Of a DNA stretch of 64,000 bases, positions 1-64,000 are shown piece after piece. Numbering within the stretch: position 1 is the stretch's first letter; each line of letters begins with the position of its first letter. Under the pieces are notes generated by a model. The model ran no database searches. It was given only the letters and a program-made list of their open reading frames with translations, and was not told where the DNA came from. The DNA comes from an uncultured Pseudomonadales bacterium (GTDB lineage: Bacteria; Patescibacteriota; Microgenomatia; UBA1400; UBA12028), in assembly GCA_964509365.1 (NCBI GenBank), contig CAZDWN010000001.1, positions 11,074-75,073 on the forward strand. Reading direction: 5' to 3'. The position numbers were made by a program, and so were the translations under genes.

Positions 1-5
1 AGCCG

Positions 6-452
6 ATGCGATTTGCGACACCAGGTGGGTACGTACCATCGCTGACTGGGATCGGAAAGATGAGTAAAAGCGTCGAAGGAAGTTTCATCAATCTGACTGA
101 TGACCTTGATACGATCACAAAAAAAATTCGAAGTGTCCCGACGGCAACAGAGGCGGGCGGAGAGAAGTCATCTGGTCTTGCCGCTTTGTTTGCGTTGCTT
201 GTGCTTTTTGATCACGAGGCTGTCGCCGGATACGAGAGCGCCTACCAAGACGGATCGCTGCGATTTGTTGAGCTCAAAGATCACATTGCCACGCTTATCG
301 CTCAAGAACTCGCTCCGCTGCAAGCCAAGCGCCGCGAACTAGAAGCAGATCCCTCCTATGTCGACGAAGTGATCCGCGAAGGCAATGCGAAGGCACGCGC
401 TATCGCGATGCAAACCTGTCATGAAGTCAGAGTGAAAATGGGGCTCGCGTAA
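6..452 (+). CDS. trpS: Tryptophanyl-tRNA synthetase, C-terminal part (5' end outside window)
   Basis: KMSKS motif (GIGKMSKSVEGSFINLTDD...KKIRSVPTA) and the C-terminal anticodon-binding helices typical of class I TrpRS. ORF runs to the window edge. Confidence 0.7.
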   Translation: MRFATPGGYVPSLTGIGKMSKSVEGSFINLTDDLDTITKKIRSVPTATEAGGEKSSGLAALFALLVLFDHEAVAGYESAYQDGSLRFVELKDHIATLIAQELAPLQAKRRELEADPSYVDEVIREGNAKARAIAMQTCHEVRVKMGLA

Positions 453-1040
453 ATGATGGAAGTTGATACTCAATCACTGGAACAGATTCGAACACATAAT
501 GCTGAAGTGCTATCCAGTGCCATAGACAGTTTACTTGCCCAAGTCCAAATTCTCGAACCGACTGTCAAGAGTAAGGGGATGCATGCCGATCTGTCTTTGA
601 TGCTGAAATCACGCACAGAGATACCTGTGACACTCGATCTTGATATTTCTGTCGATGATTTTGAAAAAGTAGGGATCGCTCTTCACATCATTTCACCAAA
701 AGATTCGACATCATATATCCTTGAATTCAATGGTGATTTCTTCATTCAACCAGCTACCGATTATCTAGAGAACAATGCCATCTATACGGTAGTGAAAGTC
801 GATCCGATGTTTAATGAAATTGGGATAGCCAGGACCATAGTCTCGCGCATCAACGAGATTCGTCGCTGCGTGTTTCGTACATTTCATGATCGACTTGGAG
901 TCGATCGCTACTTCGTCAACGCGATCGATTCAAGTAATGAAGGGAAGCCGGGATGGACTTCAAAACGACTCAGTGAGCTGAATTACAGACAGACTGACAC
1001 CACGCAGTTCCAACAGTGCTTCTATATCTTTCGCGATTAA
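453..1040 (+). CDS. hypothetical protein
   Basis: 195-aa ORF starting at the trpS stop. No recognisable motif. Confidence 0.4.
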   Translation: MMEVDTQSLEQIRTHNAEVLSSAIDSLLAQVQILEPTVKSKGMHADLSLMLKSRTEIPVTLDLDISVDDFEKVGIALHIISPKDSTSYILEFNGDFFIQPATDYLENNAIYTVVKVDPMFNEIGIARTIVSRINEIRRCVFRTFHDRLGVDRYFVNAIDSSNEGKPGWTSKRLSELNYRQTDTTQFQQCFYIFRD

Positions 1041-1041
1041 T

Positions 1042-1425
1042 TTATTCTCTTGCTCGAGCGTTGATTTGAGTCAACGTGCGTGGTGCTTCTCGGAAGACTT
1101 CTTGCGCTAGACGCCACGAAGTGAGGGCAGTACACGCAAGAAACGCAGCTGCCGCAATTTCTCCATGTGGCGCTTTGGCCGCTTCGGCAGTCATCAATCC
1201 AGAGAGAATTGACATAAATGAGTAGCCAAATACTGGAAGATCCAATGCGAGATCCTCAGTGGCACGAACGGCAGCACTTGGAGCAGATCTCACCTTTTGA
1301 GCAATGACGTCTCTTGCCCGGCTCGACATATCTGAAAGTCGCTCGAGAAACGTAGGCCCCGATGTTGAATCTTCAACTTCCCAGGGAAGGAGACCATAGT
1401 GGCGCTCGAGTGAAAGGTGGACCAT
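1042..1425 (-). CDS. hypothetical protein
   Basis: 127-aa ORF that fills the gap between flanking genes. Confidence 0.35.
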   Translation of the reverse strand: MVHLSLERHYGLLPWEVEDSTSGPTFLERLSDMSSRARDVIAQKVRSAPSAAVRATEDLALDLPVFGYSFMSILSGLMTAEAAKAPHGEIAAAAFLACTALTSWRLAQEVFREAPRTLTQINARARE

Positions 1426-1494
1426 ACCTCTCTATTATACTATAGGTCTTTTTGCTCAGGCAAGTGGAGTGAAAAAACTGTATAATGCAACCGT

Positions 1495-2481
1495 ATGAAA
1501 AAGTGGTCTGCCCCACTAGTTACCTTGAGCCTGATCTGGATGCTCTTCTCGAGTATTCTCGCAGTTTCCGTGCAGGCAAAAGGGGAAGTCCTTGGTATCC
1601 ATATTCTCGCTCCAGGCGAGATCGAGCGCGCCAACGAGCTACTGTCCCACGGTGACGATAAAGATAAGTTTGTGACTGTCCCGCTGACGCTTGCTGACCT
1701 CGAGAAGCGCACCGAATGGCAACATTTCTTCGATGAGGCTCATGATCTCAAGATTCATCCGATTATCAGATTTACCACTCGATTTGAAAACGGTGCCTGG
1801 ACGGTGCCGACTCGAGCCGATGTCGTCAAGATGACGTCATTCCTGACGAGTTTGGAGTGGCATCGACCTGAACTCACGGTCATCCTCTTCAATGAACCAA
1901 ATCATGCCTCAGAGTGGGGTGGACGACTGGATCCCGAAGGATATGCCACGCTCTCGATGTTTGCGTCACAGTGGCTTGCGACTGAGCCAAAGATCTATAC
2001 GATCTTGCCCGCGGCGATGGATCTGGCTGCTGACGGCAAAAATGGGACGATGGAAGCCTTTGCCTACTGGGAGCGAGTCCTGACGGTCGAGCCGACATTG
2101 CTTGAGCATTTTACCGCCTGGAACTCGCACTCCTATCCAAATCCTGCGTTCGCCGCATCTCCAGATCGCACGGGAAAGAATTCGCTTCGGGGATATGAGA
2201 CTGAGCTGGCATTTGCCAAGAAATACTCGCAAAAAGAATTTCCGGTCTATATCACGGAGACGGGGTGGAACCAAGAGCTGCTGACCAATCAGCGTCTCAA
2301 AGATTATTTTCTCAAAGCGTATGCCAAGATTTGGGGATCTGACAGTCGGATCGTCGCTGTCACTCCATTTTTACTGCAAGGCGCGCCAGGGACATTTGCT
2401 CCATTCTCATTTTTGGATAAAGATGGCAATCCGACGATGGCCTACGAAGTCTACCAAGATATTTTGAGTGGGAAAAACTAG
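1495..2481 (+). CDS. Secreted glycoside hydrolase, clan GH-A (GH5-like)
   Basis: N-terminal signal peptide (MKKWSAPLVTLSLIWMLFSSILAVSVQA). FNEPN motif (catalytic acid) and ITETGW motif (nucleophile) typical of GH5/clan GH-A. Confidence 0.6.
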   Translation: MKKWSAPLVTLSLIWMLFSSILAVSVQAKGEVLGIHILAPGEIERANELLSHGDDKDKFVTVPLTLADLEKRTEWQHFFDEAHDLKIHPIIRFTTRFENGAWTVPTRADVVKMTSFLTSLEWHRPELTVILFNEPNHASEWGGRLDPEGYATLSMFASQWLATEPKIYTILPAAMDLAADGKNGTMEAFAYWERVLTVEPTLLEHFTAWNSHSYPNPAFAASPDRTGKNSLRGYETELAFAKKYSQKEFPVYITETGWNQELLTNQRLKDYFLKAYAKIWGSDSRIVAVTPFLLQGAPGTFAPFSFLDKDGNPTMAYEVYQDILSGKN

Positions 2482-2711
2482 ACTGCTTCTGGGGCCATTG
2501 TTAGAAGTTCATCAATCGTATCAAAGATTTCGGCCCAAAATACTTGACCTAGTTTATCCGCAAGCGTATTTTGAGGATCCGCCATACATTCTAGTATCGT
2601 AACTCCGTGTTTCGTCTCTCGAGCTAGCATCGCTAAACCTATGCGATGGAAAATATCACTCTTTCGCTGATTTAGTTCTTTGTAGACATCGTACTTAAAA
2701 TGTTCACTCAT
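2478..2711 (-). CDS. hypothetical small protein
   Basis: 77-aa ORF exactly filling the intergenic gap. 4-nt overlap with the neighbour. Confidence 0.3.
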   Translation of the reverse strand: MSEHFKYDVYKELNQRKSDIFHRIGLAMLARETKHGVTILECMADPQNTLADKLGQVFWAEIFDTIDELLTMAPEAV

Positions 2712-2726
2712 TGTGCGTCAATTCTA

Positions 2727-3611
2727 TCACAACCCGTAGGACTTCAAAGGAGCGTTGCCGACGCGAGTACGATGGAGCGCGAGTCGATCTTCTTTGCATT
2801 GGATCTGGCCAGCTTCGGTCGTCACGGCGATGCTAAATCCTCGCTTTGCAAGTTCACTGATATCGCGTCCATTGTGAGTGCCGTACGGATACGCAAATAT
2901 CTTGACTGGTCCATAGCCGTGATCGTTGAGCTGCTGCGTGGCGATATCCAATTCTCGGTGAAAAAACTCATCATTTACTTGGGCGACATTTGCATGACTC
3001 CACGTGTGGTGGTCGACCGAGACTCCGCGGCCACTATCTTCTTTGATCTGTGACCACGAAAGATATCCAGGGTTTTCGACCAGTCCTGTCGGCACAAACA
3101 AATCCGAGACAAAATTGTGAGACGCGAGGACGGGTACTGCAAAATCATGGAAATCGACATACCCGTCATCAAAGGTGAGAATGATCGCTTTGGCAGGGAG
3201 TGCTTTGCCGGCATCAAAAAAGGAAGCCAGATCTTTGAGTTGGATCGGCGCATAGCCACGATCTGCCAAATACTGCATCTGGCTTGCGAAGATACTGCTG
3301 TCGACCGTCAGCGGAGCATGACCCTCTTGTTTGGCTTGCGAAAGTGGCTCCACATGGTGATACATCAGGATCGGCAGTTTGATGCAGTGATATCCCGAAG
3401 GCGGATATGGTTTTGCCGTCGGAGAGGGCGTCGGTGTCGCTGGTTTCACTATCAAATTTTCACTGATACTTTTTGCAAGTTTCGAAGTCGCAGGACTCGT
3501 CGCTACTTCATGTGAGAATGCACTCACCAGAAAAAAGACCGCACAGGCAGCGCTGATAATGATCGCAATGAGATAGAAAAGAGGGAGCGTGTCGTGTCGG
3601 TGCAAAGCCAT
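2727..3611 (-). CDS. Polysaccharide deacetylase (NodB homology domain), membrane anchored
   Basis: N-terminal TM helix. NodB motifs TFDDGY and HTWSH (His/Asp metal-binding). Confidence 0.75.
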   Translation of the reverse strand: MALHRHDTLPLFYLIAIIISAACAVFFLVSAFSHEVATSPATSKLAKSISENLIVKPATPTPSPTAKPYPPSGYHCIKLPILMYHHVEPLSQAKQEGHAPLTVDSSIFASQMQYLADRGYAPIQLKDLASFFDAGKALPAKAIILTFDDGYVDFHDFAVPVLASHNFVSDLFVPTGLVENPGYLSWSQIKEDSGRGVSVDHHTWSHANVAQVNDEFFHRELDIATQQLNDHGYGPVKIFAYPYGTHNGRDISELAKRGFSIAVTTEAGQIQCKEDRLALHRTRVGNAPLKSYGL

Positions 3612-3647
3612 AGGAGATTTTTCACAAAGATGATACCATGAGGTACT

Positions 3648-5345
3648 ATGTCAGCTACTCCGACTACAGTTGAGATACAGACACTTCATAATTGTATCAA
3701 ATCCCCGCCAATTGCATACTTCTGCGCTGAGTTCGCTGTGGATGAAAAACTTCCGATCTACGCAGGAGGCCTGGGTATCCTCGCCGGCGATGTCCTCTGC
3801 CAAGCGCATGAGGACGGGCGAAGTTATGTCGGAATTGGCATGCTCTATCACGGCGGGTACTTGCGGCAAGAAATATCCAAAGAAGCAAATATTCATACGA
3901 CGGAAAATCTAGACCCAATCAAGTCTGAGCTCCAGCTGGTCGTCGATCAAGGGAAGCCAGTGGTGATCACCGTGCCGATCCATGCACGTCAAGTCAAAGT
4001 CAAAGCTTGGGTGCAAATGATCGGGACCATTCCGCTCATTTTGCTTGATACCGATGTCGAAGGCAACGAAGCGCAAGATATCAAACTCTGTGATCAACTG
4101 TATGTAGGGGATAAAGAGCATCGATTCAAACAAGAAATGATTCTCGGGATCGGTGGAGCGCGGATGCTGAAGGCATTCAAAATCGAACCTAAGATCTATC
4201 ATCTCAATGAAGGACATTCCGCGTTGTTGACGTTTGAACTCGCCAAAGAGCGAGTGACCAACGGGAAGAACAAGAATATCCAAGAAGTGCTGGAACACTT
4301 GGGAAATATCGTCTTCACCAATCACACAGTCGTCCCTGCAGGCAATGATGTATTTTCAAAAGATTTGGTCATCTCGTATCTCTCCTCATTTTGTCTCGAA
4401 TTTCCAGTCGATCCGACGGTGTTGACGACGTTTGGCCTCATCCAAGATACGTCGCTGTTTTCACCGACGATGCTGGCATTGCGACTCGCAACCGTCAACC
4501 AAGCGGTGAGCAAACTCCATGCGGCGAAGGCGTTGGAGATGTGGACTGATCATCCGATGATCGGGATCACCAATGGAGTGCGACAGAAATTTTGGCAATC
4601 TCAAGAAATAGTCGACAGTCTACAGACTACAGATGACGAAAAATTGTGGGAAGCCCACAAAGCACGCAAGAAAAAACTCTTAGCGTATATAAAGACAGTG
4701 ACTGGCTTTGAGTGGCCAGAAGAAACCATGGTCATCACGTGGGCACGACGCCTCGCAAATTACAAACGTCCGCTCCTCTTGTTTGAGCAACTAGAGCGAC
4801 TCGAAGCGCTGCTCGCTCACGATCCGCCAGTGAGACTCTTGATGTCGGGAAAACCACATGCGCACGATGATGCGGCGCAAGAAAATCTCAAGAAAATTCT
4901 TGAGCTCGTCGGCAAGTACGACGGCAAGATCGTCTACCTTCAAAACTATAGTATTGATATGGCGCGGCATATCATGTCTGGAAGTGATGTCCTCCTCAAT
5001 ACTCCGATCCGCGGATTTGAAGCGTGTGGCACCAGCGGCATGAAAGCGAGTATGAACGGAGTGTTGCAATGCACGACGCTCGATGGCTGGACTGATGAAG
5101 TGAAGTGGGAAGGGATCGGATGGACGATCGATGACGCCAACGCAGGAAATACCCTGTACGATCACCTGGACAAAGAAATTGTCTCACTGTACTTCACGCG
5201 AGATGAGCAGGGAGTTCCCACGGAATGGGTGGCACGCATGCGCAAGACGATCACGATGGCAGTGCCTGCATATACTGCCAAGCGCATGCTCGAAGAACTG
5301 GATGCCAAAGTGTATTCACAGATAAAAGAGCAGGCGATCAGTTGA
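3648..5345 (+). CDS. glgP: Alpha-glucan (glycogen/maltodextrin) phosphorylase, GT35
   Basis: N-terminal YFCAEFAVDEKLPIYAGGLGILAGD. Pyridoxal-phosphate lysine motif CGTSGMKASMNGV. 565-aa short-type phosphorylase. Confidence 0.85.
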   Translation: MSATPTTVEIQTLHNCIKSPPIAYFCAEFAVDEKLPIYAGGLGILAGDVLCQAHEDGRSYVGIGMLYHGGYLRQEISKEANIHTTENLDPIKSELQLVVDQGKPVVITVPIHARQVKVKAWVQMIGTIPLILLDTDVEGNEAQDIKLCDQLYVGDKEHRFKQEMILGIGGARMLKAFKIEPKIYHLNEGHSALLTFELAKERVTNGKNKNIQEVLEHLGNIVFTNHTVVPAGNDVFSKDLVISYLSSFCLEFPVDPTVLTTFGLIQDTSLFSPTMLALRLATVNQAVSKLHAAKALEMWTDHPMIGITNGVRQKFWQSQEIVDSLQTTDDEKLWEAHKARKKKLLAYIKTVTGFEWPEETMVITWARRLANYKRPLLLFEQLERLEALLAHDPPVRLLMSGKPHAHDDAAQENLKKILELVGKYDGKIVYLQNYSIDMARHIMSGSDVLLNTPIRGFEACGTSGMKASMNGVLQCTTLDGWTDEVKWEGIGWTIDDANAGNTLYDHLDKEIVSLYFTRDEQGVPTEWVARMRKTITMAVPAYTAKRMLEELDAKVYSQIKEQAIS

Positions 5346-5360
5346 TCAGGAGATCAGTCC

Positions 5361-6152
5361 ATGACAATTCTTCAATCCATCATCTTAGGCCTGATCGAAG
5401 GCTTCACAGAATTCCTTCCTATCTCCTCAACTGCGCATTTGATCGTGGCGCAAAAGCTCATGGGTTTGGGGGAAGTGAATGAATTTTTTACGACCGTCGT
5501 CCAACTAGGTGCACTTGCAGGACTCATTTGGTTTGAGCGACGTAAATTGCTAGAGATCATATCAGAACTCCTCTCATCACTTAAAGATTTTTCGAGCTTT
5601 ACAAAGTCCAGAACATTTGCGATCGGCATCGCCACGATTCCCGTCCTCATCATTGGGTTTTTGGTACGCAAGCATGTCCATGAGCTTCAAAATAGTATTC
5701 CACTGATCGCTTTCATGAGTATCGCGATTGGTATTGTCTTGTTTGCAGCGCAAAAAATGGCAGGGAAAGAACCAAAAGAAAAAGTGGGGCTCAAAGCGCT
5801 CTTCGTAATGGGATGTTTTCAGGTGATTGCGATCATTCCTGGCACATCGCGCTCAGGGATCACGGCTGCTGGTGGCGCATTTCAGAAAATGACACTACCG
5901 CAAGCGTTGGAATATTCATTTTTACTTTCGATCCCGGCACTCCTCGCTGCCGGAGGATTTGAGCTGCTCTCAGCGATGAAGTCACATCCGAGTGGAGATG
6001 TCCTCATGATGACGCTCATCGCGTTTGCAGTTGCGTTCATCAGCGCGATCCTCTCGATCAAATTTTTGCTTGCCAGTGTGCGCAAAGTCGGCTTCGCCCC
6101 ATTTGTCATCTACCGAATTCTGTTTGCAATTGCCATTCTCATCTGGTTGTGA
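5361..6152 (+). CDS. uppP: Undecaprenyl-diphosphatase
   Basis: LGLIEGFTEFLPISSTAHL and PGTSRSG motifs of the BacA/UppP family. Polytopic membrane protein. Confidence 0.85.
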   Translation: MTILQSIILGLIEGFTEFLPISSTAHLIVAQKLMGLGEVNEFFTTVVQLGALAGLIWFERRKLLEIISELLSSLKDFSSFTKSRTFAIGIATIPVLIIGFLVRKHVHELQNSIPLIAFMSIAIGIVLFAAQKMAGKEPKEKVGLKALFVMGCFQVIAIIPGTSRSGITAAGGAFQKMTLPQALEYSFLLSIPALLAAGGFELLSAMKSHPSGDVLMMTLIAFAVAFISAILSIKFLLASVRKVGFAPFVIYRILFAIAILIWL

Positions 6153-6176
6153 TGTAATCCCTGCCCAAAGGGAGCT

Positions 6177-6557
6177 ATGTCATATCGAGCATTTGAGACT
6201 TTTCTAGAGCGACAACAGGCAATTCCACCAGAAACGGATAGTAATTCCAGCATCCTCTGCAAAATCCACGAGACGCTACTACGCATACCTGAGTCAAGAC
6301 GACTAAACTGGTACAAAATGCGTATCGCACTCGGAGAACTTGCACATGAAGAAGATTTTGGTCTGTGGATTGTCGATAAAAATCATCAAGATGAAAAGAA
6401 ATACCCAGAACTGAGTGGTCTACTCGCGGTTGTGATCAAAGACGAGACTCTCTTACTTTCTTTTATTGCTCAAGTAGATAGCGCCGGAAAACGATCAAAG
6501 ATACTTCGTGTGGAACGAGTGACTCCTGGGACTCCAGTCTTCCAGGGATTTTTATAG
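6177..6557 (+). CDS. hypothetical protein
   Basis: 126-aa ORF. No motif recognised. Confidence 0.35.
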   Translation: MSYRAFETFLERQQAIPPETDSNSSILCKIHETLLRIPESRRLNWYKMRIALGELAHEEDFGLWIVDKNHQDEKKYPELSGLLAVVIKDETLLLSFIAQVDSAGKRSKILRVERVTPGTPVFQGFL

Positions 6558-6604
6558 CAATGGGGCATCAAATTACTACTATAGGACGATTGAATGGAGT
6601 GCTG

Positions 6605-6979
6605 CTAGCTGCGCTTCGGACCATCAATTCGCTCCTCAGCGAGATGCTCTGGTCCTCGAGAAGGGTGACCGGAACGTCGCGATTGACCTGGTCGAGCACG
6701 CATGACAGAAGTGGGCGATTCTGGTTTTCCGATTGGATTGCTCGGATCGACGTCTGGATCAGCGAAAACTCTCTTGGAAGTCTTCTCCATTTCAGTGAGC
6801 GCAGCCGATGCGGTCGCAATATTTGCGAAAAATTGATATGCCTCTTTAAGCGGAAATCGCTCCGGATTCTCACCAAGTTCTTTTGCAAGCTTGTCTTTCG
6901 CTGCCAGAATCTCATCATCACTTTTACCCATAAATTCAGTTAGCTGTCCCATGATTTCAATAAATTTATCTTTGTGCAT
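6605..6979 (-). CDS. hypothetical protein (ambiguous: overlaps + strand ORF 6560-6943)
   Basis: 124-aa ORF with plausible composition. Coding strand not resolved. Confidence 0.3.
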   Translation of the reverse strand: MHKDKFIEIMGQLTEFMGKSDDEILAAKDKLAKELGENPERFPLKEAYQFFANIATASAALTEMEKTSKRVFADPDVDPSNPIGKPESPTSVMRARPGQSRRSGHPSRGPEHLAEERIDGPKRS

Positions 6980-7058
6980 CGTTGAGCCAGTATAGCAGAT
7001 GAATTATGTGATGGGAAAAAAACTTGCTATCGATATATATTTGTGAGAAATTCTACGT

Positions 7059-7436
7059 ATGAGTATACAAACGAAAAAGACGACTTTGACTCTCGACGAC
7101 ATCCAGATGATTGGGGAAGTCGTACTCGACTCAGAAAAAAGACTTCAAGGACAAATGGATGAATTGAAACTGACTGTTGCGACAAAAGATAATTTAAAAT
7201 CGATTGTGCAAAAAGAAGATCTCAAATCGATCATTGAAGACGTCGTCGGCAGAGTCGTAGAGGAGAAATTTAAGAGAGTGGTTGGTGACTTTCCCAAGCG
7301 TGAAGATTTTCATTCACGGATGGCAAGTCAAGCAAAGACAGTCCAAAAAGTGGATCAAGAACAAATCGTCCTCACCCATCAAGTTCAGATGCTGGATAAA
7401 CGAGTAACAATCCTCGAAAAAAAAGCATTTACATGA
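7059..7436 (+). CDS. hypothetical coiled-coil protein
   Basis: 125-aa, heptad-rich, charged. Confidence 0.4.
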   Translation: MSIQTKKTTLTLDDIQMIGEVVLDSEKRLQGQMDELKLTVATKDNLKSIVQKEDLKSIIEDVVGRVVEEKFKRVVGDFPKREDFHSRMASQAKTVQKVDQEQIVLTHQVQMLDKRVTILEKKAFT

Positions 7437-9000
7437 ATGCCGGGTCGGGATTTTCGTGCATGTGGCGTTTGCGAAGCTCAAGCACTTTTTTGTAGAGCTT
7501 TACATATTCTTTCATCGAAAAATCCCACGAGAAGTCTTCACTCATACAATTCTTCACGAGCGTCGCCCACAATTTTTTATTGCGATAGGTCTCGACTGCG
7601 CGTGTGATCGCGATCAGGAGACCTATCGATTTGTCACCAGTAAATGAAAATCCATTTCCTTTTTTGCTGGATGGATCAAAGTCATGAATGATATCGGCGA
7701 GTCCACCCGTGCGTCGCACGACGGGGACTGCTCCATAGCGCTGTGCCTCCAAAATGACGATGCCACCCGGCTCAAACAAAGAAGGCATGAGCATGATATC
7801 GGCGCCCGCAAATACCTTGCGAGGAAGTTTGAAATTTGCATACAGATGTACTCCCATTTGCTTGGGATAGCGCTCGCTTAGTGAGCGAAATTCGCTCGCG
7901 ATCTGCTGATCTCCACCACCGAGGATGACAAATTGCACACCGAGCTCTTCAAACAACTGAGGGAGTGCTTCAGCGATAAAGTGAAGTCCTTTTTGTTTGT
8001 CTAGGCGCCCAAGGAACGCGAGCATCGGAATGTCTGCATTTTGCTCGAGCCCAAATTCTTTTTGCAAGATGAGTTTATTTGCTTTGCGTCGATCGATGCT
8101 ATCGATAGAGTAGTTTTGAGAGACTAATGGATCCTTGGAGGGATCAAAGGTCGTCGTATCAAGTCCATTGATGATGCCCGAGAGTGTGCCCCGACGTCGC
8201 TGCAAAACTTTTTCCAATCCTTCACCATACTGTTGCGTCAGGACTTCTAGTGCATGTGTCGGCGAGACGGTATTGACCCAGTCCGAATGTAAGATCCCTC
8301 GCAAAAGTGCATTTTGACTTCGCAATTTATCATCATAAAAGTCAGCCAGTTTTTCTTTTCCTGAATCTTTTTTCTCTGGTGGCAAATACGCAAAATCCAT
8401 ATTTCCTTGGTAGCGGAAATTATGAATCGTGTGCAAGATGGGGATACCTTTAAACGCTTCTTTGTAGCGCTTGTCAGTGCGACAGAGCTCTGCAAAATAC
8501 CCGGAGTGCCAGTCATTGATGTGAATGACGTCAGGAATCCACCCCTTGGTCTTTTTTTCGACCAGCATCCATTCGAGTGCGGCTTTGCACATCAAATAAA
8601 ATCGTTTGTGGTCATCGGCATAACCATAGGCATTTTCCCGCAGATGAAAATACTCTCGGTTTTCGACAAAGTAGACCGTCGGTTTGGTCCGCTTGTAGAT
8701 GCGGATCGAACATTCGATGATCCCTGGATCACTTTTTCGTTTGCTTGAGACCGGCACTGGTAAATATTTGATGTACGGATGAGATTTATATTTTCTGGAA
8801 TTGATCTTGCCGTAGAGCGGTGTGAAGACGCGGACATCGTGATTTGCCTTGATCAGTGACTTACTCAAAAAATACATCACCTGAGACAAGCCACCAACGG
8901 GAGCAAACGGAGCCATTTCGGCCGATAACATCAATATATTCATAGGTGAGATACCATGATTGTACCACCTGGATGATATAGTAATACTTCGTATGGACAC
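7429..9000 (-). CDS. glgA: Glycogen/starch synthase, ADP-glucose type (GT5)
   Basis: N-terminus MNILMLSAEMAPFAPVGGLSQV (KxGGL-type glucosyl-binding). GT-B fold C-terminal EPGGIVILEAQRYGAVPVV. Confidence 0.85.
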   Translation of the reverse strand: MSIRSITISSRWYNHGISPMNILMLSAEMAPFAPVGGLSQVMYFLSKSLIKANHDVRVFTPLYGKINSRKYKSHPYIKYLPVPVSSKRKSDPGIIECSIRIYKRTKPTVYFVENREYFHLRENAYGYADDHKRFYLMCKAALEWMLVEKKTKGWIPDVIHINDWHSGYFAELCRTDKRYKEAFKGIPILHTIHNFRYQGNMDFAYLPPEKKDSGKEKLADFYDDKLRSQNALLRGILHSDWVNTVSPTHALEVLTQQYGEGLEKVLQRRRGTLSGIINGLDTTTFDPSKDPLVSQNYSIDSIDRRKANKLILQKEFGLEQNADIPMLAFLGRLDKQKGLHFIAEALPQLFEELGVQFVILGGGDQQIASEFRSLSERYPKQMGVHLYANFKLPRKVFAGADIMLMPSLFEPGGIVILEAQRYGAVPVVRRTGGLADIIHDFDPSSKKGNGFSFTGDKSIGLLIAITRAVETYRNKKLWATLVKNCMSEDFSWDFSMKEYVKLYKKVLELRKRHMHENPDPAFM

Positions 9001-9082
9001 TGAAAGTCTGGCGGATCAAGGTGAAGATCCTCCCAGCCCGTATCTCGGCACACATTTCGCATATCCTCTTATCGAAACTGTT

Positions 9083-9877
9083 ATGGCACCTACTGACAAA
9101 GAAGTCCTCACCAGCTCACAACAAAAAGAACGAGTGATCGCAGCGCTCGTCCTTGCCTCATGGTACACAAAGACAGGGCAGCTGTCGCTCAAATATAGTA
9201 TCGATGAGATTACGGACCTCTTCCGTACTGATTTAGAAGAGGCTGCAGAGAAAAGTAAAGTGATTCTCTTGGCACTCAAGCGAGAGTTTGCAGTGAGCGC
9301 ACCGGAATTAGGTATCGATGAACTTGTTTTCTTGAAAGTCGGTATCGGCGAAAAAGACTGGACAAAAAAGCAGTGCGAAGCGGTTTGGTATCAGGAATTT
9401 AATGAGATCTTTGATAACTTGGGAGTTACTGACGCTGCTGATCGCTATGAGTATTTGTTCTCGGGCCTCGGATATGAGACTTTGCGACTGTGTGTCGTGG
9501 TCTATGAGCGTGATTGGAATGAAGCCTTTGCGTATCATGAATTTCTCCATATCAAATTCAAGGGACTTTCGAATACGTTTTTTGACGAGATGGTGACGGA
9601 GGCTCTAGCCTATGCGAAATGCGGGTATGTCGATCTGACTAACTACAGTGTGAAATCGTACACGGAGCTCGATGACCTGCGGATCAACGTCGATTACTAT
9701 CACTGGCTCGAGTACTTCTTGCAGCTTTGTCATGATCATCCGTTGCTCTTCCCGTATCTTCGAAAACTCTATGAACATGGCGACGGGAGTGATACTGGAT
9801 TGGATCATGTCTCGGATATCATCGGGGAGGAAGAATATACGAGACTGCTTGCAGCCGATCCCAGTAAAAAGGAGTAG
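9083..9877 (+). CDS. hypothetical protein
   Basis: ORF 8960-9877. Start moved to Met42 (9083) to avoid overlapping the divergent glgA start. Confidence 0.4.
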   Translation: MAPTDKEVLTSSQQKERVIAALVLASWYTKTGQLSLKYSIDEITDLFRTDLEEAAEKSKVILLALKREFAVSAPELGIDELVFLKVGIGEKDWTKKQCEAVWYQEFNEIFDNLGVTDAADRYEYLFSGLGYETLRLCVVVYERDWNEAFAYHEFLHIKFKGLSNTFFDEMVTEALAYAKCGYVDLTNYSVKSYTELDDLRINVDYYHWLEYFLQLCHDHPLLFPYLRKLYEHGDGSDTGLDHVSDIIGEEEYTRLLAADPSKKE

Positions 9878-9879
9878 AT

Positions 9880-10200
9880 ATGGCATCAGATCAAAGCACT
9901 GTTGATTTTTTGAGTGAACAAATCGCGGGAGCGGGGAGGATCACCAGCCGCAAGATGTTTGGGGAGTATGCATTGTATTGCGATACCAAAGTCGTCGCGT
10001 TTGTCTGTGACTATGAGCTCTTTGTAAAACCTACCGACGCAGGAAAACAATACTTAAAGACTCCAGTCGAGCGACCGGCGTATCCGGGATCGAAGATGTA
10101 TTACTGGATCGATACCGAGCATTGGGATGATGAGGAGTGGATGAGTGAGCTTATCAAAGTCACTGCCGCCGCACTTCCACTTCCAAAACGGAAAAAATAA
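9880..10200 (+). CDS. TfoX/Sxy N-terminal domain protein
   Basis: MFGEYALYCDTKVVAFVCDYELFVKP matches the TfoX_N consensus (MFGgygly.dgk.Fa.v.dd.LylK). Confidence 0.55.
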   Translation: MASDQSTVDFLSEQIAGAGRITSRKMFGEYALYCDTKVVAFVCDYELFVKPTDAGKQYLKTPVERPAYPGSKMYYWIDTEHWDDEEWMSELIKVTAAALPLPKRKK

Positions 10201-11718
10201 TTACACTTCAAATTTTTTCTTCACGTAGGTGATGAAGCTTTCAGCAGACACGTGTTTACCCGTGAGCTTAAGTGACACTTCGCCCGAGGTGGACATCGCG
10301 CCACCAGCATGGACTTTGTCTCCGAGCCACGTGCGAATGATATCGAACTTGCCATTTCGCACATCATCATCAAAATCTGGATGCTCTTTGTGCAAAGTCT
10401 CTGAAAGTTGGACGGAGAGGAAACTCCCAAGTGAGTACGTCGGGAAATATCCGATCAATCCTTGGGACCAGTGAATATCCTGCAAGACTCCAAGCAAATC
10501 ATCGGGTACATCGACATCCAGATACTGTTTGTAGAGTGCATTCCATGCGTCACGAAGATCTTTGACTGCCAGCGTCCCTTCGATCATGCGCTGCTCCAGC
10601 TGCGCGCGGATCGCGATATGCAGATGATAGGTGACTTCATCAGCATCGACACGAATGAGGCTTGGTCTGATCACATTGACCTCGGCCCAAGCTTGGTGTG
10701 CCGTAGTACCCGCTAACTGTGTAGGGAATGCAGTCTGTAATACCGGGAAGAAATACTCCCAGAACTGTGGCGATTTGCCGATGATATTTTCAAAAAAACG
10801 AGATTGCGATTCGTGGATCACGAGTGAGTCTGCCATCCCGAGACGAGTACGCGCAATCTCAGGCGCGATGCCTTGCTCGTACATCCCGTGGCCACCTTCG
10901 TGAATCGACGAGAGGATGGTCGAGAGCGGATTGTCAGTGATGACGCGTGTCGTGAGACGCACATCACTGGTGGCGACTCCCATCGTAAATGGATGCGTCG
11001 AGATATCTTGTCGCCCAGCTTCCAGATCAAAGCCGAGCTCCGCAAGCAATGTCATCGTCACACTCCACAGCGTCTTCTCATCAAACTCTTGGTGAAAAAC
11101 TTTCTTGTCCCAGGTGCTCGTCTTCGCGCGTAGACTTTTGATCAGAGGAGTGAGGTGAACGATGAGATCTTCAAAGATCGCATCGACATGCTTGGCGCGA
11201 AGATCACGCTCATACTCTTCAAGCAATGCATCGTACGGGGAATCCGTAAACCCATAGGCGTAGGCAACTTCTTTTTTGAGCTCGACCATGCGCGTCAAGG
11301 CAGGGACAAATACCTCAAACTTGTTTTGATTTCTGGCGTGCTTCCATTCTTCCAGTCCTACTGATGATTGTTTACTGATCGCGGAGACGAGGCTGCTAGG
11401 TAATTTTTTTGCGAGTGTAAAGTCGCGAGTCATACACGTGATCAAGGCACGATCGTGAGCGGTAAACTGTCCAGGATTTCGCTGCAATTCTTCACTCAAT
11501 GTGGCGAGGAGCGTGCTTAGTTTTTGCGAGGTCGCTTTGCTATGGATGATCGTCGAGAGCGTCTCAAGCTGATGCGCTCGAGCCAGACCGCCTTTGTGAG
11601 GAAGATACGTCTCTTGATCCCACGCGAGAAGACCCGAGATTGACGAGAGATCTCGCATCATCTCACTGTAGGTGACAAGGTCGTTTATTTTTGGATTTGA
11701 TCGAGTGAAGACCGACAT
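10201..11718 (-). CDS. Carboxypeptidase Taq-like metallopeptidase, family M32
   Basis: HEGGH zinc motif plus M32 signatures HESQSRFFEN and IHWSQGLIGYFPTYSLGS. Confidence 0.85.
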   Translation of the reverse strand: MSVFTRSNPKINDLVTYSEMMRDLSSISGLLAWDQETYLPHKGGLARAHQLETLSTIIHSKATSQKLSTLLATLSEELQRNPGQFTAHDRALITCMTRDFTLAKKLPSSLVSAISKQSSVGLEEWKHARNQNKFEVFVPALTRMVELKKEVAYAYGFTDSPYDALLEEYERDLRAKHVDAIFEDLIVHLTPLIKSLRAKTSTWDKKVFHQEFDEKTLWSVTMTLLAELGFDLEAGRQDISTHPFTMGVATSDVRLTTRVITDNPLSTILSSIHEGGHGMYEQGIAPEIARTRLGMADSLVIHESQSRFFENIIGKSPQFWEYFFPVLQTAFPTQLAGTTAHQAWAEVNVIRPSLIRVDADEVTYHLHIAIRAQLEQRMIEGTLAVKDLRDAWNALYKQYLDVDVPDDLLGVLQDIHWSQGLIGYFPTYSLGSFLSVQLSETLHKEHPDFDDDVRNGKFDIIRTWLGDKVHAGGAMSTSGEVSLKLTGKHVSAESFITYVKKKFEV

Positions 11719-11801
11719 TCGCTCATTGTATCATGAGTACTTTATATACTCATATTCATTGACAGCACTGTTGAGGTCATATATGATGAAGACTTACTAC
11801 T

Positions 11802-12611
11802 ATGCTCAAGCAGCCAAAGTATTTTGTCCGCAATTCGCCAGCACCTCGCCAAGAGGCGATCATTTCTGCCCCCGCAGCACCTGAGATCGCCACGCCGATC
11901 ACTCCGACTGTAGCGCCCGCCGTGGTCATCGCCACGCGGTCACGGAAAGTCCCGACAGCTATCTTGGGAGTTGGGCTCGCGACGCTCGCTAGCTTGACGT
12001 TTTTGGTCGCTCTCAGTACTGGCGTCCTCAAGGCCTCTGCCTTTCGTGGGAACCTCCCAAAAATGTTTTCCCGAGAAGCACCGATCAATACGGTCGTGGC
12101 CGAAGGGCGTAGTGGACTTGGCGAAGGGATCAATTTTGATATCCAGACTGCGGATGCCCGTGTCGAGATCGTCAGGTCATTTCTTGAGCGCTACAAATCG
12201 CCATTGACTCCGTATGATCATTTCGCCCAGTCATTGGTAGAAGCCAGTGATCGCTATGGACTGGATTACCGACTCTTGCCGGCGATCATGATGCAGGAGA
12301 GTAATCTGTGTAAGAGTAGTGATCCAAAGATCCACAACTGCCTTGGCTTTGGGATTCACGAGCGAGGAACTCTCGGATTTGACAGTTACGAAGAAAGTTT
12401 CGACCGAGCCGCCCGAGAGCTCAAAGCGAACTATATTGACCAAGGTTTGACCACCCCAGAACAGATCATGAAAAAGTACACTCCGAGCAGTAACGGCTCC
12501 TGGGCAAACTCCGTGAATCAATGGATTGCTGAGATGGAGCACAATGATCGCGAAGCAGGGAAGACAGCCAGCGCTGACGCCAATCTCCTCGAGTACACCG
12601 CCAAGAAATAA
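11802..12611 (+). CDS. Membrane-anchored lytic transglycosylase-like protein (SLT/lysozyme-like domain)
   Basis: Pro/Ala-rich N-terminus and one TM helix. LLPAIMMQESNLC resembles the SLT catalytic E-S motif. Confidence 0.5.
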   Translation: MLKQPKYFVRNSPAPRQEAIISAPAAPEIATPITPTVAPAVVIATRSRKVPTAILGVGLATLASLTFLVALSTGVLKASAFRGNLPKMFSREAPINTVVAEGRSGLGEGINFDIQTADARVEIVRSFLERYKSPLTPYDHFAQSLVEASDRYGLDYRLLPAIMMQESNLCKSSDPKIHNCLGFGIHERGTLGFDSYEESFDRAARELKANYIDQGLTTPEQIMKKYTPSSNGSWANSVNQWIAEMEHNDREAGKTASADANLLEYTAKK

Positions 12612-12757
12612 CCCCATAACACGTTCGCCTTTCTACTCAATAGATCAAGGGACTAGCCTTGCTTTGGGGGTATTGACAAGCCCATAACAAATATGGTAAT
12701 CTTATAGCTATGTTGACAGGTTCTTCCTCACCGGGAATTACGTGTCAACCTTAAAGA

Positions 12758-12785
12758 ATCCCGTCCATGAGGCGGGTTTTTTTAT
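12758..12785 (+). terminator. Rho-independent terminator (cccgtccatgaggcggg + T7)
   Basis: GC stem-loop followed by TTTTTTT. Confidence 0.6.
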
Positions 12786-12802
12786 GCTAAAATCTCTCCC
12801 TT

Positions 12803-13045
12803 ATGATCGAAAAATATATTGCTGAAAATGGAACGGTAGTTTACTGGGCTACGAAACCTGAAGAAAAAGATCTTTTGCTCTCAGTCCTGAGAGGTAAAAA
12901 GCTTAATGTCGAAGATCCAATAGAAGGGCCGTTTGGCTGGAATTTCAAGATATCAAGAGAAGTAGATCAAGCAGAGTTTGAAAACTTTTTGTTGATTGCC
13001 AGTATCTCGATGCTAGTAGTGGACAACAGAAAAACCAGAGAGTAG
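12803..13045 (+). CDS. hypothetical small protein
   Basis: 80-aa ORF after the terminator. Confidence 0.3.
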   Translation: MIEKYIAENGTVVYWATKPEEKDLLLSVLRGKKLNVEDPIEGPFGWNFKISREVDQAEFENFLLIASISMLVVDNRKTRE

Positions 13046-13070
13046 ATCTACGGGGTATACTAACCATGTA

Positions 13071-13154
13071 GCCGACGTGGCGGAACTGGCATACGCGCAG
13101 GACTTAGAATCCTGTGATCGCAAGATCGTGGAGGTTCAACCCCTCTCGTCGGCA
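13071..13154 (+). tRNA. tRNA-Leu (anticodon TAG), class II with long variable arm
   Basis: Acceptor GCCGACG/CGTCGGC. Anticodon stem CAGGA/TCCTG with loop CTTAGAA. Long variable arm TGATCGCAAGATCG. T-arm GGAGGTTCAACCCCTC. CCA not encoded. Confidence 0.85.
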
Positions 13155-13224
13155 CAAGAGCTAGTCAAAAACGTGATCAACATGCGTGAGCTGCGACGAG
13201 CCGCAAAGGAAGTGCGTGCGTAAT

Positions 13225-13482
13225 TTATCTGTGCAGCGGCAGCGTTTCATCTACCGGATGGAGGAGTCTTCCTTCGGCTGTACGTGTCCCATTTAAGACC
13301 TCCATGATAAATTCTTCGCTCTCTCCTCGATCTCTATAGTGTTGAATCAATGTCTCCGCTGTGAAGTCAGGTTTATTCTCGACCGATTTTTCAAGATCGG
13401 GTTGGAGCTCATGCTCTTTCAACAATGCGTCTTCCTTGGCAGGTATGCCATTCTTGATTCGAGAGAATATGTTTTCAAACAT
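13225..13482 (-). CDS. hypothetical protein
   Basis: 85-aa ORF. Confidence 0.3.
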   Translation of the reverse strand: MFENIFSRIKNGIPAKEDALLKEHELQPDLEKSVENKPDFTAETLIQHYRDRGESEEFIMEVLNGTRTAEGRLLHPVDETLPLHR

Positions 13483-13582
13483 AGGAGTTTTCCTCCAGGA
13501 TAACGGACACCAGGTGAAATTATAGTTATGTCGCCTACCTGCGACAACCCACAGATTATTTTGCTACAATAAATCTTGAAGC

Positions 13583-16114
13583 ATGGATCAAGTATCGACA
13601 CCTCCAATTTCATCGCCGACAGTGGCGATGTCTCCTGCACCCGTTCAGGCTGCTCCGTCGACCCCTCCACCTCCAAAATTACCAGTCAAATCACCGACGC
13701 TCGTGCAACGAATCATCAAACAAAAAGGTCCAATTATCTGGGCTTGGATCGCCGCATATTGTATCGGCATGTTTGTCATGGGACTCATGATCCTCGTCCC
13801 CTCACTTCGTTCTATGTGGTCCGAACTGGGTGAAAAATCCGGTTCCGCTGCCGTGATCTTACTGTTTTTGACCATACTGCCAGGGACTATTCGCCGCATG
13901 GAGCTCAAAGGACCATTCATGCAACTGCAGCTCCTGATGATGGTGTTTCGCAGGCATCTTGGCATCTCGATGTTTTTGGCGGCGTTTGCGCATGCGATGT
14001 ATGCATACATCTTGCCAACGGTGGCGTTCAAACTACCACTGTTTCCGATGCTATCGTATGTCGTCTTTGGAGTGCTCGCACTAGCGTTGGCCGTACCGCT
14101 GTTTTTCACTTCGAATGATTACTTTGTGAAACTCTTAGGACCCTTGTGGCATCGCCTGCATACGTCAGTCTATGTGATCACCATCCTCACGCTCATCCAT
14201 TTGATCCTCTTGGGTGGAGTGCACCTGAGTACCGCACTTGCATTTTTTATCGTCTTTTTAGAAGGCGTCTCCTGGTCGACCAAATTTATCTCGACGAAAA
14301 AATATGCGCTCGCAGGGGCACTGATCGTGACGCTGATCCTCAGCAGTACTGCATATGCGACGTATATGATCACGCATCCACCAGCTCGACCAGTCAAAAA
14401 AGTGGTGACGGAAAATCTCATGGTGCCATTGAAAAAAAAAGGACAGGAATCATATACAGCAGCCATGGTCGCAAAACATACTAGCACTAGCGATTGCTGG
14501 ACGATCATCCGCGGCAAAATCTATTCGATCTCTGACTACATCAATGTCCATCCAGGAGGAGTAGAGACGATTCGAGAAGCATGTGGGATCGATTCTACCG
14601 AGCTCTTTGATACGAAAGGCGGACGAGACAGACCGCATACGCAATTTGCTGAAGATCTCTTGGTCAAATACTTGGTTGCTGCAGTTGGCGATCCTGTGCC
14701 AAATGCGAGTACATCACAAGAAGTACTAGAGAGCCCGATTGCCCAAGCTACTCCGATGCCCACACCAAGCTCTGCGATGCTGGATCCAAATCTCAAACTC
14801 ACCACAACACTCGTCGCGACTCACAACAAGACCTATGACTGCTGGCTCATCATCAATGCGAATGTCTATGATGTGACTGGCTACGTCCAGTATCACCCAG
14901 GGGGAACGCAGCAGATCTTGACGCGCTGTGGCACAGACGCGACTGATGCATTCAATACGAAGGGAGGAGTGGGGCGCACTCACAATGCGGACGCCGTGTC
15001 TATTCTCGCGAGTTTGCGCATCGGTGCGCTCAATCAAGTCGGTGTCCCATCGCCATTGCCGACGGCGACACCATCACCGACCCCAAAGCCGACTGTCTTG
15101 CCGACGCCGACGACACAGTCTGGGACCACACTCACGACGGCAATGGTCGCCACTCACAATACACAAAGCAACTGTTGGCTCATCATCAACAACAATGTCT
15201 ATGATGTCTCGCAGTACATCCCATATCACCCCGGTGGGACGCAGCAAATTCTCAATTTCTGCGGCAAAGAAAGTACCAGTGCGTTCAATACGAAAAACGG
15301 TGGCGGAGCACATACTTCGTATGCCCAGACACTTCTGGGTGGCTACAAAATCGGCGCGATCGGAGCTGTCGTGTCTGCGACACCGACTCCATCACCGACT
15401 CCTGTCCCAACTGCGACGCCAGTGCCGACAGCGACACCAAATCCCGAGACCGTCTATAGCGGAGCAACGATTGCCACTCACAATAGTATGTCGAGTTGCT
15501 GGCTCATCGTCAGTGGCAGTGTCTACGACGTCACGCAATATATCCCATACCACCCAGGAGGCACACAACAAATTCTTAACTTCTGTGGCCAGGAGAGTAC
15601 CAACGCATTTAATACAAAAAATGGAAGTGGATCGCACACCAATTACGCGATAACGCTCTTGGCAGGATACAAAATCGGAATCGCAAATATCACGACGACG
15701 CCGACACCAGTGCCGACCGCAGTGCCGACACCGACGCCGACGATCACTCCGACTGCCACACCTCGACCAACTGCTACTCCGACTCCGACCAAGACCCCGA
15801 GGCCCACCGCCACGCCGCGCCCGACAGCTACCCCGACGCCGACTCCGGCGCCGACAGCGACTCCAGCAGGGAACACCTACAGTGCTTCACAAGTCGCGAC
15901 ACACAACAATTCCAGTAGTTGCTGGCTCATCATCAATGGGAGTGTCTATGACGTGACGCAGTATGTGCCATTCCACCCGGGGGGAACGTCACGCATTCTC
16001 GTCGACTGCGGGAAAGAATCGTCGACCGATTTCAATACGCGTGGAGGGGGCAGTAGTCATTCAAATAGTGCCAAGTCATTGTTATCAGGAATGAAAATAG
16101 GAGTTCTCCAATGA
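13583..16114 (+). CDS. Membrane protein: ferric-reductase-like bis-heme TM domain fused to five tandem cytochrome b5-like heme-binding domains (Pro/Thr linkers)
   Basis: N-terminal ~230 aa form a polytopic TM region with two His pairs spaced 13 residues apart (HLGISMFLAAFAH and HTSVYVITILTLIH), as in FRD/MsrQ/NOX bis-heme domains. Five repeats follow, each with HNxxxxCWLIIxGxVYDVTxYxxxHPGG...CGxdsTxaFNTkxGxxxxH (cyt b5 HPGG motif plus second axial His), separated by PTPTP linkers. Confidence 0.7.
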   Translation: MDQVSTPPISSPTVAMSPAPVQAAPSTPPPPKLPVKSPTLVQRIIKQKGPIIWAWIAAYCIGMFVMGLMILVPSLRSMWSELGEKSGSAAVILLFLTILPGTIRRMELKGPFMQLQLLMMVFRRHLGISMFLAAFAHAMYAYILPTVAFKLPLFPMLSYVVFGVLALALAVPLFFTSNDYFVKLLGPLWHRLHTSVYVITILTLIHLILLGGVHLSTALAFFIVFLEGVSWSTKFISTKKYALAGALIVTLILSSTAYATYMITHPPARPVKKVVTENLMVPLKKKGQESYTAAMVAKHTSTSDCWTIIRGKIYSISDYINVHPGGVETIREACGIDSTELFDTKGGRDRPHTQFAEDLLVKYLVAAVGDPVPNASTSQEVLESPIAQATPMPTPSSAMLDPNLKLTTTLVATHNKTYDCWLIINANVYDVTGYVQYHPGGTQQILTRCGTDATDAFNTKGGVGRTHNADAVSILASLRIGALNQVGVPSPLPTATPSPTPKPTVLPTPTTQSGTTLTTAMVATHNTQSNCWLIINNNVYDVSQYIPYHPGGTQQILNFCGKESTSAFNTKNGGGAHTSYAQTLLGGYKIGAIGAVVSATPTPSPTPVPTATPVPTATPNPETVYSGATIATHNSMSSCWLIVSGSVYDVTQYIPYHPGGTQQILNFCGQESTNAFNTKNGSGSHTNYAITLLAGYKIGIANITTTPTPVPTAVPTPTPTITPTATPRPTATPTPTKTPRPTATPRPTATPTPTPAPTATPAGNTYSASQVATHNNSSSCWLIINGSVYDVTQYVPFHPGGTSRILVDCGKESSTDFNTRGGGSSHSNSAKSLLSGMKIGVLQ

Positions 16115-16818
16115 AACGAAATCCACGAAAAATACTCAAAAAAATTGCTTGGGTGACACTCGTGTTGCTCTTGATCTGGATCGTCTTCAAAGTACGGCTC
16201 ACCGTGCTCGGTCTGTATGTCGCGCTTGGGATGCATGCACCAGTATCGATCCGGTATGAGTGCGCGAAGCAGGCCGACAGTCTTGTGCATGATAAATTTC
16301 AGCTGCCGCTCGCATTTGATCAAGCCAGCAAAGATGGCCTTCGGGAGTTTTGGCATTACAGTTTTTATACCGGTTGCCTGCAAAATCATGGCTACGATCA
16401 CTATGGCAATCCAGTCCCACGCTCGAGTGTGACTGATACGGAGTTTATAAATGCATTCGGAGCATTTGCGCTCCCGATCGCGAATGCCAAAATACTTTCA
16501 GATAACCAAGTCGACGTTGCGTATGATGATCGTTTGATCCTCAGTGAGATAGTGTCCGTTGGGAAGACATACTCTGTCGGATGGTACAAGAAATTTGATC
16601 CAATGACACTTGATGAGTATGCAAAGCAGTGGACGCATTTTCCTCATACCGAAGAGCCTCTCACGATCGCATCTGCAAGTGGAGTCCTCACCGCGACCAA
16701 CTCCGCGGGCTTGTCTGGCTGCATGCGCTATTTCAAAGATGTGCCGTTCGTCATATTTGGAAACGGAGTCGATCCAAAATCCTGCACCAAGCTCATCCAG
16801 AGCGTCCGCACGTTGTGA
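16111..16818 (+). CDS. hypothetical membrane-anchored protein, translationally coupled to upstream gene
   Basis: ATGA overlap with the 13583-16114 gene. N-terminal TM/signal anchor. Followed by a terminator. Confidence 0.5.
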   Translation: MKRNPRKILKKIAWVTLVLLLIWIVFKVRLTVLGLYVALGMHAPVSIRYECAKQADSLVHDKFQLPLAFDQASKDGLREFWHYSFYTGCLQNHGYDHYGNPVPRSSVTDTEFINAFGAFALPIANAKILSDNQVDVAYDDRLILSEIVSVGKTYSVGWYKKFDPMTLDEYAKQWTHFPHTEEPLTIASASGVLTATNSAGLSGCMRYFKDVPFVIFGNGVDPKSCTKLIQSVRTL

Positions 16819-16937
16819 GGATATGCTATACTAGTTGTCATGAGTAGATCAGTTTCTATCAGTACGTACTATTACTTCCGCCTCCGCGGGAGATTGAGTC
16901 GTGTCTAGAAACTGAAAGAAATAACATACTCAAAATA

Positions 16938-16963
16938 CCCGCACCAAAGAGGCGGGTTTTTTT
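16938..16963 (+). terminator. Rho-independent terminator (cccgcaccaaagaggcggg + T7)
   Basis: Stem-loop plus T-tract immediately before the next ATG. Confidence 0.6.
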
Positions 16964-17734
16964 ATGGCAAAAACAACAATTGGAATCATCGGAACTGGAC
17001 GAATTGCGAGCGTGCTCAAGAAATTATTCGAAAAGAGCCCAGATGTGCTCGTCATGCAAAGTTCGAAGTCACAACGGATTGACGACCTCATAATTTTTGA
17101 TCTCACCCAGGTCTTGAATTGCGATATCGTCATAGCTGCCATTCCCATGTCGGCTCTTCAAACTTTCTTGATGAAAAATTCACAATTGATCGTCAGCAGC
17201 CCACTGTTTGTCGATGTCTGTTCAGTCAAAATGTTGCCTGCACAATGGATGCAACAACACTTGCCCGCACACGTCGATATACTCGCAACGCATCCGCTCT
17301 TTGGACCGACGAGTACAAAGCAGGGGACCGAGTTTACTGGTTTGAAATGCATCTTTTCACCAATACGAATCAAAGATACAAATCGATTCAAGTTCTTCTC
17401 AGCGCTGTTCACCGCATGGAAAATCACCATCGACACAATGAGTCCCGAAGATCATGACAAGTTGATGGCACGCACACAAGCGGTGTCATTTCTCTTTGGA
17501 CACTTGGGGCATGAGTTGACGCTTCGATCGACACATTTCGATACTGCAGGGTTCAAGGCGTTGCTCACCAATCAATCGATCGTCGAAGCTGACAGCCATG
17601 AGCTACTCGTGGATCTGTTCCGCTGTAATCCATATGCGCAGGAGACATTGCGTGAAGCAATCTCCCATCTGACTGACTTTTCTGACGAAATCGCTTCTGA
17701 GTATTCTTTTTATTACCAAGAAGGGAAGGGGTGA
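16964..17734 (+). CDS. tyrA: Prephenate/arogenate dehydrogenase-like (NAD-binding)
   Basis: N-terminal Rossmann motif IGIIGTGRIAS. HPLFGP motif characteristic of TyrA. Confidence 0.5.
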   Translation: MAKTTIGIIGTGRIASVLKKLFEKSPDVLVMQSSKSQRIDDLIIFDLTQVLNCDIVIAAIPMSALQTFLMKNSQLIVSSPLFVDVCSVKMLPAQWMQQHLPAHVDILATHPLFGPTSTKQGTEFTGLKCIFSPIRIKDTNRFKFFSALFTAWKITIDTMSPEDHDKLMARTQAVSFLFGHLGHELTLRSTHFDTAGFKALLTNQSIVEADSHELLVDLFRCNPYAQETLREAISHLTDFSDEIASEYSFYYQEGKG

Positions 17735-17771
17735 GTATGTAATTTTATTCAATAGAAATATCACAAACACA

Positions 17772-17795
17772 CCCCGACCAGAGCGGGGTTTTTTA
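17772..17795 (+). terminator. Rho-independent terminator (ccccgaccagagcgggg + T6)
   Basis: GC hairpin plus T-tract. Confidence 0.6.
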
Positions 17796-17822
17796 TTACT
17801 CTGGAGATAGTTTGGAGAAAAT

Positions 17823-18056
17823 ATGAATTTAAATGAAAAGAACGTCGTGCCTCCGATTTTTATTCAGGAGACAGGTTTTCGCGTGGACAATGTCACGTCC
17901 AAAGGCACCACTGATCCACTTGAAGCACGAGAGATCGAAGCACTCCTTCGAGAAAAGCCACTGATAGCTGCGCTCATTCAGCAAGGTCTCTTTCGCCGTG
18001 CGGTGGATCACACTGGCAAGTACTTTTTCTTGCACGTAAACGAACCAATCGAGTGA
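17823..18056 (+). CDS. hypothetical small protein
   Basis: 77 aa. Stop overlaps the tyrS start (ATGA). Confidence 0.3.
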   Translation: MNLNEKNVVPPIFIQETGFRVDNVTSKGTTDPLEAREIEALLREKPLIAALIQQGLFRRAVDHTGKYFFLHVNEPIE

Positions 18057-19279
18057 ATATCCTATTATTGCGCAGATGCGATACAATCAAATGTAAGAAA
18101 GCTTTTATGACTACTACTGATATTTTGACCCGAGGGGTCGAAAACATTATTCCTGACCGGAAAAAATTACACGAGTTGTTGGAGAGTGGCAAGAAACTCA
18201 ATATCTATCTTGGAATTGATCCGACCGCGACGAACATTCATATCGGACATGCCGTGCCACTTCGAAAACTCCAAGCGTTTGCCGAGGCAGGTCACAATGT
18301 GATGTTTCTGATTGGCGACTTTACCGCACTCATCGGTGATACGTCAGACAAAGATACTGAGCGACCCATCCTGACGACCGAGCAAATCCAAGCAAACTTT
18401 GCTGAATATAAAAAGCAGGCTGAGAAGATCGTCGACTTTAGTCTCGTCAAAGTCGTCCACAATAGTGAATGGCTCTCAAAGCTCACGTTCGCAGATATCG
18501 TCAAACTCACTCAGCATTTCTCAGCTGGCACATTTGTCAGTCGAGAGCTTATTAAGAAGAGACTCGAAGCGAAAAAACACGTCGGCCTCCATGAGCTACT
18601 CTATCCCGTCATGCAAGGATATGACTCCTACTTTATGGACACGGATATTCAGCTCGGCGGCACTGATCAGACATTTAATATGCAAGCCGGACGCACACTG
18701 CAACGCGATTTGCGAGATAAAGAGTCCTACATCATCGCGAATGGATTCCTGGAGGGGACTGATGGTCGCAAGATGAGTAAGTCTTGGGGCAATGCGATCT
18801 GGCTCACAGATACGCCAAATGACATGTATGGAAAAGTGATGTCCCTCAAAGATGAGTTGATCATCAATTACTTTACGCTGGCGACTGATCGATCACTTGA
18901 AGAAATCGCCGCTATTAAAGCCAAGCTTGATGCCGGCGAACATCCGATGGAGATTAAAAAGGATCTTGCGCATCAAATCGTCAAAGAATTGCACTCTGTC
19001 GCTGATGCAGATAGGGCCCAAGAGTATTTTGAAAAAACCGTACAAGGTAGAGAAGTAATAGAATCGACGTCGTTCACCGTCACAGGTGATCAATCGTTTC
19101 TCGATATTATCGTCGCCGCAAAGCCAGAGATGAGTAAAAGTGAAGCTCGACGGTTGATCGAACAAGGTGGAGTCGAATATAATGGAGCGAAAGTCACTGA
19201 TGCGCTCGCCACACCGACGATTACCGGCGATGCACTGTTGAAAATCGGCAAGCGATCGTACTTTACCTTGACGCTATGA
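18053..19279 (+). CDS. tyrS: Tyrosyl-tRNA synthetase
   Basis: HIGH (NIHIGHAV) and KMSKS (RKMSKSWGNAI) motifs. C-terminal S4-like domain. Confidence 0.9.
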   Translation: MNILLLRRCDTIKCKKAFMTTTDILTRGVENIIPDRKKLHELLESGKKLNIYLGIDPTATNIHIGHAVPLRKLQAFAEAGHNVMFLIGDFTALIGDTSDKDTERPILTTEQIQANFAEYKKQAEKIVDFSLVKVVHNSEWLSKLTFADIVKLTQHFSAGTFVSRELIKKRLEAKKHVGLHELLYPVMQGYDSYFMDTDIQLGGTDQTFNMQAGRTLQRDLRDKESYIIANGFLEGTDGRKMSKSWGNAIWLTDTPNDMYGKVMSLKDELIINYFTLATDRSLEEIAAIKAKLDAGEHPMEIKKDLAHQIVKELHSVADADRAQEYFEKTVQGREVIESTSFTVTGDQSFLDIIVAAKPEMSKSEARRLIEQGGVEYNGAKVTDALATPTITGDALLKIGKRSYFTLTL

Positions 19280-19515
19280 TCATGGCTTATTACATTTGTA
19301 CACTCATTCTTTTTTCGGCAGTGCTGCTGTTTGGAGTGATTTTTTTCGCACAGTCTTGGTTCCGGTTTGGAAAGACATCAAGTGGTCCAGAGCGAAGAGC
19401 CTACTATAGAGGAATTTCTCTAGCTTTGGCTGTTGTGGTGATTGGAGCTGTCTTTTTGATAAACTGGATTCTGTTTGATAACCTTTGGTATCAATCTTTA
19501 TTTGCACATCTATGA
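19276..19515 (+). CDS. small two-TM membrane protein
   Basis: 79 aa with two hydrophobic helices. ATGA overlap with tyrS. Confidence 0.4.
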   Translation: MIMAYYICTLILFSAVLLFGVIFFAQSWFRFGKTSSGPERRAYYRGISLALAVVVIGAVFLINWILFDNLWYQSLFAHL

Positions 19516-19724
19516 GGCAGATGCTGTATTTGTCTTTTCTGGTCATACTCGTAACGGGACTCGCAGTCTGGCTCTTTTTTGTTTGGAATAACTGGCCTAA
19601 GCTTCCTGGACAATCAAAAGATCCATTTACGAGAATGAGATCAGGGAAATTAATGATACTGGTTGTTTCTGTATTTTTATTCATTGTGTATACAGGTTTG
19701 AAAATACTTTACTCTGGCCGTTGA
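19513..19724 (+). CDS. small two-TM membrane protein (same architecture as upstream neighbour)
   Basis: Start set at MRQML. Two hydrophobic helices. Confidence 0.35.
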
Positions 19725-19797
19725 GGAGTAGGAAGATATCTGAAAAATGTATAATAAAAGATAACTGTCAGCTGTTTGCTGTACTCTAAAAAAATAT

Positions 19798-19902
19798 ATG
19801 ATGAATAAAAAAGTTAAAGTCGTGTTCCAAGTCATAATCGGGATCGTTATGGTCGCGTTTGCATTCGGCGGCATCATCCAAACCGTGTTGCTGCTTCGCT
19901 AA
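19798..19902 (+). CDS. 34-aa hydrophobic peptide (MMNKKVKVVFQVIIGIVMVAFAFGGIIQTVLLLR)
   Basis: Small ORF not in the track. Preceded by TATAAT. Single TM helix. Confidence 0.25.
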   Translation: MMNKKVKVVFQVIIGIVMVAFAFGGIIQTVLLLR

Positions 19903-19903
19903 T

Positions 19904-20347
19904 ATGGATCAACTACGCACTTTGCCTCCGACTTCAGGAGGTGCTTATGCGGGAGGCACGATTGCACTCCATCCGGATCTTTTTACGTCGCCTGAATTTA
20001 TCGCCAAGACCGATCGCACGCATACCTACTTTTGCATATTGATGCTCGTGCTCTTGCTCATCCTGTCACTGTTGTTTCCGCGTGATCTCGGCGCGACAGG
20101 ACTCCTCTACAAAGTCCGCGAGGTGTTCTTGATTCTTGCTGGCGTCAGCTTTACCTGGACAGCACTCAAGAAAATGAAAGTCTGGAGCTACCATCCGATG
20201 GCAAAAATCACGGTGTTTGTATTTTTTGGAGTGACACTGTTTGGTTTGACGACCGGACTCCTCATGTACCATGGAGTCGAAGAGCGCACGAATAAGGAAC
20301 TCCAAGCTCGACCCTACAATCAGCCGCAACAACTGATGAGAAAGTGA
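19904..20347 (+). CDS. hypothetical membrane protein
   Basis: ORF 19859-20347. Start moved to MDQLRT (19904), immediately after the small peptide stop. Confidence 0.4.
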   Translation: MDQLRTLPPTSGGAYAGGTIALHPDLFTSPEFIAKTDRTHTYFCILMLVLLLILSLLFPRDLGATGLLYKVREVFLILAGVSFTWTALKKMKVWSYHPMAKITVFVFFGVTLFGLTTGLLMYHGVEERTNKELQARPYNQPQQLMRK

Positions 20348-20381
20348 TTTTTCCTAGAAACTGTGTACACTAGGGAGCAGT

Positions 20382-22331
20382 ATGAGTGTCGAACTCTCGT
20401 CATCTGTCTCAAATCTTCCTGGCGTCGGACCAGCACGTGCCGATCAACTCGCAGCTCTCGGGATCGAGACTCTCAAAGATCTCTTATACTATGCGCCGTT
20501 TCGCTACGAGACGGTGGAGCGAGAAGTCCTCATCGCTGATCTTGTCGCCGACACCACTGTCTGTATCCACGCCGAAGTCGTCAGTAAATTTCCGATCCGA
20601 TCGCCACGCTTTAAAAACATGCTCAAAGTCAAAGTCAAAGATGCATCAGGATCGCTCGATCTCATGTGGTTTAACAACGCATTTATGATCAGTACGCTCA
20701 AGGTAGGGGAGAGTTACTATTTTACTGGCAAAGTCAGCGTCTACAAAAATCATCCCAATATCACCAATCCGACCGTGGAGACCAAAGAGCCACTGTATGG
20801 ATCGCTGGTCCCCATCTATCACGAATCGGCGGATATCAACTCCAGATATCTTCGGAAATTGATCCGCAGCGCCATGGAGATCGCAGACCTGGATGACAAA
20901 TCAGAGATGGTACAAATCTATGAACGACACAAGCTCATTTCATTACGGACTGCATTGGAGACACTGCATCAACTCTCCACGAACAACGCTTCACTCTCAA
21001 CTGACGACGCCAAGCGTCGCCTCGCCTTTGATGAAATGTTTTTCTTGATCCAAGATGTCGTCGCTCATAAAAAAGAGCACCAAGCTTCGAAATCTGTCGC
21101 CAAACTCTCAGCGTCAAATGATGATTTAAAAGCATTTTACTCACTGCTTCCATTTGACCCGACGCCATCCCAGAAAGAAGCGATCCAAGCGATCACGATT
21201 GACCTCATTCAGCCACATCCGATGCATCGACTCGTCCAAGGTGAAGTGGGAAGTGGCAAGACGACGGTCGCTGCATTCGCGCTCTGGCTCGCTGCCCGTA
21301 AAGGAGAGAAGGGCATCATCATCTGTCCGACCAATATATTGGCAAATCAACACTACCAAACATTGCAAACACTGTTTGGAAATTCCAAAAGTCAAAATCC
21401 AAGTGCCAAAACAAAAGTGGGACTTTACACTGGGAAAGAAAAAAACTTCGAAGCTAATATCCTCGTGGGGACACATGCACTGTTCAACGTGAAGAGCCTC
21501 AAGCCTGCTGTCGTCATCATCGACGAAGAGCATCGCTTTGGCGTCAACCAACGCGAGAGTTTCTTTCGCTTACAAAAAAAGCCACATTTCCTCTCGATGA
21601 CGGCGACTCCGATCCCGCGTACCGTCGCGCTCACGGCACTCGCCGATCGAGATATCTCGATCATCACTCCTCATAAAGACAATACCAATATCAAGACTTG
21701 GGTCACCCCGGTGGCCAAACGGGCCGGCGCATATGACTGGATCAAGAAAACATTGAAGGAATCACACCAACAAGCTTTAATCGTCTGTCCGTTTATCGAG
21801 GAGTCATTTGTCGATACATTGGCAACGGTGAAGTCAGCCAAGAAAGAATTTACTGATTTGAAAAAAACATTCACTGGCTTCAAGCTCGGTTTGTTGCACG
21901 GGCAACTGAAAAGTGATGAAAAAGATGAGCTCTTTGCCAAAATGATGAGCGGCAAACTCGATATCTTGGTGACGACACCGGTCGTCGAGGTCGGTGTCGA
22001 TATTCCCAAAGCGAGCATCATCGTGATCGAAGGGTCCGAGCGCTATGGACTCGCACAGCTGCATCAACTACGTGGTCGTGTCGGTAGACGTGGCCAAGAT
22101 GCGTATTGTTTGTTGTTTACCAGTGACGGCGTGGAAGTGAACAATCGGCTGCATTTTTTCGCCAAAAGTTACGATGGCAATGCGTTGGCCGAGTACGATC
22201 TCAAACATCGAGGCAGTGGAGAACTCCTGGGAGTGCGTCAGCACGGTTTTGATGCCTTACGCTTTGCCTCATGGTCAGATACTGCTCTGATCGAGGAATG
22301 CAAGAAAGAAGTGGAGGCACTATCGAAGTAG
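20382..22331 (+). CDS. recG: ATP-dependent DNA helicase RecG
   Basis: Walker A GEVGSGKT, IIDEEHRFGV (DEAH box), helicase C-terminal motifs QLRGRVGR. N-terminal wedge-like domain. Confidence 0.85.
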   Translation: MSVELSSSVSNLPGVGPARADQLAALGIETLKDLLYYAPFRYETVEREVLIADLVADTTVCIHAEVVSKFPIRSPRFKNMLKVKVKDASGSLDLMWFNNAFMISTLKVGESYYFTGKVSVYKNHPNITNPTVETKEPLYGSLVPIYHESADINSRYLRKLIRSAMEIADLDDKSEMVQIYERHKLISLRTALETLHQLSTNNASLSTDDAKRRLAFDEMFFLIQDVVAHKKEHQASKSVAKLSASNDDLKAFYSLLPFDPTPSQKEAIQAITIDLIQPHPMHRLVQGEVGSGKTTVAAFALWLAARKGEKGIIICPTNILANQHYQTLQTLFGNSKSQNPSAKTKVGLYTGKEKNFEANILVGTHALFNVKSLKPAVVIIDEEHRFGVNQRESFFRLQKKPHFLSMTATPIPRTVALTALADRDISIITPHKDNTNIKTWVTPVAKRAGAYDWIKKTLKESHQQALIVCPFIEESFVDTLATVKSAKKEFTDLKKTFTGFKLGLLHGQLKSDEKDELFAKMMSGKLDILVTTPVVEVGVDIPKASIIVIEGSERYGLAQLHQLRGRVGRRGQDAYCLLFTSDGVEVNNRLHFFAKSYDGNALAEYDLKHRGSGELLGVRQHGFDALRFASWSDTALIEECKKEVEALSK

Positions 22332-22378
22332 AGCGGTATGTAAAAAACGGGCTCCTTGCGAAGAGGGAGTAAACTACA

Positions 22379-22741
22379 GTGACTATGGACGAACGCGAAC
22401 GACGACTTATTTCAGCTACCGAAGACCATATCACGAAAAACTTATGTCTTCGAGACAAGGCGATGAGCATACTAGCCCGAGCAGAAGACCATCTACATAG
22501 TTTGGGACAAGTAAACAGTGAACGAACTCAAAAAAATGACGCTTTCATCAGATATTTACACCGCATGCTATGGCTTCAGAATAAAATAGTAGAACTGAAC
22601 AGTTCTCTCGATGATGATCGCGATACGCTTCGAGCCTTCGGATCAGCTCCTGATAAAAGACTTGAGAAGCTCGATGAGCTGCAAGATGCGGCACAAATTG
22701 CCTACAACATTCTTTTGGACAATACGCTCGCTCTTAACTAA
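22379..22741 (+). CDS. hypothetical protein
   Basis: 120-aa ORF. Confidence 0.35.
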   Translation: MTMDERERRLISATEDHITKNLCLRDKAMSILARAEDHLHSLGQVNSERTQKNDAFIRYLHRMLWLQNKIVELNSSLDDDRDTLRAFGSAPDKRLEKLDELQDAAQIAYNILLDNTLALN

Positions 22742-22763
22742 GTCCTTTTGATATAATCCGACT

Positions 22764-23027
22764 ATGCCTATCGAAAACCATCTCACTCGCACGACAGAGA
22801 AGCTCCTCGACAAAGGATCATCCAAATTCTCCATTGAGAAGTTAGGAGTTTTGGCAGCACTTCATGCTACTTTGGGTCGAGAAAGAGTTGATGATGATTA
22901 TCTGAACTCACTTTTTCAAAAACTCTTGGAACTCGATCGACCAAACACTCAGTCTGAGGAAATAAAATCGGCGTCTCTGCCCTCATTTTTCAAATTTGGA
23001 GCTATCCCTGAAAGACCTCGAGCATGA
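22764..23027 (+). CDS. hypothetical protein
   Basis: 87-aa ORF. Confidence 0.3.
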   Translation: MPIENHLTRTTEKLLDKGSSKFSIEKLGVLAALHATLGRERVDDDYLNSLFQKLLELDRPNTQSEEIKSASLPSFFKFGAIPERPRA

Positions 23028-23305
23028 GCGAGACAAGTCAAATCTATCTCGACTTGAGAGCCTTGGAGAAAGACTTCACTGCGACGGAAATCAAAGTCTT
23101 ACAGAATCTCATCGAAGGACGAACAACCCTAAAGCAAATTGCAGCGGACATTGGAGTGGGCGAGCAGTCTGTGAAACTGTATTTTATGAGCATAAAAGAG
23201 AAAATACGTCAAAAAAATGATGTATATCCCACTAAAAATGGAATTCTGAACGAACTATTAAAGTTACATCTCGTCTACCAGTACCCCACACAAAAGCGTG
23301 AATAG
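23024..23305 (+). CDS. LuxR/GerE-type HTH small protein
   Basis: TEIKVLQNLIEGRTTLKQIAADIGVGEQSVKLYFMSIKEKI resembles the GerE/LuxR HTH. ATGA overlap with the upstream ORF. Confidence 0.4.
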   Translation: MSETSQIYLDLRALEKDFTATEIKVLQNLIEGRTTLKQIAADIGVGEQSVKLYFMSIKEKIRQKNDVYPTKNGILNELLKLHLVYQYPTQKRE

Positions 23306-23520
23306 TGATACTTCTCACTTGATTAAAGCTCAGCTTCATGGTACAAACACCCTTTGCTCTGTATTTTCCTCTTGTATAGGGATCTGCAAAGCCAGTACAC
23401 TAGATAAAGAAGCACTCCACCTTCGTATTACTGCTTCACAATTTTGGGCCTGTTCGGCCAGATTGTGAGCCGAATACTACGGCGGACATCACACTATTTG
23501 TTAATTCATAAGGAGTTCGT

Positions 23521-23670
23521 ATGGGTCCACTTACAAAACGCAGGCACAGTAGTCGCCGCTCAGGAGCACGCATGGCCGGACAGCCAAAAGTCGCTTTGAT
23601 CACCAAAGCCACCTCAGGATATGTCGGGAAGCGCGCACGCAAAGTCGCGTCGAAACAAGCCTCGAAATAA
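23521..23670 (+). CDS. rpmF: 50S ribosomal protein L32-like (49 aa), not in ORF track
   Basis: Strong RBS AAGGAG 8 nt upstream. KRRHSSRRSGARMAG and C-terminal SGYVGKRARKV resemble bL32 (KRRxSxxRRxxRRSH ... GYYRGRKV). Lies directly upstream of nusB. Confidence 0.5.
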   Translation: MGPLTKRRHSSRRSGARMAGQPKVALITKATSGYVGKRARKVASKQASK

Positions 23671-23676
23671 GACCAA

Positions 23677-24021
23677 ATGAAAACCTCACATGATCCGCGA
23701 CACCAGCATCGGATTGAGCTCGTAAAATCTTTGTTTGCCTACGATTTTCAACACACTCCAGACGATGATATTGCGGCGATCGTGGCGAAGCTCTCTGAGA
23801 TAGACGGATACATCCGCAAAACTGCGACTGAGCATCCGCTGGAAAGTATGAACAAAATTGACCTTGCAATCTTGAGGGTCGGAGTGTTTGAATTGATAGA
23901 GAATGAAGTCAACGTCCCGATCATTATCGACGAAGCGGTCGAGATCGCGAAAGAGTATGGAGCTGACAACTCGAGTAAATTTATTCACGGAGTGTTAAAC
24001 ACTATTGCACACCAGGTATGA
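23677..24021 (+). CDS. nusB: Transcription antitermination factor NusB
   Basis: NusB fold motifs (AILRVGVFEL, IIIDEAVEIAKEYGADNSSKFIHGVLN). Confidence 0.8.
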   Translation: MKTSHDPRHQHRIELVKSLFAYDFQHTPDDDIAAIVAKLSEIDGYIRKTATEHPLESMNKIDLAILRVGVFELIENEVNVPIIIDEAVEIAKEYGADNSSKFIHGVLNTIAHQV

Positions 24022-24278
24022 TCCAACCAACAGCTAAACCAGCCCCATCCAAATATTTCCTCGCCATTCAAGCAGCTGTGTGCGAGATCACTGGCATTGA
24101 CCCAGAGGATATTTCGACCGGGATGGAATTTGATGAGTTGTCGATGACTCCTGTCGAGATGTCAGAGTTTTTCGCTCGCTTAAATCGTGAATTTGCTGTC
24201 CGCATCAAGCCTTCCGATCTCGAAGATCAACCGACCTTGGGCGAATTGGCCATGTATATCGAGGATGAACTCGAGTAA
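24018..24278 (+). CDS. Acyl-carrier-protein-like small acidic protein
   Basis: 86-aa acidic 4-helix-like protein with candidate Ser (DELSMT) at the usual phosphopantetheine position. ATGA overlap with nusB. Confidence 0.35.
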   Translation: MIQPTAKPAPSKYFLAIQAAVCEITGIDPEDISTGMEFDELSMTPVEMSEFFARLNREFAVRIKPSDLEDQPTLGELAMYIEDELE

Positions 24279-24287
24279 ATTGCAAGT

Positions 24288-24944
24288 ATGATTCCCACCT
24301 TTAGAAATGACGCCTTGCTCCAAAATGCCCTCGTGCATCGTAGTGCTCTCAATGAACTGCACGGGTCTGTCTCCAATGAACGATTGGAATTTTTGGGCGA
24401 TGCAGTCCTTGAGCTCGTGACTACCGTATTTCTCTACGAGCGATTCCCAGGAGAGCAGGAAGGTGTCCTTACCAGTTACCGCGCTGCTCTGGTGAAGACG
24501 ACGACACTCGCGGTCGTAGCCAAAGAGCTGGGACTGGATCATTTACTCAAGATGAGTAAAGGGGAAGAGCGATCTGGAGGACGCGACAATATCGGCATGC
24601 TGGCTGATACTTTTGAAGCGGTCGTGGGTGCTCTGTACCTGGATCAAGGATACGACGCTGCACAGCAGTTTATCGAGACCTCACTGTTTCCGAAAGTGGA
24701 CGAGATCGTCTCCTCAAAACTCTACAAAGACTACAAAACCAATCTGCAAGAACTTGTGCAATCGCAAGGAAAATCCACTCCTGAGTACCGCACAATGGAA
24801 GAATCGGGCCCGGATCACCTCAAGGTGTTTACGGTCGAAGTGTTCGTGGATGGAGCTTCACTCGGATCAGGAAATGGAAAAAGCAAACAAGACGCGTCAC
24901 AGGAAGCTGCCAGAGTCGCTCTTGAGAAGATGGCGAACTTCTGA
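24288..24944 (+). CDS. rnc: Ribonuclease III
   Basis: Signature ERLEFLGDAVLEL. C-terminal dsRBD. Confidence 0.9.
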   Translation: MIPTFRNDALLQNALVHRSALNELHGSVSNERLEFLGDAVLELVTTVFLYERFPGEQEGVLTSYRAALVKTTTLAVVAKELGLDHLLKMSKGEERSGGRDNIGMLADTFEAVVGALYLDQGYDAAQQFIETSLFPKVDEIVSSKLYKDYKTNLQELVQSQGKSTPEYRTMEESGPDHLKVFTVEVFVDGASLGSGNGKSKQDASQEAARVALEKMANF

Positions 24945-24959
24945 TAGAATACGTGTCTT

Positions 24960-25196
24960 ATGCTAAAAATCAAACTTTCACGAACAGGTAAGAAGCACGA
25001 ACCACATTTCCGTCTGGTCGTGATCGAAGCCCGTGACAAACGCGACGGCAAATACGTCGAAAACTTGGGCCACTACAGTCCTGTCTCGAAGGAATTTGTT
25101 CTCGATACTCCTCGCTACGAGGAATGGCTCAAAAAAGGAGCTCAACCGACCGAAACAGTCGCAAGTCTCGTATTAAAGCACTCGAAAAAAGCCTAA
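24960..25196 (+). CDS. rpsP: 30S ribosomal protein S16
   Basis: MLKIKLSRTGKKHEPHFRLVV matches the S16 N-terminus. Confidence 0.9.
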   Translation: MLKIKLSRTGKKHEPHFRLVVIEARDKRDGKYVENLGHYSPVSKEFVLDTPRYEEWLKKGAQPTETVASLVLKHSKKA

Positions 25197-25424
25197 ATGA
25201 AAAGCTTACTTGAATTTCTCCTCATCAACTTGGTGACCAACCCTGACGCTGTCAGTGTCGAGCTAATGGAAGAGGGGACGACAGACGCCCACACCCTCCA
25301 AGTCGACCCAGTTCATACCGGTCCCGTGATCGGGAAAAACGGTAAGATCATCGACGCCATCCGTACGATCGCTCGCGTCCGCGCCGTCAAAGAGCAGCGT
25401 CACATCCTCGTCCGCATCGCCTAA
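25197..25424 (+). CDS. KH-domain RNA-binding protein (YlqC-like)
   Basis: GPVIGKNGKIIDAIRTIARV KH GXXG motif. Conserved position after rpsP. Confidence 0.8.
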   Translation: MKSLLEFLLINLVTNPDAVSVELMEEGTTDAHTLQVDPVHTGPVIGKNGKIIDAIRTIARVRAVKEQRHILVRIA

Positions 25425-25426
25425 TG

Positions 25427-25449
25427 TGTCATTCCAGCTTGTCTGGAAT
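25427..25449 (+). repeat. Hairpin repeat family copy (tcattccag-cttgt-ctggaatc)
   Basis: Member of the GTCATYCYGG-N5-CCRGRATC family. Sits at the convergent 3' ends of the rpsP operon and pilO. Confidence 0.5.
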
Positions 25450-25527
25450 CTTTCTCTCGTTTTCCTTTGATTTGTCATCCTGTCTGGCAACTGATCAAAT
25501 GATCCAATGAAAAATGACAAATTGTTA

Positions 25528-26394
25528 CTATTGTGAAGAGGTGAAGATAAGCCCCGAACTACTGGCCATGACTGGGATCGCAGCGTTGACACTGTCTGCC
25601 AATCGTTCTTCATTTGCCTTGGTGAGACGATCCAGGAGCGCGACTTCGCGAGGCGTCAATTGAACCACTGAAGTGACTTTGCCGCCAGTAAATGCGTTTT
25701 TCAAATAGAGTGAAGAGAGAGCGACTTCGGCAGAATACTCAGCACTCGTCGTCGCTTCACTCGCTTTGGCGTCCGTACTAAACTGGATCGAGTTGATCTG
25801 GATAAACGGCACGACATTATCAAGTGACTGGAAGAAGGTACTTAAGTTTGTAAATCCGCCAGACACATTCATTTTGAGAGGCAGAGTCGCCAGTAGGGGA
25901 GAAATCGGTGAAACGGTCGTCGCCGCTGCTGTGAGCTTGGCACTGCCAGTACCTAAGAGTCCAGGACTCACTTGAAAGTTTGCCACCGAGACGAGTGCAT
26001 TCGTCGCCAAGCGATCAATCGAGTAGAGCACTGGCAAAACTGGTTTTTCTACCGGCAGAGCGGCTGATAAGACATTGTTTGCGCGCGTGATATCCGTCGT
26101 ATCGAGCGCATCGAGACTCGAGATCAATCGTTGTTTGGTATCGAGCTCATCTTGCGCTGTCATCAATTCTTGTCTGATCGCCAAGATACTTTGGACCGCC
26201 GGGACCACGACGAGGACGAGCAGCACAATGATCGAAAGCCAGGCGATAAGCGAGATCGAAAAATACCGTCGGCGCTTTGCCAACGCGAGGATCGAGTCCA
26301 TCGAGAAGTCGAAGCCTGCTAATTTCTTTTCAAATGATACGGTCGTAGACATAGAATGCTTATAATCCGGCTGAATCTGTCGCAGTTGCTCCAC
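25528..26394 (-). CDS. pilO: Type IV pilus assembly protein PilO-like
   Basis: Single TM plus periplasmic/coiled-coil domain. Gene order pilM-pilN-pilO. Confidence 0.5.
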   Translation of the reverse strand: MEQLRQIQPDYKHSMSTTVSFEKKLAGFDFSMDSILALAKRRRYFSISLIAWLSIIVLLVLVVVPAVQSILAIRQELMTAQDELDTKQRLISSLDALDTTDITRANNVLSAALPVEKPVLPVLYSIDRLATNALVSVANFQVSPGLLGTGSAKLTAAATTVSPISPLLATLPLKMNVSGGFTNLSTFFQSLDNVVPFIQINSIQFSTDAKASEATTSAEYSAEVALSSLYLKNAFTGGKVTSVVQLTPREVALLDRLTKANEERLADSVNAAIPVMASSSGLIFTSSQ

Positions 26395-26950
26395 CTGGAG
26401 TCGCAGCTGCTTTCATAAATAATCTGACTTGCAAATCATACGTTCCATCCGCTCCTCGCGACAGGGAACCCAACTGTGGGCTAAATCCACTTTTGGCGAC
26501 TTCTTCCGATTGCAAAATAGTCGAAAGATTTTTGTACGAAAAAATGGATGGCGTTTTCACTGTAAACTCAAGAGACCCATCTGCGCCCGAGAGATTGATC
26601 GTCTCGATGCGAGAATCGGTAGGGATGACGGTATAGAGATATCTGATGGCGTCCCATGCTTTCGTCCGTTTCTCGATCACTTGCTGCGTCAGGCCCAGCA
26701 TATTTTTGCGTTTGGTGTAGGCGTTTTGGATGGCTGAGAGTGACGTGAGTTTGGCATCAGCTTGCTCGGATTGCGCTTTGACCACGCCGATTTGATTGGA
26801 GAGATAGTAGCGATACCCGATCACACCGACAAAGGTGACGAGGAAAAGACCCAAAGCCACTGAAGTAAAAAACGCCAATTTTTTGTCAGATTGAAGTACT
26901 GCTTCTTGCAGTCTGACACGCTCTCGTAAGAAATTAATCCGATCGTACAT
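26360..26950 (-). CDS. pilN: Type IV pilus assembly protein PilN-like
   Basis: N-terminal motif INFLRER plus one TM helix. Follows pilM. Confidence 0.6.
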   Translation of the reverse strand: MYDRINFLRERVRLQEAVLQSDKKLAFFTSVALGLFLVTFVGVIGYRYYLSNQIGVVKAQSEQADAKLTSLSAIQNAYTKRKNMLGLTQQVIEKRTKAWDAIRYLYTVIPTDSRIETINLSGADGSLEFTVKTPSIFSYKNLSTILQSEEVAKSGFSPQLGSLSRGADGTYDLQVRLFMKAAATPGGATATDSAGL

Positions 26951-26963
26951 AGGTGTTCACTAG

Positions 26964-27998
26964 TTAAATAGACCGCATCGCCAATCCGACGGCGACTGAA
27001 AATGCAGATTCACGATCGGTCGGTACCGGTGTCTTGGTATCGGTGATCAAATTTTCAAATGGATGGGCGACCGAGCACTCGATACCAAGTTGTGATCCCA
27101 TCAAGGGGATGAGTCCAGGCATCTGCGCACTCCCGCCAGAGAACACGATGTTCTTCACGGTTTGCGTGCCATATTGGCTCGTAAAATATTGCATTGCTTT
27201 TTGGATCTCGATGATAAACAGTTGGAGCACTGGCTGCACGATCTTGGCGATCTTGCCCTCTAGGAAACTCGGATCGACTCCATAGGAGATTTTGTACTCT
27301 TCTGCTTGTTTGGTGTCGACATTCATACTGCGTTCGATTGATCGTGTGATCAGTCTGCCGCCATTGGAGAAAGAGTACACAAACACGATCTCACCTTGAT
27401 GCACAATAAAGAAATCTGTGCTGGCAGCTCCCATGTGAACGTACAAGGTCGTCGGCGTATTTTCTTTGACGAGCGCTCGCAAGATCGAGACGACTTGCGA
27501 CTCAAGTGCGACTGGCTCCATCTCGAGATACTCAAAGAATGACATGTAGGAAGTGATGACTGCTTTTGGCACACCGATCAGCAACACTCTCATGCTGTCC
27601 GTCTTTTTATTGGCTGGAGGACGATAGAGCACTTCATACTCGACACGAAGCTCTTCAAGCGGGATGGCTATATGTTGCTCTGCAAGCCAATCGATCGCTG
27701 ACGCCAACTCTTGATCAGTCAATGGGGGAGTGGTGATGATTTTGGTACTGATGACACTTTCAGGCAGCGCTGCGCGCAAATTTTTGATCGTGTATTTATT
27801 GTCGATCAACTCTTTTTTGATCATTCCCGCAAGTTGCTTCACCTGATCGGCGTCTTGTGGGATCATCACTCCAAACGGGTGAGTGAACTGATTGACTCGG
27901 ACGACTCGATGCTTTGAGCCTTCTTTGGAGAGTTCGATGAGCTTGATTGAGTGTGATCCGAGATCAAATCCGACTGAGTTCATAGCGCTAGTCCTCAC
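26964..27998 (-). CDS. pilM: Type IV pilus assembly ATPase-like protein PilM (actin fold)
   Basis: VGFDLGSHSIKLIEL N-terminus and FSGGSAQMPGL phosphate-2-like motif of the PilM/FtsA fold. Confidence 0.8.
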   Translation of the reverse strand: MRTSAMNSVGFDLGSHSIKLIELSKEGSKHRVVRVNQFTHPFGVMIPQDADQVKQLAGMIKKELIDNKYTIKNLRAALPESVISTKIITTPPLTDQELASAIDWLAEQHIAIPLEELRVEYEVLYRPPANKKTDSMRVLLIGVPKAVITSYMSFFEYLEMEPVALESQVVSILRALVKENTPTTLYVHMGAASTDFFIVHQGEIVFVYSFSNGGRLITRSIERSMNVDTKQAEEYKISYGVDPSFLEGKIAKIVQPVLQLFIIEIQKAMQYFTSQYGTQTVKNIVFSGGSAQMPGLIPLMGSQLGIECSVAHPFENLITDTKTPVPTDRESAFSVAVGLAMRSI

Positions 27999-28015
27999 AT
28001 GCCTGGAGGCCTCGT

Positions 28016-28855
28016 TTATTGTGTAATGGATGTCCCTGAAAAGAGCACATAATCGAGTACGGATGGCGCGACAGGTAATGTTTTGGTCACTTCTACTGCC
28101 TTGGTCTCTTTACTCGTCGAGTTTTGCGCCGTCGACGTGACTGTATAGCTTTGAGTGTTGAGACTCGAGCCGTCGACACGAATATCTGAGCCGTTGTAGA
28201 CTGGGCGAATACGGATCAAATAGTCTTGTGAAGTTGTCGCCACGGTGTGTCGGAATTTAAATCCAGGCGTCAGTGGTCCTCCACTCGGAGACATAAAGCC
28301 ATCACTGGTTCGACAGCTCGGTGGCGAGACATAGTAGCGGCGCACCGGGTCTGCCGCCTTGTTACTCAAGATCGTGATCACCAGCGAGGCTTGAGTGGCA
28401 CAGCTCGATTCTTTCGCCCACTGAATATTGACTGGCGCTCCATTGTTGCCGGTCAGATCGACACCAACCGTGACACCTTGCTCGACATTTGTCTCAAGAT
28501 TTGTCTTACTGACGACATTCGTTTGGACTGCGACTGTACCGTCAGGTGACGTGGTCGCGATCGGCCCAGTAGTGTTATTCAAGTTTCCATTGAGTGCTTT
28601 CTCGACGTTGCTTTCAGCAATATCGAGAGCGCGATTGGCCTGTTCATTCGTTGACGAGATGTTCACATCACTTGTGGTACGCGAGACGGCAGAGATACCG
28701 ACGGTCAACATGACGACCGTGATCAAAAGCATGATGATACCAACTTGACCGCTAGTACTGCGATGCAAGCGCTGTAGGCGGGATTGACCTGAGTTTTTTT
28801 GAGTTTTTTCCATACTGTGTATTTTTAGTGTAGCAACTTTTTGTATGGTCAACAA
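28016..28855 (-). CDS. PilX-N-like pilus-associated protein
   Basis: N-terminal hydrophobic segment SGQVGIIMLLITVVMLTVGISAV resembles the PilX N-terminal domain. Ser/Thr/Asn-rich extracellular region. Lies inside the pilus locus. Confidence 0.4.
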   Translation of the reverse strand: MLTIQKVATLKIHSMEKTQKNSGQSRLQRLHRSTSGQVGIIMLLITVVMLTVGISAVSRTTSDVNISSTNEQANRALDIAESNVEKALNGNLNNTTGPIATTSPDGTVAVQTNVVSKTNLETNVEQGVTVGVDLTGNNGAPVNIQWAKESSCATQASLVITILSNKAADPVRRYYVSPPSCRTSDGFMSPSGGPLTPGFKFRHTVATTSQDYLIRIRPVYNGSDIRVDGSSLNTQSYTVTSTAQNSTSKETKAVEVTKTLPVAPSVLDYVLFSGTSITQ

Positions 28856-28857
28856 GA

Positions 28858-29430
28858 TCAGTTGTTCCGGAGCGTGATCGAAGCACTAAAGGGGATGGAG
28901 ACTTTGTCTCGTGCACTTCCAGCCGCATTTTTTTCAAGTGTAAAACTCATCGTGACGATGGGAGGTGAACCGTCCCAACCACTCTGGCCATACGTACTTG
29001 GACTGCACGAAAACTGTAAAGTCCCAGTCGATGGGATCGTCAGATCTGTGGGCGCCATATCGGAATCAGTTCCATTGATTGTTGCTTCGAGTTTCCCGGC
29101 TTTCGTCCAGTAGCTGGTGATCGTGCCATCTTGGTTTTCGACAGAGATCGACTTCATGTTGGAATTGCAGATAGCTGACGGAGTATCTTTGTTCGCGACG
29201 ATTTTGCGAGCATTGCGGATGGTAAACGTCATTTGGCTGAGGATTTGGCCACCAGCTTGTTTGGCGTACTCACCAGAAGCAGTTTTGCCTCCGCCGACAA
29301 ACGTCGTAAAAAAAAGTGACACTGCGGTCAGGAGCAAAATTGCTGCCAGTCCGATCACGACGACCAGTTCAATTAACGTGTATCCATTGTTTTTTTTGGA
29401 ATTTGGATTTTGGATTTTGGATTTTTTCAT
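28858..29430 (-). CDS. Prepilin-type N-terminal cleavage/methylation domain protein (minor pilin)
   Basis: Class III signal peptide NNGYTLIELVVVIGLAAILL. Confidence 0.75.
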   Translation of the reverse strand: MKKSKIQNPNSKKNNGYTLIELVVVIGLAAILLLTAVSLFFTTFVGGGKTASGEYAKQAGGQILSQMTFTIRNARKIVANKDTPSAICNSNMKSISVENQDGTITSYWTKAGKLEATINGTDSDMAPTDLTIPSTGTLQFSCSPSTYGQSGWDGSPPIVTMSFTLEKNAAGSARDKVSIPFSASITLRNN

Positions 29431-29431
29431 G

Positions 29432-29890
29432 TTATTTCCACTGATAGAGTGTGACGGTCGATTCTGATTTCAAGACTCTCGATCCATCATTCCACGTCAC
29501 CGTCGCCACTGCCTGGATGGAGCTTGCTGTCGGTTTGGTGATCTGGATTTGGCGATAGAACTGACCTGAGATCATATTGTTTACGTTGGTGCCGCAGGCA
29601 GTGTTCGTCAAGTTTGCAAATGCCTTGTAATCCGCAGGGAGCGTCTTCATACAGTACGGGTTCCCAGTTTTACTGATGGCATAAAACGTTTCCCAGCCAG
29701 CTTGATCTCGCAAATTACGAAGTGACTCCAACGATTCGCGCACGTATTCCTTTGCGGTGGCTTGATCCTTGGCGATCCGGCTATTGCGCACACCGATGGA
29801 GATCCCAGAAACGAGTGTCGTCAGCACCAGGACCACGAGGCCGGCGGCGATGATGACTTCGATGAGCGTTTGTCCTGATTGGCTTTTCAT
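29432..29890 (-). CDS. Prepilin-type minor pilin
   Basis: SGQTLIEVIIAAGLVVLVL. Translationally coupled to its neighbours. Confidence 0.7.
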   Translation of the reverse strand: MKSQSGQTLIEVIIAAGLVVLVLTTLVSGISIGVRNSRIAKDQATAKEYVRESLESLRNLRDQAGWETFYAISKTGNPYCMKTLPADYKAFANLTNTACGTNVNNMISGQFYRQIQITKPTASSIQAVATVTWNDGSRVLKSESTVTLYQWK

Positions 29891-30390
29891 AATGCGACTG
29901 GGTCAGAGTCTTGGATCAACCCTTGATTGGAGACAGTGATCTTGTACTTGAGTCCTCCAGATCCAGTGAGGCAGTTTTTTGTGCAAAATTCGATCGCATA
30001 CGGGCTGGCTCCGACAAAGGTGACGTTGCCTCCGAGACTTTGAAATGTCAGCGTGAAATTATTTTTAAACGTCACACCGCTTGGTAAATTGACTGTCTTG
30101 GTAACTTGTGGAGTGCATGTGCCACCATAATTTTCAGTGATCGTATACGTCCCGCTTGAACCAGCAACTCGATATCCTGACATCGGTTGGTCTTTGCAAG
30201 CTTCGACTGATTTGACATTGGAGCTGGCTTTCGATTGCGCTTGACGCAGATCCACCAGCATTTGTTTTCCTGAGGTGATCACGATTTGGCGCAAGTTAAA
30301 TGTTCGATACCCGGCGACGCCACCGATCGTGACCACAGCGATCAGCCCAATGACGATCATGAGTTCGATGAGTGTAAAACCATTCTTCAT
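29887..30390 (-). CDS. Prepilin-type minor pilin
   Basis: MKNGFTLIELMIVIGLIAVV. Confidence 0.75.
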   Translation of the reverse strand: MKNGFTLIELMIVIGLIAVVTIGGVAGYRTFNLRQIVITSGKQMLVDLRQAQSKASSNVKSVEACKDQPMSGYRVAGSSGTYTITENYGGTCTPQVTKTVNLPSGVTFKNNFTLTFQSLGGNVTFVGASPYAIEFCTKNCLTGSGGLKYKITVSNQGLIQDSDPVAL

Positions 30391-30396
30391 AGGACC

Positions 30397-30813
30397 CTAT
30401 GGTTGGGTGACACAGAAGTAGTCACCCGTAGTCGTCGCGCTCACCCCACAAGTGTTGTTCGTATTTGGACCTTTGCCGAGGATCTCGAGCTGCGCACACA
30501 GACAATACTGTCCGGCTGCAGGCAGTGTGTAGTTGTACGAATATCCTACTTTTGGATCTTTTGGCAATGGATCTGAGATATATCCGTTTGTTCGCATGAC
30601 ATTCATTGCGTTCGTGAGATCCACAGGCGGGTAGGCACCAAACTGAGACCGGTACAGCTCTAATGCAGCGCGTACTTGAGACAGATCGCCTTTGCGTTTC
30701 CCATCACGCCCACTCTTCGCTGCATTCTGGAAGCTTGACAATCCGACCGTGGTGAGGACCGCGATGATCGCGATCACCACCAATAACTCGATCAGTGTAA
30801 AGCCTTTTCTCAT
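30397..30813 (-). CDS. Type IV pilin (PilA-like), paralog A
   Basis: MRKGFTLIELLVVIAIIAVL. C-terminal Cys pairs (YCLCAQ...CGV...YFCV). Confidence 0.8.
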   Translation of the reverse strand: MRKGFTLIELLVVIAIIAVLTTVGLSSFQNAAKSGRDGKRKGDLSQVRAALELYRSQFGAYPPVDLTNAMNVMRTNGYISDPLPKDPKVGYSYNYTLPAAGQYCLCAQLEILGKGPNTNNTCGVSATTTGDYFCVTQP

Positions 30814-30816
30814 AGT

Positions 30817-31269
30817 TTATTGCAGTTGTCTCACACAATAGTACCCTTGTGCAGCGGCCCCTGGAGCAACGAAGTTACATGATGAGTTTGTCGAATTACC
30901 TTTACCCAATACTTCTAGACCTGCACAAGCACAATAGGTCGTTGCTGTAGAAGCACACACATAGGTGTTTGGTGCGACATTTTTTGGATCAACCGGCATT
31001 TTTCCAGATTGGACGCTTGAGTACATCAAACTTGTACTCGTATTACAGTCATTCAAGTACACGTTATTGGTATTGTAATACTGTTCAAAGGAGTCTTGCA
31101 TCGCTTTGATGTCTCCATAGCGTCTGGCGTCACGTGCACGTGCTTGTGCAGATGTAAACGAAGACAATCCGATGGTTGAGAGGACAGCAATGATGGCGAT
31201 GACGACAAGCAATTCAATCAGAGTGAACCCTGCAGTGGTCTTGGTTTTTAATGCTGAGCGAAACGACAT
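30817..31269 (-). CDS. Type IV pilin (PilA-like), paralog B
   Basis: AGFTLIELLVVIAIIAVL. Same C-terminal Cys pattern as paralog A (YCACAG...CNF...YYCV). Confidence 0.8.
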   Translation of the reverse strand: MSFRSALKTKTTAGFTLIELLVVIAIIAVLSTIGLSSFTSAQARARDARRYGDIKAMQDSFEQYYNTNNVYLNDCNTSTSLMYSSVQSGKMPVDPKNVAPNTYVCASTATTYCACAGLEVLGKGNSTNSSCNFVAPGAAAQGYYCVRQLQ

Positions 31270-31289
31270 AGCAATTTCTCCTTATAGTT

Positions 31290-32195
31290 CTATTCTTTTC
31301 TAATATAGATCGTCGAGGCGTCGTTGACAACTGATGAATTGCCCTTGGTATCGGTGGCTTTGATCACGGCGGCATTACTACATGGGCCAGGACACGAGTA
31401 GGTGTGGACAAATGAACCAGCTGCTTCAGTCGAGCTATCATTTGCACCGTCACCATAGTCGATACTGACTTTGTCAATTTTCCCACCCAAGAGGGCAGAG
31501 GTGTATGAGAATGTGACGACCAGAGAGTCTGTGTCCATGCGCACGACATTGCCAGAGACCGGATACGGATCAGTGGTAAATGCTTGGACATACGGGAGCG
31601 GTGCACATGCGGCATAGCAATTGTTGGCACAGTCAGTGACTTTTGAAGATTGTAGCGCGCCTGTACCATGCTCTTGATCTGGAGAGCAACACTGATATCC
31701 CCATCCTAGACATGCAGTGGCTGGAGCTTCCGACGTTGTCTCTATTCCCACGTGTTCACTACTTGTATCGACCGTGAGTTCTTTTTTCGCTGCGAGCGAC
31801 TGCAGTGTGATTGTGCCCTTGGTCGGTCGGGTGAGATCGACATAATAGCCAGCTGTGCCAGGCACTTTCGTGACAAACATTGGCAGACTCCCACTGCGAA
31901 GTATCACTGGCGTATTTTCGATGAGAGTACAGAGCACTTCCGTTTGATAATGAGTGGCATCGATAAATCGCAATTGCACGGCGATCGGCTGCGAGATCTG
32001 ACTAGAAGCAGGCGCGTTTTGACACGTCTTCGTGAGATTACTGAGCGTCAGATGCACCGTCTCTAGATTTTTCATCTCATCCAAAAAGCCATTGAGTGAG
32101 ATCGCCATCCAGAGTTGGCCACAGAAAAAATACACAAACGCACCGAGGAAGGCGAGGATGCACACCCATTTGATAAAGAAGCCAGCGATTCTCAT
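31290..32195 (-). CDS. Membrane-anchored Cys-rich protein with PKD-like domain (pilus locus)
   Basis: Start set to MRIAGFFIKW (32195), giving an ATGA overlap with the pilD stop. TM helix. Cys cluster CLGWGYQCC...CANNCYAACAP. C-terminal PKD-like DYGDG...HTYSCPGPCSNAAVIKATDTKGN. Confidence 0.5.
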   Translation of the reverse strand: MRIAGFFIKWVCILAFLGAFVYFFCGQLWMAISLNGFLDEMKNLETVHLTLSNLTKTCQNAPASSQISQPIAVQLRFIDATHYQTEVLCTLIENTPVILRSGSLPMFVTKVPGTAGYYVDLTRPTKGTITLQSLAAKKELTVDTSSEHVGIETTSEAPATACLGWGYQCCSPDQEHGTGALQSSKVTDCANNCYAACAPLPYVQAFTTDPYPVSGNVVRMDTDSLVVTFSYTSALLGGKIDKVSIDYGDGANDSSTEAAGSFVHTYSCPGPCSNAAVIKATDTKGNSSVVNDASTIYIRKE

Positions 32196-33010
32196 AGCAT
32201 GGAGAGATACCAACTGACGAGACGGTCTCCCCACAATAATGCTACGACAGATCCGAATATCAAGAAAGGGCCAAATGGAATTACTCCGGTGAGTTTCTTT
32301 GATTTCCGCCACATCATGAGCATCCCGACTATCGCTCCAGAGACACATGCCACAAAGATCGCCACGATACTGTTGGGATAGCCCAAGATGATGCCAAGTG
32401 GAAACACGAGCTTCACGTCTCCCAATCCCATTCCACGACCTTTCGTAATCAGCACGAGTGCAAAGAAAAAGAGGCTGCACACCAGTGCCGTCGCCAATGA
32501 GATAATGAAGTCTTGCGTCTGCATCGCGCCAGTGTGCGCAAGATACAGTCGATACATGACTGAGGCGACCGTGAGTAAGACGACCGTACTATCGGGGATG
32601 ATCATGTACGAGATATCAGTAAAGGTAATCACGAGAAAAAGAATACCGACGGAGAGCCAAAAAATCGGTTGGATAAAACTCAATGGCTGACTCGACAATT
32701 GAAAGAACGTAAATCCAACCATGTACCACCACACAAACAGCGCTCCGGTGAGCAGCTCCACTGCTGGATACTCCCATGGGATGGGAGTCTTGCAATGGCG
32801 ACAGCGACGCTTGAGGATCAAGAACGAAAAAAGGGGAATGTTGTCGTACCAAGCGATCGGTTTCTTACATTCATCGCAGTACGAGCGACCACGGATCGGA
32901 GAATCCCCATGGACCATCCGGTAGATGACCACGTTTAAAAAACTTCCGATCGCAAGTCCAAACAGAAATAAGACAGCTGCTACAAATAAAAACGGGATCA
33001 TACTTGCCAC
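32192..33010 (-). CDS. pilD: Prepilin peptidase (A24 family)
   Basis: N-terminal tetracysteine (CDECKK...CRHCK). Polytopic with catalytic Asp motifs (DISYMIIPD, GLGDVKL). Confidence 0.85.
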   Translation of the reverse strand: MASMIPFLFVAAVLFLFGLAIGSFLNVVIYRMVHGDSPIRGRSYCDECKKPIAWYDNIPLFSFLILKRRCRHCKTPIPWEYPAVELLTGALFVWWYMVGFTFFQLSSQPLSFIQPIFWLSVGILFLVITFTDISYMIIPDSTVVLLTVASVMYRLYLAHTGAMQTQDFIISLATALVCSLFFFALVLITKGRGMGLGDVKLVFPLGIILGYPNSIVAIFVACVSGAIVGMLMMWRKSKKLTGVIPFGPFLIFGSVVALLWGDRLVSWYLSML

Positions 33011-33113
33011 AGTATACTATACCAATTGCGCCTTGCTAGGCAGCGGATCGCACTGACAAAAAACTCCCCCAGGTTTCCCTGGAGGAGTTTTGAATTTCAT
33101 GTAGTACGAAAGA

Positions 33114-33692
33114 TCAAGGAACACAAATTGGATTGGTTCCTGCTGTTGTTGGTGGCGTCCCATCGGTGGTTGCACACGTTTGCGGCCTGATTACGTTTAT
33201 AACGTCACCATTTGTATCACAGTATTGATCAGCGATCTTGCGATTGGAGTTTGATTTCGGGTAGTAGCACATATACGTACTACTTCCTGAGCCAGCTGCG
33301 TGGAGGATCAAGATCGATTTACTCAGTTTGAGTCGGTTCGCAAATGCATCTTTGATCTCTTGCGTCACAGCCAAGTTATCTACCCATTTCCAGTCTGGAC
33401 TGCCAGAGCGTGAGTCAAAGACCCAAGCACCTGCTGGATCGATATCACTTCCTGGAGCATACCCAGTCGCTGACGCCACATTCCATGGAAAGACCGAAGG
33501 ATTTGAGTTCGTGTAGTAGCGCTCTGAAGCACCCAACAGTTGTGACACATCAGAGTTCGTTTGTGTGTCTCGACCTTTGTTGATTTGTTCGAGCGGATTG
33601 ATAGCCGAGAGCACTGCGACCGCGAGGATGGCGATGATCGCGATGACGACCAAAAGCTCGATGAGTGTAAATCCATTTCGACGAAGTGTCAT
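33114..33692 (-). CDS. Type IV pilin
   Basis: RRNGFTLIELLVVIAIIAILAV class III signal. Confidence 0.8.
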   Translation of the reverse strand: MTLRRNGFTLIELLVVIAIIAILAVAVLSAINPLEQINKGRDTQTNSDVSQLLGASERYYTNSNPSVFPWNVASATGYAPGSDIDPAGAWVFDSRSGSPDWKWVDNLAVTQEIKDAFANRLKLSKSILILHAAGSGSSTYMCYYPKSNSNRKIADQYCDTNGDVINVIRPQTCATTDGTPPTTAGTNPICVP

Positions 33693-33707
33693 ACTGCTCC
33701 TTTTAGA

Positions 33708-34907
33708 TTAGAACTGATTGGTCAAATTATATATTGGCATGATGATCGCAATGATCAAAAACCCGACCCCAAGTCCTAATACGATCATGATAAGAGGTTC
33801 CAGAGCGGTCGTCAATCCTTTGACGGCGTGCTCGGACTCTGACTCGAAGTAACTCGACAGTTTGAGGAGGACCTCATCCATCTTTCCTGTCTCTTCACCG
33901 ACGGAGATCATCTGCGACATCAGGACAGGGAACTCCTGACGGTGTGCGACACTGGATGCCAAGGTCTGACCTTTTTCCACTTCCTTATATATTTTTTGAA
34001 GAGCTTGCTTAAAGACCATGTTCTCGACCGCATCGGTCGCGATTTCTAGAGCGAGCAGTAGGGAGATACCAGCACTGACGAGCAGAGAGAGCGTACGCGT
34101 GAGCTCGACGAGCGTCGTCTTTGCGCGAATATCTCCAAAGACCGGCATCTTGAGCAGGAGTTCATCGATCTTCAGTCTGCCTTGCGGAGTCTTGTAGTAC
34201 GCACGCACTCCCAAGAATATACCGACGGCACCGATGACAAAGACGTACCAAAATTGCGACATGATATTGGACATCCCGATGAGGATCTTGGTAGGTCCAG
34301 GTAATTCTGCGCCAAAATCTTTATACATTGATGTCATCTTTGGCACGACAAACACCATCATGATAAAACCGACGACGACCATCGCGGTGAGCACGATCGC
34401 AGGGTAGACGAGCGCGCCTTTGGTTTTCGCTGAGAATTCTTTTTCTTTTTCGAGGGTATCTGCGAGACGATTGAGGACTTTCTCCAAGACACCAGCAGAC
34501 TCACCCGCTTTGATGAGCGCAATGTAGACGTCACTAAACGGTGGTTGATGTTTTTCGATCGCTTTGGCGAGCGTCGATCCACCTTCGACATCACGTCTGA
34601 CTGCTTCGATCACTTTTTGCATCGATGGTTTCGCCTGCACCATGAGGATGCCAAGAGCTTCAGTCAATGGAAGTCCAGCGGTGATCATCGTCGAGAGCTG
34701 GCGCGTGAAGTTCACCACATCTGTTGAGGAGATATTGGAGAACTGCAGCATGTTCGTGAGACTGCGATCTTTATATTGCGTCAGGGAGATGACAAAGAGT
34801 CCGCGCTCACGCAAGATCACGCTCGCGTCCTTGATGCTTTGCGCTTCGACTTTACCGGTAACCGCTTCGTTTTTCTGCGTGCGGGCTTTGTAAGAATAAG
34901 TAAGCAT
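33708..34907 (-). CDS. pilC: Type IV pilus assembly platform protein PilC (GspF family)
   Basis: Two GspF repeats, three TM segments, ~400 aa. Confidence 0.85.
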   Translation of the reverse strand: MLTYSYKARTQKNEAVTGKVEAQSIKDASVILRERGLFVISLTQYKDRSLTNMLQFSNISSTDVVNFTRQLSTMITAGLPLTEALGILMVQAKPSMQKVIEAVRRDVEGGSTLAKAIEKHQPPFSDVYIALIKAGESAGVLEKVLNRLADTLEKEKEFSAKTKGALVYPAIVLTAMVVVGFIMMVFVVPKMTSMYKDFGAELPGPTKILIGMSNIMSQFWYVFVIGAVGIFLGVRAYYKTPQGRLKIDELLLKMPVFGDIRAKTTLVELTRTLSLLVSAGISLLLALEIATDAVENMVFKQALQKIYKEVEKGQTLASSVAHRQEFPVLMSQMISVGEETGKMDEVLLKLSSYFESESEHAVKGLTTALEPLIMIVLGLGVGFLIIAIIMPIYNLTNQF

Positions 34908-34993
34908 ACATAGGTGTAGAAAGTAGTATGTAGCGAGTAGTAAGGGTTTTTGTATTTCTTCCTTGCTACTTTCTACTTACTGCTTACTACTTT
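34908..34993. repeat. Heptanucleotide (GTAGNNN)n inverted-arm repeat element, pilC-pilT intergenic
   Basis: gtagaaa gtagtat gtagcga gtagtaa ... ctacttt ctactta ctgctta ctac. A purine-rich arm is followed by its pyrimidine-rich complement. Confidence 0.6.
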
Positions 34994-36076
34994 TCACCGC
35001 TTTACTAAGCGAGCTAATTGGTCTGGCCACTGAGCGACAGCTTCTGCATCTTGATACGAGATTTGACCTTGGTTCACGAGTTTGGCGAGACTGGCTTCCA
35101 GTGAGATCATGCCCATGTCTGAAGATGTTGAGATCACGTTGTCCAGCTGGAACGTTTTTCCTTCACGCACGATATTGCGGACAGCTCCATTTGCGAGCAG
35201 GACTTCGACAGCCGGGATGCGATCATCTTGCAAGGTATGCATCAATCGTTGTGAGACGACAGCTTGGAGCGTGTTCGCAAGCTGCATTCTGACTTGACCT
35301 TGCTGATGCTCTGGGAAGACGTCGATGATACGATCAATGGTTTGTGATGCAGAGTTGGTGTGGAGTGTGGCAAAGACGAGGTGTCCCGTCTCCGCGACAG
35401 TGAGTGCGGCTGCGATCGTCTCGTAGTCTCGCATCTCGCCGACGAGCACGACATCTGGATCCTCGCGCAGTGCAGATTTGAGGGCGACTTCCCAGGAGTG
35501 CGTATCCGCATGCAGTTCACGCTGTGAGATGATACTTTTCTTGCGCGTGTAAATAAACTCGATTGGATCCTCGATGGTGAGGATGTGTTCACCACGATTG
35601 GTGTTGATCTCGTCGATGATCGCGGCGAGGGACGATGATTTACCTTGACCTGTTGGGCCAGTAAAGAGGATAAAGCCTTGCTTCATCGTCGTGAATTGGT
35701 GGAGGATCGGAGGCAATCGCAATTCCTCGATCGTACGGATCTTTGCAGGGATGAGACGCAGAGCAGCTGCAAGCGTCCCTTTGTGGTAGTAGGCGTTGAC
35801 GCGGAATCTACCAATGTCTTTAAACTGAAATGAAAAGTCGACTTCTTTATTGACAAGCAATTGATCCTTAAATTCTTGCGTGAGCAGACCGAAGATCAAT
35901 GTTTGGGAGTGAGCGGCATCGAGGACATCTTCTCCTTCGATCGGCACCAGCTGGCCATTCACGCGCAGACAGGGTGGGGAACCGACGATCAAATGCAAAT
36001 CAGACGCACCTTGCGTGGCACACAGTGAAAGCATCTCTTCAATAGTCATAGCGTTTCCTTTATATCCATTGCTCAT
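34994..36076 (-). CDS. pilT: Twitching motility retraction ATPase PilT
   Basis: ASDLHL N-terminal motif, Walker A GPTGQGKSS, ~360 aa PilT size. Confidence 0.85.
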   Translation of the reverse strand: MSNGYKGNAMTIEEMLSLCATQGASDLHLIVGSPPCLRVNGQLVPIEGEDVLDAAHSQTLIFGLLTQEFKDQLLVNKEVDFSFQFKDIGRFRVNAYYHKGTLAAALRLIPAKIRTIEELRLPPILHQFTTMKQGFILFTGPTGQGKSSSLAAIIDEINTNRGEHILTIEDPIEFIYTRKKSIISQRELHADTHSWEVALKSALREDPDVVLVGEMRDYETIAAALTVAETGHLVFATLHTNSASQTIDRIIDVFPEHQQGQVRMQLANTLQAVVSQRLMHTLQDDRIPAVEVLLANGAVRNIVREGKTFQLDNVISTSSDMGMISLEASLAKLVNQGQISYQDAEAVAQWPDQLARLVKR

Positions 36077-36159
36077 TTAATACTTACACATATTCCTGTC
36101 AGTGTACAGTTGCTAGAGAAGTAGTAAGCAAACTACATACTACTTACTGCTTGCTACTT
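36077..36159. repeat. Heptanucleotide inverted-arm repeat element, pilT-pilB intergenic
   Basis: agaagtagtaagcaaa ... ctacata ctactta ctgcttg ctacttc. Same family as 34908-34993. Confidence 0.6.
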
Positions 36160-37953
36160 CTAAACCTGCGCCACACGCAAGACTTCTTCGATTGTCGTGA
36201 TCCCATCGAGCGCTTTGAGATACCCGTCTTGTTTCATGAGCATCATGCCGTCTTCCAGCCCTTGTTTCTCGATATCGTTAGCGGTCTGATGTTCCAGCAC
36301 GAGTCGTGCGATCTTGTCATTCATGGTGATGACCTCAAAGATACCGATACGACCAGAATATCCCGTATCATCATTGGATTTTGATTTGACACCTCGATAC
36401 AGCTTCATTGGTTTACCATCCATTCCTTTTGATTTGGCCCACCCATCATAGAGCGCTCCTAGCACAGTGCGGATATCTTTTTCGACCGCAGGCTCTGGAG
36501 TGTATTCTTCTTTTTCATCTGCGATTTTTCGCACGACACGTTGTGCCATGACGAGCGTGATGGATGATGCAAGCAAGAATGGTTCCATTCCCATATCGAG
36601 GAGACGAGGGAGTGCACCGGCGGCGGAGTTCGTGTGCAACGTTGAGAAGACGAGGTGACCCGTGAGAGATGCTTGCACCGCAAGTTCCGCAGTCTCGCTA
36701 TCACGGATTTCTCCCACCATGATGATATTTGGATCTTGGCGCAAAAAAGATCGGAGTCCTGATGCAAATGTCAGTCCGGCTTGCGGGTTGATTTGGACTT
36801 GGTTGATACCTTCCATTTGATACTCGACAGGATCTTCGAGTGTCATGATGTTCACTTTTGGTGAGTTGATCTTATGGAGGAGCGAGTAGAGCGTCGATGT
36901 TTTTCCTGACCCCGTTGGACCAGTGACCAGGACAATTCCGTGAGGGACGTTTGAGGCAGTCTCGAGCCTGGTAAGGGCAGTACCTCGCAGTCCCAGTTCA
37001 GACAAAGTAGGGATTGCACCGGATTTTTTCAACAAACGCATGACGATCTTCTCGCCGTGCACCGTCGGCAGCGTCGAGATACGCAAATCGACTTCATCGG
37101 CTTGTGTACGAAAGGTAAAGCGACCGTCTTGTGGCACACGTTTCTCATCGATCTTCAAATCAGAGAGGATCTTAATACGAGAGACGAGTGCTGGATGGAC
37201 ACTTTTGGGGAGCACGAGTTTTTCCGTCAAGATACCGTCGATACGATAGCGGACGCGTGTCCTGGTCTCGAGTGGTTCGATATGGACGTCAGACGCGCGA
37301 GACTTGACGGCAAACGCGAGGATGGTCTCGACGATTTTGGCGATTGGCGCTTCGCGAATGATCTCATTACTATTGGCTTGGCTGATATCGATCTCGACTC
37401 CACTCGCTACGAGTGTTTGGCCTTGATCCGTTTCTTTGAGTGCCGCAGTGACTTCACTCGTCAGACTCTGCGCGTACCGTTCACTGATCGCTCGATCGAC
37501 TTCATACTCCGAGCCGATACTGACGATCACTTTGCGACCCGTTTTTTTCTGTACGAAGTCCAAAGCAAGCAAGTCACTCGGATTGATCATCGCGATCGAC
37601 ACTGAGTGATCTTCATCATTGAGGGCATAGGGGATCAGTCTGTAGCGTCGCGCCACACTTTCGGGGATGATGGAGAGCGCTTGCGGCGCTATCCCCGTCT
37701 CAGAGAGTTTGACGTAGGGGACGTTGTACGCTTTCGCTTTCGCTTGTGTGAGGACTTCTTCGTTGACGAGATTTTTATCTTTGATCAGTTCATCGATCGT
37801 TTTATTGGAGTTGATGTGCTCAAGTGCGAGATCATCATATTGCGCTTGGGTGATATTTCCTTGGGTGAGGAGGATCTGCGCAGCGTTCGTCGCGGTAAAA
37901 CCGACGTTTGAGAATTGCGATGAATCAGTAGCTTGTGACTGGGCAGAGTCCAT
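36160..37953 (-). CDS. pilB: Type IV pilus assembly ATPase PilB (GspE family)
   Basis: Walker A GPTGSGKTST. GspE N-terminal domain. ~600 aa. Confidence 0.9.
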   Translation of the reverse strand: MDSAQSQATDSSQFSNVGFTATNAAQILLTQGNITQAQYDDLALEHINSNKTIDELIKDKNLVNEEVLTQAKAKAYNVPYVKLSETGIAPQALSIIPESVARRYRLIPYALNDEDHSVSIAMINPSDLLALDFVQKKTGRKVIVSIGSEYEVDRAISERYAQSLTSEVTAALKETDQGQTLVASGVEIDISQANSNEIIREAPIAKIVETILAFAVKSRASDVHIEPLETRTRVRYRIDGILTEKLVLPKSVHPALVSRIKILSDLKIDEKRVPQDGRFTFRTQADEVDLRISTLPTVHGEKIVMRLLKKSGAIPTLSELGLRGTALTRLETASNVPHGIVLVTGPTGSGKTSTLYSLLHKINSPKVNIMTLEDPVEYQMEGINQVQINPQAGLTFASGLRSFLRQDPNIIMVGEIRDSETAELAVQASLTGHLVFSTLHTNSAAGALPRLLDMGMEPFLLASSITLVMAQRVVRKIADEKEEYTPEPAVEKDIRTVLGALYDGWAKSKGMDGKPMKLYRGVKSKSNDDTGYSGRIGIFEVITMNDKIARLVLEHQTANDIEKQGLEDGMMLMKQDGYLKALDGITTIEEVLRVAQV

Positions 37954-37998
37954 AGTTCCTATCAGTGTAGCAAGGCGTTACAATCGTTCGCAATACCT

Positions 37999-38643
37999 AT
38001 GTATGATATTTCTCTAGTAGTGAGGACTCCATCACCGGCCGATACCGACGATCTCCAGACGATTGTGAGAGAATTTTCGCAGATCAAGAACTATATATTT
38101 GACTCACACCCCGATGTGACGCTGCTCAAACCCTTAGAGGACAAGGTGAGTATCTCGATCGATCAAGTCCATGGCCTACATGCGAATCTCTCTTTGTCTC
38201 CAGTGATGGGAGCTCAAAAGGTCCTGCTCATTCATCCGGCACATGCACTGACCTTGCCAGCGCAGCAAGCGATGCTCAAACTGCTCGAGGAGCCACCGAG
38301 CAAAGTGTTGTTTATTCTCGTCACGCATACGCCGTATGTATTGCTCCCAACCATTCTCTCAAGATGCCGAATAGTGTTTCCCCTTACTCAAGGGGAAATA
38401 GCCAAGCAAAGCATAGCTGAAGGGGTCGTGACAAGAGAGGTGAAAAACCACGCCGAAGCGATCAAAATTTCAGACGAGTTCGGCGCAAAGAAAGACACTG
38501 CGCTTGCGTATATACACAATGTAATAGCGACAGCAGATGATCCACATGTCAAAAAAGCAGCTATTAAAGCCTTGGGACTCCTAAACAAAAACATCAATGC
38601 GAAATTAGTCCTAGATCAGTTTTTGTTCTCAACATTGAAGTAG
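37999..38643 (+). CDS. holB: DNA polymerase III delta-prime subunit-like
   Basis: LKLLEEPP and ILSRC motifs of clamp-loader delta-prime/gamma. No Walker A. Confidence 0.6.
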   Translation: MYDISLVVRTPSPADTDDLQTIVREFSQIKNYIFDSHPDVTLLKPLEDKVSISIDQVHGLHANLSLSPVMGAQKVLLIHPAHALTLPAQQAMLKLLEEPPSKVLFILVTHTPYVLLPTILSRCRIVFPLTQGEIAKQSIAEGVVTREVKNHAEAIKISDEFGAKKDTALAYIHNVIATADDPHVKKAAIKALGLLNKNINAKLVLDQFLFSTLK

Positions 38644-38653
38644 GCTTCGCGTC

Positions 38654-38676
38654 GTCATCCTGGCTTGTCCAGGATC
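38654..38676 (+). repeat. Hairpin repeat family copy (tcatcctgg-cttgt-ccaggatc)
   Basis: 25-nt identity with the copy at 59286. Sits at the 3' end of holB. Confidence 0.5.
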
Positions 38677-38733
38677 TTTCTTTGTCATCCTGAGCACTCT
38701 GGTAATCCAGAGGGTCGAAGGATAGTTTTCGAG

Positions 38734-39462
38734 TTATTTTCTAAATATCTTTTGAATAGCTTGTCGAAGGGAGGCGAATGGTAATTTCTTCTCCAATTCG
38801 GCTAAAGCCCGTGCGTCTCCATTTGATAAGTCTCCTAATTCGCGAACCACATCAATTCTTTCCAACACAGTGAGTTTGGATTCATCCAGCTGGATTGCAG
38901 GTTGATATCCTAAATAGTCAGCTTCTCGATCTAAGATACATAAGAAATTAAAGGTTTTTTCCGATTCTTTTTGAAAATTGTTTCCATTTTTTTGACTCAC
39001 ATATCGAGAAAAGTGGCCAAGCTCGTGCCTCCAATCCAGTTCTACAGGGTTTTCAGTCTGTCCGTACGTTTCAACTGTTTTTTGTAACAAGGGCAGGTAC
39101 AGGTGTGGATTATGTACTGAACGAACAGCGAATGGGTATTTTTTACGCAATTCTGAAAGGATTTTCCATTTTTCACTATCCTTGACTAGGGAAAGTTGTT
39201 CTACATCCTCAGATAAAGGGAGCTGAGAATCCTTGTACTGACGTAGCAGATGAAGTACTAACGTCTCAGCTTTGAGAAACAGTTCAAGTGAGTCATGAAC
39301 ATTCATTTCAACATCCACGTTTTGAGACCTCTCACTGATTTTGTTACATACTTTTAGAATCGAGATGGCTTCCTCTTCTGTAACCCCATTCTTGATTCGC
39401 ACTTCCAACTTATCCAATGTTGAAAAAAGATGCTCTGAGTGGGAGAGTTCGTACTCATTCAT
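38734..39462 (-). CDS. hypothetical protein with HExxH motif (putative metallopeptidase-like)
   Basis: RHELGHF motif. Otherwise no recognised domain. Confidence 0.35.
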   Translation of the reverse strand: MNEYELSHSEHLFSTLDKLEVRIKNGVTEEEAISILKVCNKISERSQNVDVEMNVHDSLELFLKAETLVLHLLRQYKDSQLPLSEDVEQLSLVKDSEKWKILSELRKKYPFAVRSVHNPHLYLPLLQKTVETYGQTENPVELDWRHELGHFSRYVSQKNGNNFQKESEKTFNFLCILDREADYLGYQPAIQLDESKLTVLERIDVVRELGDLSNGDARALAELEKKLPFASLRQAIQKIFRK

Positions 39463-39586
39463 AACTAATCTGAATCATATCATTCTGCTAGAGCCTCTTG
39501 TATGTTTCATTTCGGGCTTAAAATGTGCTAAGATGATTCTCTTATCGTCTTGACGCGTTCGTCAAATCCTGTTAGATTCTTCTCTT

Positions 39587-41545
39587 ATGCCAGTCAATGA
39601 TTACAAAGCCTCCGATATCCGCGTTCTTGAGGGATTGGAGCCAGTGCGCAAGCGCCCAGGTATGTACATCGGATCGACCGATGCGACGGGTCTGCATCAT
39701 TTGGTGAAAGAAATTGTCGACAACTCCGTCGATGAAGCGATCGTCGGCTACGCAAAGTCAGTTGGCATCTATTTGACCAAAGATGGCTATGCGACCGTCG
39801 TCGATGATGGCCGCGGTATCCCTGTCGATATGCACGTCTCCGGAGTCAGCGCTCTCGAGATCGCCATGACGAAGTTGCACGCCGGTGGAAAATTTGACGA
39901 GATGGCATACCAAGCATCAGGTGGTTTGCACGGTGTTGGCGCCTCAGCGGTCAACGCCTTATCTGATGACATGCGCGTGGTAGTCAAACGCAATGACACC
40001 TACTACTTCCAGGAATACACGATCGGGACCCCGAAAGAAAAAGTAAAAGAGATCAAAGAGGCAAAAGTCTTGGAGCTGTTTCCGCTGGCGGGTCCACAGC
40101 TTGTCGCCAATAAGAGTGGGACGCTCTCAAATTTCCATCCAGACAAAACAATTTTTTCGACCATTGAGTTTAGTGCCAAGATCATCGAAGACTTTATTCG
40201 TGAGCGCGCATACCTCATGGCCGGTTTGTACTTTAAATTGGTCGACGAAGCCAACGAAGCAGAAAAGCATTTCTACTTTGAAGGTGGTATCCGCTCGCTC
40301 GTCACGCATTTAAATCACAATAAAAAAGCCCTCCACCCAGCTATCTCCATGACCGGAGAGTTCCAGGCAGAGAAATTCAAAGTCTTTGCGGATGTCGCGG
40401 TCCAATACAACGATACCTATAGTGAGACGATCGAAAGTTTCGCCAATACGATCAAGACACCAGATGGTGGCACGCATTTGACTGGCTTTCGCACGGCCCT
40501 CAACAAATCACTCAAAGATTATGTGACCAAAAACGAACTGGTGAAAAATGAAAAAGACATGTTCACGTCGGAAGATCTGCGCGAAGGACTCACAGCGGTC
40601 ATCTTCGTCAAGATGCCGAGTAATGACATCCAGTTTGAAAGTCAGACCAAGACCAAGCTAAATAACGCCGAAGTCCAATCCGCGGTCTATCAGATCGCCA
40701 AAGCTGGGCTTGATCAATATTTCGAAGAGCATCCAAAGGAAACTCGCACGATCATCGATAAAGTGATGCTCGCAGCTCGTGCTCGTATGGCAGCGCGCGC
40801 CGCCAAAGATGCAGTCATCCGCAAAGGTGTCTTTGAAGGAAGTAGTTTGCCAGGCAAATTGGCAGACTGTCAAAGTAGTGACGCAGCTGAATGTGAACTC
40901 TACATGGTCGAGGGTGACTCCGCCGGTGGCTCAGCCAAGCAAGGTCGCGATCGCAAGTTCCAAGCTATTTTCCCGTTGCGAGGCAAGATCCTCAATACCG
41001 AGCGTGCACGACTCGACAAGATCGTGGACTTTGAAGAACTGAAAAACTTAGTCATTGCCTTGGGTACGGGACTTGGTGATACGTTTGATATCAGTAAACT
41101 TCGCTATCATCGCATCATCTTGATGAACGATGCTGACGTCGATGGAGAGCACATCACGACGCTTGGGCTCACATTCTTCTATCGCCATCTCCCGCAGATC
41201 GTGGAGCAGGGGTATCTCTATATCGCCATGCCACCACTCTTTAAGATCTGGAACAAAAAAGATGTCCGCTATGCATTCACCGAAGAAGAGCGCGAAGCGG
41301 CACAAAAAGAATTGTCAGTGGGCAATGCGGTCGTCAATGTGCAGCGCTACAAAGGTCTCGGTGAGATGAACCCAGAGCAGCTCTGGGAGACGACCATGGA
41401 TCCGACGAAACGAATGCTCAAACGCATTACGTTGGATGAGGCAGCCAAAGTGGATGAGGTCTTCACGACTCTGATGGGTGATGAAGTTCCACCACGAAAG
41501 AAGTTTATTCAAACGCATGCGAAGTTGGCCAACCTTGATATATAG
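39587..41545 (+). CDS. gyrB: DNA gyrase subunit B
   Basis: GHKL ATPase motifs (LHHLVKEIVDNSVDEA, LHAGGKFD, GLHGVGAS). Toprim EGDSAGG. C-terminal PLRGKILN. Confidence 0.95.
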   Translation: MPVNDYKASDIRVLEGLEPVRKRPGMYIGSTDATGLHHLVKEIVDNSVDEAIVGYAKSVGIYLTKDGYATVVDDGRGIPVDMHVSGVSALEIAMTKLHAGGKFDEMAYQASGGLHGVGASAVNALSDDMRVVVKRNDTYYFQEYTIGTPKEKVKEIKEAKVLELFPLAGPQLVANKSGTLSNFHPDKTIFSTIEFSAKIIEDFIRERAYLMAGLYFKLVDEANEAEKHFYFEGGIRSLVTHLNHNKKALHPAISMTGEFQAEKFKVFADVAVQYNDTYSETIESFANTIKTPDGGTHLTGFRTALNKSLKDYVTKNELVKNEKDMFTSEDLREGLTAVIFVKMPSNDIQFESQTKTKLNNAEVQSAVYQIAKAGLDQYFEEHPKETRTIIDKVMLAARARMAARAAKDAVIRKGVFEGSSLPGKLADCQSSDAAECELYMVEGDSAGGSAKQGRDRKFQAIFPLRGKILNTERARLDKIVDFEELKNLVIALGTGLGDTFDISKLRYHRIILMNDADVDGEHITTLGLTFFYRHLPQIVEQGYLYIAMPPLFKIWNKKDVRYAFTEEEREAAQKELSVGNAVVNVQRYKGLGEMNPEQLWETTMDPTKRMLKRITLDEAAKVDEVFTTLMGDEVPPRKKFIQTHAKLANLDI

Positions 41546-41637
41546 AGAGGTTGCCCAACGAGTGCAAATTTGTGAGGTAACAAATTTGCCGAAACACAAA
41601 GGAATAAAATAAATTAGGCAACTTAGATATTTAAAAT

Positions 41638-42078
41638 ATGGTAACGCAAGAAAAATTTAGAGAGCGAACTGAGCAATTACGGCAGATGTTTGAAGAAGCA
41701 CGATCTGAATTTACAGAACAGGATCTTCAATGGAATGCATATGTACGCAATGCCAAAATGACAATAGAAAAGGCAGATGAAGAATTTGTGCATGATTTAC
41801 CAAATGATGACAAACGGCTAGACTACGGACTCGAATTAGTAGAATATGCAATTCAATGTATTGAGGTGGGACTGGGCATACCGATGATCGTCACTTCTAT
41901 GAGAGAGCTCGTAGAATATTGGTCAATTCCGAACACGGATACTTTTATATTTCCAAGTATCTCTGGAATTGATGCATACATTAAAGACTATGAAGCGGGA
42001 AAACGTACGGAGACACCAAAAGCTATGCTTTTACATCTACGTCAACTTGAATCACAATTACAAGCAGTCAGGTTGTAA
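41638..42078 (+). CDS. hypothetical protein
   Basis: 146-aa ORF. Confidence 0.35.
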   Translation: MVTQEKFRERTEQLRQMFEEARSEFTEQDLQWNAYVRNAKMTIEKADEEFVHDLPNDDKRLDYGLELVEYAIQCIEVGLGIPMIVTSMRELVEYWSIPNTDTFIFPSISGIDAYIKDYEAGKRTETPKAMLLHLRQLESQLQAVRL

Positions 42079-42092
42079 AAAAAGGAGCCCTT

Positions 42093-42764
42093 ATGGACAT
42101 GAAAAAAATGTTGTTCTTCATCGAGATCCCAGACGGGAGTGACGTGAAGTATGAAGTGGACGAAGAGACGGGGATGCTCATGGCAGACCGCTTTTTGTAC
42201 ACCTCCATGGGATACCCAGCAAACTACGGCTATGTCATGGGGACCAAAGGCAAAGATGGCGACCCAGTCGACGTCTTGGTCTTAGCAAGTAAAAAAGTAA
42301 ATGCTGGCGTCGGAATCAAAGGCCACGTCATCGGTATGCTCGAGATGGAAGATGAAGAAGGGATTGATCACAAGTTGATCGCCGTCCCAGATAAAAAAGT
42401 CGACCCAATCTTCGGAGTCTGGGAAGATTTGAAGGATGTCCCAGAGAGTACATTAAATCGCATCAAGCATTTCTTTGAACACTACAAAGAATTAGAGCCA
42501 GGGAAGTGGATCAAAGTGCACAAATTCCAAGATCGCAAGACCGCAGAAAAAGAGATCGTAGAATCAGCCAAGAAATTTGAATCAGAGTGTGAGATGTGTA
42601 GCGCCGATGGCTGTTCATGCGACTGCCAGAACTGCAAAGAAAAAGAATGCTGTGGCAAATGCGAGAAATGTGTCGATGGACAGTGCGAATGCGCATCCGG
42701 ACACTCAGATTGCGAATGTGGTGGGCACTGCCACTGTGGAGACTCACACATCCCATCAAAATAG
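42093..42764 (+). CDS. ppa: Family I inorganic pyrophosphatase fused to a C-terminal Cys/His-rich metallothionein-like tail
   Basis: PPase core (YEVDEETG, DGDPVDVLVL, HKLIAVP). The last ~50 aa are CEMCSADGCSCDCQNCKEKECCGKCEKCVDGQCECASGHSDCECGGHCHCGDSH. Confidence 0.8.
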   Translation: MDMKKMLFFIEIPDGSDVKYEVDEETGMLMADRFLYTSMGYPANYGYVMGTKGKDGDPVDVLVLASKKVNAGVGIKGHVIGMLEMEDEEGIDHKLIAVPDKKVDPIFGVWEDLKDVPESTLNRIKHFFEHYKELEPGKWIKVHKFQDRKTAEKEIVESAKKFESECEMCSADGCSCDCQNCKEKECCGKCEKCVDGQCECASGHSDCECGGHCHCGDSHIPSK

Positions 42765-42894
42765 AACCAGGGATTTACTGCTCGAGCGCAGGACAGCAAC
42801 GCTGACCGCAGTCGAGAGCCAACGCGTTTCTCGACATCACGCACTTTGTGCTTGATACTCGAAAAGTAAAGAAAGTATATAGAAAAGTATTTTT

Positions 42895-43101
42895 ATGGCA
42901 AATTCTGAAAACGAAAGTCAAGCGGACAAAGTTGATGAGCTGTTATTAGTCCTGCAGAATGATCCTCAGATCAAGGAGTTGTTTCGAGAATTGACGGCGC
43001 TCGTCGACAAAGACAAGCAGGATGAGCATATGACGAAACTAAGCCTATTTATGTCAACATACTTTAGTCGCATGCTAGATTTAGCGTTTGCCCGGAAGTA
43101 G
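42895..43101 (+). CDS. hypothetical small protein
   Basis: 68-aa ORF. Confidence 0.3.
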   Translation: MANSENESQADKVDELLLVLQNDPQIKELFRELTALVDKDKQDEHMTKLSLFMSTYFSRMLDLAFARK

Positions 43102-43112
43102 AAGAGTAAATT

Positions 43113-43385
43113 ATGGAAAAAGGTTCACATCTAGAAAAAGTATTAGGTTTCATTGAAGCTTTATCTGAGAAGGTTCGAAATCTTATCGGGCCAGCTATTA
43201 TGCGATTGTATGGGATTGAAGAAGACAATAATGCTTTGCTTGATTCCGATGCGGATTGGCTACCTGAAAGTTTTTCGCCGGATCAACCGACGAATCCATT
43301 ACAAGAGCAGATAGCAGCCGCATTTAAATCAGGCGAAATAAAAATTGGAGGAATAGGAGAAGGACAGATAAAGAAAGAAGACTAA
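43113..43385 (+). CDS. hypothetical small protein
   Basis: 90-aa ORF directly upstream of gyrA. Confidence 0.3.
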
Positions 43386-43387
43386 GT

Positions 43388-46063
43388 ATGGCAGATACCA
43401 CCGAAAAACCATCCGAAGAAGCAGAGATCACCCCAGTCGTGGTCGACCCGACAGCCGATTATTCGACCAGATTTGGGACGATTCGTCCGACCTCGATCAT
43501 CACTGAGATGCAAAAGTCATATCTTGACTACGCCATGAGTGTGATCGTCGCTCGTGCACTTCCGGATGTCCGCGATGGGTTAAAGCCGGTGCATCGCCGT
43601 ATTTTGTTTGCCATGAAGGAAATGGGCATCCGCTGGAACACTCCATACAAGAAGTCTGCTCGTATCGTCGGAGAAGTCTTGGGTAAGTATCACCCACATG
43701 GTGATGCTCCAGTATACGAAGCAATGGTTCGTTTGGCGCAAGATTTCTCCATGCGCTATCCACTCGTGGATGGTCAGGGAAACTACGGAAGTATAGACGG
43801 CGATTCCGCAGCCGCCATGCGTTACACCGAAGCGCGTATGGCCAAGATCAGTGAAGAGCTGCTGGCTGATTTGGAAAAAGAAACAGTCTCGTTTGTCGAT
43901 AACTTTGACGGATCTTTACAAGAGCCGAGTGTCTTACCAGGAAAACTTCCAAACCTCTTATTGATGGGATCAGAAGGTATCGCTGTCGGTATGGCGACCA
44001 AGATCCCTCCACACAACTTGACTGAAGTCTGTAATGCCATTCTCAAAGTAATTGAAATGGGAGAGGCAAAACAAGAGATAAGAGACAAGAGACAAGAGAC
44101 AGAAGAATTGAATGTCGAGACCGGTGAAGCCAAACTCATCGCTGGACACTTTGACTCCGAAGCCACGATAGACGATATTTGTGAATTCGTCCAAGGTCCA
44201 GACTTCCCGACAGCGGGCACCATCTATGATTTCAAAGAGATCAAAGAAGCGTACGCGACTGGTCGCGGTCGTATCTTGATCCGAGGCAAAGCTGAGATCG
44301 TCGAAAATAAAAATGGAAAATTCCAGATCATTGTCACCGAGTTGCCATATCAGGTCAATAAAGCCAAACTGGTCGCCAAGATTGCACAATTGGCCAGAGA
44401 CAAAAAGTTGGTAGGGATTGCGGATCTTCGTGATGAGTCAGACCGCGACGGTATGCGCATCGCCTTTGATCTGAAGAAAGATGCTCGTCCAAAGTCAGTG
44501 CTCAACGCGCTCTACAAGATGACCGAGCTGCAGACGACGTTCCCGATGAATACGGTGGCGATCAACTCCGAAGGTACGCCACAGCTCATGAACGTCAAGA
44601 CGATCATGATGGAATACATTCGTCATCGTCAGACGGTGGTCGTGAAGCGAGCGCAATTTGACCTCAAAGCCGCTCGAGCGCGAGCGCATATCCTCGAAGG
44701 ATTGCTCATTGCTCTTTCAAACTTGGATGCCGTCATCAAGACCATTCGCGAATCCAAAGATTCTGACGAAGCAAAGAAGAACTTGATGGAACGATTCAAA
44801 CTTTCAGAGATCCAGTCAGTAGCCATCCTCGATATGCAGCTACGAAAGCTTGCAGCACTTGAGCGATTGAAGATCGAAGAAGAGTACAAAGCACTCATGA
44901 AGTTCATCGAAGAATTATTGACACTTTTGAAGAGTCCAAAGAAAATCTTGGAGACGATTGGCACCGAAGTGAAGCAAATGATCGAGACGCATGGCGATGC
45001 CCGTCGGACCAAAGTCCACAAAGGCAAGCTTGGAGAGATCAATGAAGAAGATTTGATCCCAAATGAACCGACGATCATCACCGTCACCGAGACTGGATAT
45101 ATCAAGCGACTCAATCCATCTGCATATCGCACCCAGCATCGCGGAGGCAAGGGCGTCAGTGGAATGACGACAAAAGATGAAGATGCAGTTTCAGAACTCC
45201 TGACTTGTGATACGCATGATAGTTTGCTGTTGTTTACCAATAAAGGTCGCGTGTTTAAGAACAAAGTCTATGAATTGCCAGAGTCTTCACGCATAGCCAA
45301 AGGGCAAGCGATCGTGAACTTGGTGAACTTGACTGCCGATGAGCACATCCAAGCGATCTTGACACTTAATGAGAAGAGTCCAGCAGGCAAATACATTTGT
45401 CTTGCGACTCTCAAAGGGATGATCAAGAAGACCCCACTTGCGGACTTCTCAAATATCCGTACCTCAGGCATCATCGCCATCATTTTGAAAGATAATGACG
45501 AGTTAGTCTTTGGTCGCATCACCACTGGTGAAGATCACATCATGATCGTAACCAACGAAGGCAAGTCGATCCGCTTCCACGAAAAAGAAGTAAAGAGTAG
45601 TAATCGCGATACTCAAGGAGTGAAGGGCGTCGAACTCAAAGGAACTGACTATGTCGTCGGCGTCGAGAGTTTCCCACCAGAACTGGCGATCCCTGAAGAC
45701 AAACGTAAGAAATTCTTCCGCCATGTCTTGGTCGTCACTGAAAAAGGAATGGGCAAGCAAACTGAGTTGACTGAGTATCCACTGCAAAAGCGAGCGGGCT
45801 TAGGAGTCAAAGTGAGTGAGATTGCTGACAAGACTGGGAAAGTTGCCTGTGCTAAGATCGTCGACGAGACAATTGATGATGTCGTTTTGACTACAAAATC
45901 AGCGCAAGTGATTAAGTTGCCACTTCGGAACATTCCTGTACTCAAACGTCCGACTCAAGGAGTGATCTTGATGCGCCTCGACAAGGGTGATTTGATTACT
46001 GCCTGCGCGACGACCAAAAAGCCAGTTGAGGAAGAAATTGCGGAAGGCAGTCTGGAAGTTTAG
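43388..46063 (+). CDS. gyrA: DNA gyrase subunit A
   Basis: [25 protein letters not shown] with active-site Tyr region. C-terminal beta-pinwheel repeats. Confidence 0.95.
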
Positions 46064-46071
46064 AAACTGAC

Positions 46072-46302
46072 ATGGAGAACGATCCATTCCTCAAACGCCA
46101 AGCACTTCGCAGACTGACAGAGTCAGACATATTCAAGCGCACATGGGTAGGCCTGATGGCATTGATGTCGCTGATGACCGAAAGTAAAGAATTCCGATTT
46201 ATCACGGCGGGACTTGCTGTCTTCCTCATGATCGAGAAAGCAGAGTTTCACAAAGCAGAATCCGGCACTGAGAATTTCGAATACCCACCAGAAATTGAAT
46301 AG
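46072..46302 (+). CDS. hypothetical small protein
   Basis: 76-aa ORF. Confidence 0.3.
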   Translation: MENDPFLKRQALRRLTESDIFKRTWVGLMALMSLMTESKEFRFITAGLAVFLMIEKAEFHKAESGTENFEYPPEIE

Positions 46303-46332
46303 CCTGGAGGCTGATCTGGTATACTACCGGTC

Positions 46333-46575
46333 ATGGCAGAAAAAACATCAGAAATTTCATTGGGTGACTTTTCGCGGGATCGTATTTTGCGAGCAGTCGA
46401 AAGTAACCTCTGTCAAAATCTCGGTTCACCCGAACTCATGATCGCACTCGCGGCGATGGATGTGAAACATGTAGACACCTTACTCGAGGCAATTTCTACT
46501 TTCTCAGGACTCAATGAAGGAAGAGCTCGAGAAGTTGCTTCCATTGTCGAAGCGGTAGAAGAAATGCTACCATAG
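46333..46575 (+). CDS. hypothetical small protein
   Basis: 80-aa ORF. Confidence 0.3.
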   Translation: MAEKTSEISLGDFSRDRILRAVESNLCQNLGSPELMIALAAMDVKHVDTLLEAISTFSGLNEGRAREVASIVEAVEEMLP

Positions 46576-46601
46576 TCTCACACTAGTCTTGAGGAGACCT
46601 T

Positions 46602-47372
46602 ATGTTTCGATCTTTTTTTGCTCCACTCGTCGGCACACTTGCCGCTATTGTCTTGATCGTGCTCGTCACCAAAGTCACCGGACCGATCCCCCTTTCGATC
46701 TCGCAGACGACAACCAACAAAATGTCTTCATTTGATGTCAGTGGAGAAGGGAAAGTCGCCACTTCACCAGATAGAGCTGAGATTAGCCTCGGGATCCAAG
46801 CAAATGAGTCGACGGTCAAAGCCGTGCAAGATAAAGGCAATCAAGTGATCAATCAAATCACTCAAGATCTCTTGGCACTAGGAGTCGAGAAAGCAGACAT
46901 CAAGACGACGAACTACAGTCTCTATCCAAACTATGATTATCGGTCTGGCAGTCAAAAGATCACTGGCTATGCGCTCAACGTGAGTGTGCAAGTGAAAGCT
47001 CAAGATTTCTCAAAGATCACGCAGATCGTCGATACCGCTACCAAAGACGGAGCGAATCAAGTCGGTGGCATCAACTTCACATTGTCAGATGATAAAAAGA
47101 AGCAAGTCGAGGATCAAGTCAGAGCCGAAGCAGTCAAGCAAGCCAAAGCCAAAGCTGAGTCTCTTTCGAGTCTTGCAGGCGTAAAACTTGGCCGAATTAT
47201 CAACATATCCGAGAACTCAAATAGTGGCGTCCCACCAATCTATCCGATGATGGCAAAGTCACAAGCTTTGGATGCAGTCGGCGGAGCAGGGGGGACTGCT
47301 GCTCCCACCAACGTCGAGCCAGGAAGTACGACGTTCACCATGACCGTCACGCTGTCTTACGAGACTCTTTAG
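46602..47372 (+). CDS. SIMPL-domain (DUF541/BP26-like) secreted protein
   Basis: Signal anchor, then GEGKVATSPDRAEISLGI... typical of SIMPL/BP26. Confidence 0.6.
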   Translation: MFRSFFAPLVGTLAAIVLIVLVTKVTGPIPLSISQTTTNKMSSFDVSGEGKVATSPDRAEISLGIQANESTVKAVQDKGNQVINQITQDLLALGVEKADIKTTNYSLYPNYDYRSGSQKITGYALNVSVQVKAQDFSKITQIVDTATKDGANQVGGINFTLSDDKKKQVEDQVRAEAVKQAKAKAESLSSLAGVKLGRIINISENSNSGVPPIYPMMAKSQALDAVGGAGGTAAPTNVEPGSTTFTMTVTLSYETL

Positions 47373-47375
47373 ACT

Positions 47376-47732
47376 ATGGGCGCAGAATCAGAGAGCTATC
47401 GACGCTATGTGTTGCTTTTTCAAGTTGGCATGGAGAATGCAGAAAAAAGACTCAAACAAGGTGGTGATGCCCATGCGGAACAAGCATTGATGTCATTTCT
47501 CGGGTCTCAACTCAAGATAGCCAGAGAGTCTCAGTCACTTTCCGTCGATGAGATCGCGAGTCAGATTGGTGTGAATGCCAATTTCATTCTGCTAGGCGAA
47601 TACGGTGCACTTGAGCCTTCTCGATTTTTTGAGGTCGTCGACGAATGGGGGACAATCTTACGAGTCAATATCCCTCACAATACAAAATATTTTAATGAGA
47701 GCTTTCGGCCACTGCGAAAATCTCGTGCTTAA
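47376..47732 (+). CDS. hypothetical protein
   Basis: 118-aa ORF. Confidence 0.3.
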   Translation: MGAESESYRRYVLLFQVGMENAEKRLKQGGDAHAEQALMSFLGSQLKIARESQSLSVDEIASQIGVNANFILLGEYGALEPSRFFEVVDEWGTILRVNIPHNTKYFNESFRPLRKSRA

Positions 47733-47763
47733 TCGGAATCATTCTGTGTTATTCTAAAAAAAC

Positions 47764-48225
47764 ATGCGCGATGCACTATGGTATCAAGAAAATACGTACG
47801 ACTTCAAATTACCACAAGATGTCAGCTCATTTCTTCGTTATCATGGCACGAGTCTCCACTTCAATGGGATTGTGAAGATCGCACGTCGAGTCCCTGAAGA
47901 GCACAGCGAACTGAGGATGTCTGACCTTCTCAAAGACGATGCCTTTTACTGCAACCTCTGGAAAGCGCTTCTTTCTCCTGATGCAATTATTCCTAGTAAG
48001 CGGAAACTGAACCGAGCAGGGATGCTCGTTGATGATAATTACATTTTCTTCAAGGAGAATTTTTGTAGAGATAATGCCATTAATACGTCTGGCTTTGAAA
48101 TTCTCCAAGACGTTCAGGCAGACAGACTCAAGCTGATTGTGAATTTTGCGAGCAAACGTTACAACAGAGATGCAATGACGATCACGTACTTTCTGACTTC
48201 ATACCCGATTCCAACTCGATACTAG
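47764..48225 (+). CDS. hypothetical protein
   Basis: 153-aa ORF. Confidence 0.3.
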   Translation: MRDALWYQENTYDFKLPQDVSSFLRYHGTSLHFNGIVKIARRVPEEHSELRMSDLLKDDAFYCNLWKALLSPDAIIPSKRKLNRAGMLVDDNYIFFKENFCRDNAINTSGFEILQDVQADRLKLIVNFASKRYNRDAMTITYFLTSYPIPTRY

Positions 48226-48237
48226 ATCCAGTGATCT

Positions 48238-49176
48238 CTACTTCCCATGAAACTTCTCATGCACGCGCTTGAGGTCTGCGCGAGTGACGTGGGTGTAGAT
48301 TTGCGTCGTCGCGATATTTTTATGCCCCAAGAGCTCCTGCACATCGCGAAGTCCCGCTCCATTGTGCAAGAGATCCGTCGCAAAACTATGGCGCAGCCCA
48401 TGAGGAGTGACTTTCGTCGTGAGCTTTGCGGCCTTCACATATTTCTCGACAATGCGTTGGATCGTCCGTGAAGTGAGTCGCATCGAGTCTCCATCCATAT
48501 CATGAGAGTCGTCTCGATTGAGATGAATAAATAGCGGTTTGTAATCGTCAGTCCGACTGACGATGTAGGTGTCGATAAAATTTGCCGCCGTCTCCGAAAG
48601 AAAGACCACTCGTGTGCGTCGACCTTTGCCGATGATTGCAAACTCTCGTCGCTTGGTATCGACTTGATCTCGATCAAGTGACACCAGTTCACTGACACGG
48701 AGTCCCGTACTAAAGAGCATCTCGAGGATAGCTCGATCACGGATGCCGATTGGAGTGGACAGTAACGGCTGATTCATCAAACGTTCGAGTGAAGATTCAT
48801 CGAGAAACTTCATCGAGATGCCTTCACCCTTGGGTAAATCAATTTTTTCAGGAGCCAATACTTTTTTATCCATCCGTGTCAGCCACTTTAAAAACGATCG
48901 CAGGGCAATGACATGGTAGCCTTGTGTCTTTCGCGTCAGCTCTTTTCCTCTGATGTCGCAAAATCTCGCAAGGTACAAACGGTACTGGCGGACGTCTTCA
49001 ATTGTTAATTCTTCGATTTTTTCCTTGCCAGTGTCCGCAAACCAATCTGCAAACCTCGAGAGATAGTGGCGATAATTGCGGATTGTCAGACGAGAGAGAT
49101 TGCGTTCGACCTCCATGTGTTCCAAAAACTGAATGATTTCGGTGTGGAGGGGAGTGAGGATGGTATTTGCTTTCAT
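48238..49176 (-). CDS. Tyrosine recombinase XerC/XerD family
   Basis: Core-binding N-domain. C-terminal HGLRHSFATDLLHNGAGLRDVQELLGHKNIATTQIYTHV (R..HxxR..Y catalytic residues). Confidence 0.8.
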   Translation of the reverse strand: MKANTILTPLHTEIIQFLEHMEVERNLSRLTIRNYRHYLSRFADWFADTGKEKIEELTIEDVRQYRLYLARFCDIRGKELTRKTQGYHVIALRSFLKWLTRMDKKVLAPEKIDLPKGEGISMKFLDESSLERLMNQPLLSTPIGIRDRAILEMLFSTGLRVSELVSLDRDQVDTKRREFAIIGKGRRTRVVFLSETAANFIDTYIVSRTDDYKPLFIHLNRDDSHDMDGDSMRLTSRTIQRIVEKYVKAAKLTTKVTPHGLRHSFATDLLHNGAGLRDVQELLGHKNIATTQIYTHVTRADLKRVHEKFHGK

Positions 49177-49417
49177 ATCAAGTGCACGTCCTATAGAATA
49201 AGGCTCTGGGAGTTAGCAAAGGGGAGTGCTCGTCTGCTAGTACCCAACTATCTGCTTCTGTCGCGATGTATCCGCACAAATGAACGCTCTTTCTTGAGGT
49301 GTCTTGAGGTGAATCAAAACTCGTTTATCTCGAGTCCTCCAGATACAGATATAATAAGTAAATAATAACGCGAAAGGATGCTACCACTTATTTTATTGTG
49401 CGACACCAATCAGTCTA

Positions 49418-49849
49418 TTGAATACCGTCGTCAGATGCAATAGGATCACCAAAAGGACCATCATGACTGAAGTCTCACAGCGAAATACCACAATTGAAGA
49501 ACTCTTCGTGCAAACCGTATTGATAAAAGAGATAAGTGACTATCTCAATATGGGAGAAAGTCAGGATCTGCCAGATGATATAAAGATCCGCATTAATAGT
49601 TGTATGGCAATCGATCTTGAACAACTGATTTCTAGGTTCACGAGACTTCTAGGCTCTCAAAAAGAACTCTCGTATGATTATCTGGAAAACAATATTGAAA
49701 ACAAATTAATCGTTGCTGCTCGCACTGACATAGCTGCCATTGACCATATTGTGTTACTCGTTGCAAAACATCTCATCGCCAAATACACAACGCCACGGCC
49801 AAATCTACCTATAAAAGATGCGCAGTTTGCTTCCATCAAAGGCTCATAA
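49418..49849 (+). CDS. hypothetical protein
   Basis: 143-aa ORF. Confidence 0.3.
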   Translation: MNTVVRCNRITKRTIMTEVSQRNTTIEELFVQTVLIKEISDYLNMGESQDLPDDIKIRINSCMAIDLEQLISRFTRLLGSQKELSYDYLENNIENKLIVAARTDIAAIDHIVLLVAKHLIAKYTTPRPNLPIKDAQFASIKGS

Positions 49850-50584
49850 ACCGGCCTCGTATACGCCTCAAAATCGGCTTCAAAAGAGGGTAGACGGCTA
49901 GTATATCCTTTGACTATTTAGGCGGATTGGAAGGGCAAATCCCTATTTTCATTTTCGTGTGAAATCTATGCAATCTATTCGGTGCGACAAAAAATGTATC
50001 AAAACGAAAAAGTGACTACAGACGGGGTTTGAGTGTAAGTTCATTCAAGCGACAGAGGAGACGATGAAACAGAAATGAAATCGCACGATGGACGATCACG
50101 AAAGACATCAGCATCACATCTATCCACTTCTCCAGCTTTCTTGATACATGTCGCAAAAGGTATATTGTGCGACATTACCGATTGAGAGATCCACGCCCTC
50201 AAAACGAGAGCCGTGTGCAGTGATCCTCTACGTCGCGCTGATCGTTTTCTTCTCTCCATTGTATGCGACAGTGTAGCTCTCTTCCATACGGTGAGCACGA
50301 TATTCCTGGCTCACCTAAGCTCGCGATTCATAGCGTATTCAGCTCACCAGAGGTCACATCTGGAAATGCACCCACTCCAGGCTAGTGCTCCATTTATCCG
50401 TGCTACCCTGTATTCACGTCTTCGGGTTTTCTTCCCAAGACCCGAACTTGCGATGTTCTTGAGTACATTCTTACTTATCCACATTTATCCTCTCGAGTGT
50501 ACGACTTATAATATTATTTCACATGTGTTACAGTTTGATATAGTTCATCCCCAATGACGTGAGACTCCCCATGTCGCTTTTTAT

Positions 50585-50650
50585 ACCACTTCCCCCCTGC
50601 TCTACCTTGCTACTTCCTACTTTCTGCTTGCTGCTTCTCGAGGAAGATCC
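50585..50650. repeat. Heptanucleotide repeat element (cttgctacttcctactttctgcttgctgcttct)
   Basis: Pyrimidine-rich arm of the GTAGNNN family. Near-identical core to the tgt insertion. Confidence 0.5.
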
Positions 50651-50705
50651 CGCATACGTAGCATTGCATGCCAGGTTGACGGGATGAACCTGCTTGCAGC
50701 CCGGT

Positions 50706-51473
50706 TCACTTCCAATTGATGAGGAATAGCAAAACCAGTGAGACGAATGCCGTCACCCAGATGTACTCTCGTAGTGTTTGCGCAAACAATCGATCGATGA
50801 TGTAGTTTTGCACGATGCCAAATCCGACGTAGACGAGCGCCGTCAAAAAGAGCGACACAGTCCAGAGGCCCACAGGCAAAAACGAAAGCGCAAAGCCTGT
50901 CTCAGCGAGAATAAACGTAAAAAAGGTGCTGATATACACGACTTTTTTGGTAATTTTCGCTTCAAGTCCAATTGACCAGGTAGCGCAAAAGACTGGTACG
51001 AATAGAGCCAGATAAATGGCTACAAAATTCAATACCGGATGAAGACGAAGTGAGAAAATAAAGTTAAACAGAAACAGTGAGAGCACAAACAGAAATACCG
51101 AGGACACTGCATGTGCCGCTCGCAAAAGTTGGATTGTTTTGATTTTGCCGAACGCAAAAATGTTTGACGAGAGATACAGCGCATACATGCCGATTCCGAA
51201 GAGCGTGATGATCGCGATGCGAGAAAAAATATTTCCTGGAAGCAAAAAATAAAACAGCGAAACCGCGAGCGCATAAAACGCTGGGAATGGCACGATGGTG
51301 AGCCATTCGACTCCATTGATCGACGGTGCGAGTGCCCACGCACTCATACTATATGTCGCCAAGAAAAACAGTCCGATGGCAAATGGACGAATATCCACAG
51401 ACACGAGTTGCGTTCCTAAGAGTCCGAGTGAAAGTAAAATTGACGAGATAATAAAACGAACGCGTTTTCTCAT
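50706..51473 (-). CDS. polytopic integral membrane protein, unknown function
   Basis: About 8 predicted TM helices. ATGA overlap with the yebC-like gene. Confidence 0.5.
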   Translation of the reverse strand: MRKRVRFIISSILLSLGLLGTQLVSVDIRPFAIGLFFLATYSMSAWALAPSINGVEWLTIVPFPAFYALAVSLFYFLLPGNIFSRIAIITLFGIGMYALYLSSNIFAFGKIKTIQLLRAAHAVSSVFLFVLSLFLFNFIFSLRLHPVLNFVAIYLALFVPVFCATWSIGLEAKITKKVVYISTFFTFILAETGFALSFLPVGLWTVSLFLTALVYVGFGIVQNYIIDRLFAQTLREYIWVTAFVSLVLLFLINWK

Positions 51474-52030
51474 ACGGTAGCATTATGCCACACGCCGTCG
51501 ACATCGTCTTGTGCTTCGATCGCTTGGATCAGATTTTCGATTTGCTCAAATTGCGTTTGCTCGACTTGGAGGGGGATCGAGACTGTATATTCTCCATCGG
51601 TGAGAGTGAAGAGATAGCTCGCGGCTCCTGGCCCTGCGAGACTTCCATTATGTTGTGAAAAAATACTGCGGATTTCTCCAGCCGTCCGCTGCTTATTGTC
51701 AGTACGGACTTGGATCAAGATCCCGACTCCATTCGGGCCATATCCTTCGTAGATGATCTCCTCCAAGCTTGCCCCGCTATCGCTCTTCCCTGCTCCTCTT
51801 TTGATCGCGCGCGCTACGTTCTCATTGGGCATGTTTACAGCCCGAGCCTTATCCATAGCGAGGCGCAGTGAGGGGTTTTCATCAGGATTCGTGATGCCAC
51901 TTTTCTTTACTGCTGAGATGATGAGTCGCGCGACGGCGGTGAACTCTTTGCTGCGTTTTTGATCTTGGACGCCTTTGCGTTTGGCGATGTTACTAGAGTG
52001 TGAGTGTCCGGACATGTTTCTAAGTAGCAA
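51470..52030 (-). CDS. yebC: YebC/PmpR-family transcriptional regulator (short, 186 aa)
   Basis: N-terminus MSGHSHSSNIAKRKG...KEFTAVARLI matches YebC (MAGHSKWANIKHRK). Shorter than the usual ~240 aa. Confidence 0.65.
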   Translation of the reverse strand: MLLRNMSGHSHSSNIAKRKGVQDQKRSKEFTAVARLIISAVKKSGITNPDENPSLRLAMDKARAVNMPNENVARAIKRGAGKSDSGASLEEIIYEGYGPNGVGILIQVRTDNKQRTAGEIRSIFSQHNGSLAGPGAASYLFTLTDGEYTVSIPLQVEQTQFEQIENLIQAIEAQDDVDGVWHNATV

Positions 52031-52110
52031 GTAGAAAGTAGAGAGCAGTAGGGGAAGACAAACTTTCCTTACTCCTTACTACATACTACTTACTACTTCC
52101 TCCTAGAATT
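52020..52110. repeat. Heptanucleotide inverted-arm repeat element
   Basis: aagtagc aagtaga aagtaga gagcagt ... tactcct tactaca tactact tactact. Confidence 0.6.
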
Positions 52111-52165
52111 ATCGAGATAAAGTAACCATTCAGCCCTATTTTAACACAATGCCCTACTCCCCACC

Positions 52166-52957
52166 TTGACAACCCCTGTACAATTCTCGTACGCTTCAAT
52201 TCATGAAAATGTTTCGAAAGATATTCGTATGACCAATGTGCAACTTTTTACAAACCAATCAATTCAGGCCGCTGCGACTGGCGACTGGACGACTGCCAAG
52301 TCGACCAATGAGCAGATTCTAGAGATCGAACCAAACAATATTGGAGCCCTCAATCGACTTGGGTATGCGCTCATCCAGCTCTCAAATCCGCGACTGGCAA
52401 AGCAGACCTATGAAAAAGTGCTGACGTTTGAGCGCTTCAATCCGATCGCACTCAAATACCTCCAACTTCTTAAAAGTAAGATCACTCCTCAGTCAGTTTC
52501 TGCGAGTGATGCTGGCGATTTTATCGAAGAGCCTGGAAAAACTCGTTCCACAGGACTTCAGAAATTGGCTGACCCAGCCGTGCTTCAAAGCATCTCGACA
52601 GCGACGAAATGCGCACTCGTGGTAAAAAATCATCGGGTCAATGTGATCACCGCCGGTAACAATACCTATCTTGGTTGTCTTTCCGATGATCTCGCATTTA
52701 GACTTCAGAAGATGATCGCTGCTGGCAATGAGTATTCTGTTTTCGTCCAATCGACGACCAAGAAATCCTGCCAAGTGTTCCTCAAAGAAATTGTTCACAA
52801 TCCCGCCAGCCCGTTTGCCACTTCATTCCCACTCAACACGCAAGCACGTGGAGCTCACCAAGAAGATGTGATGATCGATGAAGCTCCGCTTGATGTTCGC
52901 GAGACAGGTGACGAGGTTGAGACCTCCGATGCTGAAGAGCCAGATCCAATGGAATAA
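52166..52957 (+). CDS. TPR-repeat protein
   Basis: TPR-like N-terminus (EQILEIEPNNIGALNRLGYALIQLSNPRLAKQTYEKVL). Acidic C-terminus. Confidence 0.4.
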   Translation: MTTPVQFSYASIHENVSKDIRMTNVQLFTNQSIQAAATGDWTTAKSTNEQILEIEPNNIGALNRLGYALIQLSNPRLAKQTYEKVLTFERFNPIALKYLQLLKSKITPQSVSASDAGDFIEEPGKTRSTGLQKLADPAVLQSISTATKCALVVKNHRVNVITAGNNTYLGCLSDDLAFRLQKMIAAGNEYSVFVQSTTKKSCQVFLKEIVHNPASPFATSFPLNTQARGAHQEDVMIDEAPLDVRETGDEVETSDAEEPDPME

Positions 52958-52960
52958 TTC

Positions 52961-53950
52961 TTACGGTGTAAAGAATTTGACTTCACTGGCTCCGATGATG
53001 ACGACGACATCACTACGATATTGATCAGTAAGCGAGTCATCGATGCGCGATGGCAAACGTAGCGTCGACTGCAACAATTCCACCAATGCTTTTTGATTCC
53101 CAGCGTGACTATTGAGCACGATCTCTCCACTTGCTTGTGGAGTCCGCGTCTCCGTGATCGAGAGGATGCTCAGTCCAAAATCGGAGATGATGTTTGAAGC
53201 GCTCGTCGCGAGCCCAGACGCAGTGGTTCCATTGAGTACTGCCACCGTATATTTTTTCCATTCCGAAAATCCTTCAGAGAAATGTGACTGGCTCCATTCG
53301 CGATATTTTATGCGATCCAGTGGTTTGATACTTTCGACGCTGCCACTACCGAGTGCAGATTGAGGGAACTTCAGTTCGCGCACAGACGTCGAAAAAGAAG
53401 TAAAAAAGAGCAACGCATGGACACATTCGCCAAATTGTAACGACGACTGATGCCTTGTGCAGGAACTCAAGATAAACTTCGCCAAATCGATGCGAGATGG
53501 ATGCAGCGGCGTGTCACTTTGACTGTATGCTCGGATTGGGAACCGCAAATAAAATGAGAGATCAGTCAGAAAATCGTTGTCAGATTGCCGAGTCGTCTGA
53601 TGCGCCGCATAAATACTTTCGATGGGATACGTCCCAAGTGTCTGACTATGAAACTCGAGAGCGTCAGGGACGGCAGTGACTTGGATGGTATTTTTAGCTT
53701 CATTGATCCACAGAATATTGACGTGCGTTTGCGGCTTATCCGTTGATTCCTTTTGAAAGAAGATGAGCGCATACGGGGTACTTGCTCGCGTGAGCAACAA
53801 ACTCGTGAGCGAAAAAAAGATGAGGAGAAGTCCGATGCATGCGACAAGTCCGCCAGCGAGTCGTTTCCAGATGAGTGGCACCGTGAAAGTAGTCTCACGT
53901 CGCCTGAGTGCTGGAGCCTTGCTTGCTGTCTGGTGAAAATCTATCTGCAT
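52961..53950 (-). CDS. LytR_C-domain (LCP-family-like) membrane-anchored protein
   Basis: N-terminal TM. C-terminal VAVLNGTTASGLATSASNII...GNQKALVELL resembles the LytR_C domain. Confidence 0.5.
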   Translation of the reverse strand: MQIDFHQTASKAPALRRRETTFTVPLIWKRLAGGLVACIGLLLIFFSLTSLLLTRASTPYALIFFQKESTDKPQTHVNILWINEAKNTIQVTAVPDALEFHSQTLGTYPIESIYAAHQTTRQSDNDFLTDLSFYLRFPIRAYSQSDTPLHPSRIDLAKFILSSCTRHQSSLQFGECVHALLFFTSFSTSVRELKFPQSALGSGSVESIKPLDRIKYREWSQSHFSEGFSEWKKYTVAVLNGTTASGLATSASNIISDFGLSILSITETRTPQASGEIVLNSHAGNQKALVELLQSTLRLPSRIDDSLTDQYRSDVVVIIGASEVKFFTP

Positions 53951-53970
53951 GATGTTAGTTTATAGTTAGT

Positions 53971-55209
53971 CTAGTCACTAACCACTAGGGACTTTCTCAT
54001 CTGCTCGCACAATCTGATCATAAATCTCACGTTGTGGATACTAGCGAGTCGGTAGTACGAGAGTTCTTTGGTCTTGGCAAGATGGTGGAGATACCCACGA
54101 CTGTATCCATGTGTGCAGGTGTAGCAGTCACAACCCTCCTGGATCACTGACGTATCTGTCTCGAATCGCTTATTCCCAATCAGTAATCTGTTTTTGGAAA
54201 ATTCTGAATTCAGCTTCCACTCTCCACTCTCCACTCGCAACTCGCAACTATACAAGGCTCCATTCCGTGCCAGACGCGTGGGCGCGACGCAGTCAAACAT
54301 GTCAAATCCATACGAGATCGCATCGATAATATCTTGTGGATTACTCCCAAGTCCCATCGCATACCGAGGTTTGTCTTGTGGAAGGAGACTTTCGATCCAA
54401 CTCATCACTTCCCCGGTACCTTGCATGTTGTATCCGATGGTCTCGCCACCGATAGCGACGCCGTCAAATCCCATGCCGCTGATCACTCTGGCAGACTCTT
54501 CACGCATCGACCGATGGAGTGCACCTTGCACGATCCCAAATAGCGCTTGGTAGTTTCCCTGGCTCGACGACTTCCCTGCTCGCTCCCATTCTTCTTTGCT
54601 TTGCCGGCTCCATCGATGGGTGCGATCGAGCGCTTGACGGGCATACGTTTCGTCAGCTCCGTCTGGAGTACATTCATCAAATGCCATGATGATATCTGCG
54701 CCGATGTCTCGTTGGATTTGGATGGATTTTTCAGGAGTAAAAAAATGTTTTGTCCCATCAAGATGTGAAGTGAACTCCACGCCTTCGTCAGTGATCTTCG
54801 CCGGAGCCATCGATTGAATTGTATTCTTGCTACTTGCTGCTTGCTGCTTACTACTCAGTTGCTTCCCAAGCGAAAAAACTTGGAATCCTCCACTGTCCGT
54901 GAGCACCGGCCGATCCCATTTCATCATTGTTTGCACTCCTCCGAGCTCATTGACGATCTTCTCCCCAGGTCGAAGATACAGATGATACGTGTTTGCAAGC
55001 ATGATCGGAGCGCCAGTGGCTTTCACGTCATCCGCATCGAGCGCTTTGACACTTGCCTGCGTCCCGACCGGCATGAAGATCGGAGTCGGCACATCACCGT
55101 GCGGAGTATGCATGACCCCAGCGCGGGCTTTACCCTGAGCCTGCCGAAGGGCCTTATTTTTTGTAGCTACCAGTTCAAAAGAAAAAGCATTCATTCCTGT
55201 ATTGTACAA
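53971..55209 (-). CDS. tgt: Queuine tRNA-ribosyltransferase (tRNA-guanine transglycosylase) with in-frame low-complexity insertion
   Basis: TIM-barrel Tgt motifs (VMHTPHGDVPTPIFMPVGT, LANTYHLYLRPG, DCVAPTR). C-terminal zinc site CDCYTCTH. 412 aa against the usual ~375. Inserted SSKQQAASSKN is encoded by heptad repeats. Confidence 0.85.
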   Translation of the reverse strand: MYNTGMNAFSFELVATKNKALRQAQGKARAGVMHTPHGDVPTPIFMPVGTQASVKALDADDVKATGAPIMLANTYHLYLRPGEKIVNELGGVQTMMKWDRPVLTDSGGFQVFSLGKQLSSKQQAASSKNTIQSMAPAKITDEGVEFTSHLDGTKHFFTPEKSIQIQRDIGADIIMAFDECTPDGADETYARQALDRTHRWSRQSKEEWERAGKSSSQGNYQALFGIVQGALHRSMREESARVISGMGFDGVAIGGETIGYNMQGTGEVMSWIESLLPQDKPRYAMGLGSNPQDIIDAISYGFDMFDCVAPTRLARNGALYSCELRVESGEWKLNSEFSKNRLLIGNKRFETDTSVIQEGCDCYTCTHGYSRGYLHHLAKTKELSYYRLASIHNVRFMIRLCEQMRKSLVVSD

Positions 55210-55517
55210 TCAAATTACTATGAAAAAGAAAATGCTCATTGGCGTGTCTATTTTTGCGCTTCTGTTCGTTGTTGGAGTTACAGTCTGGCGAGGTGCAGTC
55301 GTCGTCGATTGTTTCCCCTATTTGGGATCGATTCAAGAGCAACGGGACCGTGAAGACCAACGGTTTCAACGATTCAGTGCAGGAGAGAAAGTAAGAGCAA
55401 AGATATTTGGGACGCGTTGCGGTTCCTACTGAAGAGCTTCGACGGATACATTACTCTTCAATATTTCTGATACCTATTTTGTCTCTTCCCTGGTGTTGTG
55501 GTTCTCACAGTTAAACT

Positions 55518-55526
55518 TGGTATAAT
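55518..55526 (+). promoter_or_regulatory. Extended -10 promoter candidate (TGgTATAAT) upstream of queA leader
   Basis: tggtataat about 215 nt upstream of the queA ATG. Confidence 0.3.
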
Positions 55527-55739
55527 GTCCTTATGGAAATTGAAGCTCAGATCAAGCAACTACGTGAGGAAGTTTAACGTATGCAAGACGAAGATCGCCT
55601 GACAGAATTGCTGAAAACTCATCACCGTGACTGATAAACATCAATGCGACGATGTACACTTGCACGGATACTTGATTGACCCCCATGGGAAAGTAGCCGG
55701 TTATAAGAAGCACTCATACAAAAAAAAGTAAGATCTTTT

Positions 55740-56849
55740 ATGACACTTTCTGATTTTGATTACACTCTTCCCCCAGAAAAGATCGCACAGAAGCCTGTGG
55801 ATCCGCGTGACACTAGTAAACTCCTGATCGTCGACCGAAAGGATAAAAGCTTCACTGACAAACACTTTTATGATTTGGCAGACTTGCTCACTCCAGATGA
55901 CGTGCTGGTTTTAAATAACACGAAGGTTTTTCCGGCTCGTCTTCTGGTGCACAAAACGGGTACGGCAGAGACGGGTCAGAGACCGGTCTCTACCAGAAAA
56001 CCGATCGAACTCCTGTTAGAGAAAGAGGTTGCGGTGACTGCAGATACGATCTCATGGGATGCGTTGACCAAACCAGGATTGAAAGTCGGAGATACATTTG
56101 AGATACCGGGAAGCCATGTGACGGGAGTGTGTGAAGAAGTGCACGACTACACGCGCAAAGTGACGTTTCACATCAACCGAGAGCATTTCTTCTCGCAACT
56201 CGATCGCTGGGCGAAGACGCCAATCCCTCCGTATATTCGATGGAATACAGATGACGAGTCACACTTACGTGAGGTGTATCAGACGGTGTACGCAAAATAC
56301 AATGGTGCGATCGCCGCCCCGACCGCCGGACTACATTTCACATCTGAGCTACTCGCCAAATTACGATCCAGAGGAATACAGATCGAAGAAGTGACGCTCC
56401 ATGTCGGACTCGGGACATTCCTACCTGTGAAGACCGATGACATTACTGCGCATGCGATGCATAGTGAGTGGTTTGAGTTATCGCCAGAGACCGCTCACAA
56501 TTTGAATGAAGCCAAAGCCGCAGGCAAACGCATTATCGCGGTTGGCACAACTGTCGTCCGTGTGCTCGAATCATGTTCTTTCCTCATAGCTACAAGCTAT
56601 CAGCTCCAAGCTAGACGTGCTACCACGTCGATTTTTATTTACCCTCCGTACCAGTTCAAATTTGTCGATAGCATCATCACGAATTTTCACACACCCAAGT
56701 CGACGCTCTTGATGCTAGTCTCCGCATTCGTGACACAAGAAATTCCGTTCACGACTTTTGCAGACTGTTTGATCGGCAAGGCATATCAGCATGCGCTGGA
56801 CTCAGACTATCGCTTCTATAGTTTTGGTGACTCCATGTGGATTCAGTAG
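55740..56849 (+). CDS. queA: S-adenosylmethionine:tRNA ribosyltransferase-isomerase
   Basis: MTLSDFDYTLPPEKIAQKPVDPRDTSKLLIV N-terminus and overall QueA length. Confidence 0.9.
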   Translation: MTLSDFDYTLPPEKIAQKPVDPRDTSKLLIVDRKDKSFTDKHFYDLADLLTPDDVLVLNNTKVFPARLLVHKTGTAETGQRPVSTRKPIELLLEKEVAVTADTISWDALTKPGLKVGDTFEIPGSHVTGVCEEVHDYTRKVTFHINREHFFSQLDRWAKTPIPPYIRWNTDDESHLREVYQTVYAKYNGAIAAPTAGLHFTSELLAKLRSRGIQIEEVTLHVGLGTFLPVKTDDITAHAMHSEWFELSPETAHNLNEAKAAGKRIIAVGTTVVRVLESCSFLIATSYQLQARRATTSIFIYPPYQFKFVDSIITNFHTPKSTLLMLVSAFVTQEIPFTTFADCLIGKAYQHALDSDYRFYSFGDSMWIQ

Positions 56850-57421
56850 GTGAGGAATTTTTCCATCGCCGTGATCTCGTTTTTGTGGATTTCGTGACCA
56901 CCGGTATGAGAGACGCTCTGGACCGTAGCTCCAAGTGATTGCAGTTTTGCCACTGCATGCAACGATTCATCTTTGGAAATGATTTGATCATTCTCGCCGT
57001 AGCTAATCAAAAACGCTTTGCCATCTAGCGAGAGTGCCTGAGGCTCAAACGGCAGCTTGCCATGTAAGATGACAGCTTGTTTCACAAAATCAGGATGCAG
57101 CAGTGCCAGGGCCAAGATCATATTCGCTCCATTTGAATATCCTACAAACGCATCTGCGGGATGATCGGCAAGAAACTTTTTGAGTTTCTCCACTTCCTCT
57201 TTGATGTTTTCGATATCAAAACTTCCGTCCCCATTGCGCAAGAAAAATCGAGTCATCCCTTGTTGTGTGACATTACCCCGGATTCCCAAAAAGTTGTATT
57301 CCTTGGCCAAATTTTTGACGATTGGCAACAAATCATTCTCATCCCCACCAGTACCATGCAGCAGCCCAAGAATCTTAGTTGCGCCGTTATCAATAAAATC
57401 GCTGTGAAATTCACTTGACAT
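56843..57421 (-). CDS. Alpha/beta hydrolase, phospholipase/carboxylesterase family
   Basis: GxSxG nucleophile elbow VGYSNGANMI. Catalytic His near the C-terminus (HTGGHEI). Confidence 0.65.
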   Translation of the reverse strand: MSSEFHSDFIDNGATKILGLLHGTGGDENDLLPIVKNLAKEYNFLGIRGNVTQQGMTRFFLRNGDGSFDIENIKEEVEKLKKFLADHPADAFVGYSNGANMILALALLHPDFVKQAVILHGKLPFEPQALSLDGKAFLISYGENDQIISKDESLHAVAKLQSLGATVQSVSHTGGHEIHKNEITAMEKFLTY

Positions 57422-57430
57422 ACGTATGTG

Positions 57431-57452
57431 TCATTCCGGTTTATCCGGAATC
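57431..57452 (+). repeat. Hairpin repeat family copy (tcattccgg-tttat-ccggaatc)
   Basis: Compensatory variant of the family. A degenerate minus-orientation copy lies at 57474-57494. Confidence 0.5.
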
Positions 57453-57502
57453 CTTTCGAACTACAAGAAAGATCTTGGACAATCCAGGATGACGTTCTGT
57501 TT

Positions 57503-58438
57503 CTATTGAATCTTCATCAATCCACTTTCTATTTCTTTTCTCTGCTCTTCCAAAAATGGAGGCAATGACAGATGTGTCCCAAGTTCTGATTCCTTTTCAT
57601 CAGCCGTGAATCCAGGCCCCATTGTCGCCAGCTCAAACAATATCCCACCAGGGATGCGAAAGTAGATCGATTTAAAATAATACCGATCGATGACATCAGT
57701 CGGATACAGCCCAAGCTCGATGAGCGCATTGCGAAGTTTCGCTCCTTGCTCCACCGAGTCTACTGCAAACGCAATATGATGGACGGTGCCAGCTGCTCCG
57801 AGCCCCTCTTCTTGAGACTCTGTCTCCACTTCAAGATACGACGCCCGTGCTTCTCCCGGAAGTGCATAGAGAGTGAGTGCTCCTTCCTCTTCTATCCGCT
57901 CATACCCAAACACATGATCCAAGATTGGGACGACATACGCGAGCCTTTTGACGCAGAGCCTCGCGCTGTAGAACGCACGGATGGCGTACGGTTCGGGGAC
58001 AGTCTCTGTCCAGATCTCTCCAGCCATGAGTGAGAGTTCCTCGCCGCAGCCAACGAGTTCCAAACGTTGATTGTCGTTATCGAAAAAGACCAATCGTCGT
58101 TTGTCAAATCGGGTCACAATCGATTCATGTTTGATCGATTTCGATTCCAATCGATCCACCCACCATTCAAGAGACGCGTCAGAGACTGCGAGTGAAATGA
58201 GGGTGACTTGCCCTACACCGCGTTTGCCTGGAGTCGTTGGAGAAAATGTAAAAAACGTCAAATCCATGCCTGGCTCACCCGTCGTATCACCAAAGAACAA
58301 ATGATAGGTACTCGTGTCATCTTGATTGACCGTTTTCTTGACGAGACGCAAACCCAAGACGTTGGTATAAAAATCAACTATTTTTTGAGGATCACTGGCG
58401 ATAGCAGTGATGTGATGGATGCCGTGGACGGTACTCAT
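57503..58438 (-). CDS. VOC-family (glyoxalase/ring-cleaving dioxygenase-like) two-domain protein
   Basis: Two VOC modules (HHITAIASDPQKIVDFYTNVLGL and VHHIAFAVDSVEQ). Confidence 0.6.
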   Translation of the reverse strand: MSTVHGIHHITAIASDPQKIVDFYTNVLGLRLVKKTVNQDDTSTYHLFFGDTTGEPGMDLTFFTFSPTTPGKRGVGQVTLISLAVSDASLEWWVDRLESKSIKHESIVTRFDKRRLVFFDNDNQRLELVGCGEELSLMAGEIWTETVPEPYAIRAFYSARLCVKRLAYVVPILDHVFGYERIEEEGALTLYALPGEARASYLEVETESQEEGLGAAGTVHHIAFAVDSVEQGAKLRNALIELGLYPTDVIDRYYFKSIYFRIPGGILFELATMGPGFTADEKESELGTHLSLPPFLEEQRKEIESGLMKIQ

Positions 58439-58461
58439 AGATTGCTATGAGTATACAACGA

Positions 58462-59268
58462 TTATGCTGAGAGATACCCCAATGCGATGGTGAGATCGTC
58501 TGCGAGCGGCGCATCAAAATGCTTCATTTCTTTGGAGACAGGATGGACAAACTCGATTGATTTTGCGTGTAAGAATTGTCGCGGACACCACTCTTTATCC
58601 AAGACGATGCGTTTGCGACCAGAATAGGTACCGTCGCCGACGATTGGGTGCTTGAGCGCTGCCATATGGACTCTGATTTGATGAGTACGTCCTGTCTTTG
58701 GCATGAGCATGATATGGGTGAAGCCTTGATAGCTTTTGCCTTTTTTCTCACTGATCCCTCTGGGATTCCCAGGAAAATGTTCGAGCACTTGGTAGTGCGT
58801 CTCCGAGAGTCTTCCATCTGCTGAGACTTCAAATTTTTTATAGTCATGATCACTGCGATTCATTGGGAGCCGGATGATCCCCGTATCCGGTTGCAACTTC
58901 CCATGCACCAGTGCCTCGTACGTCTTCGTGACTTCTCGCTCACGAAACTGCCGTAGGAGTTCGACGAGCACTTCCGGAGTCTTTGCGAGGATCAACACTC
59001 CTGATGTCTCTTTATCCAGTCGATGCACTATTCCCCCACGCTCATCAAAAATTTCTTGCGGAGTTCCGTACGGATTTTCATCACTTATGGTTTTTTCTGA
59101 TCCTACTGATCTTCCTGATCGACTGATCCTGCTTTCTTCCATCCAGTCTTGCACGGTCTTGTCATCGTACGAAGGTGAGCGATTGACCACCCACCCTGCT
59201 GGTTTGTTGATCACGAGCAGTGAGTCGTCTTCGAAAATGATTGATTGTTCCAGTTCTTTGAAATCCAT
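58462..59268 (-). CDS. RluA-family pseudouridine synthase
   Basis: Catalytic Asp motif HRLDKETSGVLILAKT. Confidence 0.8.
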   Translation of the reverse strand: MDFKELEQSIIFEDDSLLVINKPAGWVVNRSPSYDDKTVQDWMEESRISRSGRSVGSEKTISDENPYGTPQEIFDERGGIVHRLDKETSGVLILAKTPEVLVELLRQFREREVTKTYEALVHGKLQPDTGIIRLPMNRSDHDYKKFEVSADGRLSETHYQVLEHFPGNPRGISEKKGKSYQGFTHIMLMPKTGRTHQIRVHMAALKHPIVGDGTYSGRKRIVLDKEWCPRQFLHAKSIEFVHPVSKEMKHFDAPLADDLTIALGYLSA

Positions 59269-59285
59269 AGGTATCTCATTCGTAC

Positions 59286-59308
59286 GTCATCCTGGCTTGT
59301 CCAGGATC
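59286..59308 (+). repeat. Hairpin repeat family copy (tcatcctgg-cttgt-ccaggatc)
   Basis: Identical to the 38654 copy. Confidence 0.5.
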
Positions 59309-59325
59309 TCTTCGCATCTGGAAAG

Positions 59326-59349
59326 ATTCCGGACGGGCCGGAATGACGA
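59326..59349 (-). repeat. Hairpin repeat family copy, minus orientation (tcattccgg-cccgt-ccggaatc)
   Basis: Reverse complement of gattccggacgggccggaatgacg. Lies just downstream of the lspA stop. Confidence 0.5.
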
Positions 59350-59359
59350 CGCAGTCGTA

Positions 59360-59764
59360 TTATACAGTGTTTGGCCGAGGAAATTTTTGCATCCGGAAAA
59401 AGATCCACACGAGCGCGAGGATGATCGCCCAGTCGGCGACATTGTTACGGATGTCGGTGAGAGGGATGGACAAGAAATCACGCACGCCACCGTACACCAC
59501 GCGATCGATGATATTGGAAAGACTGCCACCGAAAAACGCGCCTATTGCGAATGGGGAGATCAGATAAAAGAGCTTGCCAAATTTCACTGCGATGAGCAGG
59601 AGCACTCCGATCAGTGCCAGCGTCAGGAGTGGCGTCGGCAAGAGACCAAAGGAAACTCCGGTATTCAGTTGGATGTTGCTCGCGAAATACTTGGTGACTT
59701 GGTCGATTGCGATTACCGCAATTAAAAAAGTTCCAAAGAGAAGTCTCTTGTTCATACTGATCAA
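59360..59764 (-). CDS. lspA: Lipoprotein signal peptidase (signal peptidase II)
   Basis: Four TM segments. Conserved Asp-containing motifs (NTGVSFGL, FNIADWAI-like VADWAI). Confidence 0.8.
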   Translation of the reverse strand: MISMNKRLLFGTFLIAVIAIDQVTKYFASNIQLNTGVSFGLLPTPLLTLALIGVLLLIAVKFGKLFYLISPFAIGAFFGGSLSNIIDRVVYGGVRDFLSIPLTDIRNNVADWAIILALVWIFFRMQKFPRPNTV

Positions 59765-59825
59765 CTGATCACCTGATTCACTTACCTGCCCGCAAGTGCT
59801 GAAGCGAAAGCTTCTGCAGGCGGGT

Positions 59826-60161
59826 CTATTGTATGGTCGTCGTCGCCGTTGGCTCGACCATCAGGCGCTCGTACGGGATCTCGACACCATCATCAGTCAC
59901 ACCATAGGTGCCAGCTTCGATACGATCGAGGGCAGCTTTTGTGCGTTCGAGGAGGATCGTCGTTTCGTTTTCGAGCGATTCATAGGCCACGAGCTCGTTG
60001 CTTTCAGTGGCTTCTGTGCCGATGTCTGCGTTGTCTGTCGTGCGCGTGACGTCGCTGCTTGGGTCACCATTCTTCAGTGAAGTGAGCACGCCTTGGAGTT
60101 TTTCATACTGCGCGCTGAGTGTCGCTTTAAATTGTTGTAGTTGGGTGTCGGTGAGTGCCAT
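59826..60161 (-). CDS. DksA/TraR-family-like protein lacking the Cys4 zinc finger
   Basis: C-terminal RIEAGTYGVTDDGVEIPYERL parallels DksA RIEDGTYGxCExCGxxI, but the cysteines are replaced. Confidence 0.4.
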   Translation of the reverse strand: MALTDTQLQQFKATLSAQYEKLQGVLTSLKNGDPSSDVTRTTDNADIGTEATESNELVAYESLENETTILLERTKAALDRIEAGTYGVTDDGVEIPYERLMVEPTATTTIQ

Positions 60162-60195
60162 AGTGAGCTCCTTTAGTTTGGTCTACCTACTGTAC

Positions 60196-60930
60196 TTACT
60201 TTTTCTTGAGTCGTCCAGAGCGAATATAGAGGAGGACAAATCCCCCAACCATCGTCAAAAGCGACCAGACTGTATAAAACATCGGAAGTGAAACTATTGC
60301 GTACGGGATTTGATAAAGATTGGAAAGAATGCCGAGGAATCCGATGACGATGAGAAAGGCACAAGTCACAAATCCAGTCTGTGCGCTACTTCGTCGGTAG
60401 CGATACCAAAAGTACGCGCGATAGGATCGCTCAAAGTACACGAGCAGTCTGCTGATCCCATAGGTCGCCGCTGCTCCGAGGATCAACGTGATCAGATATG
60501 CGATGGGAAGCTCTGTCTTACCGATCAGTGTACTGAGGACCAGTGTGACTGCCTGCCAAGCCATATACCCAGCCAAAAAGATTGGCACCGCGACGATGAC
60601 ATTGTCGAGCAATCCATATTTGTCTCTCCAGTTCTCACGCAGCAGGAGGTAAAACGAGACGCAAAAGAGCACGACTCCGACCTGCCAGGACGCACTAGCG
60701 CTCATGGGGCTCAAGAGTGCGAGTGGTGAGATTGTATGGCGCAGCAGCATATCTACTCCGCTCGGGAGGCGACTCAGATACCAGGCGACGATGGATGCGA
60801 TGATGACACGATCGAGTGCGAGTGGGACGTCGTCGACATGCTCGCGCTCCAACGATCGCCAAAGCGTAAAAAACGTGAGGTAGATGCTGAGGATGACGAG
60901 GAGTGCTTTGAGGATCGTAATAGCGAACAT
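60196..60930 (-). CDS. polytopic membrane protein, unknown function
   Basis: 244 aa with about 7 TM helices. Confidence 0.45.
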   Translation of the reverse strand: MFAITILKALLVILSIYLTFFTLWRSLEREHVDDVPLALDRVIIASIVAWYLSRLPSGVDMLLRHTISPLALLSPMSASASWQVGVVLFCVSFYLLLRENWRDKYGLLDNVIVAVPIFLAGYMAWQAVTLVLSTLIGKTELPIAYLITLILGAAATYGISRLLVYFERSYRAYFWYRYRRSSAQTGFVTCAFLIVIGFLGILSNLYQIPYAIVSLPMFYTVWSLLTMVGGFVLLYIRSGRLKKK

Positions 60931-60977
60931 AGGTTTTTCTTATTGTACTTCCTGCCTCCTCTTGATTCCACTATCCC

Positions 60978-61448
60978 ATGGGTCATACAATACACTTTCC
61001 TATGCTTTCTATATCGCACGCACTCACGGGAGCTTTCATCGCTACAAAGGTGCACAATCCGATTCTTGCCATTCCCCTCGTGCTTGCCTCACATTATCTG
61101 GAAGATTGGATCTTGCACTGGGATGTAGGCACAGGCCTCTCGAGTGGCACTCGCAGCAAATCGACAGCCATCTTCCTTGAGGTCTTTGATCTCCTCATCA
61201 GTTTTGCCTTGGTCTTTGCTTGGTTTCAAGCGGGCAAACCGACACTCGCGTTTGATGCCTGGCTTGGCAGTTTCTTTGGCCTACTCCCCGATTTTGTCGA
61301 AGCACCACGTAATTTCCTCAAGTACAATCCTCCGATTCTCAAGATATTCAACGATTTTCACCATGGATTCCACCATAGCACTCCAAATATGTTGCTTGGG
61401 CTCCTTCCCCAGTTTGTCGTCGTCGGCCTCATTTTCTTTTTACGGTAG
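60978..61448 (+). CDS. membrane protein, unknown function
   Basis: 156-aa hydrophobic ORF. Confidence 0.4.
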   Translation: MGHTIHFPMLSISHALTGAFIATKVHNPILAIPLVLASHYLEDWILHWDVGTGLSSGTRSKSTAIFLEVFDLLISFALVFAWFQAGKPTLAFDAWLGSFFGLLPDFVEAPRNFLKYNPPILKIFNDFHHGFHHSTPNMLLGLLPQFVVVGLIFFLR

Positions 61449-61480
61449 CGCTTCTAGCCTATAGTATTTTCCGGCGAAAA

Positions 61481-61705
61481 GTGTATAGTATCTGTATGTC
61501 AAACGAATTGATGTCGGATGATGAAACTCGTGTTACATCTGGGAGAATCCATGCCGAGTTCCTCAAATTGGATACTGAGGCGAAAGCAGAGCTCGCGTTG
61601 GCAGTGCTCATGGATACGTGCAGAAGCATTGGAAAAGCACTCTTCGAAAAAATTGCCCTCTCTCCTGAGCTCTTCGAGCCAGACGAAAAAGACCTTCAAG
61701 AATAG
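61481..61705 (+). CDS. hypothetical small protein
   Basis: 74-aa ORF. Confidence 0.3.
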   Translation: MYSICMSNELMSDDETRVTSGRIHAEFLKLDTEAKAELALAVLMDTCRSIGKALFEKIALSPELFEPDEKDLQE

Positions 61706-62403
61706 ACCTATAGTAATTCCTTTCTGTTTGGTGTATACTACTCCCTTGTCCTGTTTATGGCATTTTTCGAGCATTCTCGCTTGTCAAAGTCCATGATCCA
61801 GACAAGATCTTTTACATACACAAAGAGATGTTTGGTAGCCGGATAACCGGAGCGCCTAGGGGGATATTGTTTAGCAAAGTCAGTCTAGGAGCTCTGTATT
61901 ATTCGACTATCTGTCGATTCGATGGATGGGTACAGAGCAGAATTGGATTTCTCTCATGGCCGCGATATTGGTGTTTTTTCAACTGATGATGCGAGGCATT
62001 TTTGGCGGTCCGAAAGCGCCAAAGCAACCTCTGCACTATGAGGTTGTGCATCCACCGTCAAAGCGTGGGCCAACTATGGCCGACGCCCAGTCGCCGGAGG
62101 AATACGCCAAAAGCCATGGCATCGACCTCCGGAAGTAACATTCTTTGTGTGCTCCGGCATTTTCCAAAAAAATGCCGGGCAATCTTAAGTTCGTACCTCA
62201 TATGATTTTAAGATTGCCCCCGATTTGGACATCAGAATGACCTGACAATGACGTGAGGTATATTCCCTGTCCGACAAGCTCTTTTACATACACTACAACA
62301 TATCCTGATGATTTCTCTGGCTTTGAGAAGATCCGATGCGGTCTTTTGAAAGTCAGAGAAATTATTGGCCGCCAATTTCGTGCAGCTAAAAGGAGAAAAA
62401 GAA

Positions 62404-62837
62404 TGAAGAAGATATCCGCATTGACGACCATGGCGATTCTGTATTGCGCCGGAAACGGTATTCTGTTCTTCTACATGTTACTGGTAGAAGAAATAAAGTC
62501 TGCGCCGAAGTCTTTCTGGTTGGCGCTGCTCGGAATACTGAGTGTTGAAATTGCCAACCTGGTTTATTGGCAAGTTGCCAACTTTGACGACTGGCGCGAA
62601 GGCGGCAGTCCGACCGTGGCGTTGAAGAAAATTACAGTTCAACTTTCTATGAACTTGGTAATGTCCGTTTTGACGGTGCTAGCAATGGCGTTCGTCCAAA
62701 CGACGACGCCAACCCCATCGTTTGGGCTCTATCTTGTCTCTCAGTTTTTCATTTCCTTCTTTGCGCTTTTCATCTGGGGCACCCGCCCCGGGATGTTCCC
62801 CGAACCACAGGCTCGGGAACAAGCACAAGCGCAATAG
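62404..62837 (+). CDS. membrane protein, unknown function
   Basis: ORF 62253-62837. Start moved to MKKISAL, which follows the RBS aaaggagaaaaagaATG. Confidence 0.4.
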
Positions 62838-63084
62838 TTGTAGTGTATGCCCGGCCTCAAGCTTTCGAGCATGAGGTCGGGGACGCACTTGAGTCCACCG
62901 ATGAGGTAGGTTGAAGTGTGTCCCCATCTGACAAAAGAATTGCACGACAGATACGTTGTGTGGATTCCCTGTCGGATACGCTCTTTTACATACTCTAGAT
63001 AGGCTTTTTCTTGATCATGGTTGATCCGGACGCACAGAAGATTTGTAGTAGTCTTTTCTGCGTCCGAATGAACCATTTTTCAAT

Positions 63085-63600
63085 ATGAAAGGCAATATCG
63101 TGAAGGAAAAACGCAAGAATACTGATGAGAAGAACGCACTGGCATGGGTTAGTCAGCTCTGGCTGACGATTTTGCAGCTCGTGATCATCGTGATCGCAAT
63201 TCTGTGCTACGCATTCACCCAGGATGCAAAAGCCGTCGTCTCAACAGAAAATGCGATCGTATTTTTCTCGTTTGTTTTATTGTTCTTGATCAATTTTTGG
63301 TCATTGATCTGTACGATTGAGCAATCGAGCCCGGAGGAAGAGAACAAAGTTGCTCGTCAAGATGACGAAGTGCCGAAGACATTCGCGGAATTGATGAAGG
63401 GACAAAATCAGCAAGATCCGTTACACGTTGATCCGCTCCGACCTGGAGATTCCCGGTATGACAGCTTTGATCCGAATCTGTTCAAGGACCTGCAAGATAT
63501 GTTCGAGAAACGCGACGAGCAGGAACGTAAGCGCCCGCGCGGGCTGATTTCATTCAACGTTGATCTTGAAGGTAACGTTGAGGAGGAGGATGAAAAATGA
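63085..63600 (+). CDS. hypothetical membrane protein with acidic C-terminal tail
   Basis: 171 aa with two TM helices and a Glu/Asp-rich end. Confidence 0.4.
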   Translation: MKGNIVKEKRKNTDEKNALAWVSQLWLTILQLVIIVIAILCYAFTQDAKAVVSTENAIVFFSFVLLFLINFWSLICTIEQSSPEEENKVARQDDEVPKTFAELMKGQNQQDPLHVDPLRPGDSRYDSFDPNLFKDLQDMFEKRDEQERKRPRGLISFNVDLEGNVEEEDEK

Positions 63601-63776
63601 AAAGTTGGCGGCTCCCTCTACTGTACGGTAGTCTGCTCGCACTGGTTTTTATCGTCGCAAACGAAGCGATGCGAGCAAATCTGATCACTCAAGTTGGGCT
63701 CATCGTGGTCGACGTGACCGCGGTAAGCGTCGTTGGACTCATTTATGCCTTTACCGGCAAGGAGGAGACAAATTAA
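63597..63776 (+). CDS. 59-aa two-TM small membrane protein
   Basis: ATGA overlap with the upstream gene. Not in the track (<60 aa). Confidence 0.3.
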   Translation: MKSWRLPLLYGSLLALVFIVANEAMRANLITQVGLIVVDVTAVSVVGLIYAFTGKEETN

Positions 63777-63945
63777 ATTCGCACTCAGTGTTTCTTAACG
63801 AATAGATTGATGAAAAAGGTATTATCTAGCGTGTGTACCCGATCACTCAAAAGTGGTCGGGACATACCTGAGTCCGCCGAGGAGGTGGATTGAGGTATGC
63901 TCACCCAAAAAGAGCATCTGTCTGATAAAATAGTCTTTATAAATT

Positions 63946-64000
63946 GCCTGGATGGCGGAACTGGCAGACGCGCACGACTCAAAATCGTGTGACCGCAAGG
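63946..64000 (+). tRNA. tRNA-Leu (anticodon CAA), 5' portion; truncated by window end
   Basis: GCCTGGATGGCGGAACTGGCAGACGCGCACGACTCAAAATCGTG... parallels the tRNA-Leu at 13071. Anticodon loop CTCAAAA. The long variable arm begins at the window edge. Confidence 0.7.

Follow-up and report, generated by a model that had tools for sequence, protein, structure and literature searches.

The 64-kb window analysed here (the whole stretch of 64,000 nucleotides, from a Microgenomates-type Patescibacteria genome) carries short arrays of the heptad (R)AAGYAGN, present as seven arms at five sites (Table 1), which are probably inserted copies of a recently amplified module of about 33 nt, of the same kind as the heptamer repeats dispersed in the genomes of Xanthomonas, Nostocales and Beggiatoaceae. 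The family is a new example of this known, poorly understood class of heptamer repeats, and not a new kind of element. The original prediction had joined two intergenic loci with the pilT copies and a tgt insertion into one dispersed family, a grouping borne out by the common length, register and unit features of the seven arms, and had not named the dispersed heptanucleotide repeat families, which provide the better frame (PMC4692102, PMC4679880).

When up to one mismatch was allowed, the pattern GYAG-N3-GYAG-N3-GYAG was matched 17 times in the window against an expectation of 1.04 ± 1.06, and none of 100 shuffles reached 17, a number beyond that given by composition. Fifteen of the 17 matches lie within the five loci (34916-34990, 36133-36157, 50610-50634, 52024-52103 and 54830-54854), and the remaining two (4613 and 30515) are one-mismatch background. 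Period-7 arrays were called independently by TRF at 34962, 36132, 52022, 52068 and 54826. The proposed alignment of the copies was carried out as a profile HMM of the seven arms in place of a covariance model, which was dropped because the two to three paired copies, with no homologous hairpins in relatives, left nothing to covary; the profile recovered those seven arms only (E from 2e-7 to 9e-6), with the next match in the window at E = 1.5. Moreover, no AAGYAGN array of three or more units was present in 1.34 Mb comprising 84 other bacterial tgt loci, three syntenic relatives included. Copy number and genome distribution of the module are extrapolated from the 64 kb of the window.

Every arm consists of about four GYAG units in one register, between RAA and YAAGG flanks, with two additional GGAG units in the 5' arm at yebC. 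Unit 2 is GCAG in four of the five sense arms, and GTAG-C-AAG is the last unit in three. These unit-specific features, common to the arms, suggest from their sequence that the arms are copies of one ~33-nt module, putatively (R-A-A-G-Y-A-G)x4 followed by YAAGG and lately amplified in this genome. The features could partly stem from the few letters available to a degenerate heptad, and the T-C-T-T unit order also arises by chance within long GYAGCAA arrays in metagenomes. The module stands singly at two sites, as a full inverted pair at two and as a truncated pair at one, the arms of pairs being 13-16 nt apart. Four loci are intergenic and one lies in frame in tgt; two elements begin 0 nt past a stop codon, and two finish 2-9 nt ahead of a start codon. 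At each of the five sites, the neighbouring genes have the purine strand as sense, an agreement with a p value of only ~0.03-0.06 and confounded because all five sites sit among minus-strand genes. Resemblances between flanks were also noticed (AAGAATACAA of tgt with the pilT-pilC loop, and GTAGAGCAGGGGGGAAG with the end of the yebC arm); as a sign of copying together with flanks they were discounted, being too short and of low complexity.

Table 1. Heptad elements, their host genes and related features in the window.
Feature	Position	Strand	Sequence, evidence or remark
RNase III gene, context only	24288-24944	+	Pfam Ribonucleas_3_3 1.5e-37, dsrm 1.8e-16
(AAAATCC)x4, separate heptad family, 30-nt in-frame insertion in prepilin leader	29394-29425	-	module size as AAGYAGN
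pilB (36160-37953), pilT (34994-36049), pilC (33708-34907) operon, elements at both junctions	33708-37953	-	Pfam T2SSE/MshEN, T2SSE, T2SSF
Inverted-pair element occupying the entire pilT-stop to pilC-start spacer	34908-34993	-	5' purine arm 34961-34993, 3' arm 34914-34946
Element directly 3' of the pilB stop (TAG, 36160-36162), truncated pair	36117-36159	-	4-unit purine arm 36129-36159 plus 13-nt complementary arm 36117-36129
Solo arm near DUF5656-like gene	50605-50639	-	pattern scan; AAGCAGC AAGCAGA AAGTAGG AAGTAGC AAGG on the minus strand; as written, CCTTGCTACTTCCTACTTTCTGCTTGCTGCTTCTC
DUF5656-like membrane protein gene, upstream of solo arm	50706-51473	-	Pfam DUF5656, weak match; syntenic in L081, L082, L083
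yebC/TACO1-family gene, hairpin in leader	51470-52015	-	Pfam TACO1_YebC_N 9e-25, Transcrip_reg 2e-24
Inverted-pair element, yebC 5' leader	52018-52108	-	pattern scan and RNA fold
yebC-leader locus, first arm as written	52022-52048	+	AAGTAGC AAGTAGA AAGTAGA GAGCAGT
yebC-leader locus, second arm as written	52067-52103	+	CCTTACT CCTTACT ACATACT ACTTACT ACTTCCTCC
tgt (queuine tRNA-ribosyltransferase), host of in-frame copy	53971-55194	-	Pfam TGT 2e-127; 100% identical to P0001
Solo arm within tgt coding sequence, in frame, SSKQQAASSK	54826-54856	-	length-variable surface linker

The purine-arm/pyrimidine-arm design predicted at 52020-52110 was found as a complete inverted pair, within the spacer (52016-52230) that separates the divergent yebC (minus strand, ATG at 52015) and a TPR gene (ATG at 52231). 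Read on the sense (minus) strand, it is formed by a 5' purine arm at 52068-52106 (GGAGG-AAGTAGT-AAGTAGT-ATGTAGT-AAGGAGT-AAGG), a loop and a 3' pyrimidine arm at 52022-52052, with the foot of the hairpin 2 nt from the yebC ATG. The pyrimidine arm expected within 50585-50650 is likewise present, as a single arm 66 nt 3' of the DUF5656-like stop; a conserved block resembling a promoter follows ~45 nt downstream of the arm, and both loci are intergenic, as claimed. In the pil operon, the start of pilT was revised to 36049 from 351-aa homologues. The in-frame unit of the tgt copy is CAG, not TAG. The window also encodes a XerC/D-like integrase (48238-49176), which is conserved and syntenic in relatives.

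Comparison with the closest available relatives (L081, L083/L192, L194 and L082/L196) revealed that the element is missing at all five orthologous sites. The spacer between pilT and pilC, 86 nt long here, is reduced to a single nucleotide (TGA-T-ATG) in L192, whose PilT is 95% identical, and in L194, and the pilB-pilT spacer measures 36-46 nt in these two versus 110 nt here. The tgt linker of L081 and L083 is non-repetitive and 8 aa (24 nt) shorter, and L082 has another heptad (AAAATCC) at this spot. Downstream of the DUF5656-like gene, the ~31-nt array is lacking in L081, L083 and L082, with a flank alignment that is partly ambiguous. The yebC leaders of L083 and L082 have no AAGYAGN hairpin, and that of L081 carries another hairpin at this place. 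The junctions at pilT|pilC and downstream of the DUF5656-like gene are clean and insertion-like, and no proto-repeat was seen at the empty sites of the relatives (TGAtATG; CTTGAG|GTGGAG). On this comparison of sequences, the AAGYAGN copies are insertions relative to the related genomes. Since whole modules or hairpins appear in spacers of down to 1 nt without any proto-repeat, it was probably pre-formed arrays that were inserted, a copy-and-insert reading based on presence and absence against relatives at least 5-25% diverged in protein sequence.

Period-7 arrays as a whole are abundant in this genome, at 172 per Mb, and in GCA_964492495.1, at ~240 per Mb, against a background of 22 per Mb, and arrays of other periods stay at background. 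The enrichment, ~8-fold here, involves several sequences, all of about four units, and is patchy across close relatives. In-frame period-7 arrays are found in tgt (including Tgt loop 2), gyrA and the prepilin leader, the last being an AAAATCC insertion of equal module size, which shows that AAGYAGN is not the only heptad subject to the process. Both AAAATCC and ACAAGAG, which lack GTAG, form the same four-unit insertions in this genome. In GCA_964492495.1, the two pil junctions hold a repeat of an unrelated TAGTAGATTAG type, and AAAATCC heptads are present in each of the two Tgt loops.

The heptad itself occurs in other DNA, with 106 IMG/VR stretches containing AAGYAGN x3.4 and 49 metagenome stretches containing a stricter 29-nt version; many of the metagenome matches belong to long microsatellites, on contigs of high GC content that are probably eukaryotic. 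Three composition-matched control heptads were found in 70, 118 and at least 120 stretches, and a horizontally shared or otherwise special AAGYAGN family was rejected because these controls are equally common. The family was genome-specific, as had been predicted, in that it is amplified here and lacking both in the closest available relatives and in the 1.34 Mb, and not in the heptad as such. Among the IMG/VR arrays 24 are sense and 9 antisense (p=0.014), and 18 of the 24 sense arrays start no more than 20 nt from the upstream stop. In phage contigs, AAAGCAG arrays often finish 3-17 nt ahead of start codons that have no other ribosome-binding site. A "TAG in all three frames" stop pad was also considered and rejected, as most arrays elsewhere have GCAG and unit 2 is GCAG here. 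In another Patescibacteria contig (L229), a full AAGYAGN hairpin lies in frame in the linker of ArgRS, where it is translated as SSKQ, as in tgt.

Families of dispersed heptamers were recognised in cyanobacteria in 1990, and later in Xanthomonas and Beggiatoaceae; to our knowledge, there is no accepted account of how they arose and spread, or of what, if anything, they do. Mazel and colleagues reportedly described the earlier STRR heptanucleotides of cyanobacteria in 1990. In the dispersed heptameric repeats of Xanthomonas (GGGAATC) and Nostoc (GGGGA(T/C)T), the mode is four units, one heptamer is dominant per genome and 70 inverted-pair cases were counted among 186 repeat patterns (Rehm et al. 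2015, PMC4692102). About 90% of them are intergenic, at ~28 nt from the ORF that precedes them, and the genes on either side mostly run in one direction; a minority are intragenic. Their length and sequence differ between close relatives, and a mobilising gene is not known (PMC4692102). [quoted passage not shown] The AAGYAGN family shares with the Xanthomonas, Nostoc and STRR repeats the 7-nt unit, the head-to-tail arrays of about four units and the dispersal over unlinked sites, and with the first two also the frequent convergent pairs with stem-loop potential, the proximity to an upstream stop and the differences between close relatives. It departs from the Xanthomonas and Nostoc repeats in its host, a small-genome Patescibacteria, and in its unit, which is purine-rich rather than G-tract-rich and has no G-quadruplex potential, so that the "four units = minimal G4" account offered for Xanthomonas cannot apply here. 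The sense-strand bias at all five sites also contrasts with the roughly 50/50 distribution in Xanthomonas.

A second close parallel is provided by the TAACTGA direct repeats of marine Beggiatoaceae, also present in some Cyanobacteria and Bacteroidetes (MacGregor 2015, PMC4679880). Sets of 2-6 units, strongly forward (sense), occupy short spacers by start or stop codons, and a canonical ribosome-binding site is often lacking there; since stop codons occur in the forward orientation, coding insertions are restricted, and the mechanism of spreading is not known (PMC4679880). The two families share a single heptamer amplified per genome, a forward bias, a place in short spacers by start and stop codons and a stop-codon constraint. 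They differ in the frequency of inverted pairs, found in 1 of 170 TAACTGA sets and in two to three of the five loci here, and in position, as the Beggiatoa repeats typically finish ~1 nt before a start whereas the present ones abut the upstream stop and only their paired forms reach a start. Insertion in frame has its own precedent in the Rickettsia palindromic elements (RPEs), selfish palindromic DNA said to have been described in protein-coding genes by Ogata and colleagues in 2000. The tgt copy here and the ArgRS copy in L229 are comparable cases of a repeat tolerated in frame at surface or linker positions of essential genes in a reduced genome, but RPEs are of 100-150 bp, not built from heptads and unrelated in sequence, and most of the present copies are intergenic. 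RPEs are mentioned in PMC1779305.

The AAGYAGN module is most probably an insertional repeat of selfish or neutral character, which is the default position, and its effects on mRNA structure would be incidental. It occupies the few spots where a compact genome can afford extra DNA, namely directly 3' of stops, between cistrons, in a 5' leader, in a 3' flank and within a variable linker of a protein. We infer that it spread by copying and inserting pre-formed arrays, and not by in-situ slippage or by target-site-duplicating transposition, and the agent may be a replication- or repair-associated templated insertion or a putative trans-acting enzyme. Selection would afterwards filter site and orientation, and within coding sequence only the SSKQ-reading frame and orientation, with CAG as the in-frame unit, would survive. 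Effects on expression would be by-products: a paired copy could form a long mRNA hairpin that brings the pilT stop near the pilC start in space, or the yebC leader near the AUG of yebC, and such hairpins are plausible substrates of RNase III, which is encoded in the window.

A functional alternative, which we consider unlikely, is that of a cis-acting RNA module. Its Y-A-G-N4 repeats would be recognised by an RNA-binding protein that forms oligomers (HutP- or TRAP-like, S1, CsrA or Csp), or would serve in translation as initiation or standby elements. The pairs, for their part, would form hairpins for processing by RNase III or for stability, coordinating pil, yebC and other genes. The purine strand being sense at all five sites fits this proposal, and so does the spacing: HutP takes three XAG per surface, with (UUUAGUU)3 as model RNA and XAG-N4 repeats in the Bacillus hut leader (PMC2425495), and the sense strand of the five loci offers four YAG at exactly the same 7-nt period, where HutP sites have at least three (U/C)AG. 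The yebC arm contains the Shine-Dalgarno-like GGAGG and AAGGAG, with its foot close to an AUG without a nearby Shine-Dalgarno; the phage AAAGCAG arrays and the TAACTGA repeats (PMC4679880) lie before starts in a similar way, and the RNase III gene is at hand. Nevertheless, the second arm is the complement (CUR) of the first, and no further XAG site follows on the same strand beyond a linker of 12-17 nt; the elements have no terminator, and no HutP, TRAP or CsrA domain was detected among the scanned ORFs of the window. Furthermore, the orthologous genes of the relatives function without the element, and yebC has no Shine-Dalgarno in hairpin-less relatives either, so that a split Shine-Dalgarno reading of the GGAGG at the hairpin foot, although attractive, is retained only as a part of this alternative.

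RNA folding supports hairpins without favouring the sense transcript. The yebC-leader pair has a minimum free energy of -35.6 kcal/mol (z=-4.10; none of 200 shuffles folded as well) and the pilT-pilC pair one of -24.8 kcal/mol (z=-4.75), the truncated pair at 36117-36159 forms a weak hairpin (z=-1.4), and the solo arms do not fold (z=-0.42 for the arm at 50605-50639, and +1.84). Antisense RNA folds equally well or better, with -35.8 kcal/mol at pilT-pilC, the mismatches thus lacking the G-U pattern expected from selection on sense RNA, and structural selection on the sense RNA was rejected on these grounds. None of the terminator-like sites (GC-rich stem plus T-run) overlaps any element, the stems being A/U-rich without a T-run, and the same was true of the scan for sigma-70-like promoters. 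Rfam detected only a tRNA-Leu over the whole window at gathering scores, and a search of 49100-52300 at E<=10 returned for the yebC hairpin only sub-threshold miRNA-precursor look-alikes (for instance, 24.7 bits against a gathering score of 86). The suggestion of a shared regulatory module consequently found no support, as the flanking genes are unrelated (pilB/T/C, yebC, the coding sequence of tgt, a 3' flank), a promoter or terminator consensus is lacking and the antisense strand folds at least as well.

Improbable in our judgement is a non-autonomous transposon of REP/REPIN or MITE type, moved by a transposase of the RAYT (HUH Y1) or IS kind whose gene lies outside the window, with GTAG as recognition tag and the inverted pairs as mobile doublets. 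In the largest REP superfamily the GTAG tag is conserved, and REPs are mostly located downstream of ORFs and sometimes intragenic (PMC3733652), REPINs being inverted REP doublets and singlets their decayed remnants (PMC3116915). The AAGYAGN elements are also short, extragenic with an occasional intragenic copy and often 3' of ORFs, contain GTAG, comprise hairpin doublets (two to three of the five loci) together with solos, and are polymorphic in presence between related genomes. However, their arms are direct repeats of purine-rich heptads that do not fold alone, instead of imperfect palindromes of 20-40 bp, GTAG or GCAG is reiterated four times inside each arm rather than forming one unpaired end tag, as GTAG or CGTC does in REPs, and the GTAG-less heptads AAAATCC and ACAAGAG produce the same four-unit insertions. 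The search for target-site duplications gave no consistent duplication or target sequence at the five junctions, the left ones being TGA|A, GAG|A, CTG|A, TAG|A and AGG|A and the right ones having no repeated flank, with only an ambiguous TATG/ATGT at pilT|pilC. No defined termini were found, the solo arms have no TIR, and neither transposase nor RAYT domains were detected by Pfam in the window, in a scan of most, not all, ORFs of at least 70 aa. The predicted small mobile or recombinogenic repeat was therefore upheld as inserted DNA, given the empty sites of the relatives, and not as a member of the REP or MITE classes.

Independent slipped-strand expansions in situ (microsatellites or contingency loci, possibly serving phase variation of pili), without copying between sites, appear still more doubtful. 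The slippage invoked for heptameric SSRs in bacteria (PMC4692102) and the control heptads that match AAGYAGN in abundance in IMG/VR would agree with such an origin, as would two elements in the pil operon and the heptad array of the prepilin leader, where a change of ±7 nt would shift the frame. On the other hand, the relatives' empty sites hold nothing to expand, the seven arms have equal length and register instead of a length spectrum, one heptad at five sites in 20 kb versus none in 1.34 Mb is not independent chance, and the intergenic copies are unable to switch a reading frame. Finally, a compositional artefact or intrinsic terminators, brought to mind by low-complexity purine-rich sequence and hairpins between genes, are already refuted by the pattern counts, the gap in HMM E values, the terminator and promoter scans and the Rfam searches.

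Beyond the copy-and-insert reading that we prefer, a bolder idea, to which we give rather little credence, is a dedicated templated "heptad-writing" of blocks of ~4 x 7 nt, and of inverted duplicates of them, into permissive sites, distinct from ordinary slippage and transposition, both here and in a subset of related Patescibacteria such as GCA_964492495.1. If this were true, the written sites would extend to linkers in essential proteins, namely Tgt, ArgRS, GyrA and a prepilin leader, and the process would generate RNA hairpins between cistrons as well as novel hydrophilic linkers in proteins. The patchy period-7 enrichment could then lead to the responsible gene by phylogenetic profiling, with a bearing on the spread of the repeats in Xanthomonas, Nostoc and Beggiatoa.

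In any case, the AAGYAGN family extends the heptamer phenomenon to a tiny, gene-dense candidate-phyla genome, and its size of about four units with a non-G4 heptad removes the G4 explanation for that size. As the period-7 enrichment is patchy among close relatives, the search for a trans-acting cause is feasible. AAGYAGN hairpins should not be annotated as terminators, small RNAs or CRISPR-like arrays, and some of the linker sequence of essential proteins in these organisms comes from heptad repeats that are read in frame.

The two regions in which the original prediction had described purine-arm and pyrimidine-arm heptads carry them as described when the sequence is read: paired arms in the yebC leader, where 52067-52103 is an imperfect complement of 52022-52048, and a single pyrimidine arm beyond the DUF5656-like gene. 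Scanning for GYAG-N3-GYAG-N3-GYAG with at most one mismatch gave 17 matches in the 64 kb of the genome covered here; dinucleotide shuffles led to an expectation of 1.04 ± 1.06, and no shuffle out of 100 reached 17. Five loci hold 15 of the 17 matches (34916-34990, 36133-36157, 50610-50634, 52024-52103 and 54830-54854); the remaining two (4613 and 30515), with one mismatch each, are background. The same period-7 arrays were detected independently by TRF, and when the seven arms were turned into a profile HMM, it retrieved them and nothing else (E 2e-7 to 9e-6; next best E = 1.5). The proposed family, uniting these two loci with the pilT copies and the tgt insertion, is real. Applied to 84 other bacterial loci (1.34 Mb), the same scan found no arrays with at least three units.

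At 100% identity, Tgt matches a protein of a 326-kb NCBI contig, and its relatives carry the labels Patescibacteria, Woesebacteria, Cerribacteria and the like; the source of the window is thus a Microgenomates-type bacterium of the candidate phyla. Minus-strand genes surround all five loci, and the purine version, (R)AAGYAGN, lies on the sense (minus) strand at each of them; the elements are sense-oriented, a statistic that is weak (n = 5/5) and confounded by gene orientation.

Coordinates of the heptad arrays and of the genes around them
Feature	Coordinates	Strand	Remarks
pilB	36160-37953	minus	pil operon; element at pilB-pilT junction
pilT	34994-36049	minus	pil operon; elements at both flanking junctions
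pilC	33708-34907	minus	pil operon; element at pilT-pilC junction
DUF5656-like gene	50706-51473	minus	element downstream
yebC-TPR divergent region	yebC ATG 52015, TPR ATG 52231		215 nt; element inside
tgt	53971-55194	minus	element inside gene
yebC leader first arm	52022-52048	plus	AAGTAGC AAGTAGA AAGTAGA GAGCAGT
yebC leader second arm	52067-52103	plus	CCTTACT CCTTACT ACATACT ACTTACT ACTTCCTCC
single pyrimidine arm	50605-50639	plus	CCTTGCTACTTCCTACTTTCTGCTTGCTGCTTCTC
(AAAATCC)x4	29394-29425		gene 28858-29430 (minus); 30-nt in-frame insertion, leader of type IV pilin-like protein
(ACAAGAG)x4.4	44071-44101		gyrA 43388-46063 (plus); in frame, encodes 15 residues
TTGCGAG x2 + GAGTGGA x3	54216-54249		tgt loop 2; encode ELRVESGEWKL

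When aligned in purine orientation, all seven arms exhibited four GYAG units in a common register, with RAA in front and YAAGG behind; four of the five sense arms have GCAG as unit 2, and three arms have GTAG-C-AAG as their last unit. This fixed length and common internal order suggest that the arms are copies of one ~33-nt module, not independent expansions. Complete inverted pairs, with spacers of 13-16 nt, were detected at two loci, the yebC leader (52018-52108; -35.6 kcal/mol, z = -4.10) and the pilT-pilC spacer (34908-34993; -24.8 kcal/mol, z = -4.75). At pilB-pilT the copy consists of a four-unit arm with a 13-nt complementary stub (z = -1.4), and the solo arms are without structure (50605-50639, z = -0.42; tgt copy, z = +1.84). 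The first heptad directly abuts the stop codon of pilB and of pilT, and the hairpin foot lies 9 nt from the start codon of pilC and 2 nt from that of yebC.

A regulatory role, either through XAG-N4 repeats like those of HutP sites (PMC2425495) or in translation initiation, appears unlikely. Candidate binders of the repeat RNA would be S1, KhpA (encoded at 25197-25424) or Csp. The antisense RNA folds at least as well as the sense RNA (-35.8 versus -24.8 kcal/mol for the pilT-pilC pair), and therefore the arms bear no signature of selection on sense-strand RNA structure. Neither a match of the elements to an Rfam family nor terminator- or promoter-like sites at the elements were found, and no HutP or TRAP domains were detected in the scanned window ORFs; the suggestion of a shared regulatory module thus gained no positive evidence. 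As for the other identity put forward, a small REP/MITE-like mobile or recombinogenic repeat, REP/REPIN and MITE membership failed on the testable defining features; no transposase or RAYT domain was detected in the scanned window ORFs, and the elements show no consistent target-site duplication.

We compared the five sites with their orthologs in relatives diverged by at least 5-25% in protein sequence: L081 (Logan ERR2985262; Tgt 83% identical), L082/L196 (GCA_964492495.1; Tgt 75%), L083/L192 (GCA_964638785.1; Tgt 75%, PilT 95%) and L194 (GCA_040006915.1; PilT 87%). The AAGYAGN element was absent from the five sites in all of these syntenic relatives. The pilT-pilC junction spans 86 nt in the window versus a single nucleotide (TGA-T-ATG) in L192 and L194, and the pilB-pilT spacer 110 nt versus 36-46 nt in relatives. 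The Tgt linker reads KQLSSKQQAASSKNTIQSMAPAKI in the window versus KQLADKKAGDMKPAKI in L081, the heptads constituting an extra 24 nt, in frame, with CAG as the in-frame unit. Downstream of the DUF5656-like gene, a 31-nt array is missing from L081, L083 and L082 (CTTGAG followed by GTGGAGCAGGGGGG in L081; CTCGAG, array, GTAGAGCAGGGGGG in the window), and in L083 and L082 yebC starts ~20-30 nt past a conserved TAAAAT box, without a hairpin. The arrays are insertions, and recent ones. Slippage in situ cannot explain them, as no proto-repeat was found at the empty sites of the relatives.

Some of the same sites hold other inserts. In GCA_964492495.1 an unrelated repeat (TAGTAGATTAGTAAGACTAGTGGGATTAG...) occupies both pil junctions and L082:4336, and both Tgt variable loops are filled with (AAAATCC)n heptads; in L081 a different long palindrome (GTCATTCCTACGAAGGCAGGAATC ... 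GAATCCTTGCCTGCGCAAGGATGAC) lies directly 5' of the yebC ATG. These sites are evidently the few locations at which extra DNA is tolerated in a gene-dense genome. GCA_964492495.1 has dispersed repeats of its own (L082:4336-4741 and 11208-11480; L196:5836-6000 and 6985-7055): the TAGTAGATTAGTAAGACTAGTGGGATTAG family at three sites, and a second, longer element, GAGGGATCC...TCGATCATTNGTCGAGA...GGGCAGGCAGGATGACA, which is shared and has (CAGAGGA)n heptads on its flanks. In the TPR-yebC interval of L081 (13515-13600 and 13690-13775), the intergenic region that holds the hairpin in the window is occupied by other elements: an inverted heptad repeat of the CTCAGTG/ACTGAGT type and a palindrome of the GTCATTCC...GGAATGAC type.

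Near the 50605-50639 arm, between the DUF5656-like gene and a XerC/D-like integrase, lies an ORF-free region of ~700 nt (~49850-50560, minus-strand reading), conserved in four genomes. A promoter-like block (GTGAAATAATATTATAAGAC) lies within it, as does a hairpin of 28 nt, ATGTCGCACAATATACCTTTTGCGACAT, at 50148-50175; this hairpin is identical in L081 and L083 and matched by L082 from GTCGCA on. As no Rfam match was obtained for it, the region is a candidate undescribed ncRNA; the 114-aa ORF called on its opposite strand in three genomes is probably spurious.

By TRF, the density of period-7 arrays with at least 2.8 copies was 172 per Mb for the window and ~240 per Mb for GCA_964492495.1, versus a background of 22 per Mb across 80 other loci; three other relatives have 0-1 per locus, and periods 6, 8, 9 and 12 are at background level. 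The window also has other heptad arrays, which lie in frame within coding sequence; a module of about four heptads is thus not peculiar to AAGYAGN. The leader of the pilin-like protein reads MKKSKIQNPNSKKNNG before YTLIE in the window versus MKNG before YTLLE in the ortholog from L194; a pilin gene that carries a 7-nt SSR at its 5' end has the classic architecture of a contingency locus subject to phase variation. The gyrA array divides the Pfam DNA_topoisoIV match into two stretches. Loop 2 of Tgt has equal length in L081 and L082, where it is period-7-like with other units (AATGGA-type and AAATCC-type), and looks like a concerted change of a coding heptad array at constant length. At the Tgt N-terminus (55127-55150), a 24-nt insertion, GCCCTTCGGCAGGCTCAGGGTAAA, present once in the window, adds ALRQAQGK, which is absent from 14 other aligned homologues and which may resemble the GC-rich palindromic repeat peptides of Patescibacteria ORFs.

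Outside this genome, AAGYAGN x3.4 was found in 106 IMG/VR stretches versus ~0.2 expected by chance, a hand calculation assuming a collection of ~60 Gb. By crude ORF calls, arrays between co-directional ORFs were 24 sense versus 9 antisense (p = 0.014) and usually start no more than 20 nt from the stop codon upstream; five inverted pairs were present. In several phage contigs (L091, L098, L110, L126 and others) (AAAGCAG)3-4 fills the entire stop-to-start spacer, with no other Shine-Dalgarno sequence, AAAGCAG being one base different from AAAGGAG, which suggests that these arrays may act as, or derive from, ribosome-binding sites. A stricter 29-nt version gave 49 metagenome stretches, many of them long microsatellites in high-GC contigs and several four-unit hairpins. 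In the Gottesmanbacteria-like contig L229 (JGI Ga0082335_1006077), a full AAGYAGN inverted-pair hairpin (2256-2340) lies in frame in the ArgRS linker (...DSSKQKVVSSKGKSSDFLTTNYQLPTTS...), a position at which other peptides derived from heptad hairpins (SNLKHQAPNKH...NLEFVWNLELGAWNL) occur in close homologues. This suggests that in-frame palindromic heptad insertions, RPE-like, are common in Patescibacteria proteins. Three composition-matched control heptads were as common in IMG/VR (at least 120, 70 and 118 stretches), and therefore AAGYAGN is not special elsewhere; the special feature here is its local amplification.

The dispersed heptamers of Xanthomonas and Nostoc have a modal length of four units, with 70 inverted-pair cases among 186 repeat patterns, are ~90% intergenic, ~28 nt from the upstream ORF, and vary among close relatives (PMC4692102). 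The window elements match them point by point in size, pairing, intergenic place and variation. They also match the Beggiatoaceae family, which is forward-oriented and adjoins start codons, stop codons constraining its coding insertions (PMC4679880), in orientation and stop-codon constraint. On this match of features we therefore file them with the dispersed heptamer families of these three groups. The AAGYAGN elements form a family at permissive sites, which would have spread by copy-and-insert of pre-formed modules, with selection then filtering site, frame and orientation. Consequences for mRNA structure would be incidental: the hairpin would hold the pilT stop close to the pilC start, or the AUG of yebC close to its leader, and such stems could be cleaved by RNase III, whose gene lies at 24288-24944.

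Follow-up and report, generated by a model that had tools for sequence, protein, structure and literature searches.

An in-frame heptanucleotide repeat in a variable loop of Tgt, probably a tolerated passenger, in a Patescibacteria (CPR) genome

The tgt gene of an uncultured Patescibacteria (CPR) bacterium carries within its reading frame a short array of 7-nt units. We consider it probable that this tract is a heptanucleotide microsatellite which has survived in frame in a tolerant loop of the enzyme, as a tolerated passenger with no function of its own; both slippage as the mechanism and the neutrality of the tract are what we infer from the comparisons described below. The analysis covers one stretch of 64,000 nucleotides (the window), and all positions are those of the window. 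A first-pass annotation had already pointed to an in-frame heptad repeat in tgt belonging to the same family as nearby intergenic elements, and this was confirmed by Tandem Repeats Finder and by a family search.

The tgt gene and its product

53971-55194, minus strand: tgt, queuine tRNA-ribosyltransferase (open reading frame list, homology, PF01702, AlphaFold2 model)
55740-56849, plus strand: queA, divergent neighbour of tgt and next step of the queuosine pathway (PF02547, E = 2e-116)
55129-55152, minus strand: N-terminal insertion in tgt, ALRQAQGK, 24 nt, not heptadic (protein alignment, sequence)

From its probable ATG at 55194, tgt encodes a protein of 407 aa (the mechanical open reading frame opens at TTG 55209), compared with 375-386 aa for Tgt proteins of solved structure. 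The product matches the solved E. coli and Z. mobilis Tgt with E = 7e-89 over residues 23-408, and PF01702 is precomputed for protein P0001, which is 100% identical to the window Tgt over 407 aa. The motifs TDSGG, DEC, GLG..PQD and CDCYTC...H are conserved in the alignment with E. coli Tgt, and the catalytic and zinc motifs are invariant across a 23-sequence alignment; we take the catalytic aspartates to be those in TDSGG, DEC and GxG..xD, and the zinc site to be CxCxxC...H. Moreover, the AlphaFold2 model (pLDDT 84.8) contains the Tgt fold, a TIM barrel with a zinc subdomain, and Foldseek aligns it to Z. mobilis TGT with E = 1e-37 and a target-normalised TM-score of 0.88-0.89. Judged from the motifs and the predicted fold, the enzyme in all likelihood stays functional despite the heptad tract.

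The arrangement of tgt and queA is syntenic in all related loci. The first-pass annotation had also called tgt essential, but in the model bacteria where the deletion has been made tgt is not essential. The N-terminal insertion was found in this genome alone in the protein alignment and scores only 7-8 of 21 at lag 7; pLDDT is below 50 at residues 15-19, near this insertion.

Anatomy of the heptad tract in loop 1

54799-54864, minus strand: loop 1 (KQLSSKQQAASSKNTIQSMAPA), of variable length, between GGFQVFSLG and KITDEGV; a 19-aa gap in E. coli Tgt
54826-54855, minus strand: flagged heptad array, 4.3 units, encoding SSKQQAASSK (Tandem Repeats Finder, lag-7 score, family pattern)
54826-54846, minus strand: three gained units CAGCAAG CAGCAAG TAGCAAG, 21 nt (alignment with ortholog L001, codon comparison); their placement in the array is ambiguous

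Tandem Repeats Finder reported the array at 54826-54855 with period 7, 4.3 copies and 86% matches. Its plus strand reads CTTGCTA CTTGCTG CTTGCTG CTTACTA CT and fits the family pattern CTTNCTN with zero mismatches. The coding strand can be read by unit as AG TAGTAAG CAGCAAG CAGCAAG TAGCAAG and by codon as AGT AGT AAG CAG CAA GCA GCA AGT AGC AAG, which gives SSKQQAASSK within GKQLSSKQQAASSKNTIQSMAPAKIT. The units are imperfect: 18 of 21 positions match at lag 7, and period 7 is kept without error for no more than 17 nt (2.4 units). A hairpin at this site was ruled out by RNA folding (z = +0.5); the tract is a single arm. An antisense open reading frame at 54814-55353 was considered a mechanical artefact produced by open frames on the CTT strand.

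The insertion had been described as lying inside a conserved gene, with a product about 35-40 aa longer than typical. Placed against Tgt structures, it lies in what the model presents as a floppy surface loop after GGFQVFSLG, at the 19-aa gap in E. coli Tgt, where residues 104-113 and 116-129 have pLDDT values under 50; the active-site GGFQ segment precedes the start of the loop by nine residues. The site is thus a loop of variable length, with extra residues in almost all Patescibacteria Tgt proteins aligned, and not a conserved part. As for the length, the aligned core of the window Tgt is indeed 43 aa longer than that of E. coli Tgt, but the tract supplies just 8-10 of these extra residues.

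Arrays of the same family between genes

A search with (CTTNCTN)x2.9, allowing at most two mismatches, returned 20 matches at five places in the window, against 0.16 expected from shuffles. One place is the tract in tgt (54826-54860), and the other four are intergenic.

34917-34996, no strand assigned: intergenic heptad hairpin with AAGNAGN and CTTNCTN arms, flanked by T2SSE-family ATPase (pilT-like) and T2SSF (pilC-like) genes
36118-36163, no strand assigned: intergenic heptad hairpin immediately 3' of the stop of a pilB-like gene
50606-50640, plus strand: solitary intergenic heptad arm downstream of a DUF5656 gene
52018-52102, no strand assigned: intergenic heptad hairpin between divergent yebC-like and TPR genes

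Predicted RNA folds are strongest at 52018-52102 (-35.6 and -33.7 kcal/mol, z = -4.4 and -4.5) and 34917-34996 (-25.7 kcal/mol, z = -4.2). The site at 36118-36163 has a 14-bp stem with a z of only -1.4, and the arm at 50606-50640 forms no hairpin (z = -0.3). Rfam and tRNA scans of the window gave no match at any heptad site, their sole match being tRNA-Leu at 13071.

Among the tandem periods, only period 7 is enriched in the window. With the threshold set at 17 or more of 21 lag matches, 10 tandem arrays have lag 7, whereas lags 5, 6, 8, 9, 10 and 11 yield none. All five arrays of the window that lie between genes belong to the CTTNCTN family, and arm length and unit order differ between all family sites. 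The tract in tgt is the family's sole coding array, which, against growth in place, means that it could have been copied from an intergenic element. In the reference-genome scan for (CTTNCTR)n, arrays from many phyla appear among the matches listed, a listing that gives no baseline frequency; by these matches, the unit family appears to be widespread.

The statement that the tgt core is nearly identical to 50585-50650 proved overstated. Compared with the arm at 50606, 25 of 31 positions are identical, the longest common string is 13 nt, and of the 8 variable unit positions only 3 are the same, which makes the two members of one family and not copies; against the arm at 34962 the count is 27 of 31. 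These figures bear on the idea that the tract was copied from an intergenic CTTNCTN array, by template switching, ectopic gene conversion or a mobilising activity, and was kept as it happened to be in frame. The match to both arms would suit such an origin, as would the standing of the tract as the only coding member of a family that holds all five intergenic arrays, and the absence of the CTTNCTN family altogether from syntenic relatives. However, beyond the five family-defining positions per unit the similarity is that of chance; no defined ends, terminal inverted repeats or target-site duplications were found; the tgt copy is a single arm without a hairpin; and an ancestral seed, the GATAAG of L001, could have grown into the array. 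We hold copying to be rather improbable and prefer a microsatellite that arose in place.

Loop 1 in related genomes

Among the aligned Patescibacteria Tgt proteins, loop 1 exceeds that of E. coli by 0 to about 36 aa and nearly all are extended; P0036 is the homolog with the longest loop, and P0011 is one without the insertion. In the close clade, the loop has 9 to 21 residues of unrelated sequences and neither its length nor its sequence is conserved, while a more distant Patescibacteria subgroup conserves the motif KNPFD.KAE...GNDL.P. A metagenome scan with the Tgt query, which served only as a control, returned distant relatives only (at most 54% identity, mostly non-CPR), which have the standard 9-residue segment. 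It could be argued that the K/Q/S/A-rich peptide was favoured for protein function, for example for tRNA contact near the active-site entrance, and that the heptads were only the mutational route to it. The longer loop retained by almost all the aligned proteins, the conserved motif of the distant subgroup and the start of the loop so near the GGFQ segment agree with selection of this kind; the unrelated sequences in the close clade, the homolog P0011 and the absence of confident structure for the loop in the AlphaFold2 model do not, and we give it a low probability.

The nearest syntenic ortholog, L001 (83% identity), carries GATAAG at the array position, a possible ancestral seed. In the DNA alignment, the window exceeds L001 by 24 nt at the array, a difference best read as three heptads (21 nt) together with a separate and unrelated 3-nt difference. 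Three units make 21 nt, and the reading frame is therefore kept. The earlier argument that 3 x 7 = 21 nt preserves the frame applies to the three gained units; the array itself has about 4.3 units, and the total excess is 24 nt. Because 24 is not a multiple of 7, the passenger and slippage view has to assume a second event.

Loop 1 is also heptadic in other lineages, with other units: AGAGACA in L002 and L003 (17 of 21 lag-7 matches), AAATCCA in L004 (17 of 21) and GGGGAAA in L206 (15 of 21). The lag-7 comparison found no heptad periodicity in loop 1 of the short-loop orthologs L001, L207 and L205; of the close relatives, which have at least 74% Tgt identity, these are the ones whose sampled DNA carries no heptad arrays. 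The presence, unit and length of the array at loop 1 differ among related species (cross-species comparison; the protein cluster has one member).

Could an ordinary lineage-specific loop look periodic by accident? Hydrophilic low-complexity loops are common, and insertions with unrelated sequence do occur, in part, at the same place in other lineages. The first-pass annotation had taken such orthologous insertions of unrelated DNA as the mark of an ordinary loop, and insertions are indeed widespread in the Patescibacteria Tgt proteins aligned; in three more lineages, however, the sister loops are heptadic, whereas in the background lag-7 arrays of this strength occur in about 1% of 84-nt tiles. 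With the 18 of 21 lag-7 matches and the zero-mismatch family matches, of which 0.16 are expected in the whole window, chance resemblance is effectively refuted.

We further surveyed indels among orthologs in a 20-kb syntenic block. Of the 38 surveyed, those in tgt loop 1 alone were heptadic, so that tolerance of the loop does not by itself explain the repeated hits on tgt; the idea that all indels of the neighbourhood are heptadic was ruled out by the same count.

Slippage by one unit had been expected to knock out tgt and to make the tract a possible contingency switch. In such a switch, one-unit slippage at high frequency would reversibly toggle Tgt, and so tRNA queuosine modification, within the population. 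The first half of the claim stands in silico: one added unit leads to a stop at aa 124 and one lost unit to a stop at aa 235. The unit is not a multiple of three, the tract lies inside the open reading frame, tgt holds two heptad tracts, and heptad repeats can drive phase variation elsewhere, as at the hmwA promoters (PMC8262952). However, the longest perfect run of 2.4 units compares poorly with the 13-24 perfect units of that studied heptad switch (PMC8262952). All nine of the close orthologs examined are in frame, so no frameshifted tgt ortholog was seen among them, and no variant alleles were found in a protein cluster of one member. Heptad tracts in sister genomes have decayed through point mutation, as neutral sequence would, and the tract lies in the middle of a gene for a housekeeping tRNA-modification enzyme, not of a surface or restriction-modification gene. 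We therefore regard a switch as very unlikely, and retain the tolerated microsatellite as the explanation of the tract.

Heptad arrays at other coding sites

54209-54251, minus strand: second tgt heptad array (loop 2), encoding SCELRVESGEWK, a beta-hairpin insertion after NGALY
44066-44111, plus strand: in-frame heptad array in gyrA, AAGAGAC, 20 of 21 lag-7 matches, encoding 15 residues
29387-29434, minus strand: in-frame pilin-leader heptad array, AAAATCC, encoding most of the type IV pilin-like leader peptide MKKSKIQNPNSKK

The coding strand of loop 2 consists of two AGTTGCG, two AGTGGAG and one AGTGGAA units, with 19 of 21 lag-7 matches (Tandem Repeats Finder rows at 54216-54249). Heptads occupy this site in seven orthologous loci, which represent six lineages, and the lag-7 signals within each tgt gene are confined to loops 1 and 2. 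The pattern fits an old shared array that may have undergone local re-duplications. We do not claim that the units of loop 2 evolve strongly in concert, as the identity of orthologous units is barely above that of non-orthologous ones.

The gyrA array sits inside a 34-aa insertion relative to solved GyrA structures, and at the same site gyrA of L208 has an AGTNCGC heptad array. The pilin-like leader protein has a PF07963 N_methyl match. Its array in the window shares 24 nt of exact identity with the tgt loop 1 array of L004, a genome in which both tgt loops share one unit family; together these suggest that copying between sites may occur, which lends something to an origin of the tract in tgt by copying. 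The unit AGAGACA is common to gyrA of the window and tgt of L002. Such identical units in different genes of different genomes (AAAATCC, AGAGACA) hint at a restricted repertoire or at copying.

Proposed history and significance

For the tolerated microsatellite, we propose the following history. This genome and some close relatives would make tandem repeats almost exclusively with a 7-nt period. Between genes the arrays would accumulate, here all of the CTTNCTN family and often as inverted pairs able to form hairpins. Inside genes an array would persist only under three restrictions. First, the net change in length must be divisible by three. Second, the unit is free of stops in all three frames read. 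Third, the site accepts a hydrophilic low-complexity peptide; Tgt loops 1 and 2, the GyrA insertion and the pilin leader would be such tolerant sites. In the simplest history of tgt, three 7-nt units were added beside a pre-existing ...TAAG unit, with a separate 3-nt change. What remains would be a short, already decaying microsatellite, which has added about 8 codons to a surface loop of Tgt and is a record of the growth and turnover of loop 1.

Taken alone, the tract would be a harmless passenger that leaves the biology of Tgt unchanged. The wider pattern, however, offers a checkable mutational route by which loop insertions may be gained and turned over in conserved enzymes of reduced CPR genomes, namely 7-nt slippage, from which only stop-free units and net changes divisible by three would survive. 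It also advises caution, since unit length alone is insufficient for calling an in-gene repeat a phase-variation switch.

More tentatively, the clade may possess an active, sequence-biased process of heptad writing, which would repeatedly create and overwrite in-frame surface-loop peptides in conserved housekeeping proteins, the sites being the two loops of Tgt, the GyrA insertion and the pilin leader. It might act by biased slippage or by copying with one array as template for another, and a factor peculiar to the genome might determine which unit family dominates. We see this as possible but doubtful. If true, the lineage-specific insertions that typify CPR proteins would stem in part from 7-nt microsatellites, and identical cassettes in different genes and genomes would reflect copying and not coincidence.

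Comparison with known systems

Like REP and MITE hairpins, three of the heptad sites between genes form imperfect hairpins, located just after stops or between operon genes. Unlike these elements, their arms are tandem heptads of variable number, and the tgt copy has one arm and no hairpin. The hallmarks of MITE and REP elements (a full-length consensus, terminal repeats, target duplications) were not found among the family sites of the window.

The hmwA promoters of H. influenzae, which belong to surface adhesin genes, contain 7-bp ATCTTTC repeats of 13-24 perfect units (PMC8262952). The tract in tgt is similar to these contingency loci in that the unit has 7 nt and a one-unit change would alter expression, in tgt by frameshift. 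It differs in lying mid-ORF instead of in a promoter, in having 2.4 perfect units, in belonging to a tRNA-modification enzyme, and in that no variant alleles were seen.

In heterocyst-forming cyanobacteria, the gene for RNase P RNA reportedly contains STRR heptamers (Vioque 1997, cited in PMC2858038). There, as in tgt, a conserved gene, in that case an essential one, would tolerate heptads at a position where the structure varies. The RNase P gene encodes an RNA and has no frame to preserve, whereas the tgt array must keep the frame and avoid stops.

[quoted passage not shown] Heptamer simple repeats are over-represented in bacteria and slippage has been proposed as the cause (PMC4679880, PMC4692102). 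Examples are the TAACTGA repeats of Beggiatoaceae, Cyanobacteria and Bacteroidetes (MacGregor 2015, PMC4679880) and the GGGAATC repeats of Xanthomonas and Nostoc (Rehm et al. 2015, PMC4692102), and in-ORF heptad arrays at the protein periphery have been described (PMC4679880). The arrays of the window resemble these in their tandem 7-nt units, the favoured period of 7, the mostly intergenic location with occasional inverted pairs, the occasional in-ORF arrays at tolerant peripheral positions and the patchy, lineage-specific distribution. Our literature search found no report of heptanucleotide repeats in Patescibacteria (CPR) genomes. The present arrays differ from the known ones in their host and in the unit family CTTNCTN, in lying in frame inside internal loops of housekeeping enzymes (twice in Tgt and once in GyrA), and in their recurrence in the corresponding loops of sister genomes, where the units are different. 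The poorly understood preference of bacteria for heptamers would thereby be extended to a new phylum and to coding sequence.

The heptad tract and its loop in Tgt

The tgt product is the bacterial queuine tRNA-ribosyltransferase (E = 7e-89 against the solved E. coli and Z. mobilis Tgt), and its neighbour queA is divergently oriented. The protein collection holds an identical 407-aa Tgt, whose closest relatives are Patescibacteria (CPR) proteins. The first-pass annotation had described a heptad repeat lying in frame inside this gene, and Tandem Repeats Finder confirmed it (period 7, 4.3 copies).

53971..55209, minus strand: tgt ORF, probable ATG at 55194, giving 407 aa
54826-54855, plus-strand sequence CTTGCTA CTTGCTG CTTGCTG CTTACTA CT: heptad tract, Tgt loop 1

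On the coding strand the tract reads AGT AGT AAG CAG CAA GCA GCA AGT AGC AAG and encodes SSKQQAASSK, in the stretch from GGFQVFSLG to KITDEGV (loop 1). Alignment leaves a 19-residue gap in E. coli Tgt here, and the connector measures 9 residues in non-CPR Tgt versus 18-45 in CPR Tgt. Across an alignment of the 23 closest homologs, loop 1 ranges from no insertion (homolog P0011) to about 36 extra residues (P0036), with sequences unrelated between genomes in the closest clade. In the AlphaFold2 model of the window Tgt (mean pLDDT 84.8), residues 104-113 and 116-129 have pLDDT < 50. Because of the gap, the length spread, the unrelated sequences and the low pLDDT, the tract is placed in a variable, probably disordered surface loop. 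Superposing the remainder of the model on Z. mobilis TGT gives a target-normalised TM-score of 0.88-0.89, and the TDSGG, DEC, GLG..PQD and CDCYTC...H motifs all align with solved Tgt; motifs and fold are both intact.

Such a repeat had been called unusual in a conserved, essential enzyme. Tgt itself is conserved, but the site is a variable loop, and 'essential' is not established because tgt can be deleted in the model bacteria where deletion was made. The alternative of an ordinary loop, filled by unrelated sequence in other lineages, holds in part.

In the syntenic ortholog of the related genome L001, whose protein is 83% identical, loop 1 is short (ADKKAGDMK), and the 24 extra nt of the window fall exactly at the array. 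In the simplest history, three heptads (CAGCAAG CAGCAAG TAGCAAG, 21 nt) would have been gained beside a unit matching ...GATAAG of L001, and a separate 3-nt difference would have arisen further on; the earlier idea that 3 x 7 nt kept the frame is thus reasonable.

It had also been suggested that one-unit slippage could turn Tgt off and on as a contingency switch. In silico, gaining one unit does cut Tgt short at a stop at aa 124, and losing one unit does so at aa 235. However, perfect repetition in the tract extends over just 2.4 units (17 nt). The reading frame is kept in each of the nine close orthologs examined, and the protein collection contains no variant Tgt allele. Moreover, in an experimentally studied heptad switch the perfect units number 13-24 and sit in an adhesin promoter (PMC8262952), unlike the tgt tract within its ORF. 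We consider such a switch very improbable.

Other insertions were seen nearby. A 24-nt insertion at the tgt N-terminus (55129-55152, minus strand, GCCCTTCGGCAGGCTCAGGGTAAA, encoding ALRQAQGK) is found in this genome alone among the 23 Tgt of the alignment. It has no heptad structure, lies between AAGGCC and AAAGCC, and falls at model residues 15-19, where confidence is low. Compared with its orthologs, queA (55955-55995, plus strand) has 8 extra aa, AETGQRPV. This insertion overlaps both an 11-nt direct repeat (CAGAGACGGGT / CAGAGACCGGT) and a 12-nt palindrome, GAGACCGGTCTC, and the queA ortholog of the syntenic locus L004 carries another insertion of 22 aa at this place.

The CTTNCTN family in the window

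The three-unit CTTNCTN pattern, with at most two mismatches, gives 20 matches at five places, versus 0.16 predicted by shuffles. The tgt tract is beyond chance and belongs to the same family as the intergenic elements, as had been proposed.

34917-34996: intergenic, among pilB-, pilT- and pilC-like genes, inverted arms
36118-36163: intergenic, among pilB-, pilT- and pilC-like genes, inverted arms
52018-52102: intergenic, upstream of a yebC-like gene, inverted arms
50606-50640: intergenic, downstream of a DUF5656 gene, single arm

At three sites the arms are inverted pairs, each of which folds into a long, imperfect hairpin that lacks a U-tail. The fold z-score is -4.2 at 34917-34996, -4.4/-4.5 at 52018-52102 and -1.4 at 36118-36163. 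Two hairpin sites lie directly 3' of stop codons within the pilB-pilT-pilC-like gene row. RNA folding gave no hairpin at the 50606 site or the tgt tract, both being single arms. These two had been described as nearly identical (50585-50650), which is too strong: 25 of 31 positions match, no common string exceeds 13 nt and only three of the eight variable unit positions agree. By sequence comparison they share a family, but neither is copied from the other. CTTNCTN arrays are entirely absent from the syntenic relatives L001-L004.

Heptad arrays at Tgt loops of related genomes

Loop 1 was scored by matches out of 21 between the sequence and itself shifted by 7 nt (lag 7). Inspection codon by codon shows that different heptads occupy it in related loci: AGAGACA in L002/L003 (17/21), AAATCCA in L004 (17/21) and GGGGAAA in L206 (15/21), with no heptad signal in the short-loop orthologs of L001, L207 and L205. 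As background, roughly 1% of the 84-nt tiles carry an array of at least 17/21 at lag 7. At lags 6, 8 and 9 practically no tiles do so in the window, L001, L002, L004 or L205; L207 gives about 0.5% at every lag owing to a run of masked N bases. Within each tgt gene, lag-7 signals are confined to two loops.

54209-54251, minus strand: tgt loop 2 array, AGTTGCG x2, AGTGGAG x2, AGTGGAA; 19/21 at lag 7

The loop 2 array encodes SCELRVESGEWK, a beta-hairpin insertion after NGALY. In seven orthologous loci (six lineages) loop 2 comprises about six heptad units at a constant length of 14 aa, clearest in L208 and L209 (GGAAAAT/TGAAAAT, encoding GKLKIEN-GKLxxES). The sequences suggest an ancient array, common to these loci and now in decay, that was re-duplicated locally in the window; strong concerted evolution is not claimed.

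Each related genome also has apparently its own intergenic unit families (GGACAGA, CAAGGTA and CGTTTAT in L004, TCTGAAA in L002), and a GGACAGA x6 array begins at the tgt stop codon of L004 (L004:11201-11254).

Heptad arrays in other genes

The window contains ten arrays of at least 17/21 at lag 7 and zero at lags 5, 6 and 8-11. Half of them are intergenic and belong without exception to the CTTNCTN family; the other five are coding.

44066-44111, plus strand, gyrA (43388..46063): in-frame AAGAGAC array, 20/21
29387-29434, minus strand, ORF 28858..29430: AAAATCC array, pilin leader
4605-4640, plus strand, ORF 3648..5345, carbohydrate phosphorylase-like: weaker in-frame array, 17/21

Compared with solved GyrA structures, the window GyrA has a 34-aa insertion, and the gyrA array encodes 15 residues within it. 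L208 carries another array, AGTNCGC, at the same site. The unit of the window gyrA array is that of the L002 tgt loop 1 array. The type IV pilin-like leader MKKSKIQNPNSKK, ahead of G|YTLIELVVV, is largely an AAAATCC array and shares the exact 24-nt string CAAAATCCAAAATCCAAATTCCAA with the L004 tgt loop 1 array (L004:10330-10353). The weaker array (AGTCGAC AGTCTAC AGACTAC AGATGAC) encodes IVDSLQTTDD.

Among 38 ortholog indels surveyed in a 20-kb syntenic block, only those of tgt loop 1 are heptadic, so tolerance alone does not explain the repeated hits on tgt. Together with the tgt tract being the sole one of the five coding arrays to belong to the intergenic family, and with the recurrence of the same units in different genes of different genomes, this lends some weight to a variant with copy-in or a biased process, which we hold possible but unlikely.

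Origin of the arrays and comparison with known heptamer repeats

Most likely, this CPR genome shares the bacterial heptamer-repeat habit, for which slippage is the proposed cause, and the tract is a tolerated passenger. Arrays would build up between genes; inside genes, survival would need a net change that is a multiple of three, a unit free of stops in all three frames and a site tolerant of a hydrophilic peptide, and Tgt loop 1 would be one such site. We conclude that heptanucleotide microsatellites recurrently build in-frame loop insertions in Tgt, GyrA and a pilin leader of a CPR genome.

In a scan of reference genomes, (CTTNCTR)n arrays occur in many phyla among the matches listed (Bacteroidota, Acidobacteriota, Cyanobacteria, Verrucomicrobiota, Patescibacteria and Firmicutes; loci L005-L124, for example L019:6150-6260, L027:1620-1700, L059, L092 and L123). 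Of these listed matches, 91 of 108 lie outside open frames and some are inverted pairs; arrays are often perfect and often adjoin related-heptad arrays. One listed match, a (CTTGCTG)n array of >100 nt on a Massilia glaciei contig (L053:324-433), is open on the opposite strand with putative SSKQQAA repeats, the same peptide as in the window Tgt.

Our literature search found no paper linking Patescibacteria to heptamer repeats. Heptanucleotide microsatellites as such are already known; what sets the present case apart is the CPR host and the recurrent in-frame loop insertions. According to the summaries of Mrazek et al. 2007 in PMC4679880 and PMC4692102, many bacteria have an excess of heptamer simple repeats, for which slippage of the polymerase has been put forward as the cause. 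Known families include the cyanobacterial STRR, TAACTGA (PMC4679880) and GGGAATC (PMC4692102). Earlier work also describes heptad arrays within ORFs, at peripheral positions that tolerate them (PMC4679880), and the window resembles these known repeats in having in-ORF arrays at tolerant positions.
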